64,000 nucleotides of DNA from Myxococcota bacterium (GTDB lineage Bacteria > Myxococcota_A > UBA9160 > JAFDDA01): positions 2,688,001-2,752,000 of the forward strand of contig OZ245817.1 of assembly GCA_965228475.1 (NCBI GenBank). The letters run 5' to 3'. The notes beneath the pieces are model-generated. The model did no database searches. It saw only the letters and a program-made list of their open reading frames with translations, and was not told where the DNA came from. Each line of letters opens with the position of its first letter. Position 1 is the first letter of the stretch. Positions 1-64,000 of this stretch are shown here, piece after piece. Made by a program: the position numbers and the translations under genes.

Positions 1-1
1 C

Positions 2-253
2 ACGGATCGCACCCTGCTCGGCACCGCCGCGCGGCCCCACGGCCTGCCCTGGGGCCAGCGGGTCGGCGCGAGCCTCGACCACGCGGTCTGGCTGCATCAC
101 CCGCCGCGCTTCGACGGTTGGATCCTGTTCGCGAGTCACAGCCCCGTCGCCCACGCAGCGCGCGGCCTGATCTTCGGCGCGATGTACGACGCCGAGGACC
201 GCTGCATCGCCTCGGTCGCCCAGGAGGGATTGATCCGCATCCCGCGCGACTGA
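2..253 (+). CDS. tesB: Acyl-CoA thioesterase II (TesB family), C-terminal fragment; gene starts before the window
   Basis: Frame 2, translated by hand: ...ASLDHAVWLH...GWILF...ARGL...IASVAQEGLIRIPRD*. SLDH and SVAQEGLIR are typical TesB C-terminal motifs. Confidence 0.85.
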   Translation, partial: TDRTLLGTAARPHGLPWGQRVGASLDHAVWLHHPPRFDGWILFASHSPVAHAARGLIFGAMYDAEDRCIASVAQEGLIRIPRD

Positions 254-376
254 AGCGCGCAGCGTCGCGCAAGCCACGCGCAAGACGGACGCATCGTTTC
301 GAGCACCACAGAAACCGGCCAAGCCCGGGGCCAGAGTGTACGATCCGGTGCCCATGGCCCACGAGCGCGCGCCCCA

Positions 377-3274
377 ATGACGGCTCCGACCCGAACGGAG
401 ACGAGCCCCAGCTCCGCCCACGCGCCGCGCTACGCGACGGCGTGGTGCGCCGTGGCCTTCGGCTCCGGCGCCGCCGCGTTGATCTTCCAGACGCTCTGGT
501 TCCGCGCCGCCGGGCTCTCGCTCGGCAACGGCATCTGGGCGAGCAGCGTCGTGCTCTCGGCGTTCATGGCCGGCCTCGCCCTCGGCAACGGACTCGCCGC
601 CCGGCGCGCGGACGGCGTCGCCCGGCCCGCCCGGCTCTATGCGTGGCTCGAGACGGCCATCGGGGCGAGTGGCTTCCTCGTCGTCGCGGGGCTTCCGTGG
701 CTGACCGTGCTCCTCGGCCCGGTACTCGCTTCCCTCCGCGACACCCCGGAGCTCTTGAACCCCTTCCGCCTGACGCTCGCCTTCGGCGTGTTGATGATCC
801 CGGCAACGGCCATGGGCGCCACGCTGCCGGTGCTCGTGAAGGCGCTCTCCCGGCACGACCCGAGCTTCGGCCGGGTGCTCGGCCGCCTCTACGGATGGAA
901 CACGCTCGGCGCGGTCGCCGGGGCCCTCTCGGGCGAGGCGTTCCTGATCGCCCAGTTCGGCGTGCGCGGAACGGCCGTCGTCGCGCTGGTCGTGAATCTC
1001 CTCTCCGCCGCCGCGGCCCTCGCCCTCGGACGCTCGGCCCACGAGGCCGAGCAGGCGGCACCCGCCGCACGGCCCACGCCTCCCGCGGCCCGGGCCGGCA
1101 TCTCCCGGCTCCTCGTCGCGGCGTTCCTCTCGGGGGCGATCTTCCTCGCGCTCGAGGTCGTGTGGTTCCGCTTCCTCGCGCTCTTCGTGTACGGCACCGG
1201 GCTGGTCTTCACGGTGCTCCTGGCCGTCGTCCTCGCCGGCATCGCGCTCGGCGGGCTGCACGCGGCGCGCTGGCTTCGCGACGGCCGCCGCGCCGCACCG
1301 GCCCTCCCGGCCCTCGCCCTCGCCTCGGCCTGCGCGTCCCTGGCCGGGTACGCGGGATACGGCGCGGTCCTCGACGCGTTCCTCCAACCCGGGCATGCGG
1401 CCGCCGCTCTCTGGCACGTTGCGTTGCTCGCGATCCCCTTGATGGCACCGGCGGCGTGGCTCTCCGGCGTGCTCTTCACCGCGCTCGGTGAGGCCGCCCG
1501 GGAGCGGCTCGGCGGCCAGGCCCGGCCGGCCGGCCTGTTGACCCTCGCCAACACCTTGGGCGGCGCGGTCGGATCCCTCGCCGGAGGATTCCTGCTCCTC
1601 CCCCGCCTCGGCATGGAGGGCTCGATCCTCCTCCTCGCCGGCCTCTACGTGGGCATCGCCGCGCTGACCTTCCCGCAGGCCGGCGAATCGGGCGAACGGG
1701 GGGGCGGACGGCGGCTCGGCGCCGCGGGCGCCCTCGCGTGCGCCCTGCTCGCACTGCTCGCCGTCTTCCCGTACGGCGCGCTGCGCGACCGCCACCTGAT
1801 CCACCCGACGCGCGCCTTCGAGGAGCCGGGCGCGCACATCGCGGCCGTCCGCGAAGGTCTCCTCCAGACGATCGTCCTGGTCGAGACGGAGCGCTTCGGC
1901 CAGCCCCTCCACCATCGGCTGTTCACGGACGGCTTCAGCATGTCGGCGACGACGCCCCACTCGCGGCGCTACATGAAGGCCTACGTCTACCTCCCCGTGG
2001 CACTCCACCCCGCACCGCGCGACGCCCTGCTCATCAGCTACGGCGTCGGCTCGACGGCCAAGGCGCTGACGGACACGCGAGCGCTCGAACGCATCGACGT
2101 GGTCGACATCTCTCCCGACGTCCTGGCGACGAGCGCCCTCATCTTCCCGGAACCCGGGAGCGACCCGCTCGACGACCCGCGCGTGACCGTGCACGTCGAA
2201 GACGGACGTTTCTTTCTGCAGACGACGAGCCGACGCTACGACCTCATCACGAGCGAGCCGCCGCCGCCCAAGTACGCCGGCGTCGTGAACCTCTACAGCC
2301 GCGAGTACTTCGAGCTGATCCGCGAGCGGCTGAACGAGGGCGGGCTCGTGACCTACTGGCTCCCGGTCCACAACCTCTCGGAATCCGACGCCCTGGCGAT
2401 CTCGCGGGCCTTCTGCGACGCCTTCGCCGACTGCACGCTCTGGAGCGGCGCCGGAATGGACTGGATGCTCGTCGGGACCCGCGGCGGGCTCTCACCGGTC
2501 GACGAGGCCCAGTTCGCGCGCCAGTGGCAGGACCCCGTCGTCGGGCCGGAGCTGCGGGCCGTCGGCTTCGAGTCGCCCGAGTTCCTCGGCGCGACGTTCC
2601 TGGCCGGCACCGAGACGCTGCGCGCGTGGACCGCCGACGTGGCGCCGGTCGTCGACGACTTCCCTCTGCGCATCTCCCACGAGCCCGTGACGCCCTCGGA
2701 CACCCATGCCTCCACCTTCTTCCGCGACGTGCTGGCGGTCGGCGCGGCGGCCCGTGAGTTCGACGCCAGCCCCTTCGTCCGTTCGCTCTGGCCGGAGGCG
2801 CTGTTCGAGCGGACGCGGCGCGTCTTCCCCTGGCAGCGAATCGTGAACTCCCGGCTCGTCTACGACGGCGGCGCGGCGACCGAGCGCGACCTGCATGCCG
2901 TCCTCACGGAGACGGAGCTGCGCACCCTTCCGCTCTGGCTCCTCGGAACCGAGGTCGAGGAGGTCGCCTTCGCACGGAAGGCCGCCGCAGGGAACGGAGC
3001 CACCGCGAAGGCAGAGCCGATCCGCGCCTTCGGGAGCCTCGCCGAGCGGGACTACGCCGCCGCCTCCGAATGGCTCGCGCGAGCGCGCCGGAGCGACCCG
3101 GCCGATGCCCGCATCGCGAGCCTCGAGGTCTACGCCCTCTGCCTGGCCGGCGAGACCGAGCGCGCCGGCGAGCGGGCACGCGCCCTCCTGAGCGATCATC
3201 CCGAAGCGGCGGGCAGCGATGCCTACTGGCGCTTCCTCAACGAAACGTTCTCGCTCCCGGACCCTCGCGTATGA
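377..3274 (+). CDS. Fused MFS-like membrane domain / spermidine-synthase-like class I SAM-binding domain protein (paralog 1)
   Basis: About 13 hydrophobic segments in two repeats (GRLYGWNTLGAVAG and GLLTLANTLGGAVG), then Rossmann motifs LLISYGVGST, VVDIS, EDGR, YDLITSEPPPP and NLYSREYF; short helical C-terminal tail. Confidence 0.85.
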   Translation: MTAPTRTETSPSSAHAPRYATAWCAVAFGSGAAALIFQTLWFRAAGLSLGNGIWASSVVLSAFMAGLALGNGLAARRADGVARPARLYAWLETAIGASGFLVVAGLPWLTVLLGPVLASLRDTPELLNPFRLTLAFGVLMIPATAMGATLPVLVKALSRHDPSFGRVLGRLYGWNTLGAVAGALSGEAFLIAQFGVRGTAVVALVVNLLSAAAALALGRSAHEAEQAAPAARPTPPAARAGISRLLVAAFLSGAIFLALEVVWFRFLALFVYGTGLVFTVLLAVVLAGIALGGLHAARWLRDGRRAAPALPALALASACASLAGYAGYGAVLDAFLQPGHAAAALWHVALLAIPLMAPAAWLSGVLFTALGEAARERLGGQARPAGLLTLANTLGGAVGSLAGGFLLLPRLGMEGSILLLAGLYVGIAALTFPQAGESGERGGGRRLGAAGALACALLALLAVFPYGALRDRHLIHPTRAFEEPGAHIAAVREGLLQTIVLVETERFGQPLHHRLFTDGFSMSATTPHSRRYMKAYVYLPVALHPAPRDALLISYGVGSTAKALTDTRALERIDVVDISPDVLATSALIFPEPGSDPLDDPRVTVHVEDGRFFLQTTSRRYDLITSEPPPPKYAGVVNLYSREYFELIRERLNEGGLVTYWLPVHNLSESDALAISRAFCDAFADCTLWSGAGMDWMLVGTRGGLSPVDEAQFARQWQDPVVGPELRAVGFESPEFLGATFLAGTETLRAWTADVAPVVDDFPLRISHEPVTPSDTHASTFFRDVLAVGAAAREFDASPFVRSLWPEALFERTRRVFPWQRIVNSRLVYDGGAATERDLHAVLTETELRTLPLWLLGTEVEEVAFARKAAAGNGATAKAEPIRAFGSLAERDYAAASEWLARARRSDPADARIASLEVYALCLAGETERAGERARALLSDHPEAAGSDAYWRFLNETFSLPDPRV

Positions 3275-4917
3275 ACCAGGAAGCCTCGATCGAAGCCCCG
3301 GAGAGCTGGCCGGCCACGGTCTGGCTGGCGCTCGCCGCCGCCTTCGTCGCGATCTCGCTCGTGATCGTGTGGCCGGCCATCGACGGCGCCTTCCTCTCCG
3401 ACGACTACATCTACATCGTGAACAATCCCTACGTTCACGGCCTGTCCTGGGAGAACGTTCGGGCGATCCTCGACCCCTACGGCGCCCCGACGATCTACAC
3501 GCTGAACTACGCGCCGGTCCACCTGCTCCTCCACGCCGCGCAGTGGGAGCTCGTCGGCGACTCGACGCGCCTCTACCACGTGTGCAACGCCATCGCCCAC
3601 GGCCTGACGTCGCTGCTCCTGATCCCCTTCTTCCTGCGCGCGGGGATTCCGCGCATCCCGGCGGCCCTCGCCGCCGGTCTCTTCCTCGTGCATCCCGCCA
3701 ACCTCGAGACGGTCGCGTGGATCTTCCAGCTGAAGACGATCCTCGCGGTGGCGCTCTCGATCGGTGCCCTCCTGCTCCACGAGCGGCGGCCCGCCATCGC
3801 CGCGCTGCTCTTCGGCGTCGCGCTGCTCACCAAGGTCACGGCCCTCGGCGTGCTCCCGGTCGTCGCCGTCCAGGCCTGGGTCCGGAGCCGCGGCGAGAAC
3901 CCGGTGCCGCCCCACTGGGGCTGGATCGGCGGCTGGGTGCTGATCGCGCTCTCGATCGCGGTGCCGGAGATGACGGCCTTCCAGCGCCAGAGCGATGCGC
4001 GCATCCTGATCGCCGAGGACCCGCTGGCCCACCTGCGCACGATCTTCGCGATCGCCGCCCGCTATCTCTGGATGGCGGTCAGCTCCGCCAACGTGGCCGC
4101 CTTCCACGAACCGCCCGTGGCGGAGTCCTGGTTCGACCCGTGGTGGCTCTTCGGGCTCGTGGCCCTCGTCGGCATCGGCGTGCGCATCCTGGTGACCCTC
4201 TTCCGCGGCGAGGAGGAAGCCTGCCAGTGGCTCTTCGCGGCGGCCGCCTTCGGGCCGGTCTCCCAGATCTTCCCGTTCATCTTCCCGATGGGCGACCGCT
4301 ACCTCTACCCGATCCTCCCGGGCCTGCTCGGCGCCCTGCTCCTGGCGTTCACCCCCCTCGCCCGAACGCTCGCGGCGCGCGCGCCGGACGTCGCGCCGAG
4401 GGTCGCGCTCGGCCTGACCCTCGCGCTCACCGCCGTCTTTGCCGTGCGGTCCTACGCGCGGGCGCCGGTCTTCGTCGACAACCTGAGCATGATGCAGGAC
4501 GCCGCCCTCGCCTACCCGGACGGCATGCAGGCCTGGATCCTGCGCGGCCACCAGGCGGCCTACGAGGGCGACGGCGCCGCGGCAGCCCACGCCTTCCGCA
4601 AGGCCATCGACCTCGGGTTCTCGGATCTCCAGGCGATGGTCCTGAACCCGCAGCTGCGGCCGCTACGCCGGCACCCCGAGTTCGAGGCCACGCTGCGTCA
4701 CCTCGCGACGACGGACATCGAGCGGCTCGAACTCCACGAGGACCCGGAGCAGTCGGAGCTCCTCCGTCTCTCCCTGGCCTACGAAGTCCGGGGTGAGCTC
4801 GACGAGGCGATCGGTGCGGTCGAGCGGGCGCTCACGGTGCCCGGCCCCTTCGCGGACGACGCCCGCGCGCGCCTGGCGATGCTCCGCGAGCAGCGCGCGA
4901 AGTCCACGCCCCGGTAA
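3271..4917 (+). CDS. TMTC-like GT-C membrane glycosyltransferase with C-terminal TPR-like repeats
   Basis: ATG at 3271 overlaps the upstream stop (ATGA). Motifs FLSDDYIYIVNNP, YHVCNAIAH, LFLVHPANLETVAWI, LLTK and GDRYLYP; multiple TM segments; TPR-like tail. Confidence 0.75.
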   Translation: MNQEASIEAPESWPATVWLALAAAFVAISLVIVWPAIDGAFLSDDYIYIVNNPYVHGLSWENVRAILDPYGAPTIYTLNYAPVHLLLHAAQWELVGDSTRLYHVCNAIAHGLTSLLLIPFFLRAGIPRIPAALAAGLFLVHPANLETVAWIFQLKTILAVALSIGALLLHERRPAIAALLFGVALLTKVTALGVLPVVAVQAWVRSRGENPVPPHWGWIGGWVLIALSIAVPEMTAFQRQSDARILIAEDPLAHLRTIFAIAARYLWMAVSSANVAAFHEPPVAESWFDPWWLFGLVALVGIGVRILVTLFRGEEEACQWLFAAAAFGPVSQIFPFIFPMGDRYLYPILPGLLGALLLAFTPLARTLAARAPDVAPRVALGLTLALTAVFAVRSYARAPVFVDNLSMMQDAALAYPDGMQAWILRGHQAAYEGDGAAAAHAFRKAIDLGFSDLQAMVLNPQLRPLRRHPEFEATLRHLATTDIERLELHEDPEQSELLRLSLAYEVRGELDEAIGAVERALTVPGPFADDARARLAMLREQRAKSTPR

Positions 4918-4929
4918 CGGCGGCGCTCC

Positions 4930-7386
4930 TCAGCCGGCTCCGTTGGCCGCCACCGAGGCCTTTGCCTGCTGGGCCGCCTCGTGCTTCGGCTCGATCCGCA
5001 GCGCCTCGCTGAAGGCCTTGCGGGCGTCCTCTTCCCGGCCCTGCGCCTTGAGGGCGAGGCCCAGGTGGTAGTGGTACTCGGCGACCTCGCGGCCGTTCAC
5101 GCGCGCCAGCTCGATGGCCGAGCGGAACTCGAAGGCCGCCGGCTCGAGCAGGCCCTTCTTCAGGTAGACGAAGCCCAGCGTGTCCGCGACGGCATCGTCA
5201 TCCGGGCGGCCCGCCTTCACGGCGCGCGCCAGCTCGACGGCCCGGTCGAGGTCCTGGCCCTCGGTGGCGAGGACGAAGGCGAGGTCGTTCTGGATCGCGA
5301 GTTCGCCCGGCGCGGCCGCGTGCGCCTCTTCGAGTCGCGCGCGTGCCTCGCCGACCTCTCCACGCTCGAGGCGCAGCCGGCCGACCTGCCAGAGCGATGC
5401 CGCTCCGAGCGTCCCGGCCTCGCGCGCCTCCTCGAGGAGCTCGAGCGCTTCGTCCTGCTTGCCGAGCTCCGTGAAGAACGCGACGAGCATTTCCGGTACG
5501 CGGTACGGGCGGGGGTCGAGCGCGAAGGCCTCGCGGATCGAGGCCTCGGCTTCCTTCCTACGATCGAGCGCCCACAGGATCTGTGCCCGAAGGCCCAGCA
5601 TGGTCCGGCGGCCGACCTTCTCGTTGTAGGCGTCGAGACGCGCGAGCGCCGCCTCGCCCCGGCCGGTCTGGAGATCCGAAAAGACGGCGGCATTCACGAC
5701 CCGGAAGTCGTTCGGGTAGAGCTCCACGGCCTTCATCAGGTAGTCGCGGTTTCGCTCCGGGTCCGTCTGCGACTCGTACCGGTTGTAGAGCAGCACGAGG
5801 TTCACGCGCGGCCGCTCGACGTCGAGCAGGCGCCGCACGATCCGCCGCGCCGCCTCGGTGTTCCCGGTCTCGTAGAGCCCGCGCAGGCGATACTGCCGGA
5901 CGTCGGCGGTGATCGGGAGGCCGAGGCGGAGCAACTCCCGGTAGGAGCGGAGCACGCCGGTCCAGTCGTCCTTGCGGGCGAGCATCCGGATCCGGACGCG
6001 GTGCGGAAGGTTCGTCGCGAGCGGCGCCAGTTCGATGGCCCGGTCCGCCGCCGCAATGGCCGCGTCCGCGTTGCCCTGTCGCGCCTCCGCCACGGCGAGC
6101 TGCCGCAGGACGTCGGCCCGCTCCACCTGCCCGGCCAGGGGGCGGAGGACGTCGAGAGCGCCCTCGACATCATCGCGCTGGAGGGCGAGCTTCGCCTTCG
6201 CGAGCTGGGTCAGGGGGCTCTCGGGGTGCTTCGCCTCGAGCTCCGCGAGGACGCCGGCCGCCCCCTCGAGATCCTTCTTCGAGATGAAGAGCTCGACGCG
6301 CAGGGCCGTCAGGTCGGCGGTGTCCCCCACCTCGCTCGGCAAGGAGGCCAGGTGTTCGAGGGCCTTGTCCTGCTCCCCCTTCTCCTCGAGGAACCGGACG
6401 TAGCCAGCCTGGAGGACCAGGTCATCGGTGCGCCCTTCGAGAGCGCGTGCCCAGACGTCTCCCGCCGAGCCTCCCGCCTGCTCTTCGAGGCGCGCCAGCA
6501 GGCGCCACGCGGCGGCGGAACTCGGGTCGGCCTCGACCCAGCTCTCGAGCGTCCAGCGCGTGAACCCCGTCTCGCGCTCGCGGTTCGCCAGCAGCCGCGC
6601 GTCGCGAACGACGGCCAGCATGCCGCCCTCGTCTTCCTTCTCCTTGGCGATCGCGAAGGCCCGCTTGAAAGCCTCCATCGAGTCCTCGGCGCGGCCCTCC
6701 CAATCCGCATAGGCGAGCGCGATGTGGAGCCAGTCGAACCAGGCTCCCTGCCGCTCGTAGTCGGCCGTGAGCTTCGCGGCGCGCCGGTGCGCGGCGATGG
6801 CCGCTTCGTGAATGGCGTCGGGCGTAGCCTGCCCCGTGGCAGCGAGCTCACGATGGCGGGACCGGTGCACCGCGCCGACCACCCGGTGGGCGACGACGTA
6901 CTCGGGGTCGAGCTCGGTCGCCGTGAGCGCCGAAGCCAGCGCACCCTCCGTATCGGCGCTCAGCAGCTTCAGCTCCGCCATTCGCGTATGCGCTTCCGCG
7001 TTCTGGGGCTCGAGCTCGAGGACCTCTTCGATCAGCGCCCGCGCCGCGTCCGGGTCGCTCGCGTAGAAGGCGGGCGCCTGCTTGAGTGCGGCCTCGGTGT
7101 TCGTCGGGTCGAGCCGGTAGGCCTCGCCGTAGTAGAAGGCCGCGCGCTCCGGCTTGTTCAGCTGGGCGAGCAGCTCGGCCAGCTCCATGTTGAGTTCGCC
7201 GCTCTTCGGGCGCACGCGAAGGGCCGACTGCAGCTCGACCAGCGCCGAGCGCAGGTCGCCCTCTTCCTGGTAGCGCTCCGCCTCGGCGACGTGCTTGGCG
7301 ACGGTCTCCTCCTCGGAAGCGCAACCGACTGCGAAGGCGGCGGCCGCGACGGCGATGACGAACAGGCGAATCGGAGACGAGGACAT
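4930..7386 (-). CDS. Long TPR-repeat lipoprotein (PrsT-like, PEP-CTERM-system associated)
   Basis: Lipobox-like FAVGC; TPR repeats throughout; C-terminal NDLAFVLA...ADTLGFVYLKKG...YHYHLGLAL. ATG at 7386 overlaps the upstream stop (TGATG). Confidence 0.75.
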   Translation of the reverse strand: MSSSPIRLFVIAVAAAAFAVGCASEEETVAKHVAEAERYQEEGDLRSALVELQSALRVRPKSGELNMELAELLAQLNKPERAAFYYGEAYRLDPTNTEAALKQAPAFYASDPDAARALIEEVLELEPQNAEAHTRMAELKLLSADTEGALASALTATELDPEYVVAHRVVGAVHRSRHRELAATGQATPDAIHEAAIAAHRRAAKLTADYERQGAWFDWLHIALAYADWEGRAEDSMEAFKRAFAIAKEKEDEGGMLAVVRDARLLANRERETGFTRWTLESWVEADPSSAAAWRLLARLEEQAGGSAGDVWARALEGRTDDLVLQAGYVRFLEEKGEQDKALEHLASLPSEVGDTADLTALRVELFISKKDLEGAAGVLAELEAKHPESPLTQLAKAKLALQRDDVEGALDVLRPLAGQVERADVLRQLAVAEARQGNADAAIAAADRAIELAPLATNLPHRVRIRMLARKDDWTGVLRSYRELLRLGLPITADVRQYRLRGLYETGNTEAARRIVRRLLDVERPRVNLVLLYNRYESQTDPERNRDYLMKAVELYPNDFRVVNAAVFSDLQTGRGEAALARLDAYNEKVGRRTMLGLRAQILWALDRRKEAEASIREAFALDPRPYRVPEMLVAFFTELGKQDEALELLEEAREAGTLGAASLWQVGRLRLERGEVGEARARLEEAHAAAPGELAIQNDLAFVLATEGQDLDRAVELARAVKAGRPDDDAVADTLGFVYLKKGLLEPAAFEFRSAIELARVNGREVAEYHYHLGLALKAQGREEDARKAFSEALRIEPKHEAAQQAKASVAANGAG

Positions 7387-9806
7387 CAAGAGGCTCCCTG
7401 GTCGAGGCGTGCGAGTTCGGAGCGAGCGGCGTCGGCTTCGGGGAAGGGACCCCCGTCGAGGGCCTGGCGGAACAGGTCCGCCGCTCGAGCCCGGTCTCCG
7501 GTTTCGACGAGCGCGAGGCCCAGGCGGTAGGCGACCGACGGGGACGCATCCTCCTTGGCGAGCGCACGCTCGAAGGTGCTGACGGCGGCGCCGTGCTCGC
7601 CGCGCCGGTACTGGACCCAGCCGAGCGTATCCAGGACCGCAGGGGACGGGTCCGAGGCGCTCGCTCGGGTCGCCAGCGCCAGGGCCCGGTCGAGATCCTC
7701 GCCACGCTCGGCGAGGATCCAGGCGAGGTCGTTGCTCGCGTGGGCGTGCAGGGCGTCGCGCTGGAGCACCTGGGTCAGACGCTTCTCGGCCTCGGCTTCC
7801 CGACCGGCCGCGAGTTCGATCTGCGCGGCCTGATACGGGTAGGCCGCGTTGACCTCGTCGAGCTCGCTGGCCCGGTCGAGCAGCTCACGAGCCGGGCCGG
7901 GCTGACCCGCAGCCATGAGCAGGGCCGCCTTGGCTTCGTGGGCCGGTGCGTAGGTCGGTTCGATCTCGATGGCGCGGTCGAGCACCGCGATGGCCTCGTT
8001 GCCCCGGCCGAGGTTCACGAGGACCCGCCCGCGGATGTCCTGGTAGGCGGCCATCCCGGGATGGGCCGCGGCGGCCGCTTCGGCCCGGGCCAGGGCCTTC
8101 TGCCCCTGACCGTCCTGCACGAGCAGATCGCACAGCAAGCGCAGCGCGGGCTCGTTGGCGGGGTCGTTCCAGTCGAGGCCGGAGGACTCGAGCTCGCGGA
8201 TGGCCGCAGCCGGGCCGCTCTCCTCGAGCGCGAACTGCGCCAGCTCCGTCGAGGCCGCGAGCGTGTTCCCGGTGCTCTTGGCCAGCCGCTCCAGAACGTT
8301 GCGAGCCATGTCGTGGCGACCGGCGGCCCAGTGGCCGCGCGCCAGCAACACGGCGGCGGAATCGATGCGGGGCCCGGTCTTGTCCTCCGCGTTCTCGAGC
8401 ATCATCGCCGCGGTCGCGACCGCCTGGGCCGGGCGGCCGAGCTTCAGGTAGATGAGGGCGAGCTCGAGCGGCGCGTCGGTGCTGTCCATGCCGGAGCGGG
8501 TGGCTTCACGCAGCTCGGAGAGGGCGCGGTCGAGATCGCCCCGCGCCATGGCCGCCTTGGCGGCCAGGTAGCGAGCACCGGCATTGTTCGGCCACTCGTG
8601 GAGACCGGCGTCGAAATGCTCGAGCGCCTTCTCGGGCTCGCCGCGCAGGAAGGCGATCCGGCCGAGGGTGACGTTGCGATAGGCCGCCCCCTCGATCTCC
8701 TCCGCGACCGTCGCCGCCCGGTCGATCTGGCCCGCGTCCGCCAAGGCGCCGGCATGCCGGAAGCGCAGGAGGTCGGTCTCCCCGGGGAGCAGCTCGAGCG
8801 CCCGCTCGAAGGAGGTCAGGGCGTCGTCGAAGCGCTCCTGCCCCCGATAGTAGTCCGAGAGCGTGATCCAGGACTGGGGCGAATCGAAGAGCTCGGTGGC
8901 CTCGAGCAGCACCTTCTCGGCTTCCTCGTTCTTGTCCGACGCGACCAACAGGTCGGCCAGCCGCCCGCGGAGTTCTAGATCGCCCGGGTCGTTCTCGAGG
9001 GCGGTCTGCACCAGCTCCGTGGCCCGCTCGTCGCGGTCGTGCTGCTCGAGGAAGTCGATCACGAAGCCGAGCACGCCGCGGTCGTAGGGAAAGCGTTCGA
9101 GCAGGGCCTCGAGCTGACGATCGGCGGCCTCCATGTCCTCCCGGTGGTAGGCAAACAGCTTGACCAGCGTGATGCCCGCGCGACCGGCGGCGGGCGTCTT
9201 CCCGCGCTCGGGATCGTTCCAGATGCGAAGGATCACCTCCTCGGCTTCGTCGATGCGCTCCGCACCCATGTACGCCCGGGCCATCAGCGCGAGCGCTTCC
9301 GGGTCCTGCTTGTCGAGGGCGAGAAGACGATCGATGTCCTCGAGGGCCGCGTCCCAGTTGCGCGCGTTCAAGTGGGCGGCGCAGCGCAGGCGGAGCGCTC
9401 CGGAGCGGATGACCAGGTCCGAGGGATCGCGAGCCAGCACGCGGTCGGCGGAGGCGATCGACGAGTCGTGCTGGTTGAGCTGAAGGTAGGCGGCACCCAG
9501 GGCCAGGTCGGCATGGTCCGCGAACTCCGGATCGCGGCCCGCGACCTCGAGCGGCCAGATCGCCAGCGCGGGCTCGAGCAACCGGATCTGGGCACTCCCG
9601 AGCAGGAGGTTGGCTTCCGGATGATCCGGCTCGGTCTCGAGCAGGGCCTGGAGGGTCGTGATCGACTCCTTCCACGAGCCGATTTCCTGCTGGAGCTTCG
9701 CGTCCGCGAGCTGGTCTTCCACACTCTTCTGGCAGCCCAGGGCGAGTACCAGGAGAAGGGGCAACGCGAGACAGGAACGGATCCCGACGCGACGGGAGAT
9801 GGTCAT
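7386..9806 (-). CDS. Long TPR-repeat lipoprotein (PrsT-like, PEP-CTERM-system associated)
   Basis: Lipobox LALGC; many TPRs; C-terminal NDLAWILA...LDTLGWVQYRRG...YRLGLAL; GGAGG RBS upstream. Confidence 0.75.
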   Translation of the reverse strand: MTISRRVGIRSCLALPLLLVLALGCQKSVEDQLADAKLQQEIGSWKESITTLQALLETEPDHPEANLLLGSAQIRLLEPALAIWPLEVAGRDPEFADHADLALGAAYLQLNQHDSSIASADRVLARDPSDLVIRSGALRLRCAAHLNARNWDAALEDIDRLLALDKQDPEALALMARAYMGAERIDEAEEVILRIWNDPERGKTPAAGRAGITLVKLFAYHREDMEAADRQLEALLERFPYDRGVLGFVIDFLEQHDRDERATELVQTALENDPGDLELRGRLADLLVASDKNEEAEKVLLEATELFDSPQSWITLSDYYRGQERFDDALTSFERALELLPGETDLLRFRHAGALADAGQIDRAATVAEEIEGAAYRNVTLGRIAFLRGEPEKALEHFDAGLHEWPNNAGARYLAAKAAMARGDLDRALSELREATRSGMDSTDAPLELALIYLKLGRPAQAVATAAMMLENAEDKTGPRIDSAAVLLARGHWAAGRHDMARNVLERLAKSTGNTLAASTELAQFALEESGPAAAIRELESSGLDWNDPANEPALRLLCDLLVQDGQGQKALARAEAAAAAHPGMAAYQDIRGRVLVNLGRGNEAIAVLDRAIEIEPTYAPAHEAKAALLMAAGQPGPARELLDRASELDEVNAAYPYQAAQIELAAGREAEAEKRLTQVLQRDALHAHASNDLAWILAERGEDLDRALALATRASASDPSPAVLDTLGWVQYRRGEHGAAVSTFERALAKEDASPSVAYRLGLALVETGDRARAADLFRQALDGGPFPEADAARSELARLDQGAS

Positions 9807-10030
9807 GAGGCCTCCGGCGGAAAAAAAAGAACGCGCGAGTATAGCCGCGGAACCCGCGGGGACGAGCGGCTCCCAAGCTTCATCGGCGCCTCGCGGCCAG
9901 GCTGGAGACGCGAGCGGCGAAATCCCACTCTCGAGGGGAGGTTACGACCCTCCCCCGGGCCCGACGACGCGCCGCGGAACGGACCCTGGGTACGTCGAAC
10001 CGGGACGCACAGGGCAATTCCATGCGCCAG

Positions 10031-10066
10031 GGAAATCAATTTCCGTTCGGGGGGAAAGCGTTTTCA
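10031..10066. promoter_or_regulatory. Paired inverted-repeat sites GGAAA-N4-TTTC, candidate upstream activator sequence for a sigma-54 activator
   Basis: GGAAATCAATTTCC (10031-10044) and GGAAAGCGTTTTCA (10053-10066) start 22 bp apart and lie 100-135 bp upstream of the -24/-12 box. Confidence 0.5.
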
Positions 10067-10164
10067 TCCCCGGCCGGGTGAGGCCCCTTCCCCGCGGGGC
10101 GTACCAGATGGTTTTATTCAACTACTCCAGCCACTTACAGCATTTTTCAGGGACGGACCAACCC

Positions 10165-10180
10165 TGGCATCGTGATTGCA
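10165..10180 (+). promoter_or_regulatory. Sigma-54 (-24/-12) promoter for the first PEP-CTERM gene
   Basis: TGGCATCGTGATTGCA has exact GG-N10-GC spacing and closely matches TGGCAC-N5-TTGCW; an AT-rich patch lies just upstream (10109-10150). Confidence 0.85.
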
Positions 10181-10316
10181 ACTATGCGCCGCAGGCTAGC
10201 TGCTGGAACGTCGCCTCGGAGAAACCGGGACCGGCACCGGCAGGGCCTAGCAGGGGTGCCTGCGCCGTCCGACCTGTGGGGAAGGCGGCCGATCCTGCAA
10301 GAGGAGTGAACTGAAG

Positions 10317-11063
10317 ATGCGCAAGTTGTTTGCAATTATGGCCGCTGGCTCGCTGTTGGTGGGCGGTGCGGTTCAGGCGGCGCCGGTGGCGACGAACATC
10401 ATCGTCACCGTCACCATCCAGGGCCTCGGCCCGATTTCGTTCTCGGGTGCTGGCACGGTTTCCGTGACCGGTAGCACCGTGTCGATCGCTGCTGGCGCCG
10501 TTTCGCTGCCGGCTCCGGTCGTCGTGCCCGTCACGGCCACCACGGCCGTCACGTCCATCACCGCCATGACCGTCAGCAACCAGGCTGGCACGTTCTCGGC
10601 CGGTGGCGTGACTGCCCAGGCTGCTGGCGAAGTTTGCCCCGGTGGCGGCCCCGCGGCTGGCGCGGCGTGCAACGCCGGCGGCGGCGTTGGCGGCATCATG
10701 GGCCTCTCGGGCTTCATCAACGTGGCCGTCATCCCGATGGTCGTCGTGATCCCGGTGGACCTGAACGCTGCTCTGCTCGGTCAGGGTGGTGCCACGGCCT
10801 CGCCGTTCACGATCGACGCCGCCGTGTTCAGCACGGGCGTCGGCTCGGTGAACTCGGGCACGAACATCATCACGTCGGCCGGTTCGTCGGGCCCGCTCAC
10901 GCTGGTCTCGCCGACCTTCGTGTCGGCCCTCGGCAACCTGCTCCCGATCTTCACGGCGATCACGTTCACGAACGTGAGCCTGCCGGTGCCGGAGCCGGGC
11001 AGCCTGCTGCTCATCGGCACGGGCATCGCGGGCCTCGCCCTTCTCGGCAGCCGCCGGAAGTAA
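10317..11063 (+). CDS. PEP-CTERM surface protein, copy 1 (Ala/Gly/Val/Thr/Ser-rich)
   Basis: Signal peptide MRKLFAIMAAGSLLVGGAVQA; C-terminal VPEPGSLLLIGTGIAGLALLGSRRK; GAGGAG RBS. Confidence 0.95.
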   Translation: MRKLFAIMAAGSLLVGGAVQAAPVATNIIVTVTIQGLGPISFSGAGTVSVTGSTVSIAAGAVSLPAPVVVPVTATTAVTSITAMTVSNQAGTFSAGGVTAQAAGEVCPGGGPAAGAACNAGGGVGGIMGLSGFINVAVIPMVVVIPVDLNAALLGQGGATASPFTIDAAVFSTGVGSVNSGTNIITSAGSSGPLTLVSPTFVSALGNLLPIFTAITFTNVSLPVPEPGSLLLIGTGIAGLALLGSRRK

Positions 11064-11107
11064 GCGGGCTCTTGCCCTCGCTGGCTCTTCGAGCTGGCGG
11101 TGACTCT

Positions 11108-11147
11108 GGAACGGCCATCCCCTTCGGGGGGTGGCCGTTCCCTTTTT
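11108..11147 (+). terminator. Rho-independent terminator after PEP-CTERM copy 1
   Basis: GGAACGGCCATCCCC-TTCG-GGGGGTGGCCGTTCC followed by CTTTTT (15-bp stem, cUUCGg loop). Confidence 0.9.
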
Positions 11148-11366
11148 CGGTCAGCCGGACCGAAAGAGCCAGCAGGGAGCGGCTAGCGACGGCCTGATCC
11201 CCGCGGGGCGTCCATGTTGCCAAAAACCCGCTGAATCGAGAAGAAAAGTGCTCCGGTCGGTGACACATCCCGATTCCCAGGGCCACCTACTCCCTGCATA
11301 CCGGTTTCGGTCCGCTGCGCGCCCCGTAGGCGTTCGCGGCCGCCGGTCAGAGGAGTGGAAACTATC

Positions 11367-12110
11367 ATGCGTAAGTTGTTTGCAATCATGGCCGCGGGCT
11401 CGCTCTTGGTGGGCGGCGCGGTTCAGGCGGCGCCGGTGGCGACGAACATCATCGTCACCGTCACCATCCAGGGCCTCGGCCCGATTTCGTTCTCGGGTGC
11501 TGGCACGGTTTCCGTGACCGGTAGCACCGTGTCGATCGCTGCTGGCGCCGTTTCGCTGCCGGCTCCGGTCGTCGTGCCCGTCACGGCCACCACGGCCGTC
11601 ACGTCCATCACCGCCATGACCGTCAGCAACCAGGCTGGCACGTTCTCGGCCGGTGGCGTGACTGCCCAGGCTGCGAGCGAGCTCTGCGGCGGCGGCCCCG
11701 GCGCGGGCGTTGCCTGCAACGCCGGCGGTGGCGTTGGCGGCATCATGGGCCTCTCGGGCTTCATCAACGTGGCCGTCATCCCGATGGTCGTCGTGATCCC
11801 GGTGGATCTGAACGCTGCTCTGCTCGGCCAGGGTGGTGCGACGAACTCCCCGTTCACGATCGACGCCGCCGTGTTCAGCACGGGCGTCGGCTCGGTGAAC
11901 TCGGGCACGAACATCATCACGTCGGCCGGTTCGTCGGGCCCGCTCACGCTGGTCTCGCCGACCTTCGTGTCGGCCCTCGGCAACCTGCTCCCGATCTTCA
12001 CGGCGATCACGTTCACGAACGTGAGCCTGCCGGTGCCGGAGCCGGGCAGCCTGCTGCTCATCGGCACGGGCATCGCGGGCCTCGCCCTTCTCGGCAGCCG
12101 CCGGAAGTAA
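11367..12110 (+). CDS. PEP-CTERM surface protein, copy 2
   Basis: Same signal peptide and VPEP-TM-RRK tail as copy 1; GAGGAG RBS; ATG at 11367. Confidence 0.95.
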   Translation: MRKLFAIMAAGSLLVGGAVQAAPVATNIIVTVTIQGLGPISFSGAGTVSVTGSTVSIAAGAVSLPAPVVVPVTATTAVTSITAMTVSNQAGTFSAGGVTAQAASELCGGGPGAGVACNAGGGVGGIMGLSGFINVAVIPMVVVIPVDLNAALLGQGGATNSPFTIDAAVFSTGVGSVNSGTNIITSAGSSGPLTLVSPTFVSALGNLLPIFTAITFTNVSLPVPEPGSLLLIGTGIAGLALLGSRRK

Positions 12111-12154
12111 GCGGGCTCTTGCCCTCGTCGGCTCTTCGAGCCGGCGGTGACTCT

Positions 12155-12193
12155 GGAACGGCCATCCCCTTCGGGGGGTGGCCGTTCTCTTTT
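12155..12193 (+). terminator. Rho-independent terminator after PEP-CTERM copy 2
   Basis: Same UUCG hairpin as 11108-11141, followed by a T tract. Confidence 0.88.
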
Positions 12194-12360
12194 CCCGGAC
12201 CCGGCGCCCTCGGCAACGCTCAAGGTGACGCGTCTCGCGGCCGAAACTGCCCGAGAAACCGATGGAACCCGCGGGCTTGCCCCGGGCGGGTTTTGGCTAG
12301 ACTGCTCCGTTCGCCAATCCGCGCCGCCTCGTAGCGGCGCCGCCAAAGGAAAGCCGCCTG

Positions 12361-13776
12361 ATGAGTCGCGCCCGGTTGCTGATCGTTCTCGCCTGCGTCG
12401 CCCTGATCGGCTTCGGACTGCTCCGCTCCCTCGAGCTCCGTGGACCCGACCGCCCCGAGGGCACCTTCGAGGACATCGAGTCCCTCCGCGAGCGGGACGA
12501 CCTCAACCTCATCGTGATCCTGATCGATACCCTGCGCGCGGACCGCATGTCGGCCTACGGCTACGAGCGCCCGACGACTCCGGTGCTCTCGGCCATGGCC
12601 CAGTCGGGCGTTCTCTTCGAGCACACCCTGGCCCAGTCCACCTGGACCAAGACGTCCATGGCTTCGCTGCTGACGGCCACCTACCCCTCCACGAACAAGA
12701 TCACCCGCTTCAACCACGGCGTTCCGGATGGCGCGACCCTGCCGACGGAGATGCTGCAGCGCGCCGGGTACCGCACCGTCGGCCTCTGGAGAAACGGCTG
12801 GGTGTCGCCGAACTTCGGCTTCGACCAGGGATACGACGTCTATCTGAAGCCCTTCCCGAAGGACCTCGGGGCAGCCGAGAACCCCTCCGCAGCCGGCCTG
12901 CTCGGGACGGACCAGACGCTGATCGAATCCGCCGCCCAGTTCCTGCGCAACAACCAGGACGAGCGCTTCTACCTCTACCTGCACATGATGGACGTGCACC
13001 AGTACGTGTACGACGGCTCGGTCAACTTCGGGAACACCTACTCGGACATCTACGACCAGTCGATCCGCTTCGTCGACGCCCAGGTCGGGACGCTGATCGC
13101 GCATCTGCAGCAGCTCGGGCTGATGAAGAAGACCGTCATCGCGATCATCTCGGATCACGGGGAGGCCTTCCGTGAACACGGGACCGAAGGCCACGCCCGC
13201 GACCTCTACGAGCCGACGACCCGGGTTCCCTTCATCATCACCCTGCCCTTCCGTCTGAAGGAGCCGCTCGTCGTTCGCACGCCCGCCGAGAACATCGACG
13301 TCTACCCGACCCTGTTCGATCTCATCGGGATGCCTCCGATGAAGGAGGCCGACGGCAAATCGCTCGTGCCCTACATGCTCGCCGCCGCCCGGGGAGAGGA
13401 GGGGGAGCCGCACGAGTACATGGAGCCCCGCTTCTCCTACCTCGACACGCACTGGGCCCGCATGATGCAAGAGCCTGCCCCGCTGATCCTCGTCCAGCAG
13501 GGTCGCTACCGCCTCCATCAGCCTGGCGATGACAAACCCGAGCTCTTCGACGCCCTCGAGGACCCCGGCGAGCAGCGGGACATCGTCCGTCTCAAGCCGG
13601 AACAGGCGGCGGAGCTTCAGCAACTCGCCATCGACTGGGCTGCGGCACCGGACCCGTCCTGGGGGCAGCCCTCGAACGTGACCGTCGACGAGATGGAAGC
13701 CAACCAGCTCCGCGCCCTCGGCTACGTCGTCGACCCGCACGCACCGCGGGACAAGCGCAAGATCGAACGGCAGTGA
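12361..13776 (+). CDS. Sulfatase-fold (alkaline phosphatase superfamily) hydrolase/transferase, N-terminally anchored, Thr-type
   Basis: IDTLRAD, QSTWTKTSMASLLT, HMMDVH, SDHGE, C-terminal LRALGY; N-terminal hydrophobic anchor. Confidence 0.85.
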   Translation: MSRARLLIVLACVALIGFGLLRSLELRGPDRPEGTFEDIESLRERDDLNLIVILIDTLRADRMSAYGYERPTTPVLSAMAQSGVLFEHTLAQSTWTKTSMASLLTATYPSTNKITRFNHGVPDGATLPTEMLQRAGYRTVGLWRNGWVSPNFGFDQGYDVYLKPFPKDLGAAENPSAAGLLGTDQTLIESAAQFLRNNQDERFYLYLHMMDVHQYVYDGSVNFGNTYSDIYDQSIRFVDAQVGTLIAHLQQLGLMKKTVIAIISDHGEAFREHGTEGHARDLYEPTTRVPFIITLPFRLKEPLVVRTPAENIDVYPTLFDLIGMPPMKEADGKSLVPYMLAAARGEEGEPHEYMEPRFSYLDTHWARMMQEPAPLILVQQGRYRLHQPGDDKPELFDALEDPGEQRDIVRLKPEQAAELQQLAIDWAAAPDPSWGQPSNVTVDEMEANQLRALGYVVDPHAPRDKRKIERQ

Positions 13777-13892
13777 ACCCGCGAGGCCGGCGGGCCGGCT
13801 AGCCTACGGACCGGCCGCGGAACGCCCTCCTCGCGCGGAGATCGCACGGGCGGGGCGGGAGCGGCCCGGGCCCCCCGACGAGGTTTCTGCGG

Positions 13893-15338
13893 ATGCGTCG
13901 AGACCGAGCCTGGATCGCCGCCATCGCCTGCGCAGGACTGCTCCGCGTCCTTCTCCTCGCCGCTGCCTTTCCCTACTTCCACCCGATCGACGAACACCAG
14001 CACGTCGAGACGATCCACCGCTGGTCGCGGGGCACGCTTCCCGGCCCCGAGACGAGCCGGCTCGGCGACCCGGTGGTCGACTGGGCCCTCCGCTTCGGAA
14101 CCTTCGAGTACCTCGATCCGAACCCGCCGCCGCCCTACTTCGCACGGCCCGGCTACCGGCCGGGCGTCGCCTGGGAAGGGACGGCGCGGCGCGCTTTCGA
14201 AGCCGTCGTGAACCAGGAAGCCGAGAGCCCGCCCGGCTACTACGCACCGGCGGCCCTCTGGTACCGCGTGGGCGAACTCGTTCTCTCCGATCAGGCCCTG
14301 CTGTTCTGGGTCCGTGCGCTCAACGGGTTCGCGCTCCTCGCGCTGGTCCTCCTGAGCCATGCCTGGCTCCGCCGCCGACACCCGGACGATCCTCTCCTCT
14401 ATCGCGGCGTGCCGGCCTTGATGGCCTTCCTCCCGCAGGACGCCTTCTACGGGATCGGACCGGACGGCGCCTGCGCCCTGCTCGGCGGGCTCGCCTTCAT
14501 GGCGGCCGTCGGCGCGGCAGAGGCCGACGGGACGCGCGACGGCGCGGGCCGGGATGTGCGAGCGGGCCTGCTGGCCGCCGTGGCGTTCCTCGCCAAGTAC
14601 ACGAACCTGCTCTACTTCGGGCTGCTCGGGCTCGCCTACGCCGCCCGAAGCCACGCCCACGGCGCTGCCGCCGCGGCCCGCCGGGCGGCCGCCGCCCTGG
14701 GCGTCGCCGCCCTCGCCGCCGGCGCGTGGATCGCGCGCAACCTCGCGGTCCTCGGAGACCCCTTCGGAACGGCCAGGAAGGTCGAGCACCTCGAGTGGCA
14801 GGCCCGGCCGTGGGGCGAGCTCTTCTCGCACCCGATCTTCACGCCCGCCGGGTTCGCAACCTGGTGGACGGAGACGCTCGTCCACTTCTGGCGCGGGGAG
14901 TTCCGCTGGCTCGGGGAGCCGATGACCTGGCCCGCGCTCGACACCGCGCTCTGGGCCGTGTCCTCGGCCGCCCTCGCGGCGGGGACGGTCTCCGCCTGGC
15001 GGGCCGCCCGGCGGCGGGACCGGCTCGAGCCCTTCGCCGCCCTCGCCGTGGCGGGAGGGTTCGCGACGCTCGCCGTCCTCTCCACGCGCTTCACCTTCGC
15101 GGACTGGGGGAACCCGACGCGCATGCACCCCTACTTCACGGAGGGGCGGCTCATCCTCGGGGTGCTGCTCCCCTTCGCCGTGGTCTTCGTGCGGGGCGTG
15201 GGGACACTGAGCGAACGAGTTCCGAACGGAGACCGCCTGGCAGCCTGCGCGCTCGGCTCCTGGCTCGCACTCGTCACCGCAGCGGATTTCGTGCTCGCGG
15301 CGCCCGCCTTCGCGAGCCCCTGGAACCTCTTCCCCTGA
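13893..15338 (+). CDS. GT-C-fold membrane glycosyltransferase-like protein (ArnT/DUF2142-like)
   Basis: PIDEHQH after TM1, ESPPGYY, FLAKYTNL, EGRLIL; about 10-12 TM segments. Confidence 0.65.
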   Translation: MRRDRAWIAAIACAGLLRVLLLAAAFPYFHPIDEHQHVETIHRWSRGTLPGPETSRLGDPVVDWALRFGTFEYLDPNPPPPYFARPGYRPGVAWEGTARRAFEAVVNQEAESPPGYYAPAALWYRVGELVLSDQALLFWVRALNGFALLALVLLSHAWLRRRHPDDPLLYRGVPALMAFLPQDAFYGIGPDGACALLGGLAFMAAVGAAEADGTRDGAGRDVRAGLLAAVAFLAKYTNLLYFGLLGLAYAARSHAHGAAAAARRAAAALGVAALAAGAWIARNLAVLGDPFGTARKVEHLEWQARPWGELFSHPIFTPAGFATWWTETLVHFWRGEFRWLGEPMTWPALDTALWAVSSAALAAGTVSAWRAARRRDRLEPFAALAVAGGFATLAVLSTRFTFADWGNPTRMHPYFTEGRLILGVLLPFAVVFVRGVGTLSERVPNGDRLAACALGSWLALVTAADFVLAAPAFASPWNLFP

Positions 15339-15354
15339 CCCGCCCGCGGGCGTC

Positions 15355-17172
15355 TCAGTTCCCGAGCAGCTTGGCCTGGAGCAGCCGGTTCATCCAATCG
15401 ATGATCGGCGGCACCGACTCGTTCTCCTCGGCGGTCAGCACGTCGAGGTGGGCGTAGCCTTCGACGATCACGACCTCCTGGTCCGTGCTCGCGATCGAGC
15501 CGAGGTAGTTCGCGAAGGAGGCCTCCGTGGTGGCCAGGCCGTTCGAGCCGCCGATGCCGAGCACCGGAACGTCGACGTTGGCGTTCTGGGTCACGTTCAG
15601 GAGCTCCGGTGCCCCGAGCGCGCTCGAGTCGCGGCCGAAAGACAGGTCGAGGTTCACGCGGCCGGAGACGAAGTACCACTCGCTCGAGTTCCCCGTCTCG
15701 TAGAGCGAGCGCAGGAAGACGTCGACGTCCGTGACCTCGCGCTCGACCCCCCAGCGCCCCGTCTCGCCCGGCGGCGGCTTGGGCCCGAGATCCTCGATCG
15801 CGCACCCCGTCAGGCCGAGCACGGCCGGCTGCGGGTCGAGCGGCGGACAGGTCAGCGGATCCGGGTCGCCCGCGTCGAAGCGCGGGCTGTCGTGCGGGAT
15901 CCACGTGCGCGTGACGCCCTCGTCGACGGCCAGGTAGAAGGAGCCGGGGATCAGCCCGCCGATCGGGTTGAAGAGGTTCGAGCCGTTCGCACTGAAGCCG
16001 AAGGAGGCGCTGAAGGCGGCGTTGGTGCTGAACTCGTCGTCGAGGAAGAAGCCGGCGAGCGAGCGGTTCGTCATCGGTGCCTGGAGCAGGATGCTGACGG
16101 GCAGCCCGCCGAAGATCGGCGTCTGCTGCAGGATCGAGTCCGATTCCGGGTCGAAGCTTCCGGCGACGCCGTTCAACTCGCCCGCCGCGCCGATGTCCGT
16201 GGCGTCGACGAAGCCGAACAGATCCGCCAGGAAGACGTCGCTCCCGCCCGGGGTCTCGAGGTCGGTGATGCTGTCCTGGTACGCGGTCAGGTCCGGCGCG
16301 GAAGCGGACGGTCCGCGCGTGCCGCCGCCCTCGAGCAACAGCAGGCCATCGACGAGCTCGTAGCCCGCTTCGACGCCGCCCGGCGTCACGTCGAAGTCGT
16401 AGGCCGCGAAGACGCCGGTCCAGGTCGTGCCCATCGAGTGGCCTCCGAACAGGACGAGGCCGTCCTCGCCGACGATCGCGCGCGCGGCGAGCACGAGCTC
16501 CCGCCAGTCGCGCACGTACGTGTCGACGCCCCAGTGCGCGAAGATGCCGCGCAGGTCGTCTTGCGAGAGCTTCTGGAAGTCCGAGTCGCCGTCGCCGGGG
16601 ACCGCGTCCGGAAGCGTGAACGGGCCATCGGGCCCGGGGACGCCGTCGCGGTCGATCGTGGCGTCCGGGAAGTAGAAGCGGACGCCCTCCGCGATGGCGT
16701 CGCGCATGGCCTCCTCGTCGCTCCCGGCCGCTTCCGCGCCCGCGCGCGCGTAGAGCGCGCCGCGCCGGTCCTCGAGCTGGTTCGTGCGCCGGTCCACGGC
16801 CCAGACCTCGAGATTTCCGTTCTGCTCGCGCACCAGATCCCGCGCGAGCGGGTCGAAGTTCCCGGCTCCGCCGAGGAAGCCCGGGATGAGGATCAGGATC
16901 ACGCGCGGCGGCGCGTCGGCATCGGCGAGGGCGGTGCGCACGTAGGTCACCCGGTTCAGGTCCGGTGCGTCGCCGAGGATCTGGCGGATCGGCGAGTCCG
17001 CCGGGATCGCGTACTCCTCCGCGGCGCCGGAACCCGGCGTGTGGACCTCGTTGAAGCCCGCCATCTCGAGGCGATCCTGCACGATCTCGACGGCGGGGTT
17101 GCACTGGTTCGCCCCCATCGCCGCCAGCCCGAGCACACCGACGAACAGCACGATTCGCGTTCGACCCACCAC
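15355..17172 (-). CDS. Exported alpha/beta-hydrolase (lipase/esterase-like), possibly a lipoprotein
   Basis: GTG at 17172 after GGAGG; signal peptide ending ...AAMGANQC; IPGFLGG oxyanion region, GHSMG nucleophile elbow, C-terminal YAHLD. Confidence 0.75.
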   Translation of the reverse strand: MVGRTRIVLFVGVLGLAAMGANQCNPAVEIVQDRLEMAGFNEVHTPGSGAAEEYAIPADSPIRQILGDAPDLNRVTYVRTALADADAPPRVILILIPGFLGGAGNFDPLARDLVREQNGNLEVWAVDRRTNQLEDRRGALYARAGAEAAGSDEEAMRDAIAEGVRFYFPDATIDRDGVPGPDGPFTLPDAVPGDGDSDFQKLSQDDLRGIFAHWGVDTYVRDWRELVLAARAIVGEDGLVLFGGHSMGTTWTGVFAAYDFDVTPGGVEAGYELVDGLLLLEGGGTRGPSASAPDLTAYQDSITDLETPGGSDVFLADLFGFVDATDIGAAGELNGVAGSFDPESDSILQQTPIFGGLPVSILLQAPMTNRSLAGFFLDDEFSTNAAFSASFGFSANGSNLFNPIGGLIPGSFYLAVDEGVTRTWIPHDSPRFDAGDPDPLTCPPLDPQPAVLGLTGCAIEDLGPKPPPGETGRWGVEREVTDVDVFLRSLYETGNSSEWYFVSGRVNLDLSFGRDSSALGAPELLNVTQNANVDVPVLGIGGSNGLATTEASFANYLGSIASTDQEVVIVEGYAHLDVLTAEENESVPPIIDWMNRLLQAKLLGN

Positions 17173-17174
17173 GA

Positions 17175-17750
17175 CTACGACCTCCGTCCGGAGGCGGCGG
17201 CCCACGCCAGCCCCGACATCAAGAAAACGGCGAGCCGGCCCGGCTCGGGGACGGCCGCGACGATCGAGACGCCGATCATCCCGCCCGTCGGCGGATCCAC
17301 GGTGAGGTCCGCGAGCAGACAGAGCTCGCCGGCACACGCGGCATCCGGCGCGAGGCTCCCGGCGACGTTCGTGACCGTGAGGTCGGCGCCGTCCACCGAG
17401 AGGTGGAGCGCCGGGATGAGGAAGCTGCCGTCCGGGAAGAGCACGCCCAGGCCCGGGTTCGCGAGGCTGCCGTCGAGGCCGATCGAGAAGCCTCCGCCGG
17501 TCAGCGCGAGGGCGACCACGTCGAGGGCCGTGTTGCTTCCGACCGGCGGCAGGGCGCCGAGCTCGAGGGTGATCGTGCCCGAAAGCGGAGACCCGCCGAT
17601 CGTGCTCTGGGCGTCGTCGACCTCGAGGAAGAGCGGCACGGCGGCGGCGGGCGCGGCGAACGCGAGCCCGAGGGCCAGCGCGGCGGCGAGCACCGTCGGC
17701 CGAGGCCAGGAGTTGGGCGGGAGCGGGAGCCGGGAACGAGCGGCAGGCAT
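17175..17750 (-). CDS. Small PEP-CTERM protein
   Basis: Signal peptide (...LALGLAFAAPAAA), one Cys pair (CAGELC), C-terminal VPEPGRLAVFLMSGLAWAAASGRRS. Start could instead be GTG at 17771. Confidence 0.8.
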   Translation of the reverse strand: MPAARSRLPLPPNSWPRPTVLAAALALGLAFAAPAAAVPLFLEVDDAQSTIGGSPLSGTITLELGALPPVGSNTALDVVALALTGGGFSIGLDGSLANPGLGVLFPDGSFLIPALHLSVDGADLTVTNVAGSLAPDAACAGELCLLADLTVDPPTGGMIGVSIVAAVPEPGRLAVFLMSGLAWAAASGRRS

Positions 17751-17887
17751 GAAGACCTCTGGGGCTTCCACCTTCCCGGGTGAACGACCGTTATATCACG
17801 CCGGCGGGGCCTTTGCCGGACGGACTGCGGGGCCGCCGGGCCTTGGCCGGTTTGTCCTCTTGCCGGCTCGTTGCTACCGCAGGCCGG

Positions 17888-20689
17888 GTGACGCGCCCGA
17901 CCCCTCGCGCCTTCGCCTCGTCCTCGCCCCGCGCGCTGGCCCTCGCCTGGACCGTGGCGACCGGCTTCTGCGGCCTCGTCGACGAAGTCGTCTGGCAGCG
18001 CGCCCTGTCGGTCCTTCTCGGCTCCCACGCGGAGGCCACCGCGGCGGTGCTCGCCCTCTTTCTCGGCGGACTGGCCGCCGGCTACGCGGGCTTCGGCCGA
18101 CTCTGTCACCGGCACCCCGAGTGGACCCGCGGCGACCTGCTGCGACGCTACGCCGCCGCCGAGGCCGGCATCGGCCTCCACGCCCTCGCCTTCCCGTGGC
18201 TGTTCGCGGCCGTGCGGGATGGCTCGGCGGCGCTCCCGGCGGGAGGCTTCGCGGCCGAGACCGCGCTCTGCGCCCTGCTCGTCGTTCCGCCGGCCTTCCT
18301 GATGGGCGCCACGGTCCCCCTGCTGACGGACGCCCTGGCCCGGGACGCCGACGACGCGACGCGCCTCCACGCCCAGGTCTACGGCTGGAACACCCTCGGC
18401 GCCTTCCTCGGCGCCCTCGGTGCGGGCTTCTTCCTGCTCCCGGCGCTCGGCGTCGTCGGCTCGCTTCGCGTGACCGCGGCCGTGAACTTCGCCGCGGCCC
18501 TCGGCTTCTTGCACCTCGCGCGGCAAGTGGGCGAGGCGCCGCGCGTGGCCTCCGCGCAAGAACCCGATCGCCCGGCGTCCGGCCCGTCGCTCCCTTGGGA
18601 AGCCACGGCCGCCGCGGGCTTCGGCTTCGCGCTGATGACGCTCCAGACCGTGGCCGTCCGGGTCTCGGGCCTCGCCTTCGGCGCTTCGCCCGCCACCTTC
18701 GCGATCGTCGTCGCGACCTTCGTGCTCTGCATCGCCCTCGGGAGCCTGGCCGTCGCACGCTTCGCAGCCGTCCGCTCGCTTCCCGCAGCGCCCGTCGCCC
18801 TCGGCGCCGCCCTCCTGCTCGCAGCGCTCTTCCCCTTCGTCGACGACGCGGCCTTCGTGGCCCATCGCGTCCGCGTCCTCCTCCCGAACGACACGACGGG
18901 GTTCCACCTCTTCCAGGCCGCGACCGCCGGGCTGGTGTTCGCCGCCCTCTGTCTACCGCTCGCCCTCTCGGGCTCCCTCCTGCCGCTGATGTTCGACGAC
19001 CTGCGCCAGCGCCACCGCGAGCTCGGGGCCGCAGCGGGCCGGCTCTACGCCTGGAACACCGTCGGGAGCGTGCTCGGCGCTCTCGTCGGCGGCTACGCGC
19101 TGCTCCGCTTCCTGGACCTGCACGCGGTCTACCGCGTCGGCGTGGGCGCCGTCGCCATCGCCTCGGCGCTGCTCGCGCACCGCTCCCCGCAAGCCCGGCC
19201 CATCGCGCTCGGCGCCGCGAGCCTCGCGCTGGTTCTCGCGTTTCTCCCGGCCTGGACGCCCGAGAAGCTCTCGACGGCCCACCTGCGCCAGCGCCACGGC
19301 GTCGGCACGGTCTTCGAGACGCCTGCGGATCTCGCCGCGTACCAGCACGCCGGCGGGATCCTGTTCGCGACGGACGACCCGACGACGACCGTCCTCGTCA
19401 ACGAACACACGACCGACGACGACCGCTCCTCGCGCGCGCTCTTCACCAACGGAAAGTCCGACGGCTCGCTCTGGCCCGACTACCCGACCATGGCGCTCGC
19501 CGGGCTGATCCCCTGCGCCCTCGCGGACCGCTGCGAGAACGCCTTCGTGATCGGCCTCGGGACGGGGGTGACCGCCGGCGAGCTCGCCGCCCTGGATGGC
19601 GTCGAGCGCGTGGCGGTGGCCGAGATCTCGACGGGCGTGGTCGAAGCCCTTCCCCTCTTCGCGGAGGGGAACCTCGGCCTCGGCGACCGGCCCGCATTCG
19701 AGCTCCGCCGCAGCGACGCCTACCGCTCGCTCCTCCGGGAGCCCGGCCGCTTCGACGTGATCGCCTCCGAGCCGAGCCACCCCTGGGCGATCGGCGTCGA
19801 GAACCTCTTCGCCCTCGAGTTCCTGCGCGCGGCGCGGGACCGGCTCGCGCCCGGCGGCGTCTTCGCCCAGTGGATCCACGCGTATGAGATGGACGACGCG
19901 ACCCTCGCCCTCGTCCTGCGGACCTACGCCGCCGCGTTTCCCGAGGTGGCCGTCTGGTACGCGTCGGGCCCCGATCTCCTGCTGCTCGGCTTCGGCGACG
20001 TGCCCCCTGCGCGCGACCCCGAACGCCTCGCCGCCCGCTTCGCCCGGCCGGACTTCGCCGCGGGCTTCGCGCGGGCCGGCGTCGACTCCCTCTCCGGGCT
20101 CCTCGCGCACGAACTCGTCCCGGGCGGCGTGATCACCCGGGCCGCGCTGCCGGGCCCGATCCACACCCTGCTCCACCCCCGGCTCGCCCACGCGGCGGCG
20201 GCCGCGTTCTTCCGGGACGACCGCGCGCGCCTGCCGAGGCTCGACGGCCCGGATGCCCGAGCCCGGGCCCTCCACGCCCGAGCCCTCGGCCTCGCCATGC
20301 GCGACGGGAAGCTCTCGGAGGACCAGTACGAAGCCGTGGTCCGCCGCCTCTGCGTCTCCCGCGAGTGGGAATGCACGACGGCGCTCGGGAGCTGGCGCCA
20401 CGACTACCCGGACTCGCCTCGCCCCCACGCCGTCCGCGCGGAACTCGCCGAGAGCCAGGAGCCGCACCTGCTCGAATCCCGCATCGACCTCCTCGCCGGG
20501 CTCTTCGGCGACGGACTCGGCCCCCTCGACGCCGAGTCCACCCGGCGCGTCCACGAGCACTACACCGCCTACTATCACCACGCGCTGCCGTTCCGGCCCG
20601 AAGCCATCGCCCGGACGCTCGAGCGCTGCGAAGGCGAAGGCTGCGAGGCGCTGCGGACGGCCGTGCGGAAGGAGGAACCCCATGAGTGA
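17888..20689 (+). CDS. Fused MFS-like / spermidine-synthase-like SAM-binding protein (paralog 2)
   Basis: YGWNTLG and YAWNTVG repeats; LFTNGKSDGS, VIGLGTGVT, VAEIS, FDVIASEPSHPW, ENLFALEF. Start uncertain (GTG 17888 or 17780). Confidence 0.85.
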   Translation: MTRPTPRAFASSSPRALALAWTVATGFCGLVDEVVWQRALSVLLGSHAEATAAVLALFLGGLAAGYAGFGRLCHRHPEWTRGDLLRRYAAAEAGIGLHALAFPWLFAAVRDGSAALPAGGFAAETALCALLVVPPAFLMGATVPLLTDALARDADDATRLHAQVYGWNTLGAFLGALGAGFFLLPALGVVGSLRVTAAVNFAAALGFLHLARQVGEAPRVASAQEPDRPASGPSLPWEATAAAGFGFALMTLQTVAVRVSGLAFGASPATFAIVVATFVLCIALGSLAVARFAAVRSLPAAPVALGAALLLAALFPFVDDAAFVAHRVRVLLPNDTTGFHLFQAATAGLVFAALCLPLALSGSLLPLMFDDLRQRHRELGAAAGRLYAWNTVGSVLGALVGGYALLRFLDLHAVYRVGVGAVAIASALLAHRSPQARPIALGAASLALVLAFLPAWTPEKLSTAHLRQRHGVGTVFETPADLAAYQHAGGILFATDDPTTTVLVNEHTTDDDRSSRALFTNGKSDGSLWPDYPTMALAGLIPCALADRCENAFVIGLGTGVTAGELAALDGVERVAVAEISTGVVEALPLFAEGNLGLGDRPAFELRRSDAYRSLLREPGRFDVIASEPSHPWAIGVENLFALEFLRAARDRLAPGGVFAQWIHAYEMDDATLALVLRTYAAAFPEVAVWYASGPDLLLLGFGDVPPARDPERLAARFARPDFAAGFARAGVDSLSGLLAHELVPGGVITRAALPGPIHTLLHPRLAHAAAAAFFRDDRARLPRLDGPDARARALHARALGLAMRDGKLSEDQYEAVVRRLCVSREWECTTALGSWRHDYPDSPRPHAVRAELAESQEPHLLESRIDLLAGLFGDGLGPLDAESTRRVHEHYTAYYHHALPFRPEAIARTLERCEGEGCEALRTAVRKEEPHE

Positions 20690-20891
20690 ACTCTTGCCCA
20701 AGGGAGAGAAGCTGCGCCGCGCGGTGCGCTTCCTCTCCGAGGCCTCCGAAGGCTCCGAAAGCTCCGAAAGCTCCGAAGGCGACGATGCGCCCACCGCCGC
20801 GGCGTTGATCGATCAAGCGACCCTGCGCTTCGACCTCACGCCGCGCGAGGCGGAGCTGCTCGCGGACTTCTGGCGCAACCGCGACTCCTGA
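20682..20891 (+). CDS. Small conserved hypothetical protein (69 aa)
   Basis: GGAGG RBS; overlaps the upstream stop; MSELLPKGEKLRRAVRFLSE...LIDQATLRFDLTPREAELL. Confidence 0.7.
   Translation: MSELLPKGEKLRRAVRFLSEASEGSESSESSEGDDAPTAAALIDQATLRFDLTPREAELLADFWRNRDS
20736..20780 (+). repeat. In-frame 9-bp tandem repeat x5 (TCCGARRSC)
   Basis: tccgaggcc tccgaaggc tccgaaagc tccgaaagc tccgaaggc, encoding SEA-SEG-SES-SES-SEG. Confidence 0.9.
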
Positions 20892-20904
20892 CGCCTGCGG
20901 CGGC

Positions 20905-21876
20905 CTAGCCGTCGAGGTGCCGACGAAGCTCCCGCAGCGCGCCACGGTGGTTGGCGGGAAGCGAACGCAGGGCCGAGCGGGGAGCCCGGCGCGGCGGGAC
21001 GCCGCCCGCGTGCTCGATGAAGCGCACCACCCAGCCCCGGCGGCCGCTGAACGGTGCGAGCAGCTCGAGCATGCGTTCGTCGCCGGCCCGCCGCTCGCCC
21101 GCGAGGTTCCAGGCGACGTGGCTCGGCAGATGGAGGTCTCCGATCGGGAACGCGTCCGGCCGACCGCCCGCGTAGAGTTCGAGCGAGCTCACCGTCCACG
21201 GCCCGATGCCGGGCAGCGCTCGAAGGCGGGAGGTCGCCCCCGGTGCCCCGAGGTGTCCGAATCCGGAGAGGCGCGCGGCCTCCCGTCCGACGTTCCGCAG
21301 CGTTGCGCCGCGCCTGGCATCGAGGCCGAGGGGCGCGAAGGCCCAGTCGGGCAGCCGGGCGACGCGCTCGGGATCGGGCGGCAGCCACAGGGCGGGGAAC
21401 GGGCCCGGCGCGGGCTCGGAGGCGATGCTCACGAGCGCGCGGTGGCTTCGCGCCGCCTCCTTGCCCGAGACCTTCTGCTGGAGAACCAGCAGGAAGAGGA
21501 ACGGCAGCCAATCCTCGAGGCACGAAAGGCGAAGCCCCTCGCAGGCCCGGACCAGCCTGCGAATCCGCGGCGGGAAGCCCTCCGGCCGGGGTGCGTCGCT
21601 GGCCAGCCCGAGCAGGGCCGGCGCGGATTCGAGCGCCGCCTCCGCCCCCGCGCCGTAGGCGACGAGGCGAAGCGAGCCGGGCCGGTGCAGGATGCACAGC
21701 GTCGCCGGCCCGAGAGCGGTCCGCTCCGCGCGCAGCCACCCCACCTCGCCGCCGGCTTCGACCACGCGCTGGGTCGGATCGGCGAAGCCCGAGGAGAGCG
21801 GCCGCGCGATCGCCCGGAGATCGAGGGGGCCCTCGAAGGCGAGGTGCCGCTCGAGCGGGGCCGCGCCGGCGTTCAC
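20905..21876 (-). CDS. DNA-3-methyladenine glycosylase II family (AlkA/HhH-GPD)
   Basis: VLQQKVSGKEA, helix-hairpin-helix LRALPGIGPWT, DAFPIGDLHLP; GTG at 21876 overlaps the upstream stop (GTGA). Confidence 0.8.
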   Translation of the reverse strand: MNAGAAPLERHLAFEGPLDLRAIARPLSSGFADPTQRVVEAGGEVGWLRAERTALGPATLCILHRPGSLRLVAYGAGAEAALESAPALLGLASDAPRPEGFPPRIRRLVRACEGLRLSCLEDWLPFLFLLVLQQKVSGKEAARSHRALVSIASEPAPGPFPALWLPPDPERVARLPDWAFAPLGLDARRGATLRNVGREAARLSGFGHLGAPGATSRLRALPGIGPWTVSSLELYAGGRPDAFPIGDLHLPSHVAWNLAGERRAGDERMLELLAPFSGRRGWVVRFIEHAGGVPPRRAPRSALRSLPANHRGALRELRRHLDG

Positions 21877-24170
21877 CGGGAGAAGTCCGGGGCCGCGATG
21901 CGGCGGCCTTCGCGGACGTCTTCCTCGCCGACGTCGACCGTGCGCTCGGCACCGCTCGCAAAGACCCCGTACCCGCCGCGGCTTCGAACCCGGCCGTTGG
22001 CTTCCCGCGTCGCGTAGGGAACCCGGAGACGGTAGACGCCGTCGGTGCCCGCCCGGGTGCGGGAGCCCCACGCGAACTCCCGGCCACCGGCCGTTGCCAG
22101 GGCGAGTTCCACCGAGACCTCCGCTCCGGGCGGCGCCCGCCCTTCGAGCTCGGCCCCTCGGACGAACTCGTAGAGCTTGAAGAACGGCTGCTCGGGCGCC
22201 CAGGGCTTCGGCCGGGCCTCGTACACCAGACGGTGACGCTCGAGGGCCGGCACGTCGACGACGACCTCCCGGAACGCCGCGGGCAGGGTGCGCGCCCGGG
22301 AGCGCTGCGCCGCCTGGCCGTCCGCGAAGAAGGCTCGGGCGATCATCGAGCGGGGTCCGAACTCCGCGAGCGCGCCCTGGCGCCGATACTCGAGGACGAC
22401 GTAGCGGACGCCGAAGGCATCGAGGATCTCCGCGGCTTCGGGCTCGCTCGCCGCGAAGTAGCGGGCCATCGCATCCATGCCCTCGGGTCCGAGGTCGTCC
22501 CCGAAGTTCGTGACGACCGCGGGGCGTTCGCCGGCGGTCAGCAGGATGTGCCCGTTCGCCCAGAAACCCAGCACGCCGTACTCCGGCGGCGAGCCGCCGC
22601 GGGCTTCGAAGCCGCTCGTCGGCGGAGAGTTGCCGCGCAGCCAGCTGGCCAGGCGATGCAGCTCGCGCCGCTGGAGCTGGTCCGCGGCGAGCCTCATCGG
22701 CTGGCCCGCACGCAGCGCAGCCCGGCGCTCGAGGGCCGGGGCGAACCCCTGGAGCGTCGGGAGCAGGAGCAGGAGACCGAGCGCCACCGTCCCTCCAGCG
22801 AGCAGCGCGCGGACGAACCGCCCCCGCTCGGCGAGTCGCAGCCGCCGGGGCAGCTCGACGACGAAGGTCCAGCCGAGCAGCAGCGCCAGGAGAACCGAGA
22901 AGGGATTCGCGAAGCGCCGCTGGGCCAGCGTCGCCAGCGCCAGCCCGACCAGCAAGACGAGGAACAGCCACGCGCTCGGATCGAAGGGCCGCTGGCGGAG
23001 TCGGGCGAGGAACGCCCAGGCCAGAACCGGAACGAAGAGGAACCCACCCGAGAGCTGCTGCAGGCCCTCGGCGAGGCGGCCCCGCGGGTCCGGGGCGAAC
23101 AGGGCCTGGGACTCGGCGACCTGACTCTGGAAGGACTCGGTCCGCGCCAGCCAGGACCACATGCGGCCCGGTGCTTCCCCGAGCTCGGGCAGGAGGAGGC
23201 CGCTCCCGAGCGCCAGCGCCGCCGCCGAGCCGAGGGCCACGGCGAGCCGCTGGGCCGGCGGGCGATGGGCCACGCTGGCGAGGGCCGCGAAGCAGAGGCT
23301 CGCGCAGGCGAGCAGCCAGGGCTGGAAGCCGCCGAGCACGACCGGCGCGAAGCCGCCCCAATAGGCGTAGTCGCGGCCGGCGAAGGGCAGGAGGAAGAGG
23401 AGCGAAAGTCCGTGGACCAGGCTGGCTCGCAGGCACAGGGCGCGGGCGAACCTCGCGTCGAGGAAGACGGCCCAGGCCGCGAACGTCGCGGAGACGAGCA
23501 GGAGCTGGAGGAGCGACCCGGGCCAGACGAGGAGCGACCCCGCCTGGGTGGCTGCCAGCGCCCCGACGGCAGCCACGTCCCGGCCAGCCCAGCGCTCGGC
23601 CCCCGACGCCCGGAGGGCGAGTCCGCTCCCGGCGGCGAGGAAGGCCAGGGTCACCAGGGGCTCCGCCGCGTGGTGGTCGAGCATCCCGAAGCGGCTGTAG
23701 ACGGCGTGGGCCGGGAGGATCGCCAGAACGCCGGCGGCGGCGAGGCCCGAACCGGGCCCGAAGCGCCAGGCTCCCCAGGCGAAGCAGCCGAGGATCGCCG
23801 CACCCCCGAGCCAGACCGGGACGGCCATGGCGAAGGCCGCCAGCCGCTCGGGCGGCACGTCCGGCCCGAGCCGGAGCCGCGCCGCCGCCGCCACGCTCCA
23901 ATCGAGGCCCGGAGGCCAGATCACGTCGCCGCCCGTAGGGTGGTTCAGGTAGGGGTCCCGCTCGAGGACCTCGGGGAAGTTCGCGTAGCTGAAGCAAACG
24001 CGGCGCAGGTGGTAGTAGGCATCCGGTCCGACCGGGCGGATCCCCTCGGCGGTCCGGACCGTCGGCGCATCGAGCATGCGCAGGTTCGCCCCGAGGGCGA
24101 GCACACCCAGGAGCAAGAGCCCGGCAACGGCCCACGCGGCCCGATCGCGGCGGTGTTCGGCGTCCCCCAC
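21873..24170 (-). CDS. STT3/AglB/PglB-like oligosaccharyltransferase
   Basis: GPDAYYHLRR, DPYLNHPTG, WPPGLD, DHHAAE, VAESQ, RRF, then soluble domain with VLGFWANGH (WWDYG position) and VTNFG; about 13 TM segments; beta-rich C-terminal extension. Confidence 0.8.
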   Translation of the reverse strand: MGDAEHRRDRAAWAVAGLLLLGVLALGANLRMLDAPTVRTAEGIRPVGPDAYYHLRRVCFSYANFPEVLERDPYLNHPTGGDVIWPPGLDWSVAAAARLRLGPDVPPERLAAFAMAVPVWLGGAAILGCFAWGAWRFGPGSGLAAAGVLAILPAHAVYSRFGMLDHHAAEPLVTLAFLAAGSGLALRASGAERWAGRDVAAVGALAATQAGSLLVWPGSLLQLLLVSATFAAWAVFLDARFARALCLRASLVHGLSLLFLLPFAGRDYAYWGGFAPVVLGGFQPWLLACASLCFAALASVAHRPPAQRLAVALGSAAALALGSGLLLPELGEAPGRMWSWLARTESFQSQVAESQALFAPDPRGRLAEGLQQLSGGFLFVPVLAWAFLARLRQRPFDPSAWLFLVLLVGLALATLAQRRFANPFSVLLALLLGWTFVVELPRRLRLAERGRFVRALLAGGTVALGLLLLLPTLQGFAPALERRAALRAGQPMRLAADQLQRRELHRLASWLRGNSPPTSGFEARGGSPPEYGVLGFWANGHILLTAGERPAVVTNFGDDLGPEGMDAMARYFAASEPEAAEILDAFGVRYVVLEYRRQGALAEFGPRSMIARAFFADGQAAQRSRARTLPAAFREVVVDVPALERHRLVYEARPKPWAPEQPFFKLYEFVRGAELEGRAPPGAEVSVELALATAGGREFAWGSRTRAGTDGVYRLRVPYATREANGRVRSRGGYGVFASGAERTVDVGEEDVREGRRIAAPDFSR

Positions 24171-24241
24171 GCGGCCATTCTAGGCGCGTTCCGGGGGTCG
24201 GCGCGCGCCCCGGAGGCAGATCACCGGCAGAACGAAAAACG

Positions 24242-24271
24242 TTGACTTGTCGAAGGGTTGCCGGTTATGGT
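24242..24271 (+). promoter_or_regulatory. Sigma-70-like promoter upstream of the cytochrome c gene
   Basis: TTGACT-N18-TATGGT, preceded by the A-rich tract GAAAAAC. Confidence 0.5.
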
Positions 24272-24319
24272 GCTTCGCTTACCCGCGGTTAAACTGCCTG
24301 CCGGAAACCGTCCTGGAGG

Positions 24320-27300
24320 ATGTCGATGCCCGCCCTGTTTCGCTCGTCCCTTGCACTCGCCGTGTTGCTCGCCGCCGCCGGCTGCTCGCCGAACCCGAAG
24401 GCCCCGGAGGTCGGCGCGCAGCTGTTCCAAAGCCCGCACGTGAACTCGATCGCGCTCGCGCGCGCGGACCGCAAGCTCGTGGTCGCGAACACGACCTCGG
24501 CCACGGTGTCGGTCTTCGAGACGAACCTGCTGCCGCACGATCCCGAAGGCGCGCTGATCGGCGAGATCGCCGTCGGCATCGATCCGGTGAGCGTCGCGAT
24601 CCGGCCGAAGAACGGCCCGAACGACCGCGACCTCGCGCTCGTCGCGAACCACATCTCCGACTCGATCTCGGTCATCGACCTATCGAAGCTCGGTGTCGTG
24701 CAGACCCTCCAGGAGTTCGACGCGGACGGCGTGACCACCACGGATGCCCCGACCGGCATCGTGTTCGCGAGCCCGGACCGCGCCTTCGTCGCACTCGACG
24801 ACCGCGACGAGATCGTGGTGATCGACTTCGACGCGAACGGCCGCGCCAGCATCAACCCGGAGCGGCTGCCGATCACGGCCCAGGCGCCGCGCGCCATGAC
24901 CGTCGTGGGCGACCGGCTGCTCGTCGGGGCCTTCGAGTCCGGCAACCAGACGGAGTTCCCGAACTGCGGCCCCCTCGATACGCCGGCGACCGCCCCCTTC
25001 CTCCCGGGCGACCCCTACGACGAAGGCTGCATGTTCTACAACCGCTTCATCGAGAGCATCACCGTCAACGACATCTTCAACCTCGACCTCGACCTCGAGT
25101 TCGGCGTGATCGTCGACTTCGCCGCGCGCAACCCGAACATCGGCGGCGAGGTCGTGATCGACCGCGACCGGCCCGACCGCGACGTCTTCGTCTTCGACGT
25201 GGCCGCCCTCGGCGCGCCGCTCCAGGTGATCGACGGCGTCAGCACCCTGCTCTACGGCATGGAGAGCAGCGGCAACCGCGTGTTCGTGACGAGCGCCGAC
25301 GGCCGGAACGATCTCGACGGCCTCGACGACCTCGACAACCGGATGTTCGAGAACCGCATCTCCTGGTTCGACTGCGACCCGGACTGCGGCCCGGTCCAGC
25401 ACCGGGACCTCGACCAGAACGCCCACGGCGTGCCGGTGCCGACGCCCTACGGCGTCCGGGCCAGCGCCGACGGCTCGGCCCTGGTCGTCGCCGTCTCCGG
25501 CTCCGACGGGATCCCCGGCCTCGCCGAAGACCCGACGACGGACATCCCCGGCCTCGTCACCCTCGACGCCTCGGGCAACGTGCTCGGCCACGTCCAGACC
25601 GGCGCCATTCCGCAGAGCGTGGCTCTCGCGAGCGACGAAGCCGGCGCGGCCCAGACCGCCTACGTCCTGAACGTCGTCGACAGCACGATCTCCGTCGTGG
25701 ACGTGAGCGACCTCGCGAACCCCCAGATCCTCGGCACGTTCAGCGTCGGCAACGACCCGACGCCGCCCGAGATCCGGGACGGCCGCAGGAACTTCATGTC
25801 GGCCCGCGCTTCGACGAAGGGCACCTTCTCCTGCGAGTCCTGCCACCCGAACGGGAACACGGACCAGCTCATCTGGACGATCAACACGGTCGAGAGCCGC
25901 GAAGACGTGCCGGAGTGCAACCCCTTCGAGGAGAACTGCCCGGAGCCGCGCACCACGATGCCGACCCCGCGCGGCCTGCGGGACACGCTCCCGCTGCACT
26001 GGCTCGGCAACCTCGCCGACCCCTTCCCGGACCACGAAGACCAGCTCTTCCAGCCCGAGGACGACGGCGCGCCGGACTGCGATCTCGAGACCGACGGCGA
26101 GATCGGCTGCGCCCGGCACCTCGTGAACGCGAGCCTCTCGGGCGTCATGTGCGACCAGGCCGGCGGCTGCGCGGTCGGCCCCTCGGGCCTGCCCGGCGCC
26201 TACACGGAGGCCGAGCGCAACGCCATGGCCGCCTTCATGATGTCCGTGAGCTACCCGCCCTCGCCCACCCGCCGCCCGGACGACGCCCTGTCGCCGGTGG
26301 CCATGCAGGGCGTGACGGACTTCTTCACGGACGAAGACGGGCTCGGCGTCGGGAGCGCGGCGGCCGGCGTCGGCGCGGCGGTCGGCTTCTCGCCGATCAC
26401 GTGCGCCGACAACTCCGGCGGCTGCCACGCCCTCCCGCTCACCGTCGACACCAACAGCCTCACGGTCGGCGCCTTCGACGTGCCGACCATGCGTGGCATG
26501 TGGGACCGCCACGTGCAGTTCTCGAACGGCAGCCCGAGCTCGGAAGAGGTGCTCCGCGCCGGCCAGGACTGCGCCGACGGCAACCCGCCCGGCGACCACC
26601 CGAACCTCGGGAACTTCCTCACCGGCGACCCGTGCGCCCTCGCGTCGCCCTTCATCGAGGCGTTCCTGGGCTTCCAGCTCGACCCCTTCCAGGGCGTTCC
26701 GAGCGGCGAGGAGATCTACGACCCGGCGGTCGGCGTGACCGAGCGCGGCGTCTTCCTCTCGACGTTCGAGTCGCTCTTCCAGCTCGCCTACGGCGTGCGG
26801 GGCGCCCCGATGTGGGAGTTCTTCTCGGAGATGGGCGTCGGCTTCGCAGGCGTCTACGGCCGCCAGCTCACCGTCGACGCGAGCGACGCGCAGTCGCCGG
26901 CGACCCAGGACGCGCTGAACCCGCTGGTCGCCGCAGCCGACGAGGGCCGCATCGCCCTGCGCGCGAGCTTCATGGGTGGGGACCGCGACTACTCCTACTC
27001 CGAGGGCCGCTGGCACCTGACCCAGCTCCCCGACGACAAGGAGAGCAACGGCTTCACGACCGAGAAGGTCCTCCAGCAGGTGGTCGACTGGGACCAGGTC
27101 CTGACCTTCACCGCCCACCTCCGCGAGGGCATCAGCATCGGCGGCGCGGATCGCCAGCCGCTGCTCCACGTGGACCCGGAGCGCAAGGAGACCGAGGACT
27201 TCGGCGAGCTGCTCGCCATCCCGCGGCCCGAGCCCCTGCCGAACCAGGCCTTCCGCATCGGCGGCATCTACGTCGACCCGGCGGCCAAGATCCTGGTCAA

Positions 27301-27736
27301 CGGCGCGCTCTGCGAAGACTGCAGCTTCACCATGGGCACGACCGAGTTCGGAACCCACCTCGACGTGACGCTCGTCGACGCGCTCCCGCTCGGCACGCAC
27401 GTCATGCAGGTGATGAACCCGGACGGCTGGATCAGCAACGAGATGCCGCTCCAGGTCGAGTTCCCGCCGCCGCCCTTCGTCCAGGTGCCCGACGAGACGA
27501 TCGAGTGCATGGAAGAGGCCGGCTGCTTCACCGACGCCGATCCGATCGGCTGCGGCGCGCTCGCGGGCTGCACGGATCTGCCGGGCAGCGTGGTCTGCGA
27601 AGAAGCCGGCGGCTTCCTCGACTGCGACAGCTGCGTGGTCGAACCGGACTGCTCCGACGGGAGCTGCACGCCGGTCTCGGACACGCTGCTCGTCCCGACC
27701 GGCCCGGGCAACTGCGGGATCCCGATCGAGCTCTGA
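24320..27736 (+). CDS. Large lipoprotein: YncE/YVTN beta-propeller + diheme cytochrome c (bCcP/MauG-like) domain + Cys-rich tail
   Basis: Lipobox AAAGC; VANHISDSISVIDL and VLNVVDSTISVVDV blades; CESCH; TPRGLRDTLPLHWLG; CADNSGGCH; FDVPTMRG; GGAGG RBS. Confidence 0.8.
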   Translation: MSMPALFRSSLALAVLLAAAGCSPNPKAPEVGAQLFQSPHVNSIALARADRKLVVANTTSATVSVFETNLLPHDPEGALIGEIAVGIDPVSVAIRPKNGPNDRDLALVANHISDSISVIDLSKLGVVQTLQEFDADGVTTTDAPTGIVFASPDRAFVALDDRDEIVVIDFDANGRASINPERLPITAQAPRAMTVVGDRLLVGAFESGNQTEFPNCGPLDTPATAPFLPGDPYDEGCMFYNRFIESITVNDIFNLDLDLEFGVIVDFAARNPNIGGEVVIDRDRPDRDVFVFDVAALGAPLQVIDGVSTLLYGMESSGNRVFVTSADGRNDLDGLDDLDNRMFENRISWFDCDPDCGPVQHRDLDQNAHGVPVPTPYGVRASADGSALVVAVSGSDGIPGLAEDPTTDIPGLVTLDASGNVLGHVQTGAIPQSVALASDEAGAAQTAYVLNVVDSTISVVDVSDLANPQILGTFSVGNDPTPPEIRDGRRNFMSARASTKGTFSCESCHPNGNTDQLIWTINTVESREDVPECNPFEENCPEPRTTMPTPRGLRDTLPLHWLGNLADPFPDHEDQLFQPEDDGAPDCDLETDGEIGCARHLVNASLSGVMCDQAGGCAVGPSGLPGAYTEAERNAMAAFMMSVSYPPSPTRRPDDALSPVAMQGVTDFFTDEDGLGVGSAAAGVGAAVGFSPITCADNSGGCHALPLTVDTNSLTVGAFDVPTMRGMWDRHVQFSNGSPSSEEVLRAGQDCADGNPPGDHPNLGNFLTGDPCALASPFIEAFLGFQLDPFQGVPSGEEIYDPAVGVTERGVFLSTFESLFQLAYGVRGAPMWEFFSEMGVGFAGVYGRQLTVDASDAQSPATQDALNPLVAAADEGRIALRASFMGGDRDYSYSEGRWHLTQLPDDKESNGFTTEKVLQQVVDWDQVLTFTAHLREGISIGGADRQPLLHVDPERKETEDFGELLAIPRPEPLPNQAFRIGGIYVDPAAKILVNGALCEDCSFTMGTTEFGTHLDVTLVDALPLGTHVMQVMNPDGWISNEMPLQVEFPPPPFVQVPDETIECMEEAGCFTDADPIGCGALAGCTDLPGSVVCEEAGGFLDCDSCVVEPDCSDGSCTPVSDTLLVPTGPGNCGIPIEL

Positions 27737-27785
27737 TCGCACGATCCACGCACCGCTCGACGGCGGTCCATTGCGCGTCACCCGA

Positions 27786-27831
27786 ACCGGGTGTCTCCGA
27801 CTGAAGAGTCGGAGGCACCCGGTCGTTTTTT
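27786..27831 (+). terminator. Rho-independent terminator
   Basis: ACCGGGTGTCTCCGACT-GAAG-AGTCGGAGGCACCCGGT, then CG and T6. Confidence 0.9.
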
Positions 27832-27894
27832 CCGGCCCCGAAGCATTCTTCGGCGGTCCCCCTCCCCTCTTGCCCCCAGGTTGCCCCTCCCGCT

Positions 27895-27910
27895 TGGCAC
27901 GAACGCTGCT
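27895..27910 (+). promoter_or_regulatory. Sigma-54 (-24/-12) promoter for the DUF1800-DUF1501 operon
   Basis: TGGCACGAACGCTGCT: perfect TGGCACG with exact GG-N10-GC spacing, about 120 bp upstream of the ATG. Confidence 0.75.
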
Positions 27911-28028
27911 CTAGCGCCCGCCGACCGGTGCCTGCACGCACACGGCGACGAGACCCGTCGCCGATGAAGGCACTGCGCGCACGGGGTCTTCCGGCACCGT
28001 GCGGGCGATCACAGGGGGGGGAACCATC

Positions 28029-29447
28029 ATGACGCGAGCCGCGCTGGTCTCGACGATCGTATGCAGCCTCATGACCATGGCCTGTTACGACCACGGGGAG
28101 CACACCCTCGCCCGCATGGGGTACGGCCACGACGACTGGAGCCGCGAGCGCTTCGAAACGCTCGGCATCCGCGGCTACATCCTCGAGCAGCTCGACCCGG
28201 AGTCGATCCCGGACGGCACCTACGAGGCCATGGAGTCTGCCTACCCCGTCCTCGACCTCGACTACCGGGGACAGCTCCAGGACGACGTCGATTCCTGGCG
28301 GGCGCGCCAGCAGCTCGCCCGGGCCAAGGTCCTGCGCGCGACCTACAGCCGGCGTCAGCTCGAGGCCGTCCTCCTCGACTTCTGGATGAACCACTTCAAC
28401 GTCTTCGCCGGCGGTGGGCTCGCCTCGGACGCCATCGTGCCCTACGAGCGGCAGCACATCGCCCCGCACGTCCTCGGGCGCTTCGAAGACCTGCTGCGAG
28501 CCATCGCACGCTCGCCGGCCATGCTCGACTACCTCGACAACAACCAGAACAGCCGTTGGGGCCTGAACGAGAACTACGCCCGCGAGCTCATGGAGCTCCA
28601 CACCCTCGGCGTGGACGGGCCGTATACCGAGATCGACGTCGTCGAAGTGGCGCGCGCGCTGACCGGCTGGGCCACGGACCGCGACGCCGAGGAACGGGCC
28701 GACGGCTACCGCTACCGCGACGACTGGCACGATCCGGACGAGAAGACGGTGCTCGGACAGACGATTCCTGCCGGGGGCGGCGAACAGGACGGCTACGACG
28801 TCCTGGCCCTGCTCGCCCGCCACCCCTCGACGGCGCACTACGTCTCCGGGCGGCTCGCGCGGCGCTTCGTCTCGGAAGAACCCTCCGAACGGCTGGTGGA
28901 ACGCATGGCCGAGCGCTGGCTCGAGACCGACGGCGACCTGCGCGAGGTCCTGAAGCTGATGTTCCTCTCCACGGACTTCCGGCTCGCGCGGGACGACAGC
29001 AACCCGCGCGTGAAACGCCCCCTCCACCTGATCGCGAGCACCCTCCGGGCCCTCGACGCCAGCGGCGACGAACTCGCCGAACGCATGGCGAACGAGCTCG
29101 AGAACCTCGGCGAGGACCCCTACATGGCGCGGCCGCCGACGGGGTACCCCGAGGATTCCGCGTCCTGGGCCGGGAACGGGACGATGCTGAACCGCATCAA
29201 CATGCTCGCGAACACCGCGCGCGGCTGGAACGGCATCGAGTTCACGCCGGTCGTGGCCGGGAACCCCGACGATCTGGTCGATGCCTGGCTCGATCGTCTC
29301 TTCATGGGCGACGTCCCGGGCCAGACCCGGAACGCGGCGGTCGCGCACCTGAACTCCCTGCCGAACTACATCCAGAACGACCCGGACCGTGCCTCTCGCG
29401 AGGTCCTGGCGGTGCTCCTCGCGAGCCCCCGCTTCCTCGGCCACTAG
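28029..29447 (+). CDS. DUF1800 family protein
   Basis: QLEAVLLDFWMNHFNV, SPAMLDYLDN, NENYARELMELHTLG, ARALTGW; N-terminal signal with LMTMAC. Confidence 0.9.
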   Translation: MTRAALVSTIVCSLMTMACYDHGEHTLARMGYGHDDWSRERFETLGIRGYILEQLDPESIPDGTYEAMESAYPVLDLDYRGQLQDDVDSWRARQQLARAKVLRATYSRRQLEAVLLDFWMNHFNVFAGGGLASDAIVPYERQHIAPHVLGRFEDLLRAIARSPAMLDYLDNNQNSRWGLNENYARELMELHTLGVDGPYTEIDVVEVARALTGWATDRDAEERADGYRYRDDWHDPDEKTVLGQTIPAGGGEQDGYDVLALLARHPSTAHYVSGRLARRFVSEEPSERLVERMAERWLETDGDLREVLKLMFLSTDFRLARDDSNPRVKRPLHLIASTLRALDASGDELAERMANELENLGEDPYMARPPTGYPEDSASWAGNGTMLNRINMLANTARGWNGIEFTPVVAGNPDDLVDAWLDRLFMGDVPGQTRNAAVAHLNSLPNYIQNDPDRASREVLAVLLASPRFLGH

Positions 29448-29486
29448 GCACCCCTTCCACCCCACGAGAATCCAGAGGAGACGACG

Positions 29487-30686
29487 ATGATCTCTCGACG
29501 AGACTTCCTGCGCGCCGGCACGGCCGGCCTGGCCCTGCTCGCGATTCCCGGCTCCGGCCGGGTCGCGCGCGCCGCGACCTCACGCAACGTCCTGGTCGTG
29601 GTCTACCTGCGCGGCGGCGCCGACGGCCTCTCGCTGGTCGCGCCCTACGGCGACCCCGAGTACGCCTCCCTGCGGCCCACGCTCTCGCTGCCCCAGAACC
29701 AGCTGAACGTGCTCGACGGGTTCTTCGGGATGCACGGCAACCTCGGCGAGCTCGCGGCGCTCTACGGCTCGAACGAGCTCTCCGTCGTGCACTGCTCGGG
29801 GCTGACCTACGAGACCCGTTCGCACTTCGACGCCCAGGATTTCATGGAGCGGGCGGCCCCGGGCGACAAGTCCGTCACCGACGGCTGGCTGAACCGCTAC
29901 CTCGCGCTTCGGGGGCAGGACTCCGCCCTCGCCGGCGTCAGCATCGGCTGGTCCGACGAGGCGGCCCTGGCCGGCCCGGCGGCCAGCCTCTCGCTGACCT
30001 CGCTCTCGCGCTTCTCGGTCAGCGGACCGTTCCCCGAAGAGCGGAAGGCAACGATGCAGGCGATGCACTCGCAGCATCCGAACAGCCTCCTCTCGACGAA
30101 GTTCTCGGACATGCTGGCGACCGAGGAGCTCCTGACCTCGGTCTCGACGGACACGTCCGTCGAGTACCCCGACAACAGCTTCGGACGGCAGCTGCGGGAT
30201 CTCGCCGCGCTGATCCGCGCCGACGTCGGGCTCCACGTCGGCGCGCTCTCGCTCGGCGGCTGGGATCACCACGACGACCAGACCGGGCAGTTCGAGAACT
30301 CCGCCGCCCGCCTTTCGACGGGCCTCGGCGCCTTCTACCAGGACCTCGGCGGCGACGCGAACCGCGTCCTCACCCTCGTGATGACCGAGTTCGGCCGGAC
30401 GGTCGAGGAGAACGGCACCTTCGGGACCGACCACGGCCGCGGCTCGGCCATGATGGCCCTGGGCGGCGGCGTCGCCGGCGGCAACGTGCTCTTGAAGAAC
30501 GGCACCTGGCCCGGGCTCACGCCCAACCAGGGCTGGCCGCGGCGCGACCTCGACGTGACGACCGACTTCCGGGACGTGTTCGCCGAGGTCCTCGCACGCC
30601 ACCTCGGCCTCGGCGGCGCCCAGCTCTCGAGCATCTTCCCGGACTTCACCCCGGCGGCGCAGAACTACCCGGGGCTGTTCGTCTGA
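29487..30686 (+). CDS. DUF1501 family protein with Tat signal
   Basis: SRRDFL twin-arginine motif; LRGGADGL, RSHFDAQ, GGWDHH, TEFGRT, GTDHG, TTDFR. Confidence 0.9.
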   Translation: MISRRDFLRAGTAGLALLAIPGSGRVARAATSRNVLVVVYLRGGADGLSLVAPYGDPEYASLRPTLSLPQNQLNVLDGFFGMHGNLGELAALYGSNELSVVHCSGLTYETRSHFDAQDFMERAAPGDKSVTDGWLNRYLALRGQDSALAGVSIGWSDEAALAGPAASLSLTSLSRFSVSGPFPEERKATMQAMHSQHPNSLLSTKFSDMLATEELLTSVSTDTSVEYPDNSFGRQLRDLAALIRADVGLHVGALSLGGWDHHDDQTGQFENSAARLSTGLGAFYQDLGGDANRVLTLVMTEFGRTVEENGTFGTDHGRGSAMMALGGGVAGGNVLLKNGTWPGLTPNQGWPRRDLDVTTDFRDVFAEVLARHLGLGGAQLSSIFPDFTPAAQNYPGLFV

Positions 30687-30759
30687 TCGGCCGCGGAGCG
30701 CCGGGCCAGGCGGCCACCCGATCCGCAGGGGTGCGTCGCAAGCAGCCCGCTCCGAGCCG

Positions 30760-30803
30760 CCCGTCCGCCGGGAAGGAAGCGTCCCCCCTTTCCGGCGGAC
30801 GGG
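30760..30803. terminator. Long hairpin between convergent genes
   Basis: CCCGTCCGCCGGGAAGG-N10-CCTTTCCGGCGGACGGG; 17-bp stem with one G-U pair; no U tract. Confidence 0.6.
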
Positions 30804-30846
30804 ACATCTCCGAGGGGACGCTCGGGGCCGGTCTCTCGGCCCCTGG

Positions 30847-32490
30847 CTAAGGCGCGGAGGGGCCGGGCACGCCGACCTGGAAGCCCGGCAGGAACGCGCT
30901 CGCGTCGTCGACGTTCACGAAGCCGTCGCCGGTCATGTCCGTGCCGAGCGTCGTCTCCTGGCCGCTCGAGAAGTCCGGCATGAACAGGCTGAAGTCGTCG
31001 AGGTTGCAGAAGCCGTCGCCGTTGAAGTCGCAGTCGCACAGGTCGCCGAAGCCGTCGCCGTCGCGGTCGCGCTGGGCCGGGTCCGTCACCGCGGTGCAGA
31101 CGTCGCACGCATCCCCGATGGCGTCCCCGTCGGAATTCGCCTGATCGGCGTTGGAGACGTGGGGGCAGTTGTCGTTCACGTCCGGGTCGCCGTCGCCGTC
31201 GATGTCGGAGTTCGGATCCGGGTCGATGCGGACGATGCGGCCGGTCCCGGACAGCAGGTAGTAGAGCTCGCCGTCCGGGTCCTTGCCGATGCCGGTGATG
31301 AACTCTGCGGGCTTTCCGCCGACCACCAGGATCTCCGAGATCGCACCGGTGTCGGTCTCCATCACCAGGGGCAGGCTCGCCCAGTCCGCGAAGACGTACC
31401 GATCCTGCAGGGCCGCTACCGCATCGCCTGCGTAGACGAAGCCGCCGATCACGGCGAAGCCCTCGGAGTGCGTGTACTCGCCCACCGGCCCGACGGAGAA
31501 GGGCGGCCCGCCGGCACGGTTCACCCGCGTCCCCTCGCGATACGGCCACCCGTGATCCAGGCCGCCCACCACGAGGCTCACCTCCTCGCGGTCGCCTTCT
31601 CCCACGTCGCCGGCCCAGATCCGCCCCAGGCCGTCGACGGAGACGCGATAGGGGTTCCGGAAGCCGAAGGCGAAGAGCTCGGGCAAGCCCGCCGGCACGC
31701 CGTTGCCCGGAAGCCCGTACTGGCCGTTGGCCGAGTCGCTCCCCAGCGGGTCGATCCGCACGATGGAGCCGTAGATGTTGGTGCGATCGTTTCCGTTCCC
31801 GGTGCCGTTGGTGTGGCCGTCGTTCGGGGCGTTGATGCCGCCGTCGTTGTCGTCCGAGCCGCCGCCGTCACCGATCCCGATGTAGAGCAGACCGTCGGGC
31901 GAGAAGGCAAGGCCTCCGCCGTTGTGGTTCGACTGCGGCTGGTCGATCCGCAGGACGACGCGCGAACCCGGCAGGACCACGCCCGGGTCGGTCGGGCTCA
32001 CCTGCCACTCGCGCAAGGTGGTCTGGAAGGTCGGCGGCGAGGCCGCGAGTTCCGGATGGCTGAAGTCCGCCGCGCCGTCGCGGAACTCGGCCTGGTAGGT
32101 GTAGAAGAGCCCGCGGCCCGGCGTCCCCGGTGCCGCGGCGAACTGGGGGTGGAACGCGAGGTCGAGCAGACCCTGCTCGAAACCGAGCGCGATCGAGATG
32201 CCGCGGTCGGGGAGGTCCAGGATCGGATCGGTCTCGATCCCGGCCTGGGTCATCACGTAGACGAACCCATCCTGGCCGACGAGGAAGGAACGCCCGCTGC
32301 CATCGGGAACGCCGACGAGGGCGGTCGGATCGCCCGCACCGGCCGGGATCGTGCCGACCTCGGTGAGGACGACGCTCGGGCCGTCCGGGATCGGATCCGT
32401 CGGCCCACAGGACACGGCGAGGGCCGCCATCAGGAGCGCAGCTCCCGCGCGCAGGGCGCGTCTCCGGTTCTTCGAGTTCGAGTTCCTCAC
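30847..32490 (-). CDS. PQQ-dependent soluble sugar dehydrogenase (GSDH family) lipoprotein with TSP3 repeats and a dockerin-like tail
   Basis: EQGLLDLAFHP, NHNGGGLAF, GDGGG, GFRNPYR, GDVG...EEV, HGWP; DNCP/GDACD repeats; DFNGDGFCNLDD and DMTGDGFVNVDD; lipobox-like LAVSC. Confidence 0.85.
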   Translation of the reverse strand: MRNSNSKNRRRALRAGAALLMAALAVSCGPTDPIPDGPSVVLTEVGTIPAGAGDPTALVGVPDGSGRSFLVGQDGFVYVMTQAGIETDPILDLPDRGISIALGFEQGLLDLAFHPQFAAAPGTPGRGLFYTYQAEFRDGAADFSHPELAASPPTFQTTLREWQVSPTDPGVVLPGSRVVLRIDQPQSNHNGGGLAFSPDGLLYIGIGDGGGSDDNDGGINAPNDGHTNGTGNGNDRTNIYGSIVRIDPLGSDSANGQYGLPGNGVPAGLPELFAFGFRNPYRVSVDGLGRIWAGDVGEGDREEVSLVVGGLDHGWPYREGTRVNRAGGPPFSVGPVGEYTHSEGFAVIGGFVYAGDAVAALQDRYVFADWASLPLVMETDTGAISEILVVGGKPAEFITGIGKDPDGELYYLLSGTGRIVRIDPDPNSDIDGDGDPDVNDNCPHVSNADQANSDGDAIGDACDVCTAVTDPAQRDRDGDGFGDLCDCDFNGDGFCNLDDFSLFMPDFSSGQETTLGTDMTGDGFVNVDDASAFLPGFQVGVPGPSAP

Positions 32491-32602
32491 GAACGAAATC
32501 CTCAGCAGGCGCAGGGCACAACGACAGCGGGGCCGACCGGGGCCGACCTGCTACGTGAGTGTCCCTGGGGGACGGTTTCGTGGCGAGAGAAGTGACCTGG
32601 GG

Positions 32603-33025
32603 TCAGCGGAGGGGCTCGCCCCGGGCGTACAGAAATGTCTCTTTTTCTGATTGAATCCGGGAGGTTGCGGGGTCCAACCACATGCGCTGGACCACCACGA
32701 CCAGATTCTCGTGCTCCGGGTGACCGGCATGGACCGCCCGGGCCAGGGCATCCGGCCGGACGAGGGTGCCGAGGACGCTGCGGCGCGCCCGAAAGTCCTG
32801 GAGCGCCAGCCGCACCTCGCGGCCGAGGGTTTCCTCGTCGATGTGGGCCAGCCCGCGGTCCGTCGGGCGGAAGAGCGCCGCCAGGGACGTCTGATAGCTC
32901 GTGTACATGGCGAAGCCGCCGAGCTTCCACGGGTTGGCATCGATCGCCACCACCACCCCGCGGTGGGCGAGCGGCCAGAGGGCCACCACCAGCACGACCG
33001 CCAGGTAGCGCCTCGCGCCCCTCAC
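32603..33025 (-). CDS. Small N-terminally anchored partner of the HTTM-like protein
   Basis: GTG at 33025 overlaps the upstream stop (GTGA); hydrophobic N-terminus, then NPWKLGGFAMY. Confidence 0.65.
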   Translation of the reverse strand: MRGARRYLAVVLVVALWPLAHRGVVVAIDANPWKLGGFAMYTSYQTSLAALFRPTDRGLAHIDEETLGREVRLALQDFRARRSVLGTLVRPDALARAVHAGHPEHENLVVVVQRMWLDPATSRIQSEKETFLYARGEPLR

Positions 33026-33996
33026 AGGAGATTCCAATCGGCCGGATGCCCCGGCACCGCCGAGCCGAGCGCCAGCAGCCCGTAGATCAGGAAGAGCGCG
33101 AACGCCGGGAAGAGGCGTGCGTTCCAGGGCCCGGGCAGGAAGAGCAGCAGCAGGTTCACGAAGAGCATGGCGAAGCCGAGCTCGAGGGCCGCGACCTGGA
33201 TCCCGACCATGAGGCCGATCGAGGCGAGCGCGCCGAGCACGCGCGTCCGCCGGGCGACGAGCAGCGCCGGCAAGGTCAGCTCCGCCATCCAGACCAGGTT
33301 CGAAGCCAGCGCGAACAGGGGCGCATCGACCCGATAGGGCCCGGCCCCCGTGGCCTTGCGATCGAGCCCCGAAAGGCGCGTGAGCTCCGCCTCGGGAAGC
33401 AGCCAGCGGAAGACGCGCCCGAAGCGCTCTTCCGTCCCCGCCATGAGCGCCAGGAACTCCCCCTGGAAGTAGGCCCCGTAGAAGAGCTTCTGGAGCCCGG
33501 TGTGGAACAGGACGAGCGCGGTCGTCCAGCGGAGGGCGGCGAGCGCGTGGGCCTCACCCTCCCCTTCGGAGTCGCGCGGGACGAGCGCCAGCAGCAGGAC
33601 GCAGACGAGCTCGAGGTAGAGATGGTTCGCGGTGTAGGGGAAGCGCCAGACGACCTGGGCGAGCACCGCGGGCAGTGCGATGCACGCCGGGAGGCTGCCC
33701 GCCCCCGCGCGGAGCGAGAGTCCGGCGGCCACGCACAGGGTCACGGCCGCAACGAGGAGCAGGAGGTCGCCCCGGGTCGAGAGTGCCAGCCAGAGCAGGC
33801 TGCGGACCGCGCCGTAGAAGAGGAGGAAGCGCTGGAAGTCCTGGATCCGGGCCCGGGCGTCGCCCGGCGGATCGGTCACCCAGGCCCAGGCCTTCGAAAG
33901 GAGCGAGGCCTCGCGGGGACCTTCGGCCGGCGCGCTTCGCCGGCCTCCGCGCGGCGCCTTCGACGACGCCTTCGACGACGGTTTCGGAGGGGACAC
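33022..33996 (-). CDS. HTTM-like (vitamin K-dependent carboxylase / SdpB-like) membrane protein
   Basis: Multi-TM; TANHLYL, FHTGLQKL...YFQGE, AELTLPALL...RTR. Start uncertain. Confidence 0.6.
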   Translation of the reverse strand: MSPPKPSSKASSKAPRGGRRSAPAEGPREASLLSKAWAWVTDPPGDARARIQDFQRFLLFYGAVRSLLWLALSTRGDLLLLVAAVTLCVAAGLSLRAGAGSLPACIALPAVLAQVVWRFPYTANHLYLELVCVLLLALVPRDSEGEGEAHALAALRWTTALVLFHTGLQKLFYGAYFQGEFLALMAGTEERFGRVFRWLLPEAELTRLSGLDRKATGAGPYRVDAPLFALASNLVWMAELTLPALLVARRTRVLGALASIGLMVGIQVAALELGFAMLFVNLLLLFLPGPWNARLFPAFALFLIYGLLALGSAVPGHPADWNLL

Positions 33997-34073
33997 GGGC
34001 CCATCTTACCGTTCGGCGGCACTGGTGCGGCGCGTTATGATGCCGTGCCTCTCGTCGCCCGCCGGAGCCCGCC

Positions 34074-35060
34074 ATGCGTTCGTCCCGCCTCCTCCGCCCC
34101 CTCGCGCTGCTACTCCTCGTTCCGGCCTTCGCCCTCGGCGCCCTCGCCGTCGCGAACGTCCGCGCCGACGGCAGCCTCGCCTGGCGAAACGGGGGCCGCA
34201 CCCCGAGCCCCGCCCCGCTCGCCGAGCGCATCTCGCTCCGCGCCGTCACCTTCAACATCGCCGACGGCTACCTCTTCACGGGCAACCGGCCCGAGCGCAT
34301 GCGCGCCCTCGGTGCGCTGCTGACGGAGATCGACCCGGACGTCGTGGGGCTCCAGGAGGCCTTCATCGAGTCGGACCGGGAGGTCCTGCTCGATGCGCTC
34401 TCGGGCTCGCGCCTCGTCCACCACGTCCGTTTCCCCGGTGCCGTCGTCGGCAATGGGCTCTGGATCCTCTCGGCCCACCCGATCGAGGAGGCCTGGTTCC
34501 ACCGCTTCGAAAGCGACGGGTCCTGGTACCGCCTCACCGAAGGGGACTGGTGGGCCGGCAAGGGCGTCGGCCTCGCACGGCTTCGCCTGCCGAACGGGGC
34601 GCGGGTCGATTTCTACGACACCCATGCCGTCGCCGGACGCGGGAACGCGGCGAACGAGTGGATCCGCCAGGGGCAGATGGCCGAACTGGCGCGCTTCGTG
34701 CGGGAGTCCCGCACGCCGGGCGCCCCGGCCTTCGTCGTCGGCGACTTCAACACCCGCCCGGGCGCGGCCGACTACGAACTGGCCGTCCGGGAGGCCGGAC
34801 TCGTGCGCGCCATGAACGTGCCGTCCGAGATCGACCACGTCTTCGCCGTCGCCGACGACGCCTACGCCGTGCACGTCCGCGAAACCCACGAACTCACGGG
34901 GTCGACCCTCGGATCCGGCCCGCCGTTCTTCATCGCGCGCCCGCCGACGCCCCGGGAGCTCTGGTCCCTCGCCTTCGGCGACCCGGCACCGACGCCCCTG
35001 AGCGACCATCCGGGCTACCTGAGCGTCGTCGAGTTCCACCCCGCGCGCGAAGGCTCCTAG
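34074..35060 (+). CDS. Exported endonuclease/exonuclease/phosphatase (sphingomyelinase-like) family protein
   Basis: VTFNI, GLQEAF, GLWILSAHPI, KGVG, DTH, GDFN, IDHVF, LSDH; signal peptide. Confidence 0.85.
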   Translation: MRSSRLLRPLALLLLVPAFALGALAVANVRADGSLAWRNGGRTPSPAPLAERISLRAVTFNIADGYLFTGNRPERMRALGALLTEIDPDVVGLQEAFIESDREVLLDALSGSRLVHHVRFPGAVVGNGLWILSAHPIEEAWFHRFESDGSWYRLTEGDWWAGKGVGLARLRLPNGARVDFYDTHAVAGRGNAANEWIRQGQMAELARFVRESRTPGAPAFVVGDFNTRPGAADYELAVREAGLVRAMNVPSEIDHVFAVADDAYAVHVRETHELTGSTLGSGPPFFIARPPTPRELWSLAFGDPAPTPLSDHPGYLSVVEFHPAREGS

Positions 35061-35065
35061 CCCGC

Positions 35066-36541
35066 ATGTCTTCCGCCGATGCCAGCGCGACGGGAGACAC
35101 CGCGCCGAAGCCCGCCGCGAAGGCCCTCCCCACCGGACTGCTCGTCTCCTACGCCTCGGCCCAGTTCGGCCTCTCGGCCATGAACACCCTGGTGAACACC
35201 CAGATCCCGTTCTTCTACGTCGACACGCTGAAGCTCCCCGCCGCGGCCTTCGGCCTCGTGATGCTGCTCGGAAAGCTCTGGGACGGCGTGACCGACCCGC
35301 TGATGGGTCACCTCACCGACAACACCCGCACGCGCTTCGGACGAAGGCGTCCCTACTTCCTCATCGGCGCCCCCCTGCTCGGCGTCTTCACCTTCCTGCT
35401 CTTCAGCCCGCCCGAGGGCCTCACGGGCGAAGCCGTCTTCCCGTGGCTCCTCGTCACCTTCCTCGGCGCCTTCACGGCGCGGACCGTCTTCGAAACGCCC
35501 TACCAGGCCATGGCCCCCGATCTGACGCCGGACTACGACCAGCGCACCCGCGTCGCGAGCTTCCGCGTCACGATCGGGAACGTCGGCGACATGATCGGGG
35601 CGATCGTCCCGATGATCCTCCTGGCGGCGATCGCCGCGCGCACGACATTCCGCATCAGCGGGGCCGCGATCGCCGTGATCATCGTCGTCACGGCCTTCGT
35701 GACGTTCTGGCGGGTCCGGGAGCGCACAGAGCTCGTCCCGAGGGAGCAGGTTCCGCTGCGCCAGAACCTCTGGCAGATCGTGACCTTCCCGGTGCGGAAC
35801 CGCCCGGCGCGGATCCTCATCGCGAGCTACGCCTGCGCCGTCTTCGCGACGACCCTCCCGACGGCGGTCTTCCGCTTCGTAAACAAGTACGTCTTCACCG
35901 CAACGGGGCTCGAGGGCACCTTCGCCGGCCCCTGGGTCGAGGCCATGGGGAAGTCCGCCTTCCTCGACCTCGGCGTCATCCTCGGCTACTTCGCCGGCGT
36001 CTTTCTCTCGGCGCCGCTCTGGACCCGCGCGCTCCGCCGCTACGACAAGAAGACCGGGTACCTCTTCGCCTTCGGCTACCTCGGCGTGGTCGTGATCGGC
36101 GTCTTCCTGATCCCGCGCGATCTGGGCTTCCTCTTCCCGATCCTGAACCTCTTCGTCGGCGCCGGCGCGCTCGGCCTCTGGATGCTGCCGGGCGCCATCG
36201 GCCCGGACGTCCAGGAGTGGGAGGAGCTCCACCACGGGCGGCGCCACGAAGGGGGCTTCTACGGCATCTGGATGCTGGTCCAGAAGACCGGCGGCGGCAT
36301 CGCACTGTTCGCCATGGGGTTCCTGCTCGACCAGATCGGCTTCGTCCCGGACCTGCCCCAGACCGACCAGACGATCTTCGGCCTGCGCATGCTCTACGGC
36401 GGGACGCCCTTGCTCGTCGTGAGCGTGGCGATCCTGATCTTCTCCCGGTATCCGCTGACGCGGGAGGTGTACGCCGACGTCCAGGTCGAGCTCGAGGCCA
36501 AGCGCCGCGAACGCAACGGCACGGACGCAGGCGACGCCTAG
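35066..36541 (+). CDS. MFS transporter, glycoside-pentoside-hexuronide (MelB/MFSD2-like) family
   Basis: WDGVTDPLMGHLTDNTRTRFGRRRPY, PYQAMAPDLT...RT, RHEGGFYG, YPLT. Confidence 0.9.
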   Translation: MSSADASATGDTAPKPAAKALPTGLLVSYASAQFGLSAMNTLVNTQIPFFYVDTLKLPAAAFGLVMLLGKLWDGVTDPLMGHLTDNTRTRFGRRRPYFLIGAPLLGVFTFLLFSPPEGLTGEAVFPWLLVTFLGAFTARTVFETPYQAMAPDLTPDYDQRTRVASFRVTIGNVGDMIGAIVPMILLAAIAARTTFRISGAAIAVIIVVTAFVTFWRVRERTELVPREQVPLRQNLWQIVTFPVRNRPARILIASYACAVFATTLPTAVFRFVNKYVFTATGLEGTFAGPWVEAMGKSAFLDLGVILGYFAGVFLSAPLWTRALRRYDKKTGYLFAFGYLGVVVIGVFLIPRDLGFLFPILNLFVGAGALGLWMLPGAIGPDVQEWEELHHGRRHEGGFYGIWMLVQKTGGGIALFAMGFLLDQIGFVPDLPQTDQTIFGLRMLYGGTPLLVVSVAILIFSRYPLTREVYADVQVELEAKRRERNGTDAGDA

Positions 36542-37092
36542 CCCGGCGGGGCGAAGGCGACCACGCTGTAGGCCACGGCCGTCGCGCTCCCGACGTTGCG
36601 GTAGGAGTGACGCTGGTCGCCGCGGAAGGCCACGACGTCCCCGGGCTCCAGGCGGAAGCGCTCGCCGCTGGCCACGAGTTCGAGCGTGCCGCGCTCGCAG
36701 GTCAGGTACTCGCGCGTCCCCGGCGTGTGGGGAGTGCCGGTCATCTGCCCGCCGCGCGGGATCTCGAAGCGGTCGATCTCCATGCCGGGCACCGGATCCG
36801 GGAGGAGCGCCCGGACGCGCGCCGCCCCGCGCTTTCGGGTCGGGAGCGAAGCGGCGGGGTGGAGCTTCCCGCCCGAGCGCGGCGGCCCGATCAGCTCCTG
36901 CACCGAGACCTGGAGGGCCGCCGCGACCTTGATCAGGACGGCCAGCGTCGGGTTGGCCGAGCCGGACTCGAGGGTCGCCCAGGTCGGGCGGGGCACCTCG
37001 GCCAACCGGGCCACGCGTTCCTGGGTGAGCCCCCGTGCCTCCCGGAGGATGCGCAGGTTCTGGGCGAGATGGAGCGGGACGTCGGGTTGCAT
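36538..37092 (-). CDS. XRE-family HTH transcriptional regulator with cupin domain
   Basis: LREARGLTQ...LESGSANPTL; HTPGTREY...GD...F.GDQRHSYRN. Confidence 0.9.
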   Translation of the reverse strand: MQPDVPLHLAQNLRILREARGLTQERVARLAEVPRPTWATLESGSANPTLAVLIKVAAALQVSVQELIGPPRSGGKLHPAASLPTRKRGAARVRALLPDPVPGMEIDRFEIPRGGQMTGTPHTPGTREYLTCERGTLELVASGERFRLEPGDVVAFRGDQRHSYRNVGSATAVAYSVVAFAPPG

Positions 37093-37212
37093 CCCGGGAG
37101 CATGACAGAGCGGAGTCGCCCTGGCGACATCGCTGTCGACTCATCGACGAAGCGCTCTCGCGCCGACGCGCGGGGCCTGAGGTAGCGTTCGACGGCGCCC
37201 GAGGAGGACTCC

Positions 37213-37824
37213 TTGATTCTCTACACCGCTCAGGCTCCGAACGGCCGGAAGGCCTCCATCGCCCTCGAAGAGCTCGGCATCCCCTACGAGACCGTGTGGG
37301 TCCGCACGGACCAGGGGGAACAGTTCGAGCCGGACTTTCTGGCCAAGAACCCGAACAACAAGATCCCCGTCCTCGACGACGACGGCTGGATCATCTGGGA
37401 GTCCGGCGCGATCCTTCTCCACCTCGGCGAGCGCCACGACCCCGAGGGCCGCATCCTCCCGAAGGATCCGAAGACCCGCATGGAGGCGATCCAGTATGCC
37501 TTCTTCCAGACCGGCGGCATCGGGCCCAACATGGGGCGCCTCGGCGCCGCCCTGCGGAAAGAGGGCGAGAAGAACGCGGAGATGATCGAGATCTTCTCGG
37601 CGGAGGTCGACCGGCTGATGGGCGTGATCGACACGATCCTCTCGGACGGCCGCGAGTACCTCGCCGGGCCCTACTCGATCGGCGACATCATGCACTACGG
37701 CTGGCTCTCGATCGCCTACGGGCTGAAGGCGCCCCAGGTGATGTCGCGCGAGCGCGTCGTCGCCTGGCTCGAGCGCATCGGAGAGCGCCCCGCCGTCCTG
37801 CGCGGCCTCGCGGTTCCGTCCTAG
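37213..37824 (+). CDS. Glutathione S-transferase (YfcG-like)
   Basis: TTG start after GAGGAGG; PNGRKASIALEE, NPNNKIP, WESGAIL, YSIGDI. Confidence 0.9.
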   Translation: MILYTAQAPNGRKASIALEELGIPYETVWVRTDQGEQFEPDFLAKNPNNKIPVLDDDGWIIWESGAILLHLGERHDPEGRILPKDPKTRMEAIQYAFFQTGGIGPNMGRLGAALRKEGEKNAEMIEIFSAEVDRLMGVIDTILSDGREYLAGPYSIGDIMHYGWLSIAYGLKAPQVMSRERVVAWLERIGERPAVLRGLAVPS

Positions 37825-37892
37825 CCGAACGCACGATTCGAAAGGTGAGAGGCGCGGCGGGAGCGGCGCGGCTTGCGTGATACGTTCCCGCC

Positions 37893-38636
37893 GTGCCGAA
37901 GCCTCGTCGCGAAAAGGCCCGGCCGCCCCGCCGCTGGCTCCGCTTCCTCGCCGCCCTTCTCGCCCTGGGCCTCCTGTGGGCCTCGGCCGTGGCCGCCGTT
38001 CCGATCCTCTTCCTGCGCTTCGTGCCCCCGCCGGCCACGGCGTTCATGCTGCGCAGCCGAAGCGAGGACCCCGCGACCGGGCGCGCCTGCCCCCAGGTCC
38101 ACTACCGCTGGGTCGCCTTCGACGAGATCAGCCCCCACCTCGCCCTCGCGGTGCTGGTGGCCGAAGACCAGCGCTTCTTCGAGCACTACGGGTTCGACCT
38201 GAAGGCAATGGAGCGGGCCTTCCGGGAGAACCGCGGCAAGGGGCGCCGGCGCGGCGCCAGCACCCTCACGCAGCAGCTCGCCAAGAACCTCTTCCTCTAC
38301 CCGGAGGCGACCTACGTGCGGAAGCTCGCCGAGGCCTGGTTCGTGGGCTGGATCGAGCTGCTCTGGCCGAAACGAAGGATCCTGGAGACGTACCTGAACG
38401 TGGCCCAGTTCGGACCCTGCCGCTTCGGCGTCGGCGTGGCGGCGCCGGACTACTTCGCGCGGGCCCCCTCGAAGCTCGGGCGCCCGGAGGCGGCACTGCT
38501 CGCCGCGGTCCTGCCGAGCCCGGGCCGCATGCGCGCCCACGACCCGGGGCCCCACGCCAGCGAGCGGGCCGCCTTCATCCAAGGGCTGATGGGGAAGCAC
38601 GGAGGCCTGCGCAAGGCCGTCGCCGAGATTCGCTGA
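37893..38636 (+). CDS. mtgA: Monofunctional peptidoglycan transglycosylase (GT51)
   Basis: AEDQRFFEHYGFD, RGASTLTQQLAKNLFL, RKLAE, KRRILETYLN; no transpeptidase domain. Confidence 0.92.
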   Translation: MPKPRREKARPPRRWLRFLAALLALGLLWASAVAAVPILFLRFVPPPATAFMLRSRSEDPATGRACPQVHYRWVAFDEISPHLALAVLVAEDQRFFEHYGFDLKAMERAFRENRGKGRRRGASTLTQQLAKNLFLYPEATYVRKLAEAWFVGWIELLWPKRRILETYLNVAQFGPCRFGVGVAAPDYFARAPSKLGRPEAALLAAVLPSPGRMRAHDPGPHASERAAFIQGLMGKHGGLRKAVAEIR

Positions 38637-38643
38637 GCCGGCC

Positions 38644-40674
38644 CTAGCCGAGGCGGCGCGAGCGCTGCCGCAGCCGCGCCGCCAGGGGCAGCGCGAGGGC
38701 CACGATCAGGCCGAAGGCGCCCGCGGCCGACCCACAGGAAGCCGGCGCCGGTTCGCACCAGTCGCCGGTGCCGTCGTCGTCGGCATCGTCCTGGTGCGGG
38801 TTCCATTGCAACGGGCAGTTGTCCCGCTCGAAGGAGATGCCGTCGCGGTCGGCGTCCTCGGCCGCCTCGTGACAGACCAGCCCGCCATCGTCGCGGCCGC
38901 AGATCTGCAACCGGTCGGCCCCCGAGAGGTTCGCGAGCAGCAGGCTCGCACCGTGCTCCTCGGCGTCCCAGCCCTGGGCATCGAGGAAGTTCGTGTTGAC
39001 GGGGTAGTGATAGTCGACGAAGCCCGCGCCGGTCGAGCGGGCGCACACGATGCCCGCCGCATGGCGGCCGCAGACGTCGGCGCGCCCGTCGCGGTCGAAA
39101 TCGCCGAGGCGGATCGAGAGGAACCGGCCGCGCGCCGCCCAGCCCTCGAGGTCGGTGAAGCCGGGCGTGATCCATGCGGCCGAGGCCGCGAACCCGGACC
39201 CCGTCGAGATGGCGCAGCGCAGGCCGTCCGAGCCCCGCAGGCAGACGTCCGCAAGGCCGTCCCCGTCGAGATCGCCGAGCTCGAGGGTGGCTCCGTACTC
39301 GCTCCCGCCGTAGCCGCTGGCGTCGTCGAACTCGGCGGTGAAGCGCGCGGCCGCGGCGAACCCCGAACCGGTCGAGAGCGCGCAGTGCACGCCGTCGACC
39401 GAACGCCCGCAGACGTCGGCGAGGCCGTCGCCGTCGACGTCGCCCAGGCGGATGGAGCGATAGCGGCTCTCGGCGGCGGCGAACCCCGCGAAATCGGAGA
39501 AGTCGGCGCTGACGAACCCGGAGGGGAGGAATCCCGTCCCGTCCGAGAGCTCGCACACCCAGCCCGCGGCGCCCCGCGCGCACGCGTCGGCGCGGCCGTC
39601 GCCGTCGACGTCGCCGAGGCGGAAGGTCGTGGCCTCTGCCGCGCCGCCGAAGCCGGCCGCGTCCGAGAAGCCGGCGGACCACAGGGACGGGGTGCCCAGG
39701 GCCGCGCCGTCCGACAGCGCGCACATCACGCCGTCGGCGTGGCGGGCACAGACGTCGTCGTCCCCGTCCCCGTCGACGTCCCCGGCGCGCAGCGTTCCCG
39801 CGGCGTCCGGTGCGGCGAACCCCTCGGCATCCGAGAACCCACCCCAGGCCACGGCCGGGCCCGCCGTCAGGCCGCCTTCCATCCCCGAGATGGCGTCCCC
39901 CGGCACCCAGACGAAGGGCGTCCCCGGGAGGGCCTCGACGCCGAGCACGATGGCCTCGATCACGCGCTGGTGGTAGGTCGGATCCTCGTCGATCACGCGC
40001 TCGTGGAGGACGATGCCTCCGTTCTGGTCCGGACGCGCCACGATCTGGGCGACGTAGTCGTCGGCGCACTGCTGCGACGTCTTGCCCTGGCCGAAGCACG
40101 CCCAGTCCTGGGCGTTGATCTCGTACTTCCAGTTCGCCATCAGGAGATCGAACTCGCCGGTCGCCAGCAGCTCCTGCTGCATGGCGACGCTCCACTCGCC
40201 GTAGGGGACGCGCAAGAGGTGCATGCCGTCGCTCAGGAAGGGCGCGATGCGCTGGAAGACGAGCCGGACCTCCTCGGGCCCGACGGTGATGTCGTTGCTC
40301 CACCGCTGATGGGTCTCGGTGTGGTTCGCGATGCGGTGCCCGAGGGCCACCGCCTGGCCGAGGACCTCCGAGCCGTTCGGCATCGCCTCGATGAGATTGC
40401 CGTTCACGAAGAAGGTCGCGCGCACCCCGTGGTCGTGGAGGAACTGCGCGAGCGGCAGGGTCAGGGCCGCCGGGCCATCGTCGATCGTGAGGGAAAGGGT
40501 CCGCGGGGGAAGCGGAATGCCGCCGGGGTAGCCGCTGCCGTCGCTGCTGTAGTCGGCGATCGACTCCGGCAGGATGACGGCCCACGCCGGAACCACGGCG
40601 AGCAGCAGCGACATCGAGAGCAGGACGTGGATCGACGCACGAAGACGAATGGCGCACCTCCCCTCGCGTGCCAC
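38644..40674 (-). CDS. Secreted polysaccharide deacetylase (NodB/CE4) + FG-GAP/VCBS repeats + TSP3 + Cys-containing C-terminal anchor
   Basis: TIDDGP, NHTETH, RVPYG, DW, IVLHE; six GDxDGDGxxDxCxR-type repeats; DNCP...GDWCE; SCG-TM-basic tail. Start uncertain (40674, 40650 or 40614). Confidence 0.85.
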   Translation of the reverse strand: MAREGRCAIRLRASIHVLLSMSLLLAVVPAWAVILPESIADYSSDGSGYPGGIPLPPRTLSLTIDDGPAALTLPLAQFLHDHGVRATFFVNGNLIEAMPNGSEVLGQAVALGHRIANHTETHQRWSNDITVGPEEVRLVFQRIAPFLSDGMHLLRVPYGEWSVAMQQELLATGEFDLLMANWKYEINAQDWACFGQGKTSQQCADDYVAQIVARPDQNGGIVLHERVIDEDPTYHQRVIEAIVLGVEALPGTPFVWVPGDAISGMEGGLTAGPAVAWGGFSDAEGFAAPDAAGTLRAGDVDGDGDDDVCARHADGVMCALSDGAALGTPSLWSAGFSDAAGFGGAAEATTFRLGDVDGDGRADACARGAAGWVCELSDGTGFLPSGFVSADFSDFAGFAAAESRYRSIRLGDVDGDGLADVCGRSVDGVHCALSTGSGFAAAARFTAEFDDASGYGGSEYGATLELGDLDGDGLADVCLRGSDGLRCAISTGSGFAASAAWITPGFTDLEGWAARGRFLSIRLGDFDRDGRADVCGRHAAGIVCARSTGAGFVDYHYPVNTNFLDAQGWDAEEHGASLLLANLSGADRLQICGRDDGGLVCHEAAEDADRDGISFERDNCPLQWNPHQDDADDDGTGDWCEPAPASCGSAAGAFGLIVALALPLAARLRQRSRRLG

Positions 40675-40835
40675 CGGCCGAACGAACGCACAGACTAAAC
40701 CCGCTCTCGAGGAACGAGGCGGACTTTTTCGCAGAATCGAGCGGACTGAGGGTCTTCTCCGACACCCCGGCGAGAAACTGTTCGACGCGAAACTGCGTCG
40801 GCCACACCGGGGACGGAGCGTCGGCCGCTAGGCGA

Positions 40836-42446
40836 TCACGAGAGCTGGCGCTTCAGCACCTTTCCGGTGGGGTTTCGCGGAAGCGCGTCGAGAAACACGA
40901 TTTCACGCGGGACCTTGTAGCGGGCGAGGTTCTCCTTGACGTGGGCCTTGAGCGCCGCCTCGTCGGCCTGCGCGCCCTCCTTCAGGACGACGAAGCCCTT
41001 GAGTCGCTGTCCGAACTCGTCGTCCGGAACGCCGATCACCGCCGCCTCGACGACGTCGCCGTGGTCGGACAGCAGGTCCTCGACCTCGCGCGGGAAGACG
41101 TTCTCGCCCCCCGAGACGATCATGTCGTCGTCGCGTCCATCGACGAACAGGCGCCCGTCCTCGTCGAAGTGACCGACGTCGCCGCTCGACATCAGCCCGT
41201 CGATCACCTCCTTGTTGCCTCCGCCGGTGTAGCCCTCGAACTGGTTCCCGTTGGCGACGAAGATGCGGCCGGTCTGGCCCCGGGGCACTTCCTTGCCCTG
41301 GTCGTCGAGAATGCGGACGGTGACCCCGCGCGGCGGGCGGCCTGCCGTCCCCGGCGCGGCGCGCAGCTCGTCGGGCATGGCGATCGAGGCCTGGGCGACC
41401 TCGGTCGAGCCGTAGAAGTTGTAGATGTTGTCGCCGAAGGTATCCATCCAGCGCAGGGCGAGTTCGCCGGGAAGGGCCGAACCGCTGGCGCAGACCAGCT
41501 CCACCGAGGACGTGTCGTAGCGGTTGATGACGTCCGGCCCGAGCTCGAGGATGCGCTGCATCATCACGGGCACGACGGCCATGACCTCGGGGCGAAGCTC
41601 CTGGATCGCCGCGAGCGTCCCCTCCGGATCGAACTTCCTCCGCATGCAGATCGTGCTGCCGAGCTGGGCGCCGATCATCAGGTGGAAGCCGCCCCAGGAA
41701 TGGAAGGCCGGCGCCACGATCAGCGCGCGCGTCCCGGTGCGCAGGGGCATCCGCCCGAAGAGCCCGACGAGGCTGTCGATGCCCTGGGACTTCACGGTGC
41801 GCTGAGCGCCCTTGGGCGTGCCCGTCGTCCCGGAGGTCAGCACCGTCACGCGGCCCTGCTGGGGCGGCGCGTCGAGCGGGGAGTCGTCGTGCTGCGCGGC
41901 GAGTTCGGCCAGCGTCGGCTCTTCCGAGGCCGACGTCGAATGGGTGATGAAGCGCAGCAGGTGACTGGCGCCCTCCTCCACCATGGGCCGGAACTCCTCG
42001 TCGTAGAGGATGACCTGGGTGCCCTCCCGCTTGCAGACCTCCGCGAGCTGGGGCGCGGCGAAGCCCGTGTTCAGGAGCAGCGTGTTCGCACCGATCTTGT
42101 CCATCGCACATTGGGCCTGGACGAAGCCGCGGTGGTTCCGCGCGAACAGGCCCACGCCGTCGCCGGGCTTCACGCCGGCCTTCATGAGCGCGCGCGCGAT
42201 GGCGTTGGTCGAGCGGTCGAGCTCGCCGAAGGTGATGCTGCCCTCTTCGTCGATCACCGCCTCGCGGTCGGGCTCCCGCTGGGCCGCGGCATGGAACCCC
42301 GCGGCCGCGGTGGTGCCGTATTTGCGGACGGCCGGGCCGACGGTCCGCAGGAAGCTCGGGGACAGGAACCCCGAACCGCCGAGCACCTGAAACACCTCCG
42401 CTGCGCGGCGCAGCGGCCCACCCTGACCGGTCCCTCGTAGACTCAT
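40836..42446 (-). CDS. Acyl-CoA synthetase (AMP-binding, FadD-like)
   Basis: TSGTTGTPKG, YGSTE, SGDVG, GRDDDMIVSGGENV, PRNPTGK. Confidence 0.92.
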   Translation of the reverse strand: MSLRGTGQGGPLRRAAEVFQVLGGSGFLSPSFLRTVGPAVRKYGTTAAAGFHAAAQREPDREAVIDEEGSITFGELDRSTNAIARALMKAGVKPGDGVGLFARNHRGFVQAQCAMDKIGANTLLLNTGFAAPQLAEVCKREGTQVILYDEEFRPMVEEGASHLLRFITHSTSASEEPTLAELAAQHDDSPLDAPPQQGRVTVLTSGTTGTPKGAQRTVKSQGIDSLVGLFGRMPLRTGTRALIVAPAFHSWGGFHLMIGAQLGSTICMRRKFDPEGTLAAIQELRPEVMAVVPVMMQRILELGPDVINRYDTSSVELVCASGSALPGELALRWMDTFGDNIYNFYGSTEVAQASIAMPDELRAAPGTAGRPPRGVTVRILDDQGKEVPRGQTGRIFVANGNQFEGYTGGGNKEVIDGLMSSGDVGHFDEDGRLFVDGRDDDMIVSGGENVFPREVEDLLSDHGDVVEAAVIGVPDDEFGQRLKGFVVLKEGAQADEAALKAHVKENLARYKVPREIVFLDALPRNPTGKVLKRQLS

Positions 42447-42545
42447 GCTGGTGTTTTACTTCAGGCCCGCCGTGGGGTCGAGCACGATCGGCCCGGCGCC
42501 CCCCGAACCGCCCCGAGCGAGTAGACTGGCGCTCCCGGAGGCCCC

Positions 42546-43676
42546 ATGGACCACCCCGTGATCTCGGCCGATTCCCACATCACCGAGCCCCCGAACACCT
42601 ACCTCGACTTCATCGATGCCCGCTGGAAGGACAAGGCCCCGCGCATGGAGGCCCTCGGCGCCATCGGGGACGCCTTCGTGATCGACGGGCTCCCGAAGCC
42701 CGTTCCCATGGGCCTCGTGGCGGCGGCGGGGAAGCCGGCCGAGGAGATCCGCATCACCGGGAGCCGCTTCGCAGACCTCCACCGCGGCGGCTGGGACCCG
42801 GAGGCCCGCATGGCCGACCAGGAGCGCGACGGCGTCGCCGCCGAGATCATCTACCCGACCGTGGGGATGGTGCTCTGCAACCACCGCGACTTCGACTACA
42901 AGCAGGCCTGCATGGAGGCCTACAACCGCTGGCTCGCCGAGTACTGCGCCGCGCACCCCGAGCGCCTGCTCGGCTGCGGTCAGACCGCCATGCGAAGCCC
43001 GGAGGACGGCATCCGGGATCTCGAGACGATCGCCGCCCTCGGACTGCGCGGCGTGATGATGCCGGGCGAGCCCGCCGTCGAGGACTACGACTCCCCCCGC
43101 TACGACGCCTTCTGGGAGAAGGCCATCGAGCTCGGCCTCCCGCTCTCCTTCCACATCCTGACCGGGGCGGACAACTTCAAGACGCGCGGCCCGAAGATGA
43201 ACGGCTTCCTTTCGATCATCCGCGGCTGCCAGGACATCATGGGGACGGTGATCCTCGGCGGCGTCTTCGAGCGCCACCCGGCCCTGCGCGTCGTCTGCGT
43301 CGAAGCCGATGCCGGCTGGGTACCCCACTACATGTACCGGATGGACCACGCCTACAAGCGTCACCGCAACTGGCTGCCCGCGGGTCAGGAGCTCTCGCGC
43401 CTGCCGAGCGAGTACTTCGCCGAGCACATCTACACGACCTTCCAGGACGACTGGGTCGCCTTCCAGAGCGCCGACATGATGAACTGGCGCCGCTTGCTCT
43501 GGGCGAACGACTTCCCCCACAGCGACTCGACGTGGCCCGACTCCCAGGCGATGCTCGCGGAGCACGGCCAACACCTCCGCCCCGAGCAGCGCCGCGCAAT
43601 CCTGTGCGACAACACCGCCGCGCTCTACGGCATCGACCCGGCCGCGCTCGCCACGCAGAAGGAAGGACACGCATGA
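42546..43676 (+). CDS. Amidohydrolase_2 family metalloenzyme
   Basis: ISADSHITEP, DQERDGV...YPT, SFHI, GVFERHP, WANDFPHSD. Confidence 0.9.
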   Translation: MDHPVISADSHITEPPNTYLDFIDARWKDKAPRMEALGAIGDAFVIDGLPKPVPMGLVAAAGKPAEEIRITGSRFADLHRGGWDPEARMADQERDGVAAEIIYPTVGMVLCNHRDFDYKQACMEAYNRWLAEYCAAHPERLLGCGQTAMRSPEDGIRDLETIAALGLRGVMMPGEPAVEDYDSPRYDAFWEKAIELGLPLSFHILTGADNFKTRGPKMNGFLSIIRGCQDIMGTVILGGVFERHPALRVVCVEADAGWVPHYMYRMDHAYKRHRNWLPAGQELSRLPSEYFAEHIYTTFQDDWVAFQSADMMNWRRLLWANDFPHSDSTWPDSQAMLAEHGQHLRPEQRRAILCDNTAALYGIDPAALATQKEGHA

Positions 43677-44275
43677 CCGCAGCCACCCCGGACGAAGCCA
43701 GCGCCCCCGCCGACGCGATCCCGCTCGGCACCCTCGCCCGGCGCGACGGCCTCGCGGCCCTGGGTCTTCTTTCGGCCTTCGCGGCCGCCGACGCCTGGCA
43801 CGCGGCGACAAGCCTCCGCATCGCCTCGCTCCTGACCACGCTGAACGGGATCGCCGCGGGCATCCTGCTCGGCGGCCTCGCCCATGAGTGGGGACACTTC
43901 GCCGGGGCGCGCTTCTCCGGGGCCGCCGCACCGACCAAGAAGGGCCGACTCTTCCAGTTCATCTTCGACTTCGATCTCCAGAAGAACTCCGAGCGCGCCT
44001 TCCGGGCCATGAGCTTCGGGGGGAACCTCGGCCACTGGGCCTTCGTGGCGCTCCTCGCCCTGGCCCTGCCCCTCGACACGCCGGGCCGCTGCGCCCTGCT
44101 CGCTTCGGCGTTCGGCGTGGCGCTGGCGGCGAGCGTGACCGAGTTCCCGATCCTGCAGCGGAGCTACGCGGGCGCCACGCCGGCCGAGAGCTTCCGCGGA
44201 CTCAGCGCCGCCAGCCTGAGCCGCGACCGCTGGATCGGCGCCGCGGCGGGCGTCGCCCTCTTCCTGATCCTCTAG
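43673..44275 (+). CDS. Membrane protein with HExxH motif
   Basis: ATGA overlap with the amidohydrolase; AHEWGHFAGA; several hydrophobic segments. Confidence 0.65.
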   Translation: MTAATPDEASAPADAIPLGTLARRDGLAALGLLSAFAAADAWHAATSLRIASLLTTLNGIAAGILLGGLAHEWGHFAGARFSGAAAPTKKGRLFQFIFDFDLQKNSERAFRAMSFGGNLGHWAFVALLALALPLDTPGRCALLASAFGVALAASVTEFPILQRSYAGATPAESFRGLSAASLSRDRWIGAAAGVALFLIL

Positions 44276-45108
44276 GCGCGGCGGCGCTCTCGGGGCACGG
44301 CGGCCACGGCCAGGACCAGGAGCCACACCAGGGACGGCTCGGGCACGGCGCGGTAGACCCGGACCCAATCGACCGTCATGCGCGCCGCGCTCTCCTCGCG
44401 GGCGCCGAAGCCTCCGCTCGGTACGGTGTTGATCAGGCTGCTCTCGACCTCGGAGCTCAGGATCATGTACTGGGCGCGCTGGGAGATCGGCTGGTCCGAC
44501 GCGTCCCAGACGAGCGCGTCGTCCACGTAGAACCGCAGCACCGTCGGCGTCCACTCGAGCGCGAAGGTGTGGAAGCCCTCGGCCAGGGCGGGCATCGACG
44601 TCGGCTGCACGACGAACTGATGGTCCGCGCCGTAGCCGTCCCAGTGGAGCCCGCCGTTCCAGATCGGTTCGCTGCCCACGGTGGTGAAGAGGTCGAACTC
44701 GACGATGTCCATCTCGACCCCGGCCCGCTCCGGGTCGCCGATGAACTGTCCCATGTCCGGGCTTTGCAGCCAGAAGGCCGACCACATGCCCGGCATGTCG
44801 TCGAACTCGATGCGCGCCTCCCACCAGCCGTAGCGCTGCTCGAAGAGGCCCTGGGTCCCGATCATGCCGGTGTAGTGGACGCCGCCTTCGGTCCAGGTGT
44901 CGATCGTCAGGTGGCCGCCGCCCACCTGCACCGCCTCGGGGACGTTCACGGCGTCCCGGCGCGGCCCGGGCAGGCGCTGGCTCCAGATCGAGGCGTCGAG
45001 CGCCGTGCCGTCGAAGTCGTCGGCGAGGACGAGTTCGTAGCCCGCGGGCACCGCCCCCGCGGCGCGGGCGAATCCGACCAGGAGGAGCAGCAGGAGCACG
45101 CGGCGCAT
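44272..45108 (-). CDS. Glycoside hydrolase family 16 with PEP-CTERM tail
   Basis: Signal peptide; DDFDG...LD, YGWWEAR, WSAFWL, catalytic EMDIVE, FHTFALEW, VDWVRVY; VPEPS-TM-RERRRA. Confidence 0.88.
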   Translation of the reverse strand: MRRVLLLLLLVGFARAAGAVPAGYELVLADDFDGTALDASIWSQRLPGPRRDAVNVPEAVQVGGGHLTIDTWTEGGVHYTGMIGTQGLFEQRYGWWEARIEFDDMPGMWSAFWLQSPDMGQFIGDPERAGVEMDIVEFDLFTTVGSEPIWNGGLHWDGYGADHQFVVQPTSMPALAEGFHTFALEWTPTVLRFYVDDALVWDASDQPISQRAQYMILSSEVESSLINTVPSGGFGAREESAARMTVDWVRVYRAVPEPSLVWLLVLAVAAVPRERRRA

Positions 45109-45169
45109 GCCGGGGAGTGTCCTCGAGGCGCCAGCGGGTGGCAAACGCGGGCGGGCCCGGGCGAGGCTA

Positions 45170-45898
45170 CTAGGCGGCGCCCGGGCGGCTCTCCACCATC
45201 AGGTCGTAGACCCGGCCGTGGGCATCGGAGCGGATCGCCTCGGCCATCATGCCGTCGCGGTCGCACTCCCGTGCCGCCGCGACCAGCCGCTCGAAGACCC
45301 GGATGAAGTTCGCGGAGTGCCGCGTCCGGACCTCGGTGCTCCAGAAGAGCTCCCCGGCATCCTCGCCCCGGAACACCAGGGCCATCATCAGCCGGCTGAA
45401 CGTCGAGTGGTCACCCTGCCCGATCTGCGCCCAGAGCTCGGCCGTCGCCTCGTTGGGGTTCGCATCCCCCTGGCTCGACATCCAGAGGAAGCCCGTGATC
45501 ACGCCGAGCTGGTTGGTCACCATGCGGGCGACCTCCATGAACGTATCCTGGCGCGCGTGCATCTCGTTCGCGGCGATGGCCCGGGCCTGGATCTCCGCCT
45601 GCTCCGCGCTCCGCTGCAGAGCCTCGTACTGCTTGCGGATGGCGAGGGTGTTCTCCGAGAGCTGCCGCTGCTGGAGGAAGAAGCCGATCACCAGCCAGAG
45701 GAACGCGAGCGGGGCGAAGGCACCTTCGAGGAACCCGCCGAGATCCGGCGCCGGCTGACGGGCGAAGTCGAGCCAGCCCACGACGTTCGCGATGTAGAGG
45801 AAGCCCAGCAGGATCCACACGAGCGTGACGCCGAGACCGAGGGAGAGCCGCCAGTCCCGCTCCTCTTCGCCCGAGACCTCGACGGCCCGTTCGCTCAT
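45170..45898 (-). CDS. Hypothetical 2-TM membrane protein with coiled-coil
   Basis: GGAGG RBS; LGGFLEGAFAPLAFLWLVIGFFLQQRQL, followed by a helical region. Confidence 0.75.
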   Translation of the reverse strand: MSERAVEVSGEEERDWRLSLGLGVTLVWILLGFLYIANVVGWLDFARQPAPDLGGFLEGAFAPLAFLWLVIGFFLQQRQLSENTLAIRKQYEALQRSAEQAEIQARAIAANEMHARQDTFMEVARMVTNQLGVITGFLWMSSQGDANPNEATAELWAQIGQGDHSTFSRLMMALVFRGEDAGELFWSTEVRTRHSANFIRVFERLVAAARECDRDGMMAEAIRSDAHGRVYDLMVESRPGAA

Positions 45899-45960
45899 CC
45901 GATCCTCCCGGCGCCGGCGCATCCGCAGACGCGTCGTGACGCGGAAGAACGCTAACGGGT

Positions 45961-47838
45961 TCAGTCGAGGATTCGCCAGACCGCCGAGGCGCAGAACACG
46001 GCGAGCAGGTCCTCGTCGACCCGGCCTCGCTCGGCCTCGGCGTGGAGGATGTCGAGGGCCCTCTCGCGGGGCAGCGCGCGCTTGTAGGGCCGGTCGGCGG
46101 CGGTGAGCGCGTCGTAGATGTCGGCGATCGTGAGCATCCGGGCTTCGATCGGGATTTCGCCCCCGGCCAGTCCGCGGGGGTAGCCCGAGCCGTCGAGCTT
46201 CTCGTGGTGCGCCGAGGCGATCGCGTCCACGCGCCCGAGGTCGCGCGTCCAGGGGATCTGCGCGAGGAAGCGGTGGGTGTAGAGCACGTGGGATTGGATG
46301 GCCTCGCGCTCCTCCTCCGTGAGGCTCCCGCGCTCGACGGAGAGGAAGGCGACGTCGGTCTCCTCGAGCAGCGAGACCATCTGGCCGTCGGCGCCCACGA
46401 GCCGGTGGCGCGCGACCTCGGCGAGCTCGGCCGGGGCCTCGTCGGGCAGCACCCGGGGCTCGTTCGCCCGGGCCACCGCGGCCTGGAAGCGCGAGAGCTT
46501 TTCCCTCTCGTTTTCGCGGACTTGCTCGAGGTTCTTCTCGAACAGCTCGAAGCCGGCCTCGCCGCACTCGAGCAGGTAGCGGGCGCGCTCCCGCTGAAGG
46601 TTCGTCTCGAGGATCTCCGCCGCCTGTTCGAAGCGCGCGGCCACCCGGACCTCGCGGTCGCGCGGGAGCTTGCGGTCCTTCCCGAGCACGGCCTCCGGGA
46701 CGAAGACCTTCCCGAAGTCGTGGAGCAGCGCCGCGTAGCGCAGCTCCCGAAGCGCCTCGCGTCCGAAGGAGAGCCCGCCGAAGACGCGGCTTCCGCTGCG
46801 GTCCACGCGCCGGGCGAGCTCGCAGGTCATGTCCGCGACCCGCGCAGAGTGGCCCGACGTCCCCGGATCGCGTTGGTCGATCGCCGAGACCGAGGCCCGG
46901 ATGAATCCTTCGAAGAGCGCCTCGATGTCCTGGCGCAGGCGCTGGTTGTCGAGGGCGACCGCGGCCTGGCCGCCGAGCGCGCGCGCGAGGCGTTCGTCGC
47001 GGTTGGTGTACGCCCCGGCCTTCGGGTTCAACAGCTGGAGGACGCCGACGGTCTCGCCCGTCGGTTCGACCATGGGCACGACCAGCACCGCTCCCGTCCG
47101 GTAGCCGTTGGCGACGTCGAAGCGCCGGTCGAAGCGGTACGGGGCGCCCTCCGGAATCGCGTAGGCATCGTCGATGCGAACGGTCTCCCCGGTCGTGGCG
47201 GCGTAGCCCGCGAAGCTCGCGCGATCGAGGGGGATCGCGAAGTCCGGCGGGTCGAGCCCGGGGAGCGAATCGTTCTGGGTGAGCCGGAAGCGCAGGCGAT
47301 CCTCGTCCACCAGGTAGAGGGTTCCGGCGTCGCTCGAGGTGATCCGCCGGGCCTCGCTCAGGATCTTCCCGAGCAGCTCCTCCGCCGCGCCGACCTTCAT
47401 CAGGGCCGCACCGATCTGGGCGAGGCTCTCGACGTCGCGGGCGGCGAGCTCGTGCCGCTTGCGGAGCTTCGCCATGGAGAGCTGGCTGCGCGCGTGAAGC
47501 AGCCCGGCTTCGATGCCCGCGTTCAGGACCTCGGCGTTGCTTCCAGCGGGGAGGACGAGGAAGAGGCGTCCCGCGGACCGAGCCAGGCGCTCTGCCGCGC
47601 CCCCCTCGGCCACCACCACGACGCCGGCCGGCAGGGCCTGGAGCCGCTCGCGGCCGGCGCCCTCGAGCAGGGTGTCGTCGAGCAGCAGCAGCGCGGCAGC
47701 GTCCTCCGCCGTGCGGATCTGGGCGAGCCGATCGATGACCTGCCAATCCGAGGCGGGCGACGCCTCGGCGGCCGAACCACCGCGGAGGACGTCGGCCCAC
47801 CGGGCGCTCGAGAAGATCTGGACGGACGGGCGCTCCAC
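45961..47838 (-). CDS. GAF + HD-GYP c-di-GMP phosphodiesterase
   Basis: GAF (DAGTLYL, VGVLQLLN); TSGHSARVA, LLHDFGK, HHEKLDGSGYP, IADIYDALT...RPYK. Start uncertain. Confidence 0.9.
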   Translation of the reverse strand: MERPSVQIFSSARWADVLRGGSAAEASPASDWQVIDRLAQIRTAEDAAALLLLDDTLLEGAGRERLQALPAGVVVVAEGGAAERLARSAGRLFLVLPAGSNAEVLNAGIEAGLLHARSQLSMAKLRKRHELAARDVESLAQIGAALMKVGAAEELLGKILSEARRITSSDAGTLYLVDEDRLRFRLTQNDSLPGLDPPDFAIPLDRASFAGYAATTGETVRIDDAYAIPEGAPYRFDRRFDVANGYRTGAVLVVPMVEPTGETVGVLQLLNPKAGAYTNRDERLARALGGQAAVALDNQRLRQDIEALFEGFIRASVSAIDQRDPGTSGHSARVADMTCELARRVDRSGSRVFGGLSFGREALRELRYAALLHDFGKVFVPEAVLGKDRKLPRDREVRVAARFEQAAEILETNLQRERARYLLECGEAGFELFEKNLEQVRENEREKLSRFQAAVARANEPRVLPDEAPAELAEVARHRLVGADGQMVSLLEETDVAFLSVERGSLTEEEREAIQSHVLYTHRFLAQIPWTRDLGRVDAIASAHHEKLDGSGYPRGLAGGEIPIEARMLTIADIYDALTAADRPYKRALPRERALDILHAEAERGRVDEDLLAVFCASAVWRILD

Positions 47839-47943
47839 GGACGCTCTTTCGGCGAGACGGAGGCGGTGCCTGAGGCGCCCTGCCCGCTCCCAGCGGCGGC
47901 CTCGGCGCTTGTTCCGACCGTTGCGCCGTGAGAGCATCCCGCG

Positions 47944-48567
47944 ATGCGAAAGAGCCTGCTCTGGGGCATTCCCGGCCTCTTCTACCTGGCGTTCTGCCTC
48001 TGGTACACCGACCTCGGCGGGCCTCTCGAACCGGAAGAAATCGCGCAGTTCGCGAGCGAGTTCGAAGCCCTCGGGCGCAGCCCGGAGCAGGTCGCGAGCG
48101 TGCGGCGCTTCATGGAGGAGGACACGGGCCGCCAGTTCCTCATGCTGAACGCGCTCGAACTGGCGGCGAACCCCACGCCGCCGCCCGGGGCCGCGCCGGA
48201 CGCGAGCGCCGAGGACCTGATGGCCCACTACATGGAGCACATGTTCCGGGAACTCCTCAGGCGCGCGTGCCACCCGGTGGTGGCCGGCGACGCCGTCCAC
48301 CCGGCGATGGACCTCGTCGGCATCGAGAACGGGGAAGACTGGAGCCTCGGCGCCCTCATGCGTTACCGCAGCCGGAGGTCGCTGATGGAGATCATCACCA
48401 TGCCGGAGACCCTCGAGCGTCACGACTTCAAGATCGCCGCGCTCGAGAAGACCATCGCCTACCCCGTCGAGACGCGGGTCTACCTGGGCGACCTCCGGGT
48501 CCTGCTCGGCCTCGCGCTGCTCTCGGGAACGGCGCTGCTCGACCTCGCGACGAGCCGGCGCCGGTAG
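47944..48567 (+). CDS. DUF1330-like protein with terminal hydrophobic segments
   Basis: FLMLNAL...WSLGALMRYRSRRSLMEI...K.AALEKT. Confidence 0.6.
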   Translation: MRKSLLWGIPGLFYLAFCLWYTDLGGPLEPEEIAQFASEFEALGRSPEQVASVRRFMEEDTGRQFLMLNALELAANPTPPPGAAPDASAEDLMAHYMEHMFRELLRRACHPVVAGDAVHPAMDLVGIENGEDWSLGALMRYRSRRSLMEIITMPETLERHDFKIAALEKTIAYPVETRVYLGDLRVLLGLALLSGTALLDLATSRRR

Positions 48568-48577
48568 CCCGGCCCCC

Positions 48578-48650
48578 AGGACGCCGGGCGTTCCCCGGGC
48601 CCTAGGACGCCGGGCGTTCCCCGATCTCTCAGGACGCCGGGCGTTCGCCG
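48578..48650. repeat. Three 20-bp direct repeats AGGACGCCGGGCGTTC(C/G)CCG
   Basis: Copies at 48578, 48604 and 48631; the third is the 3' end of the oxygenase gene. Confidence 0.9.
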
Positions 48651-50101
48651 GCGTGCCAGAACGCGTGGGTGCCGCTGGCGATGCGCTCGGGCAGCGCCAC
48701 CTTCGCGACCGGGCCGGCCTCGGGCTGGGCGGCGTCGAAGATCCAGCAGGCGGAGCGGTCGTTCGGGACGTCCATGGTGAAGGTCACCAGATACCCATCG
48801 TCTTCGGCCCGGCTCCCGAGCCGCGGCGCCATCGCCGTTTCGCTCGCGTAGACGCCCTCGGGAAGCCGCACGACGGTCTCCGCGCCGGTCTCGTAGTCGC
48901 GCTTGATGATGCCCTCGAAGCCGAACCAGCCCTCGGCGGGCAGCGCGTTGTAGCTGTAGCGGTGGCGGCGGCCGCCGTAGCGGCCGTTGATCATCCCGAA
49001 CTCCTGGATGCGATCCGACAGGCGCTCTTCCTTCGTTTCCCCGGTGGCGAGATTGAACCGCCAGCGGTGGGCCCGCGCCTGCATGGAGTAGAGGTCGAGA
49101 TAGCGGAAGAGGTTCTGCTCGAAGCTCCAGCCCGGCACCCGCTGCGGGGACGGATCCGCCTGGAAGAACCCGTCGAGCACGACCTCGTCCCCATCTTCGT
49201 AGGCGTTCACCCAGTGGAGGACGAACGTGGGCTCGGCCTCGAACCAGCGGATCTCGTCGCTCCCCCCGCGCCGCGGGATCACGCCGAAGCGGGTCGGGAG
49301 CTCCGGGTAGAAGCGCGTGACGTGGTGGCCGCCCGCGAGCGCCTTCGGGTCCCAGAACATCGGGCAGTCGTTCACGATGGCGAAGCGCTCGGTGAAGGCC
49401 ATGTCGTGGGGAAGGCGCGGGCCGGGCAGCGGGACGTCGACGTAGTGGGCGAGCTGGCCCCGGGCGTCGAGGACGCCGTAGTGCATGTACGGCGCCTCGG
49501 TGCCGTAGTTGAAGAAGAGCATCTCGCCCGAGACTTCGTCGATCTTCGGGTGCGCCGAGACCCCCTCGGCCGGGAACCGGCCGCCGAAGTCGGCCTTGCC
49601 GGCGGGCTCGAGGCTCCACGGATCGAAGGCGTAGAGGTCGCCGCAGAGCCAGAAACTCGTGAGCGCCTGGCCGGCGTGCACGACGACGTCCGTGCTCGAG
49701 GCGTCCTTCATGTTGGGCCGCGCACCGAGCGTGCAGCTCCGCCGGGCCAGGCTCAGGTTCTCGGCCGCCCCGGCGTAGAGGGCGTGGCCGGCTTCGCGCT
49801 CGGCGCGGAAGCCGTCGGTCGGCACGAACCGGCTGCGGTAGACCGCCTCCCCGTCCGCGAAGGAGATGGCGTGGAGCAGCCCGTCCCCATCGAACGGGTG
49901 ATAGCGCTCGAGAGACGGGAGGAGCGGGTTCTCGGTGTTGCGCAGGTAGCAGCCCGCGAGGTCGTCCGGGATCTCGCCTTCGACCTCGAGGTCCCAGGCG
50001 TCGTATTCCTTCGACTGGGGCCGCCAGGCGCCGGTCCGGTACGGGTGGGTGTCGCCCTCGGGCAGGCCCGAGTCGAAGTGTTGGTGGACCTGGACCTTCA
50101 C
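48629..50101 (-). CDS. Carotenoid/stilbene cleavage oxygenase (RPE65 superfamily)
   Basis: GEIP.DL.G.YLRN, HPFDGDG and four Fe-ligand His contexts (SAHPK, PHDMA, LHWVNAYE, GTHAFW); EDDGY. Confidence 0.92.
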   Translation of the reverse strand: MKVQVHQHFDSGLPEGDTHPYRTGAWRPQSKEYDAWDLEVEGEIPDDLAGCYLRNTENPLLPSLERYHPFDGDGLLHAISFADGEAVYRSRFVPTDGFRAEREAGHALYAGAAENLSLARRSCTLGARPNMKDASSTDVVVHAGQALTSFWLCGDLYAFDPWSLEPAGKADFGGRFPAEGVSAHPKIDEVSGEMLFFNYGTEAPYMHYGVLDARGQLAHYVDVPLPGPRLPHDMAFTERFAIVNDCPMFWDPKALAGGHHVTRFYPELPTRFGVIPRRGGSDEIRWFEAEPTFVLHWVNAYEDGDEVVLDGFFQADPSPQRVPGWSFEQNLFRYLDLYSMQARAHRWRFNLATGETKEERLSDRIQEFGMINGRYGGRRHRYSYNALPAEGWFGFEGIIKRDYETGAETVVRLPEGVYASETAMAPRLGSRAEDDGYLVTFTMDVPNDRSACWIFDAAQPEAGPVAKVALPERIASGTHAFWHAGERPAS

Positions 50102-50149
50102 GGCTGCCTCCTGGCCCCGGCCGCGGCATGGGCGGCGGGCCCGGACAGC

Positions 50150-50701
50150 CTACAGGAACTTCCGGGCCATGCTGAGCACGTCGTCGAGGGCGGAGCCGTC
50201 GCCGTCGGCGTCGAGGAAGCCCGAGAGCGCCTCGAGGCCCGACCCGCCGGAGGCCGCCGGCGAAGCCGCCTGCGGGAACCCTCCCCCGCCGCGCTGTTGC
50301 TGCTTGCTCAGCGCCCCCATCGCCATGGCGGCGACCATCGGGAGCATCTTCTTCAGCACGTCGCTTTGGAGGCCGCTCTGTTGGGCCGCGCGGCCCGCGA
50401 CGTTCCGGCTGACGTCCTTGCTGCCGAAGACGTGGCCGAGGACGGCGTTACCATCCGCGCGGGTGGCCGCATCGCCGAGCACCTGCGGCTCGTCGACGTA
50501 GCGCTGATGCTGGCCCGACCGGAGGGCACCGAGCAGAGACTCGAGCCCTCCCGGCCGTGCCGCATTCTTCTGCAGACCTCGCCCGAGCCCGGGCAGCAGC
50601 GCTTCGATTCCGGTCTGGGCTTCGCGGCGCCCGAGCCCGAGGCTCTCGGCAACCTGACCCACGAGCTCCGGATTCCCCAGGATCGTTTCGGCGAGGTTCA
50701 T
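50150..50701 (-). CDS. DUF937 family protein
   Basis: GNAVLGHVFGSKDVSR, LKKMLP, C-terminal LDADGDGSALDDV. Confidence 0.85.
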   Translation of the reverse strand: MNLAETILGNPELVGQVAESLGLGRREAQTGIEALLPGLGRGLQKNAARPGGLESLLGALRSGQHQRYVDEPQVLGDAATRADGNAVLGHVFGSKDVSRNVAGRAAQQSGLQSDVLKKMLPMVAAMAMGALSKQQQRGGGGFPQAASPAASGGSGLEALSGFLDADGDGSALDDVLSMARKFL

Positions 50702-50704
50702 GAG

Positions 50705-51169
50705 TTATTCCGCCGCCGGAATGCGAAGCACCTGCCCCGGATAGATCTTGTCCGGGTCCGACAGCATCGGCTTGTTGGCTTCGAAGATGACGGGGTACTT
50801 CATCGCGTCGCCGTAGTGGGCCTTCGCGATCTTCGAGAGCGAATCGCCGCTCACGACCGTGTAGAAGGTCGCCTCGGGCTCCGGCGTCTCGACCGAGATG
50901 CGGTCGTCGACCTTCGCGATGCCCTTGGTGTTCCCGGCGATCAGGATCGCCTTCTCGCGGTCCGCCTGGCTCGCCACGCTGCCGTTCAGGACGGCGGTGT
51001 CGCCATTGACCTCGATCTTCAGCCCCTCGATCTCCAGCCCGTTCGCCGCGATCGCCTCGGCGATCGTGCCGCCGGCGGCTTCCTGCGCCTCGGCGCTCCC
51101 ACCCAGCAGATCGCCAGCCGCGCCTCGCAGCTTCTCACCGGCTTCCTTCACGAAATCGAACAGTCCCAT
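50705..51169 (-). CDS. kbp: BON-LysM protein (Kbp/YgaU-like potassium-binding protein)
   Basis: MGLFDFVKEAGEKL, AGNTKGI, YTVVSGDSLSKIAK.YG...Y..IFEANKPMLSDPDKIYPGQVLRIP; GAGGAGG RBS. Confidence 0.88.
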   Translation of the reverse strand: MGLFDFVKEAGEKLRGAAGDLLGGSAEAQEAAGGTIAEAIAANGLEIEGLKIEVNGDTAVLNGSVASQADREKAILIAGNTKGIAKVDDRISVETPEPEATFYTVVSGDSLSKIAKAHYGDAMKYPVIFEANKPMLSDPDKIYPGQVLRIPAAE

Positions 51170-51243
51170 TCTTCCTCCTCGAAGTTCGGATCCGCCCAGG
51201 CCCGGCGACGTCGCTCGGACACGCGCTCGCCGCGCCGGGATCC

Positions 51244-51314
51244 GATTCCTCCAATGCAGGCTACCGCGGGTCGGTCACCGACGGGCCGCGAAAGCAGCCT
51301 GCTCCGTCGGAATC
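51244..51314 (-). other. Candidate structured RNA element (nested hairpin) in the divergent intergenic region
   Basis: Minus strand: GAUUCC/GGAAUC, GCAGGCUGC/GUAGCCUGC, CGCGG/CCGCG and GUCGG/CCGAC helices, all nested. Confidence 0.4.
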
Positions 51315-51452
51315 CGCCCGAGGAGCCCGGCCGGCCGTCGTTGCGCGTCCGTTTCCCATCGCCCGAACCCGGCATCCGTCCCTGCTAGGCTACGGCCCAT
51401 ACGGCCCCACAGAAACCCTTCAGTACGAGCCCGTTTCCGGCGATCCCGAGTC

Positions 51453-52802
51453 ATGGCCCAACCGAGCACTTCCCAGCAGACCCGACCCCGAGCCACGCCC
51501 GCCGCGGCGGATCTGCCGGACCTCGTCTCGGTCGTGATTCCCGCCGCGGACGAGGCCGAGAACGTCGGCCCGCTGCTCGAGCGGCTGCGCCCGGTGCTCG
51601 AGGCCGGCGCCAAGGCCCACGAGGTCATCATCATCGTCCCGCGCCCGGACGACCCGACCGGCGAGGCCGCTCGCAGCGCCGGCGCCTCGGTGATCGTGCA
51701 GAAGCGCCCGGGCTACGGCGGCGCTCTCAAGGAAGGCCTGCTCGCGGCCACCGGCGACTACGTCGTCACCATGGACGCGGACCACTCGCACCCGCCCGAG
51801 AAGGTCGCGGATCTGCTCGCCCACCGGGACGACGCGGACATGGTCGTCTGCTCGCGCTACGTCGGCGGCGCCGCGCCCGAGGCCAGCGGCTGGCGGAACT
51901 TCCTCTCCCGGGTGCTCAACCTGATCTACTCGCGCGCCCTGGCCACGCCCGTGCGCGACACCTCGAGCGGGTTCCGGATCTACCGCCGCCGCGCCCTCGA
52001 AGAGCTCGACCTCTGGGGCGAGAAGTACGACGTCCTCCAGGAGATCCTGGTGAAGATCCACTGCCGCGGCTGGCGGGTCACCGAGATCCCCTTCGACTAC
52101 CAGCCGCGCGCCGCCGGCGAATCTCACGCGCAGCCCGTCGCCTTCGCGCCGCACTTCCTCGCGACGCTCTTCCGCCTGTTCCCGATCCGCAACCACTTCA
52201 CGGCGGCGGACTACGACTCGCGCGCCCACGACAGCATCATCCCGCCCCAGCGCTACTGGCAGCGCAAGCGCTTCGAGATGGTGAACCGGCTCGCCGGATC
52301 GCGCGGGAAGCGCATCGACGTCGGCTGCGGCTCGAGCCGGATCATCCAGTCGAACCCGGGCTCGCTCGGGCTCGACATCGAGCAATCGAAGCTGCGCTTC
52401 CTGCGCGCGACGAACGCGCTGCTCGTGCGCGGCAGCGCCTACGACCTGCCCGTGCCCGACGAGAGCTTCGACGTTGCCGTGAGCTCCCAGGTGATCGAGC
52501 ACATCCCCTACGACCGGCGCCTGTTCACCGAGCTGAACCGCGTCCTGGTGCCCGGGGGCGTTCTCGTGATCGGCACGCCGGACTACGGGCGCGTCCAGTG
52601 GCGAACGATCGAGTGGCTCTACAAGGTCCTCATGCCGAACGGCTACGGCGACGACCACATCACCCACTACACGCGCCAGAGCCTGATCGAGGAGCTCGCC
52701 GCCGCGGGGTTCGCCACGGAGTCCTACGAGTACATTCTCGGCGGCGAACTCGTCGTGAAGGCGACCAAGCGCGAGGGGCTGCCCGCAGGGGCCCCCGCTT
52801 GA
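51453..52802 (+). CDS. GT2 (polyprenol-phosphate glycosyltransferase, DPM1-like) fused to class I SAM methyltransferase
   Basis: SVVIPA.DE, GYGGAL, TMDADHSHPP, SRYV, DTSSGFR; then IDVGCGS, SQVIEH, RVLVPGG, GTPDY. Confidence 0.88.
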   Translation: MAQPSTSQQTRPRATPAAADLPDLVSVVIPAADEAENVGPLLERLRPVLEAGAKAHEVIIIVPRPDDPTGEAARSAGASVIVQKRPGYGGALKEGLLAATGDYVVTMDADHSHPPEKVADLLAHRDDADMVVCSRYVGGAAPEASGWRNFLSRVLNLIYSRALATPVRDTSSGFRIYRRRALEELDLWGEKYDVLQEILVKIHCRGWRVTEIPFDYQPRAAGESHAQPVAFAPHFLATLFRLFPIRNHFTAADYDSRAHDSIIPPQRYWQRKRFEMVNRLAGSRGKRIDVGCGSSRIIQSNPGSLGLDIEQSKLRFLRATNALLVRGSAYDLPVPDESFDVAVSSQVIEHIPYDRRLFTELNRVLVPGGVLVIGTPDYGRVQWRTIEWLYKVLMPNGYGDDHITHYTRQSLIEELAAAGFATESYEYILGGELVVKATKREGLPAGAPA

Positions 52803-54730
52803 CCCAACGACCGGGGCCGCCTGCCGCAAGGCTCGAGGCCCTCGACGGCTTGCTGGCCGCCGGCGTCTTCCTCCTCGCCATGGCCTGGTTCTCCCTCACC
52901 TGGACGGCGACCTTCGAGCCGCGCGACGAGGGCTACCTGCTCGCCCAGAGCCAGCGCGTCCTCGCGGGCGAACTGCCGCACCGCGACTTCACCGACGTCT
53001 ACGGCCCCGGCGCGCTCACCGTGACGGCAGCGCTGCTCGCCGCGGGCGAAGGCGACGTGCGCGGGGTCCGCATCGCGATCGCGGTATGGAAGGCGCTCGC
53101 GGTCGTCCTGGCATTCCTGCTCGCGCGGGGGCTCGTCGGCCGCCCGTGGGCCCTGCTCGGCGCGCTGGCCGCCGCCGCGTTCTGGGGCCGCCTCTCCTGG
53201 AACCTGAACACACCCTACGCCTCCCTCTACACCGTCCCGCTCCTGCTGCTCGCGGCCGCGGTCCTCGCGGCGGCGGAGTCTCGCGGCTCGGCGCGCGGAC
53301 GGTTCCTCGCCGGCGCCGTGGCCGGGAGTGCCGTGCTGTTCAAGCAGACCCTGGGGCTGATGGGCGCCTACGGCCTCGGGCTCGCGGTCGCGGCCGTCGC
53401 GCTGCTCGAGACGCGAGGTTCGGGTTCGACCTCGCGCGGCACTCCGGCGGTGCTCGGCCTGTGGGCCGTCGCCGCGATCGCACCGCTCGTTGCGGTCGCC
53501 GGATATCTCTCCGCGACGACCTACGCGGTGCACTTTCTCCCGCTCCATGCCTGGATGGCCTGCATCGCCGTCGGCGCGGCCCGGCGGGGGAACGGCCTCA
53601 CCGCCGGCGACCTCGTCGCCCGGCTCCTGCCCTATGGCCTGGGCCTCGCCGTCCTCCCCGGCCTGGCCGCGCTCTACTACGCGATGCAAGGCGCGCTCGG
53701 CGCCATGCTCCACGACATGTTCGTTCTTCCCCGGTCGCTCGTGAACTACGCCCTTCCCCTCGCTCTCCCGCCCTGGGGGGCGTTCGCCGTGCTCGCCGCG
53801 GGCGCCTGCGCGATTGCCGCGCCGCCGCTCGCGCTGCGCGGCACGCCGCGCGCCGCGGGCGTCGCCCTGTTCGCGGCCGCGGCTCTCGCCTGGGTCGGCT
53901 CGCAGCAGGTCTCCCTGGCCAGGATGCTCACGGTCGGGCCGGCGCTGTTCGAACCCGTCCAGCTCGCTCTCATTGCTGCGCTCGGACTCGCCGTGTTCGG
54001 CCCTTCGATCGGATCGGGCCGAGTTTCCCCGGCACTGCCCGCCCTCGTCTTCACGCATCTCCTGCTGTGCTTCCAAGGCTTCCCGCGTGGCGGCGTCGAC
54101 GTCTACCTGACCCAGGGGGCACAGATGCCGCTCCTGGCCGTCGCCCTCGGCACGGTCGGCGCGCGCCTGCCGACGACGCCGAGCCGGCGCCTGGGCGGCG
54201 TCGCACTCTCCCTGGTGTTGGTCTGGCTCGCCTTCCCCGCGGCCCAGGGCGTCGTCCAGACGGCGAGGGCACCGCTCGCGACCCGGGCCCTGGCACTCCC
54301 CGGCTTCGAGTCGGTCCACATGCCGACCCGGGTGCTGCGCGAGTTCGAGATCGACGATCTCGAACGGCTCGCCGCCGCCCTGGCGATCGCGGAGCCCGCC
54401 GACGCCCCCCTCGTCCACTTCCATCACGACCTCTCCCTGGCCTTCGCGAGCTCCCGGGAGGATCTCTTCGCGGACCGCCGCGCGCGGCTCTTCTGGGTCG
54501 CCTGGGACATGCTGCCCGCGTCCGAGATCGCGAAGCTCGAGGAGGACCGCATGATCGAGCGCCTCGCGGCGACGCCGGACGCGATCGTCGTCGACCGCCA
54601 CGGCGAGGGCACCGAGCGGCTGCGGCGCGCACTCCCGAAGTTCGCGACGTTCCTCGACGTCCACTATCAAGCCACCGCGCAGATGGGCCCCTACCGGACC
54701 CTCCGCCGCAAGCCGGAACCGACGCCTTGA
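52799..54730 (+). CDS. GT-C-fold membrane glycosyltransferase-like protein
   Basis: TTGA overlap; EPRDEGY after TM1, PHRDF..VYGPG, LFKQTLG; many TM segments and a soluble C-terminal domain. Confidence 0.7.
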   Translation: MTQRPGPPAARLEALDGLLAAGVFLLAMAWFSLTWTATFEPRDEGYLLAQSQRVLAGELPHRDFTDVYGPGALTVTAALLAAGEGDVRGVRIAIAVWKALAVVLAFLLARGLVGRPWALLGALAAAAFWGRLSWNLNTPYASLYTVPLLLLAAAVLAAAESRGSARGRFLAGAVAGSAVLFKQTLGLMGAYGLGLAVAAVALLETRGSGSTSRGTPAVLGLWAVAAIAPLVAVAGYLSATTYAVHFLPLHAWMACIAVGAARRGNGLTAGDLVARLLPYGLGLAVLPGLAALYYAMQGALGAMLHDMFVLPRSLVNYALPLALPPWGAFAVLAAGACAIAAPPLALRGTPRAAGVALFAAAALAWVGSQQVSLARMLTVGPALFEPVQLALIAALGLAVFGPSIGSGRVSPALPALVFTHLLLCFQGFPRGGVDVYLTQGAQMPLLAVALGTVGARLPTTPSRRLGGVALSLVLVWLAFPAAQGVVQTARAPLATRALALPGFESVHMPTRVLREFEIDDLERLAAALAIAEPADAPLVHFHHDLSLAFASSREDLFADRRARLFWVAWDMLPASEIAKLEEDRMIERLAATPDAIVVDRHGEGTERLRRALPKFATFLDVHYQATAQMGPYRTLRRKPEPTP

Positions 54731-54732
54731 GC

Positions 54733-56070
54733 ATGAATCGAACGCAGCCCCGGGGCCGTGGGAGACGCGCCCTGCTCGGAGCCGTCACCGCGACGCTCCT
54801 CGCCTTCGCCCCCACGGCCTGCAGCCCCGGCCCGAGCGGGCCGCCGAACGTGCTGGTCGTCGTGCTCGACGCCGCACGCGCCGACCACTTCGGCACCTAC
54901 GGCTACGAGCGCGACACGACCCCTCACATCGACGCCTTCGCGCGCGACGCCGTCCGCTACGAGACGGCGATCGCCGAGAGCGCCTACACCTTCGCCTCGA
55001 CGGCGGCATTGATGACCGGCCTTCCCCCGGCCGAGACCGGCCTGCTGAGCCCCCAGCGCCTCGGCCCCGATCTGCGCCTGCTCGCGGAGGTCGCCGAAGC
55101 CGCGGGGCGGCTCGCGGTCGGCTACTCCGAGAACCCCTACATCACGCGCTACTTCGGCTTCGAGCAGGGCTTCACGCTGCTCGACGAGGCCGTCGCCGTC
55201 GGGCGCAAGAGCCAGCGCCCCGTCGACAGCCACGCGGGGATCGCGCGGCTCTTCACCCGCCTCGACTACGAACGCGACCGGCCCTTCTTCGCCTACGTCC
55301 ACCTGCTCCGGCCTCACAACCCCTACGCCCCTCCGGAGGGGTTCGCGGGCCGCTTCGGCTCCCGGGCGGACCGGCGCGTCGACGGGTCGACGGCGACGCT
55401 GCTCGCCCTCGACGAGGGCAAGCGCGAGCCGCAGCCCGGGCAGATGGAGAACATCATCGCGCTCTACGACGAGAACCTGGCCTACGGCGACGCGCTCTTC
55501 GGCGAGATCCTCGCGGGTCTGCGGGAACGCGGGCGCCTCGCGAACACCGTCGTCGTGCTGACCTCGGACCACGGCGAGGCCTTCCTCGAACACGGCCGCA
55601 TGCTCCACACCCACACCACCTACGACGAGATGATTCGCATCCCGCTGATCGTGCGGATCCCCGGAGGCGAGGGTGGCTCGGTCGACGCGCCCGTGCAGCT
55701 CGCGGACCTCGGGACGGCGCTCGCCCGCGTCCTCGGGAACGAACCCGGTTCGGCGGAAGCCCTCGGCGCCCTCGGGCGCGAGGGCGCCACGGTCTCCTTC
55801 ACCCTGCCCGGCACGGGCCATGCCGCGGCGCGCACGCGCGAACGCAAGCTCATCGCGCGCACCGAGACGCTCGAGCCGATGGGCTACTACGACCTCCTCC
55901 GCGACGCCGGAGAGCGCTCCCCGCTCGAGCTGGATGCGGCGGCGACCCCGCTCCTCCAGAGCCTCCAGCGCGGCCTCCCGCCCGAAGCACGCGCCGACGT
56001 CGTCTCGCCGACCGACGACGACGAAGCCCTGCGCGAGCGCCTCGAGGCCCTCGGTTACATCGACCCCTGA
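54733..56070 (+). CDS. Sulfatase-fold hydrolase/transferase lipoprotein, Thr-type
   Basis: Lipobox-like APTAC; LDAARAD, ESAYTFASTAALMTG, HLLRPH, SDHGE, C-terminal LEALGY. Confidence 0.85.
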   Translation: MNRTQPRGRGRRALLGAVTATLLAFAPTACSPGPSGPPNVLVVVLDAARADHFGTYGYERDTTPHIDAFARDAVRYETAIAESAYTFASTAALMTGLPPAETGLLSPQRLGPDLRLLAEVAEAAGRLAVGYSENPYITRYFGFEQGFTLLDEAVAVGRKSQRPVDSHAGIARLFTRLDYERDRPFFAYVHLLRPHNPYAPPEGFAGRFGSRADRRVDGSTATLLALDEGKREPQPGQMENIIALYDENLAYGDALFGEILAGLRERGRLANTVVVLTSDHGEAFLEHGRMLHTHTTYDEMIRIPLIVRIPGGEGGSVDAPVQLADLGTALARVLGNEPGSAEALGALGREGATVSFTLPGTGHAAARTRERKLIARTETLEPMGYYDLLRDAGERSPLELDAAATPLLQSLQRGLPPEARADVVSPTDDDEALRERLEALGYIDP

Positions 56071-56119
56071 GCCGCCCCGCCGGCGGGCGCGTCCGGACGA
56101 TCCGCTAAGGTCGGACGCC

Positions 56120-56767
56120 GTGGATTCCCTGCAGCTCGAACCCGGAACGCGCGCGACGATCCTCGTCCACTACTACCGCGCGATGGTGGGCCGCGCCGAC
56201 ATCTGGCGCATGCGCATGGACACGACCACCCACTGGGCGATCGGCGCGACCGCCGCCGTGGCTTCCTTCGCGCTCGGGAACGCGGCGGTTCCCCACTACG
56301 TGGTGCACATCGCCTCCTTCCTGACGGTGATCTTCCTCCTGCTCGAGGCCCGGCGGCTGACCTTCTACCACCTGTGGCAGAGCCGCGTGCTCGACCTCGA
56401 GCGCACCCTCGTGGCGCCCGCCCTCGCCGACGAGACCACGACGGCCGCGGATCTCCCGAAGCTCGAGGACGAGCTCGGTCCCGAGCTCGGCACGACCATC
56501 CCGACCATGTCGATGGGCAAGGCGGCCGCGCGCCGGCTGCGCCGCGTGTACGTCTACCTGTTCGCGGTCCAGGGGCTGGCGTGGCTGATGAAGCTCGCGA
56601 CCCATCCCGAGCCGGCCCAGGACGCGGGCGCGCTGGTCGCCCGCGCTGGCATCGGCGCGGTACCGGGCGCCGTGACGCTGGGCCTGGGTGCAGTGGGACT
56701 CGCCTTCGCCGTGGGTCTCGCCGTCGCCCGCGGCGGCGTGAGCCGGCGCTCGGTTCAAAGCGCCTAG
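56120..56767 (+). CDS. DUF2270 family membrane protein
   Basis: HYYRA...WRMRMDTTTHWA, LEARR, RLRRVY. Start inferred (GTG). Confidence 0.75.
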   Translation: MDSLQLEPGTRATILVHYYRAMVGRADIWRMRMDTTTHWAIGATAAVASFALGNAAVPHYVVHIASFLTVIFLLLEARRLTFYHLWQSRVLDLERTLVAPALADETTTAADLPKLEDELGPELGTTIPTMSMGKAAARRLRRVYVYLFAVQGLAWLMKLATHPEPAQDAGALVARAGIGAVPGAVTLGLGAVGLAFAVGLAVARGGVSRRSVQSA

Positions 56768-56770
56768 GCC

Positions 56771-58804
56771 TCAGGGAAGCGCTTCGAAGCAGTCCTTCAC
56801 CAGGTGGAAGCGCCCTTCGAGCCGGAGATCGCGCGAGGACGCGCCCACGGCGATCCGATACTCCCCCGCCTCCGCACGCCAGCCCCGCTGCAGCTCGTCG
56901 AACCAGGCAAGGTCGCGGGCCCGGAGCCGGAACTCGACGCGGCGGCTCTCGCCCGCCACGAGCGTGCACTTCTCGAACCCGGCGAGCTCGCGAACCGGCC
57001 GGGGCACCACGCTCAGCTCGGGCCCGACGTAGAGCTGCGCCACCTCGGCCCCGTCCCGGCCCCCGACATTCGTCACGGTGAAGGAGATGCCGAGGCTCCC
57101 CTCCCCTTCCCACGACCCGGCATCGACCGCGAGATCCGCGTACTCGAACGCGGTGTAGGAGAGCCCGTGGCCGAACGGGAAGAGCGGCTCGATCTCCTCG
57201 CGGTCGAAGTGGCGGTAGCCGACGAAGACGTCCTCGTCGTAGTGCACGGTTCGCCCGACCCCGGGGAAGTTGCGCGGCGCCCGGTGGGCGGGCGAGTGAC
57301 GGAGCGTCTTCGGGAACGTCACCGGGAGCTTTCCGGAGGGATTCACGGCCCCGGTCAGGCCCGCTGCGATGGCGTGGCCCCCTTCCATGCCCGGGTACCA
57401 CGCCATGAGCACGGCCGGCACGGCGTCGAGCCACTCCATCTCGATCGGGCTCCCGGCGATGATCACGACGACCGTGTTCGGGTTCGCCGCCACGGTGCGG
57501 CGGATGAGCGCCTCCTGGCGCGCCGGGAGCGCCAGCCGGCGGCGGTCCATGACCTCGGAGTCGTGCCCGGGCCGGTGGCTCAAGCCGACGCACACGATCG
57601 CGAGGTCCGCCTCGGCGGGGTCCCGGACCAGCGCGGCCCGGCCGGCCAGGGCCTCGGCGATGCCCCGGCGCGGCGTGATCTCGTGCGGCGGCCAGACGCC
57701 GGAACTTCCGCCCCAGAGCGGCAGGCAGTTGCGCGCGTTCGCCTTCGGGCCGAGCACGGCCACCGTCTTCACGTTCGTCGGGTCGAGGGGCAGGAGATCG
57801 CCTTCGTTCTTCAGCAGGACGAGGCTCGCCTCCGCGACGTCGCGGGCCACGCGCTCGGTCTCGGGCGTCCCGAGGCGGCCCGGGCGCTTTCGCGGCGGTC
57901 CGTCGACGTGCCCCGTCAGGAACATCACCCGGACGAGGCCCTCGAGCGCAGCGTCGAGCTCCGCCTCGCCGAAGCGGCCCTCGGCGTGCTCCGCGGCGAG
58001 GGCGTCCGTGCGGTAGCGCGTGCCCTTGCCGGGCATCTCGAGGGAGAGCCCCGCCCGCAGGCAGGCTTCGCCGCTGCTCGTGCGGCGCACGGCGAACCAG
58101 TCCGAGACGGTGAAGCCCCGGAAGCCCCACTCTTCGCGCAGGATCTCGGTCAGCAGTTCCCGGTTCTCGCAGGCCGCGGTTCCGTTCACCGCGTTGTAGG
58201 CGGCCATCACCGACCACGCATCCGCCTCGCGCACCGCCGCCTCGAAGGCCGGGAGGTAGAGCTCGCGCAGCGCGCGCGGACTCACCCGCACGTCGTGCTT
58301 CATGCGCTCGCTCTCCTGATTGTTCGCGACGTAGTGCTTCACGCAGGCCGCGACGCCCTGGGATTGCACGCCCTCGATGAAGGGCACGGTCAGCCGCGCG
58401 TTCAGGTGCGGGTCCTCGGTCAGGTACTCGAAGGTCCGGCCGCCGAGCGGCGTGCGCAGGAGGTTCACCGCCGGGCCGAGGATCATCCGGCAACCCGCCG
58501 CGCGGGTCTCCTCGCCGAGCGCCTCCCCGTAGCGGCGCGCGAGGTCCCGGTCCCAGGTGGCCCCGAGGGCGATGCCCGACGGGAACGACGTCCCCCGGCG
58601 GCGCGCCGAGTGGAGCGCGACCCCGCGTGGGCCGTCGGTCATGCGGAAGGGGCGCAGCCCCAGGCGCGGCACCGCGCGCGTCTCCCAGAAGTTCCGGCCC
58701 GCACACAGCGAGAGCTTCTCTTCGACGGTCACCGCCGCGAGCAGTGCGGCGACGCGCTCCTCGAGCGGCAGGCTCTCGTCTCGGAAGTCGGCGGTCTCGG
58801 TCAT
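56771..58804 (-). CDS. Glycoside hydrolase family 3 (beta-glucosidase-like) with Fn3-like C-terminus; no signal peptide seen
   Basis: TDGPRG, GGRTFEY..EDP, CVKHY, nucleophile SDW, NPSGKLP, FPFGHGLSYT; ATGA overlap. Confidence 0.92.
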   Translation of the reverse strand: MTETADFRDESLPLEERVAALLAAVTVEEKLSLCAGRNFWETRAVPRLGLRPFRMTDGPRGVALHSARRRGTSFPSGIALGATWDRDLARRYGEALGEETRAAGCRMILGPAVNLLRTPLGGRTFEYLTEDPHLNARLTVPFIEGVQSQGVAACVKHYVANNQESERMKHDVRVSPRALRELYLPAFEAAVREADAWSVMAAYNAVNGTAACENRELLTEILREEWGFRGFTVSDWFAVRRTSSGEACLRAGLSLEMPGKGTRYRTDALAAEHAEGRFGEAELDAALEGLVRVMFLTGHVDGPPRKRPGRLGTPETERVARDVAEASLVLLKNEGDLLPLDPTNVKTVAVLGPKANARNCLPLWGGSSGVWPPHEITPRRGIAEALAGRAALVRDPAEADLAIVCVGLSHRPGHDSEVMDRRRLALPARQEALIRRTVAANPNTVVVIIAGSPIEMEWLDAVPAVLMAWYPGMEGGHAIAAGLTGAVNPSGKLPVTFPKTLRHSPAHRAPRNFPGVGRTVHYDEDVFVGYRHFDREEIEPLFPFGHGLSYTAFEYADLAVDAGSWEGEGSLGISFTVTNVGGRDGAEVAQLYVGPELSVVPRPVRELAGFEKCTLVAGESRRVEFRLRARDLAWFDELQRGWRAEAGEYRIAVGASSRDLRLEGRFHLVKDCFEALP

Positions 58805-59889
58805 GGCGTGGTCTCTCCGTCCCAGCCCTGGTCCTCGAGGGCGTCGAAGGCGGCCTGGATCCGCTCGGCTTCGGGGTGCGCGGCGATGCGCTCGCGATAG
58901 ATCGCACGCTGCTGCTCGGCCACGAGCTTCGGCTGTTCGACCGTCGCCCACTGGCAGATCTCGGCCCAGAACCCGTCGACGATCTCGTGCCCGGCGATCG
59001 TGCCCCCGTCGAGGGTGTGGAAGTGGCAGTGCCGGATCTCGCCGAGCACGAGGCGCAGGGAGCGCACGTGGATCGCCTCGTCCCGGCGGATCCGGCGCAC
59101 GATCTCGGCCGCGCGCCCGGCGGCCGCCCGGTCTTCGCGGAAGAGGTCCGGGTCCATGAGCAGGGCCTCGGTCATCGAGAAGCCCCGCTCGGCCCGGAAC
59201 TCGATCAACAGCAGGTTCAGCAGGAAGTAGATCACCCGCATCGGGCCTTCCTGGATGTTCGGCCGCGCCCGCAGCGCTTCGTCCGGGCGGGCGATGTTGC
59301 CGGCGTCGGGCGGGTCGGGGAAGTCGGCGTCCGGGAAGACGAGATCGCGCAGGGCGAACCACATCGTGTCGTGGCCGCCGAGCCCCTTCGCCGGTTCGCC
59401 GCCTTCGTCGAGCCCGTGAGCCTTGAGCAACCCGGCGTGCAGATGGCCGAGGGCCATCTGCGAGACGTCCTCCACGACGACCGGCTGGAAGTCGGGGAAG
59501 CTCATCTCCGCGAGAACGCGTCCACGGGCTTCGATCTGGCCGGTGATCGTGAGCATGTTCCAGAAGCTCTGCCCGAGGCCCTCCAGGAGCAGGAGCTTCA
59601 TCTGCTCGGGGTTCGGATAGCGGATCCCCGCGAGCAGCCGGTTGTCGGCGGCCAGCGGCTCGCCACCGCGCGCGGCGAGCGCGGCTTCCCAGGCCTCGAG
59701 TGCGGGCTCGCGCAGGAGCGCGCGCGGCGGGACGTAGGCTCCCTCGGCATCGAAGCCTCCGTGCAGGCGCAGGCCGGCCTCCACGTGGGGCACGGCGAAC
59801 TCGTGGGAGCGCAGGAGTTCTTCTTCGCTGTAGCGGAGTTTGGCGGGGTCTCGGAGCTGCACGGGGGGCCTCGGCGGCGAGACTACCAC
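58801..59889 (-). CDS. Ferritin-like (di-iron carboxylate-type) hypothetical protein
   Basis: IEARG, HGLDEGG...GGHD, IEFRAE, IRRDEAIH. Start uncertain (GTG 59889 or 59862). Confidence 0.6.
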   Translation of the reverse strand: MVVSPPRPPVQLRDPAKLRYSEEELLRSHEFAVPHVEAGLRLHGGFDAEGAYVPPRALLREPALEAWEAALAARGGEPLAADNRLLAGIRYPNPEQMKLLLLEGLGQSFWNMLTITGQIEARGRVLAEMSFPDFQPVVVEDVSQMALGHLHAGLLKAHGLDEGGEPAKGLGGHDTMWFALRDLVFPDADFPDPPDAGNIARPDEALRARPNIQEGPMRVIYFLLNLLLIEFRAERGFSMTEALLMDPDLFREDRAAAGRAAEIVRRIRRDEAIHVRSLRLVLGEIRHCHFHTLDGGTIAGHEIVDGFWAEICQWATVEQPKLVAEQQRAIYRERIAAHPEAERIQAAFDALEDQGWDGETTP

Positions 59890-59915
59890 GGGCGCGCGTT
59901 CGGCTGGGGGCGGCG

Positions 59916-62888
59916 CTAGCGCTGCTGCGCGGCGGCGCGCAGCCGCTTCAGGATGTCCGGGCCACGCTCGTGGGCCGGAAGACGGGTGGCGAGCGGGATC
60001 GCCGCCCGGACGAGGGCGCCGCGGTCGGCGCTTCGCTGGCGGGTCAGCACGTCGAGGGCGCCCCAGGCCTTCGCCGGCTCGCCCGCCAGGGCCGCCACGC
60101 GGGCGCGGGCCAGGAGGTCGCGGGCCTCGCGGGTGGCGTCGAGCAACGCGTCGCTGATCGCGAGCCCTTCCCGGCCGAGGGCTTCTTCCCCGCTCGCGAT
60201 CCGCCAGGCGATGCGCGCGCGTTGCGCTTCCTCGTAGAGCAGGTGCGTCGGCTCGAGCCCAGCGAGGACCGGCTCGAGGGCCCGGAGCGCGGCCGGCTCG
60301 CCGGAACGTTCGTGGCCCCAGGCAGCGGTGAGCGCCCGCTCGGCCTCGGTGACCGCGCCGCCGGAATCGCCGCGCGTGGCGAGGAGCAGCCCCTGGCGGG
60401 CGTCGGCGCGGTCCGGCTGCAGCGCGAGGGCCCGCCGGAAGGCCACGGCGGCGGCTTCGGCGTTCCCGGCCTCGAGTTCGGCGAAGCCCTGCCCGACCGC
60501 GCCCGCCGCGCCCGGAACCTCCGCGAACAGGCGGCGGGCCCGCTCGAGCTGGTACGTCACGACGAGCCGGCGCGCGAGCGGTGCCGGTTCGTACGCGGCG
60601 ATCCGCCGCGGGAGCGGGTCGAGCTCGGCGAAGAACGGGTCCACCCAGTGGAAGTTGCCGGAGCCCCCGAAGGCGACCGAGGCCAGACGGTTGTGGTCGT
60701 CCGTGTTCACCGGCGCCCCGGCGGCCATGGCCCGCGCGCCTTCGGTGTCGAGGGCGAGGGCCGGGACGGCATCCTCGACCCGGTAGAGCCCCTCGGCCGC
60801 GAAGCTCTCCGGCGCCCTGCGGATCGCCTCCTCCACGTGGGACAGCACGTCCACGGGCTCGGTCGAGCCGACGAAGAGCAGCGCCGCGGGGACCGGCCGG
60901 TAGACCTCGAGGTTCGGGAAGACCTCGAGCAGCGTCGCGAGCAAGGTCCGCAGCAGGGGCTCGTTGATGAAGCCCACGCCGATCCACTGGGCGAAGACGC
61001 CGCCCGGCGCGAGGTGGTCGCGGACGAGCTCGAAGAACTCCCGGGTGTAGAGGTGCGACGCCCCCGAGGTCCACGGGTGCGAAGGCTGCGAGACGATGGC
61101 GTCGTAACGTTTGTCGGCGAGGGTGAGGGCGCCCCGGGCATCCCCGAGCTTCAGGCGGACGCGCTCCTGGTCGAGGGGCTCGCCGCCGTGGCGCGCAGGA
61201 ACCTTGCGGTTGGCGACGACGACCTCGGGCTCGAGCTCGATCACGTCCACGCGCGCGACGGAACTCGGAACGGCCCCGAGCGTCAGGCCGCCGCCGAGGC
61301 CCACGACGAGCATGTCCTCGGCCCCCGGCCGCGCCATGACCGGAAGCATCGAGAGCCAGCGCACCTCCGAGAAGCGCGTCGGCGGAAGCTCGGGCAGTTC
61401 GATGGCGGATTCCGGCAGGCCGTTGGTCGCCACGCGGTAGGTCGCACCGCTGCGGATCAGCGTCACCGTCGCCGAGCGTCCGACGCCGAGGTAGACGATC
61501 TCGCCCGGGAACGGCTGGCCCGTGAGCACCGAGTTGCGCAGGAGCTGCCAGGGCGGCTCCTGGGGGAGCAGGAGCACCGCCGCCATGCCTGCCGTCGCGA
61601 GGCCGGCGAGCGGTTTGCGGGACGGGCTCGCGAGCCAGGCCGTCGCCGCAGCCAGGCCGAAGTTCAGCGCGACGCCGAGCGCGAGCGTCCCCTCGAGCCC
61701 GAGCCCGGGGAGCAGCGCGAAGCCCGCGAGCACCGCCCCGAGGATCGAACCCACGGTGTTCCATGCGTAGACGCGGGCGCTCACCACCGCCGCGTCCTCG
61801 GCGCTCCCGGCGAAGAGCCGGACCGCGAAGGGGAAGGTCGCGCCGATGCAGAGGGTGAAGGGCAGCAGGTAGCCGCCCGCGAGGAGGATGCCCGGCGCCG
61901 GGTTGCGGGCCGTCGCGCCGAGGCTCGCGGCGAGGGTCGGGAGCTGGTCGGCCGCGGCGAAGGCGATCCACGCGAACACCCCCGTCCCGATCTGCGCGAG
62001 AGCGAAGCCGACCGCCGCGAAGGAACGCGAGCGGGCGAAGCGCGCCGCGATGGCGCTCCCGAGCGCGATCCCGAGCAGGAAGCTCGCGAGCATGGTCGCG
62101 AAGGCGTGGGTGCTGCCGCCGAGGATCTGGCCGAGGAGCCGCGTCCAGAGCACTTCGTAGGCGAAGGAGACGAAGCCCGAGAGCAGGATGACGGGCAGGA
62201 TCCAGTGGAAGCCGTGCTGCTTCGACTCGCTCACGTCGGTCGGCGGGCCCGCCACGCGTGCGAGCAGCGCAGCGGCGACGAAGACGAGCGCATTCGCCGC
62301 CGCCCCGAGCTGCACCGTCGCCCGCAGCCCGAACTCGGGCAGGAAGACGAAGGCGGCGAAGAGCGTCCCCGCGATCGCGCCCGCGGTGTTCACCGCGTAG
62401 AGCACCCCGACGCGCGGACCGATCTGTTCGTCCCGCGAGACGGCGTGCCGGGCCAGCAGCGGGAGCGTCGCGCCCATCAGCGCCGTACAGGGAACGAGCA
62501 CGAGGAAGGTCCCGAGCAGATGGAAGAGCGCGGTGGCGGTGCCGAGGGTCTCGGGCGGGGCTTCGAGCCCGCCGAGCAGCGAGAGATAGACGGCGGAGAC
62601 GGCCCGGATGCCGAAGGGCACGAGCAGCGCCCCCACGGCGATCAGCAGCTCGAGCACGCCGTAGGCCAGGACCGGCCGCTCGATGCGGGCGGCGAGGCGT
62701 CCGGCCACAGCCGCCCCGAGCGCGAGCCCGGCCATGTAGGCCGAGAGCACCGCGGCGATGGCCAGCTCCGAGGTCCCGAAAACGAAGGAGAACTCGCGCG
62801 ACCAGGCCGTCTGGTAGAGCAGCGCCGCGAAGCCGGAGAGAAAGAAGCAGGCGAGGAGCAGCGCGAATCGCGCCCGGTCGGAGTTCAT
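59916..62888 (-). CDS. Fused MFS-like / spermidine-synthase-like SAM-binding protein (paralog 3) with TPR-like tail
   Basis: LYAVNTAG and VYAWNTVG repeats; TNGLPES, VVGLGGGLT, IELE, GDAR, YDAIVSQPSHPW, HLYTREFF, NTDDHN. Confidence 0.88.
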   Translation of the reverse strand: MNSDRARFALLLACFFLSGFAALLYQTAWSREFSFVFGTSELAIAAVLSAYMAGLALGAAVAGRLAARIERPVLAYGVLELLIAVGALLVPFGIRAVSAVYLSLLGGLEAPPETLGTATALFHLLGTFLVLVPCTALMGATLPLLARHAVSRDEQIGPRVGVLYAVNTAGAIAGTLFAAFVFLPEFGLRATVQLGAAANALVFVAAALLARVAGPPTDVSESKQHGFHWILPVILLSGFVSFAYEVLWTRLLGQILGGSTHAFATMLASFLLGIALGSAIAARFARSRSFAAVGFALAQIGTGVFAWIAFAAADQLPTLAASLGATARNPAPGILLAGGYLLPFTLCIGATFPFAVRLFAGSAEDAAVVSARVYAWNTVGSILGAVLAGFALLPGLGLEGTLALGVALNFGLAAATAWLASPSRKPLAGLATAGMAAVLLLPQEPPWQLLRNSVLTGQPFPGEIVYLGVGRSATVTLIRSGATYRVATNGLPESAIELPELPPTRFSEVRWLSMLPVMARPGAEDMLVVGLGGGLTLGAVPSSVARVDVIELEPEVVVANRKVPARHGGEPLDQERVRLKLGDARGALTLADKRYDAIVSQPSHPWTSGASHLYTREFFELVRDHLAPGGVFAQWIGVGFINEPLLRTLLATLLEVFPNLEVYRPVPAALLFVGSTEPVDVLSHVEEAIRRAPESFAAEGLYRVEDAVPALALDTEGARAMAAGAPVNTDDHNRLASVAFGGSGNFHWVDPFFAELDPLPRRIAAYEPAPLARRLVVTYQLERARRLFAEVPGAAGAVGQGFAELEAGNAEAAAVAFRRALALQPDRADARQGLLLATRGDSGGAVTEAERALTAAWGHERSGEPAALRALEPVLAGLEPTHLLYEEAQRARIAWRIASGEEALGREGLAISDALLDATREARDLLARARVAALAGEPAKAWGALDVLTRQRSADRGALVRAAIPLATRLPAHERGPDILKRLRAAAQQR

Positions 62889-63007
62889 CGCGCGGCGGGT
62901 CCAGTCCGTTCGTCCGAAGGGTTGCCGGACTCTACCAGACGACGGAAGCGGCCCGCGACGATGCGATCCCGCCCGGCGAGGCGCCCCGATGTCGTATCCT
63001 CCCGGGG

Positions 63008-64000
63008 ATGCCGTACATCAGCGACCGCCGCGTCCACGATGCCGACGCCCACATCATGGAGACCCCGAACTGGCTGCGCGACTACGCGGACCCGGCCCTC
63101 CGGGACCGCATCGCCCCGCCCGGCTACGCGAACGAGCTCAAGCAGACCGGCGAGAGCGGTCGCCCGGCCGATCTCGACGCGGCCTTCGAGCGGCTCGCGG
63201 AGCGCCACCGCTCGGCCGAGTACCGCGCCGACGAGGCCGCCGAGATCATGGGCCGCAAGAACTTCGCCGCCACGGGCTCGTTCCTTCCGGAAGACCGCGG
63301 GCGCGCCATCGACCTCATGGGCGTCGCCAGCCAGCTCGTCTTCAACACGTTCCACAACCGGCGCCTGCACGACTGGGAGCACGGCGACGATCTCGACCTC
63401 GCCTACGGCGTGGCCCGGGCCCACAACCGCGGCATGCTCGAGTTCTGCGCCGCCGACCGCCGCATGCTCGCCACCTGCTACGTGCCGCTGGTCGACTTCG
63501 CGCGCGCGCGCGCCATGGCCGAAGCGTCCCTCGCGGAGGGCGCCGCGGCCCTGCTCGTGGCCTCGGGCTGCCCGAAGGGCCACTCGCCGAGCCATCGTTC
63601 GCTCGACCCGGTCTGGGCCCTGGCCGAGGAGGCCGGCATCCCCATCGTGTTCCACGTCGGCGGCACCGGCGATCTGATCGACCCGGCCTACTTCGAGAAC
63701 GGCCTGCCCGTCCCGCCGGACTTCCACGGCGGCGAGGAGAACTTCCGATCGGTCGACTACATGGGCATTCCCGGCCCGCCCATGCAGACGCTCGCCACGA
63801 TGATCTTCGACGGCGTCCTCGAACGGTTCCCGAACCTCCGCATCGGCGTGATCGAACAGGGCGCGATCTGGCTGCCGAGCTGGATGCGGCAGATGGAATC
63901 CGCGGTCGAGGCCTTCGGCCGCCACGAGGAGCGCCTCCAGCAGCTGTCGCTGCGGCCGAGCGAGTACGTGCGCCGCCAGGTCCGCGTGACGCCCTACCCC
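63008..64000 (+). CDS. Amidohydrolase_2 family protein, truncated by the window end
   Basis: Translated by hand: MPYISDRRVHDADAHIMETP...VFHVGG...DGVLERFPNLRIGVIEQGA.WLP. Confidence 0.85.
   Translation, partial: MPYISDRRVHDADAHIMETPNWLRDYADPALRDRIAPPGYANELKQTGESGRPADLDAAFERLAERHRSAEYRADEAAEIMGRKNFAATGSFLPEDRGRAIDLMGVASQLVFNTFHNRRLHDWEHGDDLDLAYGVARAHNRGMLEFCAADRRMLATCYVPLVDFARARAMAEASLAEGAAALLVASGCPKGHSPSHRSLDPVWALAEEAGIPIVFHVGGTGDLIDPAYFENGLPVPPDFHGGEENFRSVDYMGIPGPPMQTLATMIFDGVLERFPNLRIGVIEQGAIWLPSWMRQMESAVEAFGRHEERLQQLSLRPSEYVRRQVRVTPYP

Follow-up and report, generated by a model that had tools for sequence, protein, structure and literature searches.

The window, i.e. the whole 64,000-nucleotide stretch of the Myxococcota bacterium genome analysed here, encodes three proteins that combine a membrane domain of the MFS type with a spermidine-synthase-fold domain and a C-terminal helical tail (Table 1). 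The three open reading frames lie where the initial annotation had placed them, the one at 59916-62888 on the minus strand, and the loops (RGGGRR, HRSPQAR and SRK) and motifs (SYGVG/GLGTG/GLGGG and EPPPP/EPSHP/QPSHP) that it had quoted are all found in the translations. The number of paralogs had been set too low: BLAST searches against all open reading frames of the 5.0-Mb single-contig genome identified six rather than three, with ~30% mutual identity and one pair at 45%, and a seventh PF01564 match is a small soluble domain. A quickly computed tree of the paralogs places paralogs 5 and 6 on long branches.

Table 1. Features of the three window paralogs, their neighbours and the exported Pcm. 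Positions are those of the window unless a contig is given; TM, transmembrane helix
Feature	Position	Strand	Description
Paralog 1	377-3274	+	965 aa; 13-TM MFS, spermidine-synthase-fold domain, helical (TPR-like) tail
Paralog 1 MFS domain, TM1-12	422-1666	+	Residues 16-430; E260, N175, N392 invariant
Paralog 1 end of basic cytoplasmic loop (RGGGRR) and TM13	1697-1762	+	TM13 is residues 444-462, AlphaFold helix
Paralog 1 spermidine-synthase-fold domain	1802-2692	+	Predicted periplasmic; SYGVGST 554-560, D577, EPPPP 627-631
Paralog 1 Cys pair C680/C686	2414-2434	+	Inside enzyme domain
Paralog 1 C-terminal helical tail	2693-3250	+	All-helical in AlphaFold model; weakly TPR-like
TMTC-like polytopic GT-C-type and TPR gene	3271-4917	+	Overlaps paralog 1 stop (ATGA); only Pfam match TPR_2
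Paralog 2	17888-20689	+	933 aa from GTG at 17888; frame open from 17780; architecture as paralog 1
Paralog 2 TM13	19187-19237	+	Residues 434-450; AlphaFold helix and 13th hydropathy peak
Paralog 2 co-varying Cys pair C543/C549	19514-19534	+	Enzyme domain
Paralog 2 tail cysteines C822, C829, C914, C919	20351-20644	+	Two disulfides or metal site
STT3/AglB-type oligosaccharyltransferase	21873-24170	-	Near paralog 2; AglB_L1 and AglB core Pfam
Paralog 3	59916-62888	-	990 aa; architecture as paralog 1
Paralog 3 QPSHP	61074-61088	-	Enzyme domain motif
Paralog 3 GLGGG	61287-61301	-	Enzyme domain motif
Paralog 3 TM13	61560-61610	-	13th helix
Protein-L-isoaspartate methyltransferase Pcm (PF01135)	G000:C1:4239473-4240270	-	Predicted lipoprotein signal peptide; locus L281/L284

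All three window paralogs pass the PF01564 cut-off and score 86.8, 112.9 and 117.5 bits (paralogs 1-3) against the NF037959 model, for which the cut-off is 40; paralog 3 also matches MFS_1 (E 3e-5). One paralog gave 3214 matches among 8000 scored candidates, the family is present in 112 of 121 genomes of the class, and the closest named relatives are Myxococcota bins. Homologs of paralogs 1-3 were collected by word-indexed searches as sets of 120, 119 and 120 close relatives (359 in total; 45-74% identity), one 676-aa fragment being removed from the paralog-2 set. Because the members of these sets are kin, the counts below show consistency and are not independent trials. Relatives of paralog 1 at L051, L052, L054, L065, L072, L076 and L079 appear to be split across two frames, maybe as a result of assembly frameshifts. 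The paralog 1 tail matched profiles of TPR chains at E values of 0.0075-0.9, and TPR Pfam tags were found on a few homologs; the tail is possibly a part that recognises the acceptor.

The two halves of the membrane domain match each other in all three paralogs (BLAST E 3e-4, 4e-7 and 1e-15 for paralogs 1, 2 and 3), in agreement with the 6+6 duplication proposed earlier. Single-sequence hydropathy gave 12 membrane-region peaks in each window paralog and could not decide between 12 and 13 helices. When hydropathy was averaged over the family, paralogs 2 and 3 each showed exactly 13 peaks, and the AlphaFold models of paralogs 1 and 2 contain a whole MFS fold (residues ~10-441) and one extra helix before the enzyme domain. 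Thus, the models for paralogs 1 and 2 and hydropathy for paralogs 2 and 3 back the 13 helices of the initial annotation, the count for paralog 3 coming from hydropathy. The model of paralog 1 has a pLDDT of 94.8 and a pTM of 0.93, which for whole models says only that the domains pack in a defined way. Moreover, TM13 of paralog 1 is hydrophobic in 117/120 homologs and the loop that precedes it has a mean K+R of 2.7 (120 homologs).

Lys and Arg are biased toward the N-terminal (inside) side in 120/120, 119/119 and 120/120 sequences for paralogs 1-3; the helix limits of paralog 1 were set manually on its model, and those of paralogs 2 and 3 come from peak picking. The MFS core has a 12-TM 6+6 fold with a long central loop and is predicted to be N-in and C-in. 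With the N terminus inside and 13 helices, the enzyme domain is placed outside. We therefore regard the predicted outward-facing topology of the enzyme domain, which had been put forward from the positive-inside rule and which the bias in 359/359 sequences and the 13 helices favour, as highly likely. MFS transporters typically have motif A, GxLxDRxGRR, between TM2 and TM3; at this position the Gly and Arg are kept and the Asp is mostly replaced in the 13-TM forms, and some 7-TM forms have a GGxxADR-like sequence.

The enzyme domain has the features of a methyltransferase with the spermidine synthase fold, i.e. a seven-strand fold, a Gly-rich loop without the acid and a ribose-binding Asp/Glu. 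The dcSAM-binding acid of GxG(D/E)G is absent in 359/359 homologs (register checked against 1iy9). The residue equivalent to Q79, scored for clades 1 and 2, is Met in 114/120 and 104/119 homologs, respectively. As to the DxxD motif, which the initial annotation had regarded as lost, the second acid is gone in all three paralogs, whereas the first is kept as Glu in paralogs 1 and 2 and is replaced by Gln only in paralog 3. The equivalent of V106T is Thr in 344/359 homologs; this Thr at the PMT position is not diagnostic because true aminopropyltransferases also have it (GGGEGAT, GGGEGST). The SpeE equivalogs scored far below their cut-offs (TIGR00417 at most 68.4 vs 249.55; PRK03612 at most 123.8 vs 472). 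Among the PDB sequence and fold matches listed, every structure closest to the enzyme domain is an aminopropyltransferase. In the study by Junker et al. (PMC3725402), the single exchange D103I is enough to abolish SPDS activity and to confer methyl transfer, which is raised by Q79T and V106T.

SpeD was searched for as PF02675 and was not found in this genome, which is 96% complete (controls positive in 7/14); PF01536 had no match in this genome and matched no control either. Across the class, SpeD is present in 8/121 genomes, all 8 among the 112 that carry the family, so that 104/112 carriers are without a SpeD match. That the annotation is right and the paralogs are spermidine synthases or another kind of aminopropyltransferase, or that their enzyme domain is cytoplasmic, would be in line with the PF01564 matches of all three, the aminopropyltransferases among the best PDB matches and the existence of 7-TM relatives with intact motifs; the loss in all 359 homologs of the acid whose replacement alone abolishes SPDS activity, the lack of SpeD matches in this genome and in most carriers, the low TIGR00417 and PRK03612 scores and the predicted outward topology argue against it and make it highly improbable. 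In total, and in line with the initial annotation, we are nearly certain that the paralogs are not SpeE. At the level of sequence and models, we consider as established the fold, the helix count, the loss of the residues that bind dcSAM and putrescine, and that no SAM decarboxylase is detectable. Methyltransferase activity is plausible from the retained SAM-binding residues and the precedent of NHMT, METTL13-C and PMT.

Acid-keeping relatives occur among the 7-TM forms: genes that retain G(G/A)GDG were found in four genomes, three of which have SpeD, and one of the genes lies directly downstream of speD (at L274, where speD is directly upstream of the 7-TM fusion). The acid-keeping gene in G042 has no SpeD match in its genome, and six further 7-TM relatives are without the acid. 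The acid-keeping fusions at L274 (G049:C85) and L278-L280 share the TM1 Glu, and their helix 7 is preceded by a basic loop. From these sequences, a true aminopropyltransferase among the 7-TM fusions may also be outward-facing and need export of dcSAM.

Cys pairs had been reported for the tail of paralog 2. Both CVSREWEC and CEGEGC are present, and C822, C829, C914 and C919 are all invariant in 119/119 homologs; such pairs are not confined to paralog 2, as paralog 1 also has the conserved C680/C686, with both residues in 117, neither in 2 and a split pair in 1 of its 120 homologs. Similarly, among 119 homologs of paralog 2, C543 and C549 are both present in 26 and both absent in 90, and C549 occurs alone in 3 and C543 never. 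The paralog-3 clade is almost free of Cys, with 0.12 per domain vs ~5 expected from the 0.93% in the genome. These patterns agree with an enzyme domain predicted to be outside. Alternatively, the four invariant Cys of paralog 2 could form a metal site instead of disulfides, possibly in the cytoplasm.

In the membrane domain, at least one Glu of the TM1/TM7 pair is kept in each clade (E/E, E/Q, Q/E) and both Asn of TM5/TM11 are kept without exception in every clade; all eight rows of alignment A2 likewise carry the TM1 Glu. A2 contains the second half of paralog 3, and the A4-vs-A2 profile comparison, being circular, was set aside. Within clade 1, conservation is higher in the inner helices than in TM3, 6, 9, 12 and 13. 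This conservation argues that the MFS half is more than a bare anchor and does not name its cargo. Because an outward-facing SAM enzyme would need SAM delivered and SAH removed, the cofactor would be the simplest cargo. The enzyme domains carry invariant acceptor-site motifs that differ between clades (EPPPP, EPSNPW and QPSHPW), and the deep, separately conserved clades and these motifs fit with different acceptors for each paralog. Cavity residues that are common to clades with different acceptor sites and to 7-TM forms with and without the acid would fit a shared cargo, i.e. the cofactor. The same residues speak against an outward methyltransferase in which the MFS moves the acceptor or product, e.g. 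a lipid-linked or small molecule, or is a scaffold, SAM arriving by another route, which we find decidedly improbable.

In the mechanism that we propose, cytoplasmic SAM would enter the MFS cavity, be bound by the TM1/TM7 Glu/Gln pair and the TM5/TM11 Asn pair, and be released at the outer face to the tethered spermidine-synthase-fold domain. This domain would methylate an exported acceptor, and SAH would go back by the same route, probably in exchange. The acceptor would most likely be a secreted protein or its glycan, with the helical tail helping in recognition, and would differ between the paralogs. On the basis of sequences and models, we lean slightly toward this mechanism as a whole, i.e. 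a 13-TM MFS protein with a predicted periplasmic SAM-dependent methyltransferase that is fed with SAM through its own MFS domain. A literature survey that covered few subscription papers returned no activity, transport or topology experiment for any family member and no report of bacterial MFS-fed periplasmic methyltransferases.

Several known systems resemble parts of this architecture. NF037959, 'fused MFS/spermidine synthase', has the same membrane repeat and enzyme fold; however, its model, 480 positions long, represents 7-TM proteins with a single MFS half, whereas the paralogs have both halves, 13 TM helices and a helical tail. We found no characterised member of NF037959, and the motifs speak against the activity suggested by its name. 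The paralogs belong to a known, uncharacterised annotation family whose name is very probably wrong. Compared with SpeE, including the 7-TM PRK03612 and the haloarchaeal HVO_0255 and HVO_B0357, the paralogs are without the dcSAM acid, the second putrescine acid and SpeD, and have a complete MFS in one chain. PMT and the C-terminal domain of METTL13, both from soluble, cytoplasmic proteins, share with the paralogs the spermidine-synthase scaffold and a residue other than an acid at the dcSAM position; the acids that bind putrescine, absent from the paralogs, are retained in PMT.

The accessible part of the report on the fungal NHMT (A. nidulans AN4663; PMC10349129) describes an enzyme that acts on secreted proteins and requires its TM part. 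As in the paralogs, an odd number of TM helices is followed by a spermidine-synthase-fold domain without the GxG(D/E)G acid; by contrast, NHMT has 7 TM helices rather than 13 and resides in the eukaryotic ER, the TM domains being compared by description. In that part of the report, its authors consider the TM domain unique and without a bacterial match, raise the question of how NHMT obtains SAM in the ER and propose no SAM transport (PMC10349129). When the ESM Atlas was searched with a 13-TM half and with a 7-TM protein, all matches were PF01564 clusters, mainly bacterial, and none gave a link to fungi, which is uninformative on homology to NHMT, and neither METTL13-C nor NHMT is among the PDB sequence and fold matches listed, which are filled by SpdS and MFS entries. 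Golgi GoSAMT1/2 and C. elegans SAMT1 (MFS_5) are putative carriers of SAM into the lumen for glycan methylation (bioRxiv 2021.07.06.451061); like the paralogs, they have an MFS fold proposed to carry SAM, and unlike the paralogs, they stand alone without a fusion (compared by description). The paralogs most likely work like NHMT fused to its own SAM carrier.

A second candidate SAM user outside the cytoplasm is Pcm. Of two pcm genes in this genome, one encodes a predicted lipoprotein signal and the other, located elsewhere, is signal-less. By a crude threshold for the signal call, a signal-like hydrophobic stretch was seen in 26 of the best 30 class matches to Pcm, a set that includes the gene itself, in 8 cases with a lipobox. 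The predicted exported Pcm supports a periplasmic need for SAM and fits just as well with a shared SAM pool as with private feeding. Accordingly, the signal-bearing Pcm here and across the class would also suit paralogs whose main role is to export SAM or take SAH back in for a pool shared in the periplasm, with an outer Rossmann domain that binds the cofactor, passes it to separate exported enzymes such as Pcm and has little or no methyl transfer of its own, as would the fact that gene context pinpoints no acceptor. Still, six deeply split paralogs with clade-specific acceptor motifs and tails are more than one exporter needs, the pcm gene adjoins none of the paralogs in this genome, and no AmmeMemoRadiSam radical SAM gene was found in it; we consider this reading unlikely.

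The genes around the paralogs were compared with those around their relatives. The product of 3271-4917, which we take to be TMTC-like from its motif, matches the profile of such neighbours (E 2e-50); the genes that follow the paralog in L001 and L003 match this profile too. GT-C-type genes were found at 6/49 paralog-1 loci (those of the 79 fetched loci with at least 14 kb) vs 5/282 background windows. They were also found at 9/40 and 4/31 paralog-2 loci, the latter from metagenomes (31/80 long enough). These paralog-2 enrichments are in part circular, their profiles having been derived from the same loci, and relatives do not count as independent cases. By contrast, surface genes of any kind are no more frequent near paralog-1 relatives (15/49) than in the background (79/282), relatives of paralog 2 show no enrichment of a nearby PEP-CTERM pattern (6/40 vs 58/282), and paralog-1 relatives have no conserved operon across 79 loci, their neighbours being mostly unrelated. 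Counts of PrsT-like TPR neighbours may include the family's own tails and were left out as evidence. The surroundings of paralog 2 hold PEP-CTERM, sulfatase-fold, PrsT-like and STT3 genes, the product of 21873-24170 scoring 269.8 bits against TIGR04154, below the cut-off of 450. Our best guess is that the acceptors are secreted proteins or their glycans.

Alternatively, the paralogs could work as importers, with the outer domain serving as a fused solute-binding module for SAM, MTA, SAH or polyamine-like cations from outside. The closest MFS folds include the cation carriers VMAT2 and VAChT, and one paralog-2 sub-clade is divergent from TonB-dependent receptors. However, all MFS matches are at 10-15% identity and silent on the substrate, the TonB arrangement is absent at the paralogs of the window, and modification of macromolecules is what the helical tails, the GT-C neighbours and the precedent of NHMT suggest, so that import appears improbable.

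Bacterial SAM chemistry is usually treated as cytoplasmic. With somewhat less than even confidence, we suggest a widespread self-supplying family in which the MFS would export SAM to a tethered periplasmic methyltransferase, the 7-TM forms would be dimerising half-transporters, the SpeD-linked forms would do the same with dcSAM, and NHMT would be the eukaryotic branch; the paralogs would methylate different secreted proteins (PEP-CTERM, pilin) or glycans and may feed the exported Pcm. If so, a very large annotated family, of which the paralog locus is one of very many, is misnamed, and it would define a SAM exporter in bacteria together with a class of methylations in the envelope. Moreover, a route of SAM supply would be suggested for NHMT in the ER and for exported Pcm enzymes.

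Further features were observed at these loci. The genome has four copies of archaeal-type STT3/AglB. The window contains two near-identical tandem PEP-CTERM genes (10317-11063 and 11355-12110) with the same N-terminal 70 residues and a third PEP-CTERM-like gene at 17175-17771 (-). A fifth paralog, a 1158-aa frame in G000:C1:1261918-1269659, is divergent from two type IV pilin-like genes and from pilus-associated ABC transporter genes, as read from sequence. A ~400-aa exported helical-repeat protein without a Pfam match, often with a divergent TonB-dependent receptor, is encoded directly beside paralog-2-clade genes in 12 of the 14 loci that hold it, either upstream (L119, L120, L124, L127, L131, L136, L164, L188, L199) or downstream (L134, L171, L212); with one query and one profile, it was not found in this genome. 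Finally, 24320-27736 (+) encodes a 1138-aa lipoprotein-like beta-propeller that contains CxxCH motifs and weakly resembles the beta subunits of hydrazine synthase. The gene pair at 32603-33996 (-), one product a polytopic membrane protein and the other small and exported, matches no family and presumably resembles HTTM/vitamin-K-carboxylase-like pairs.
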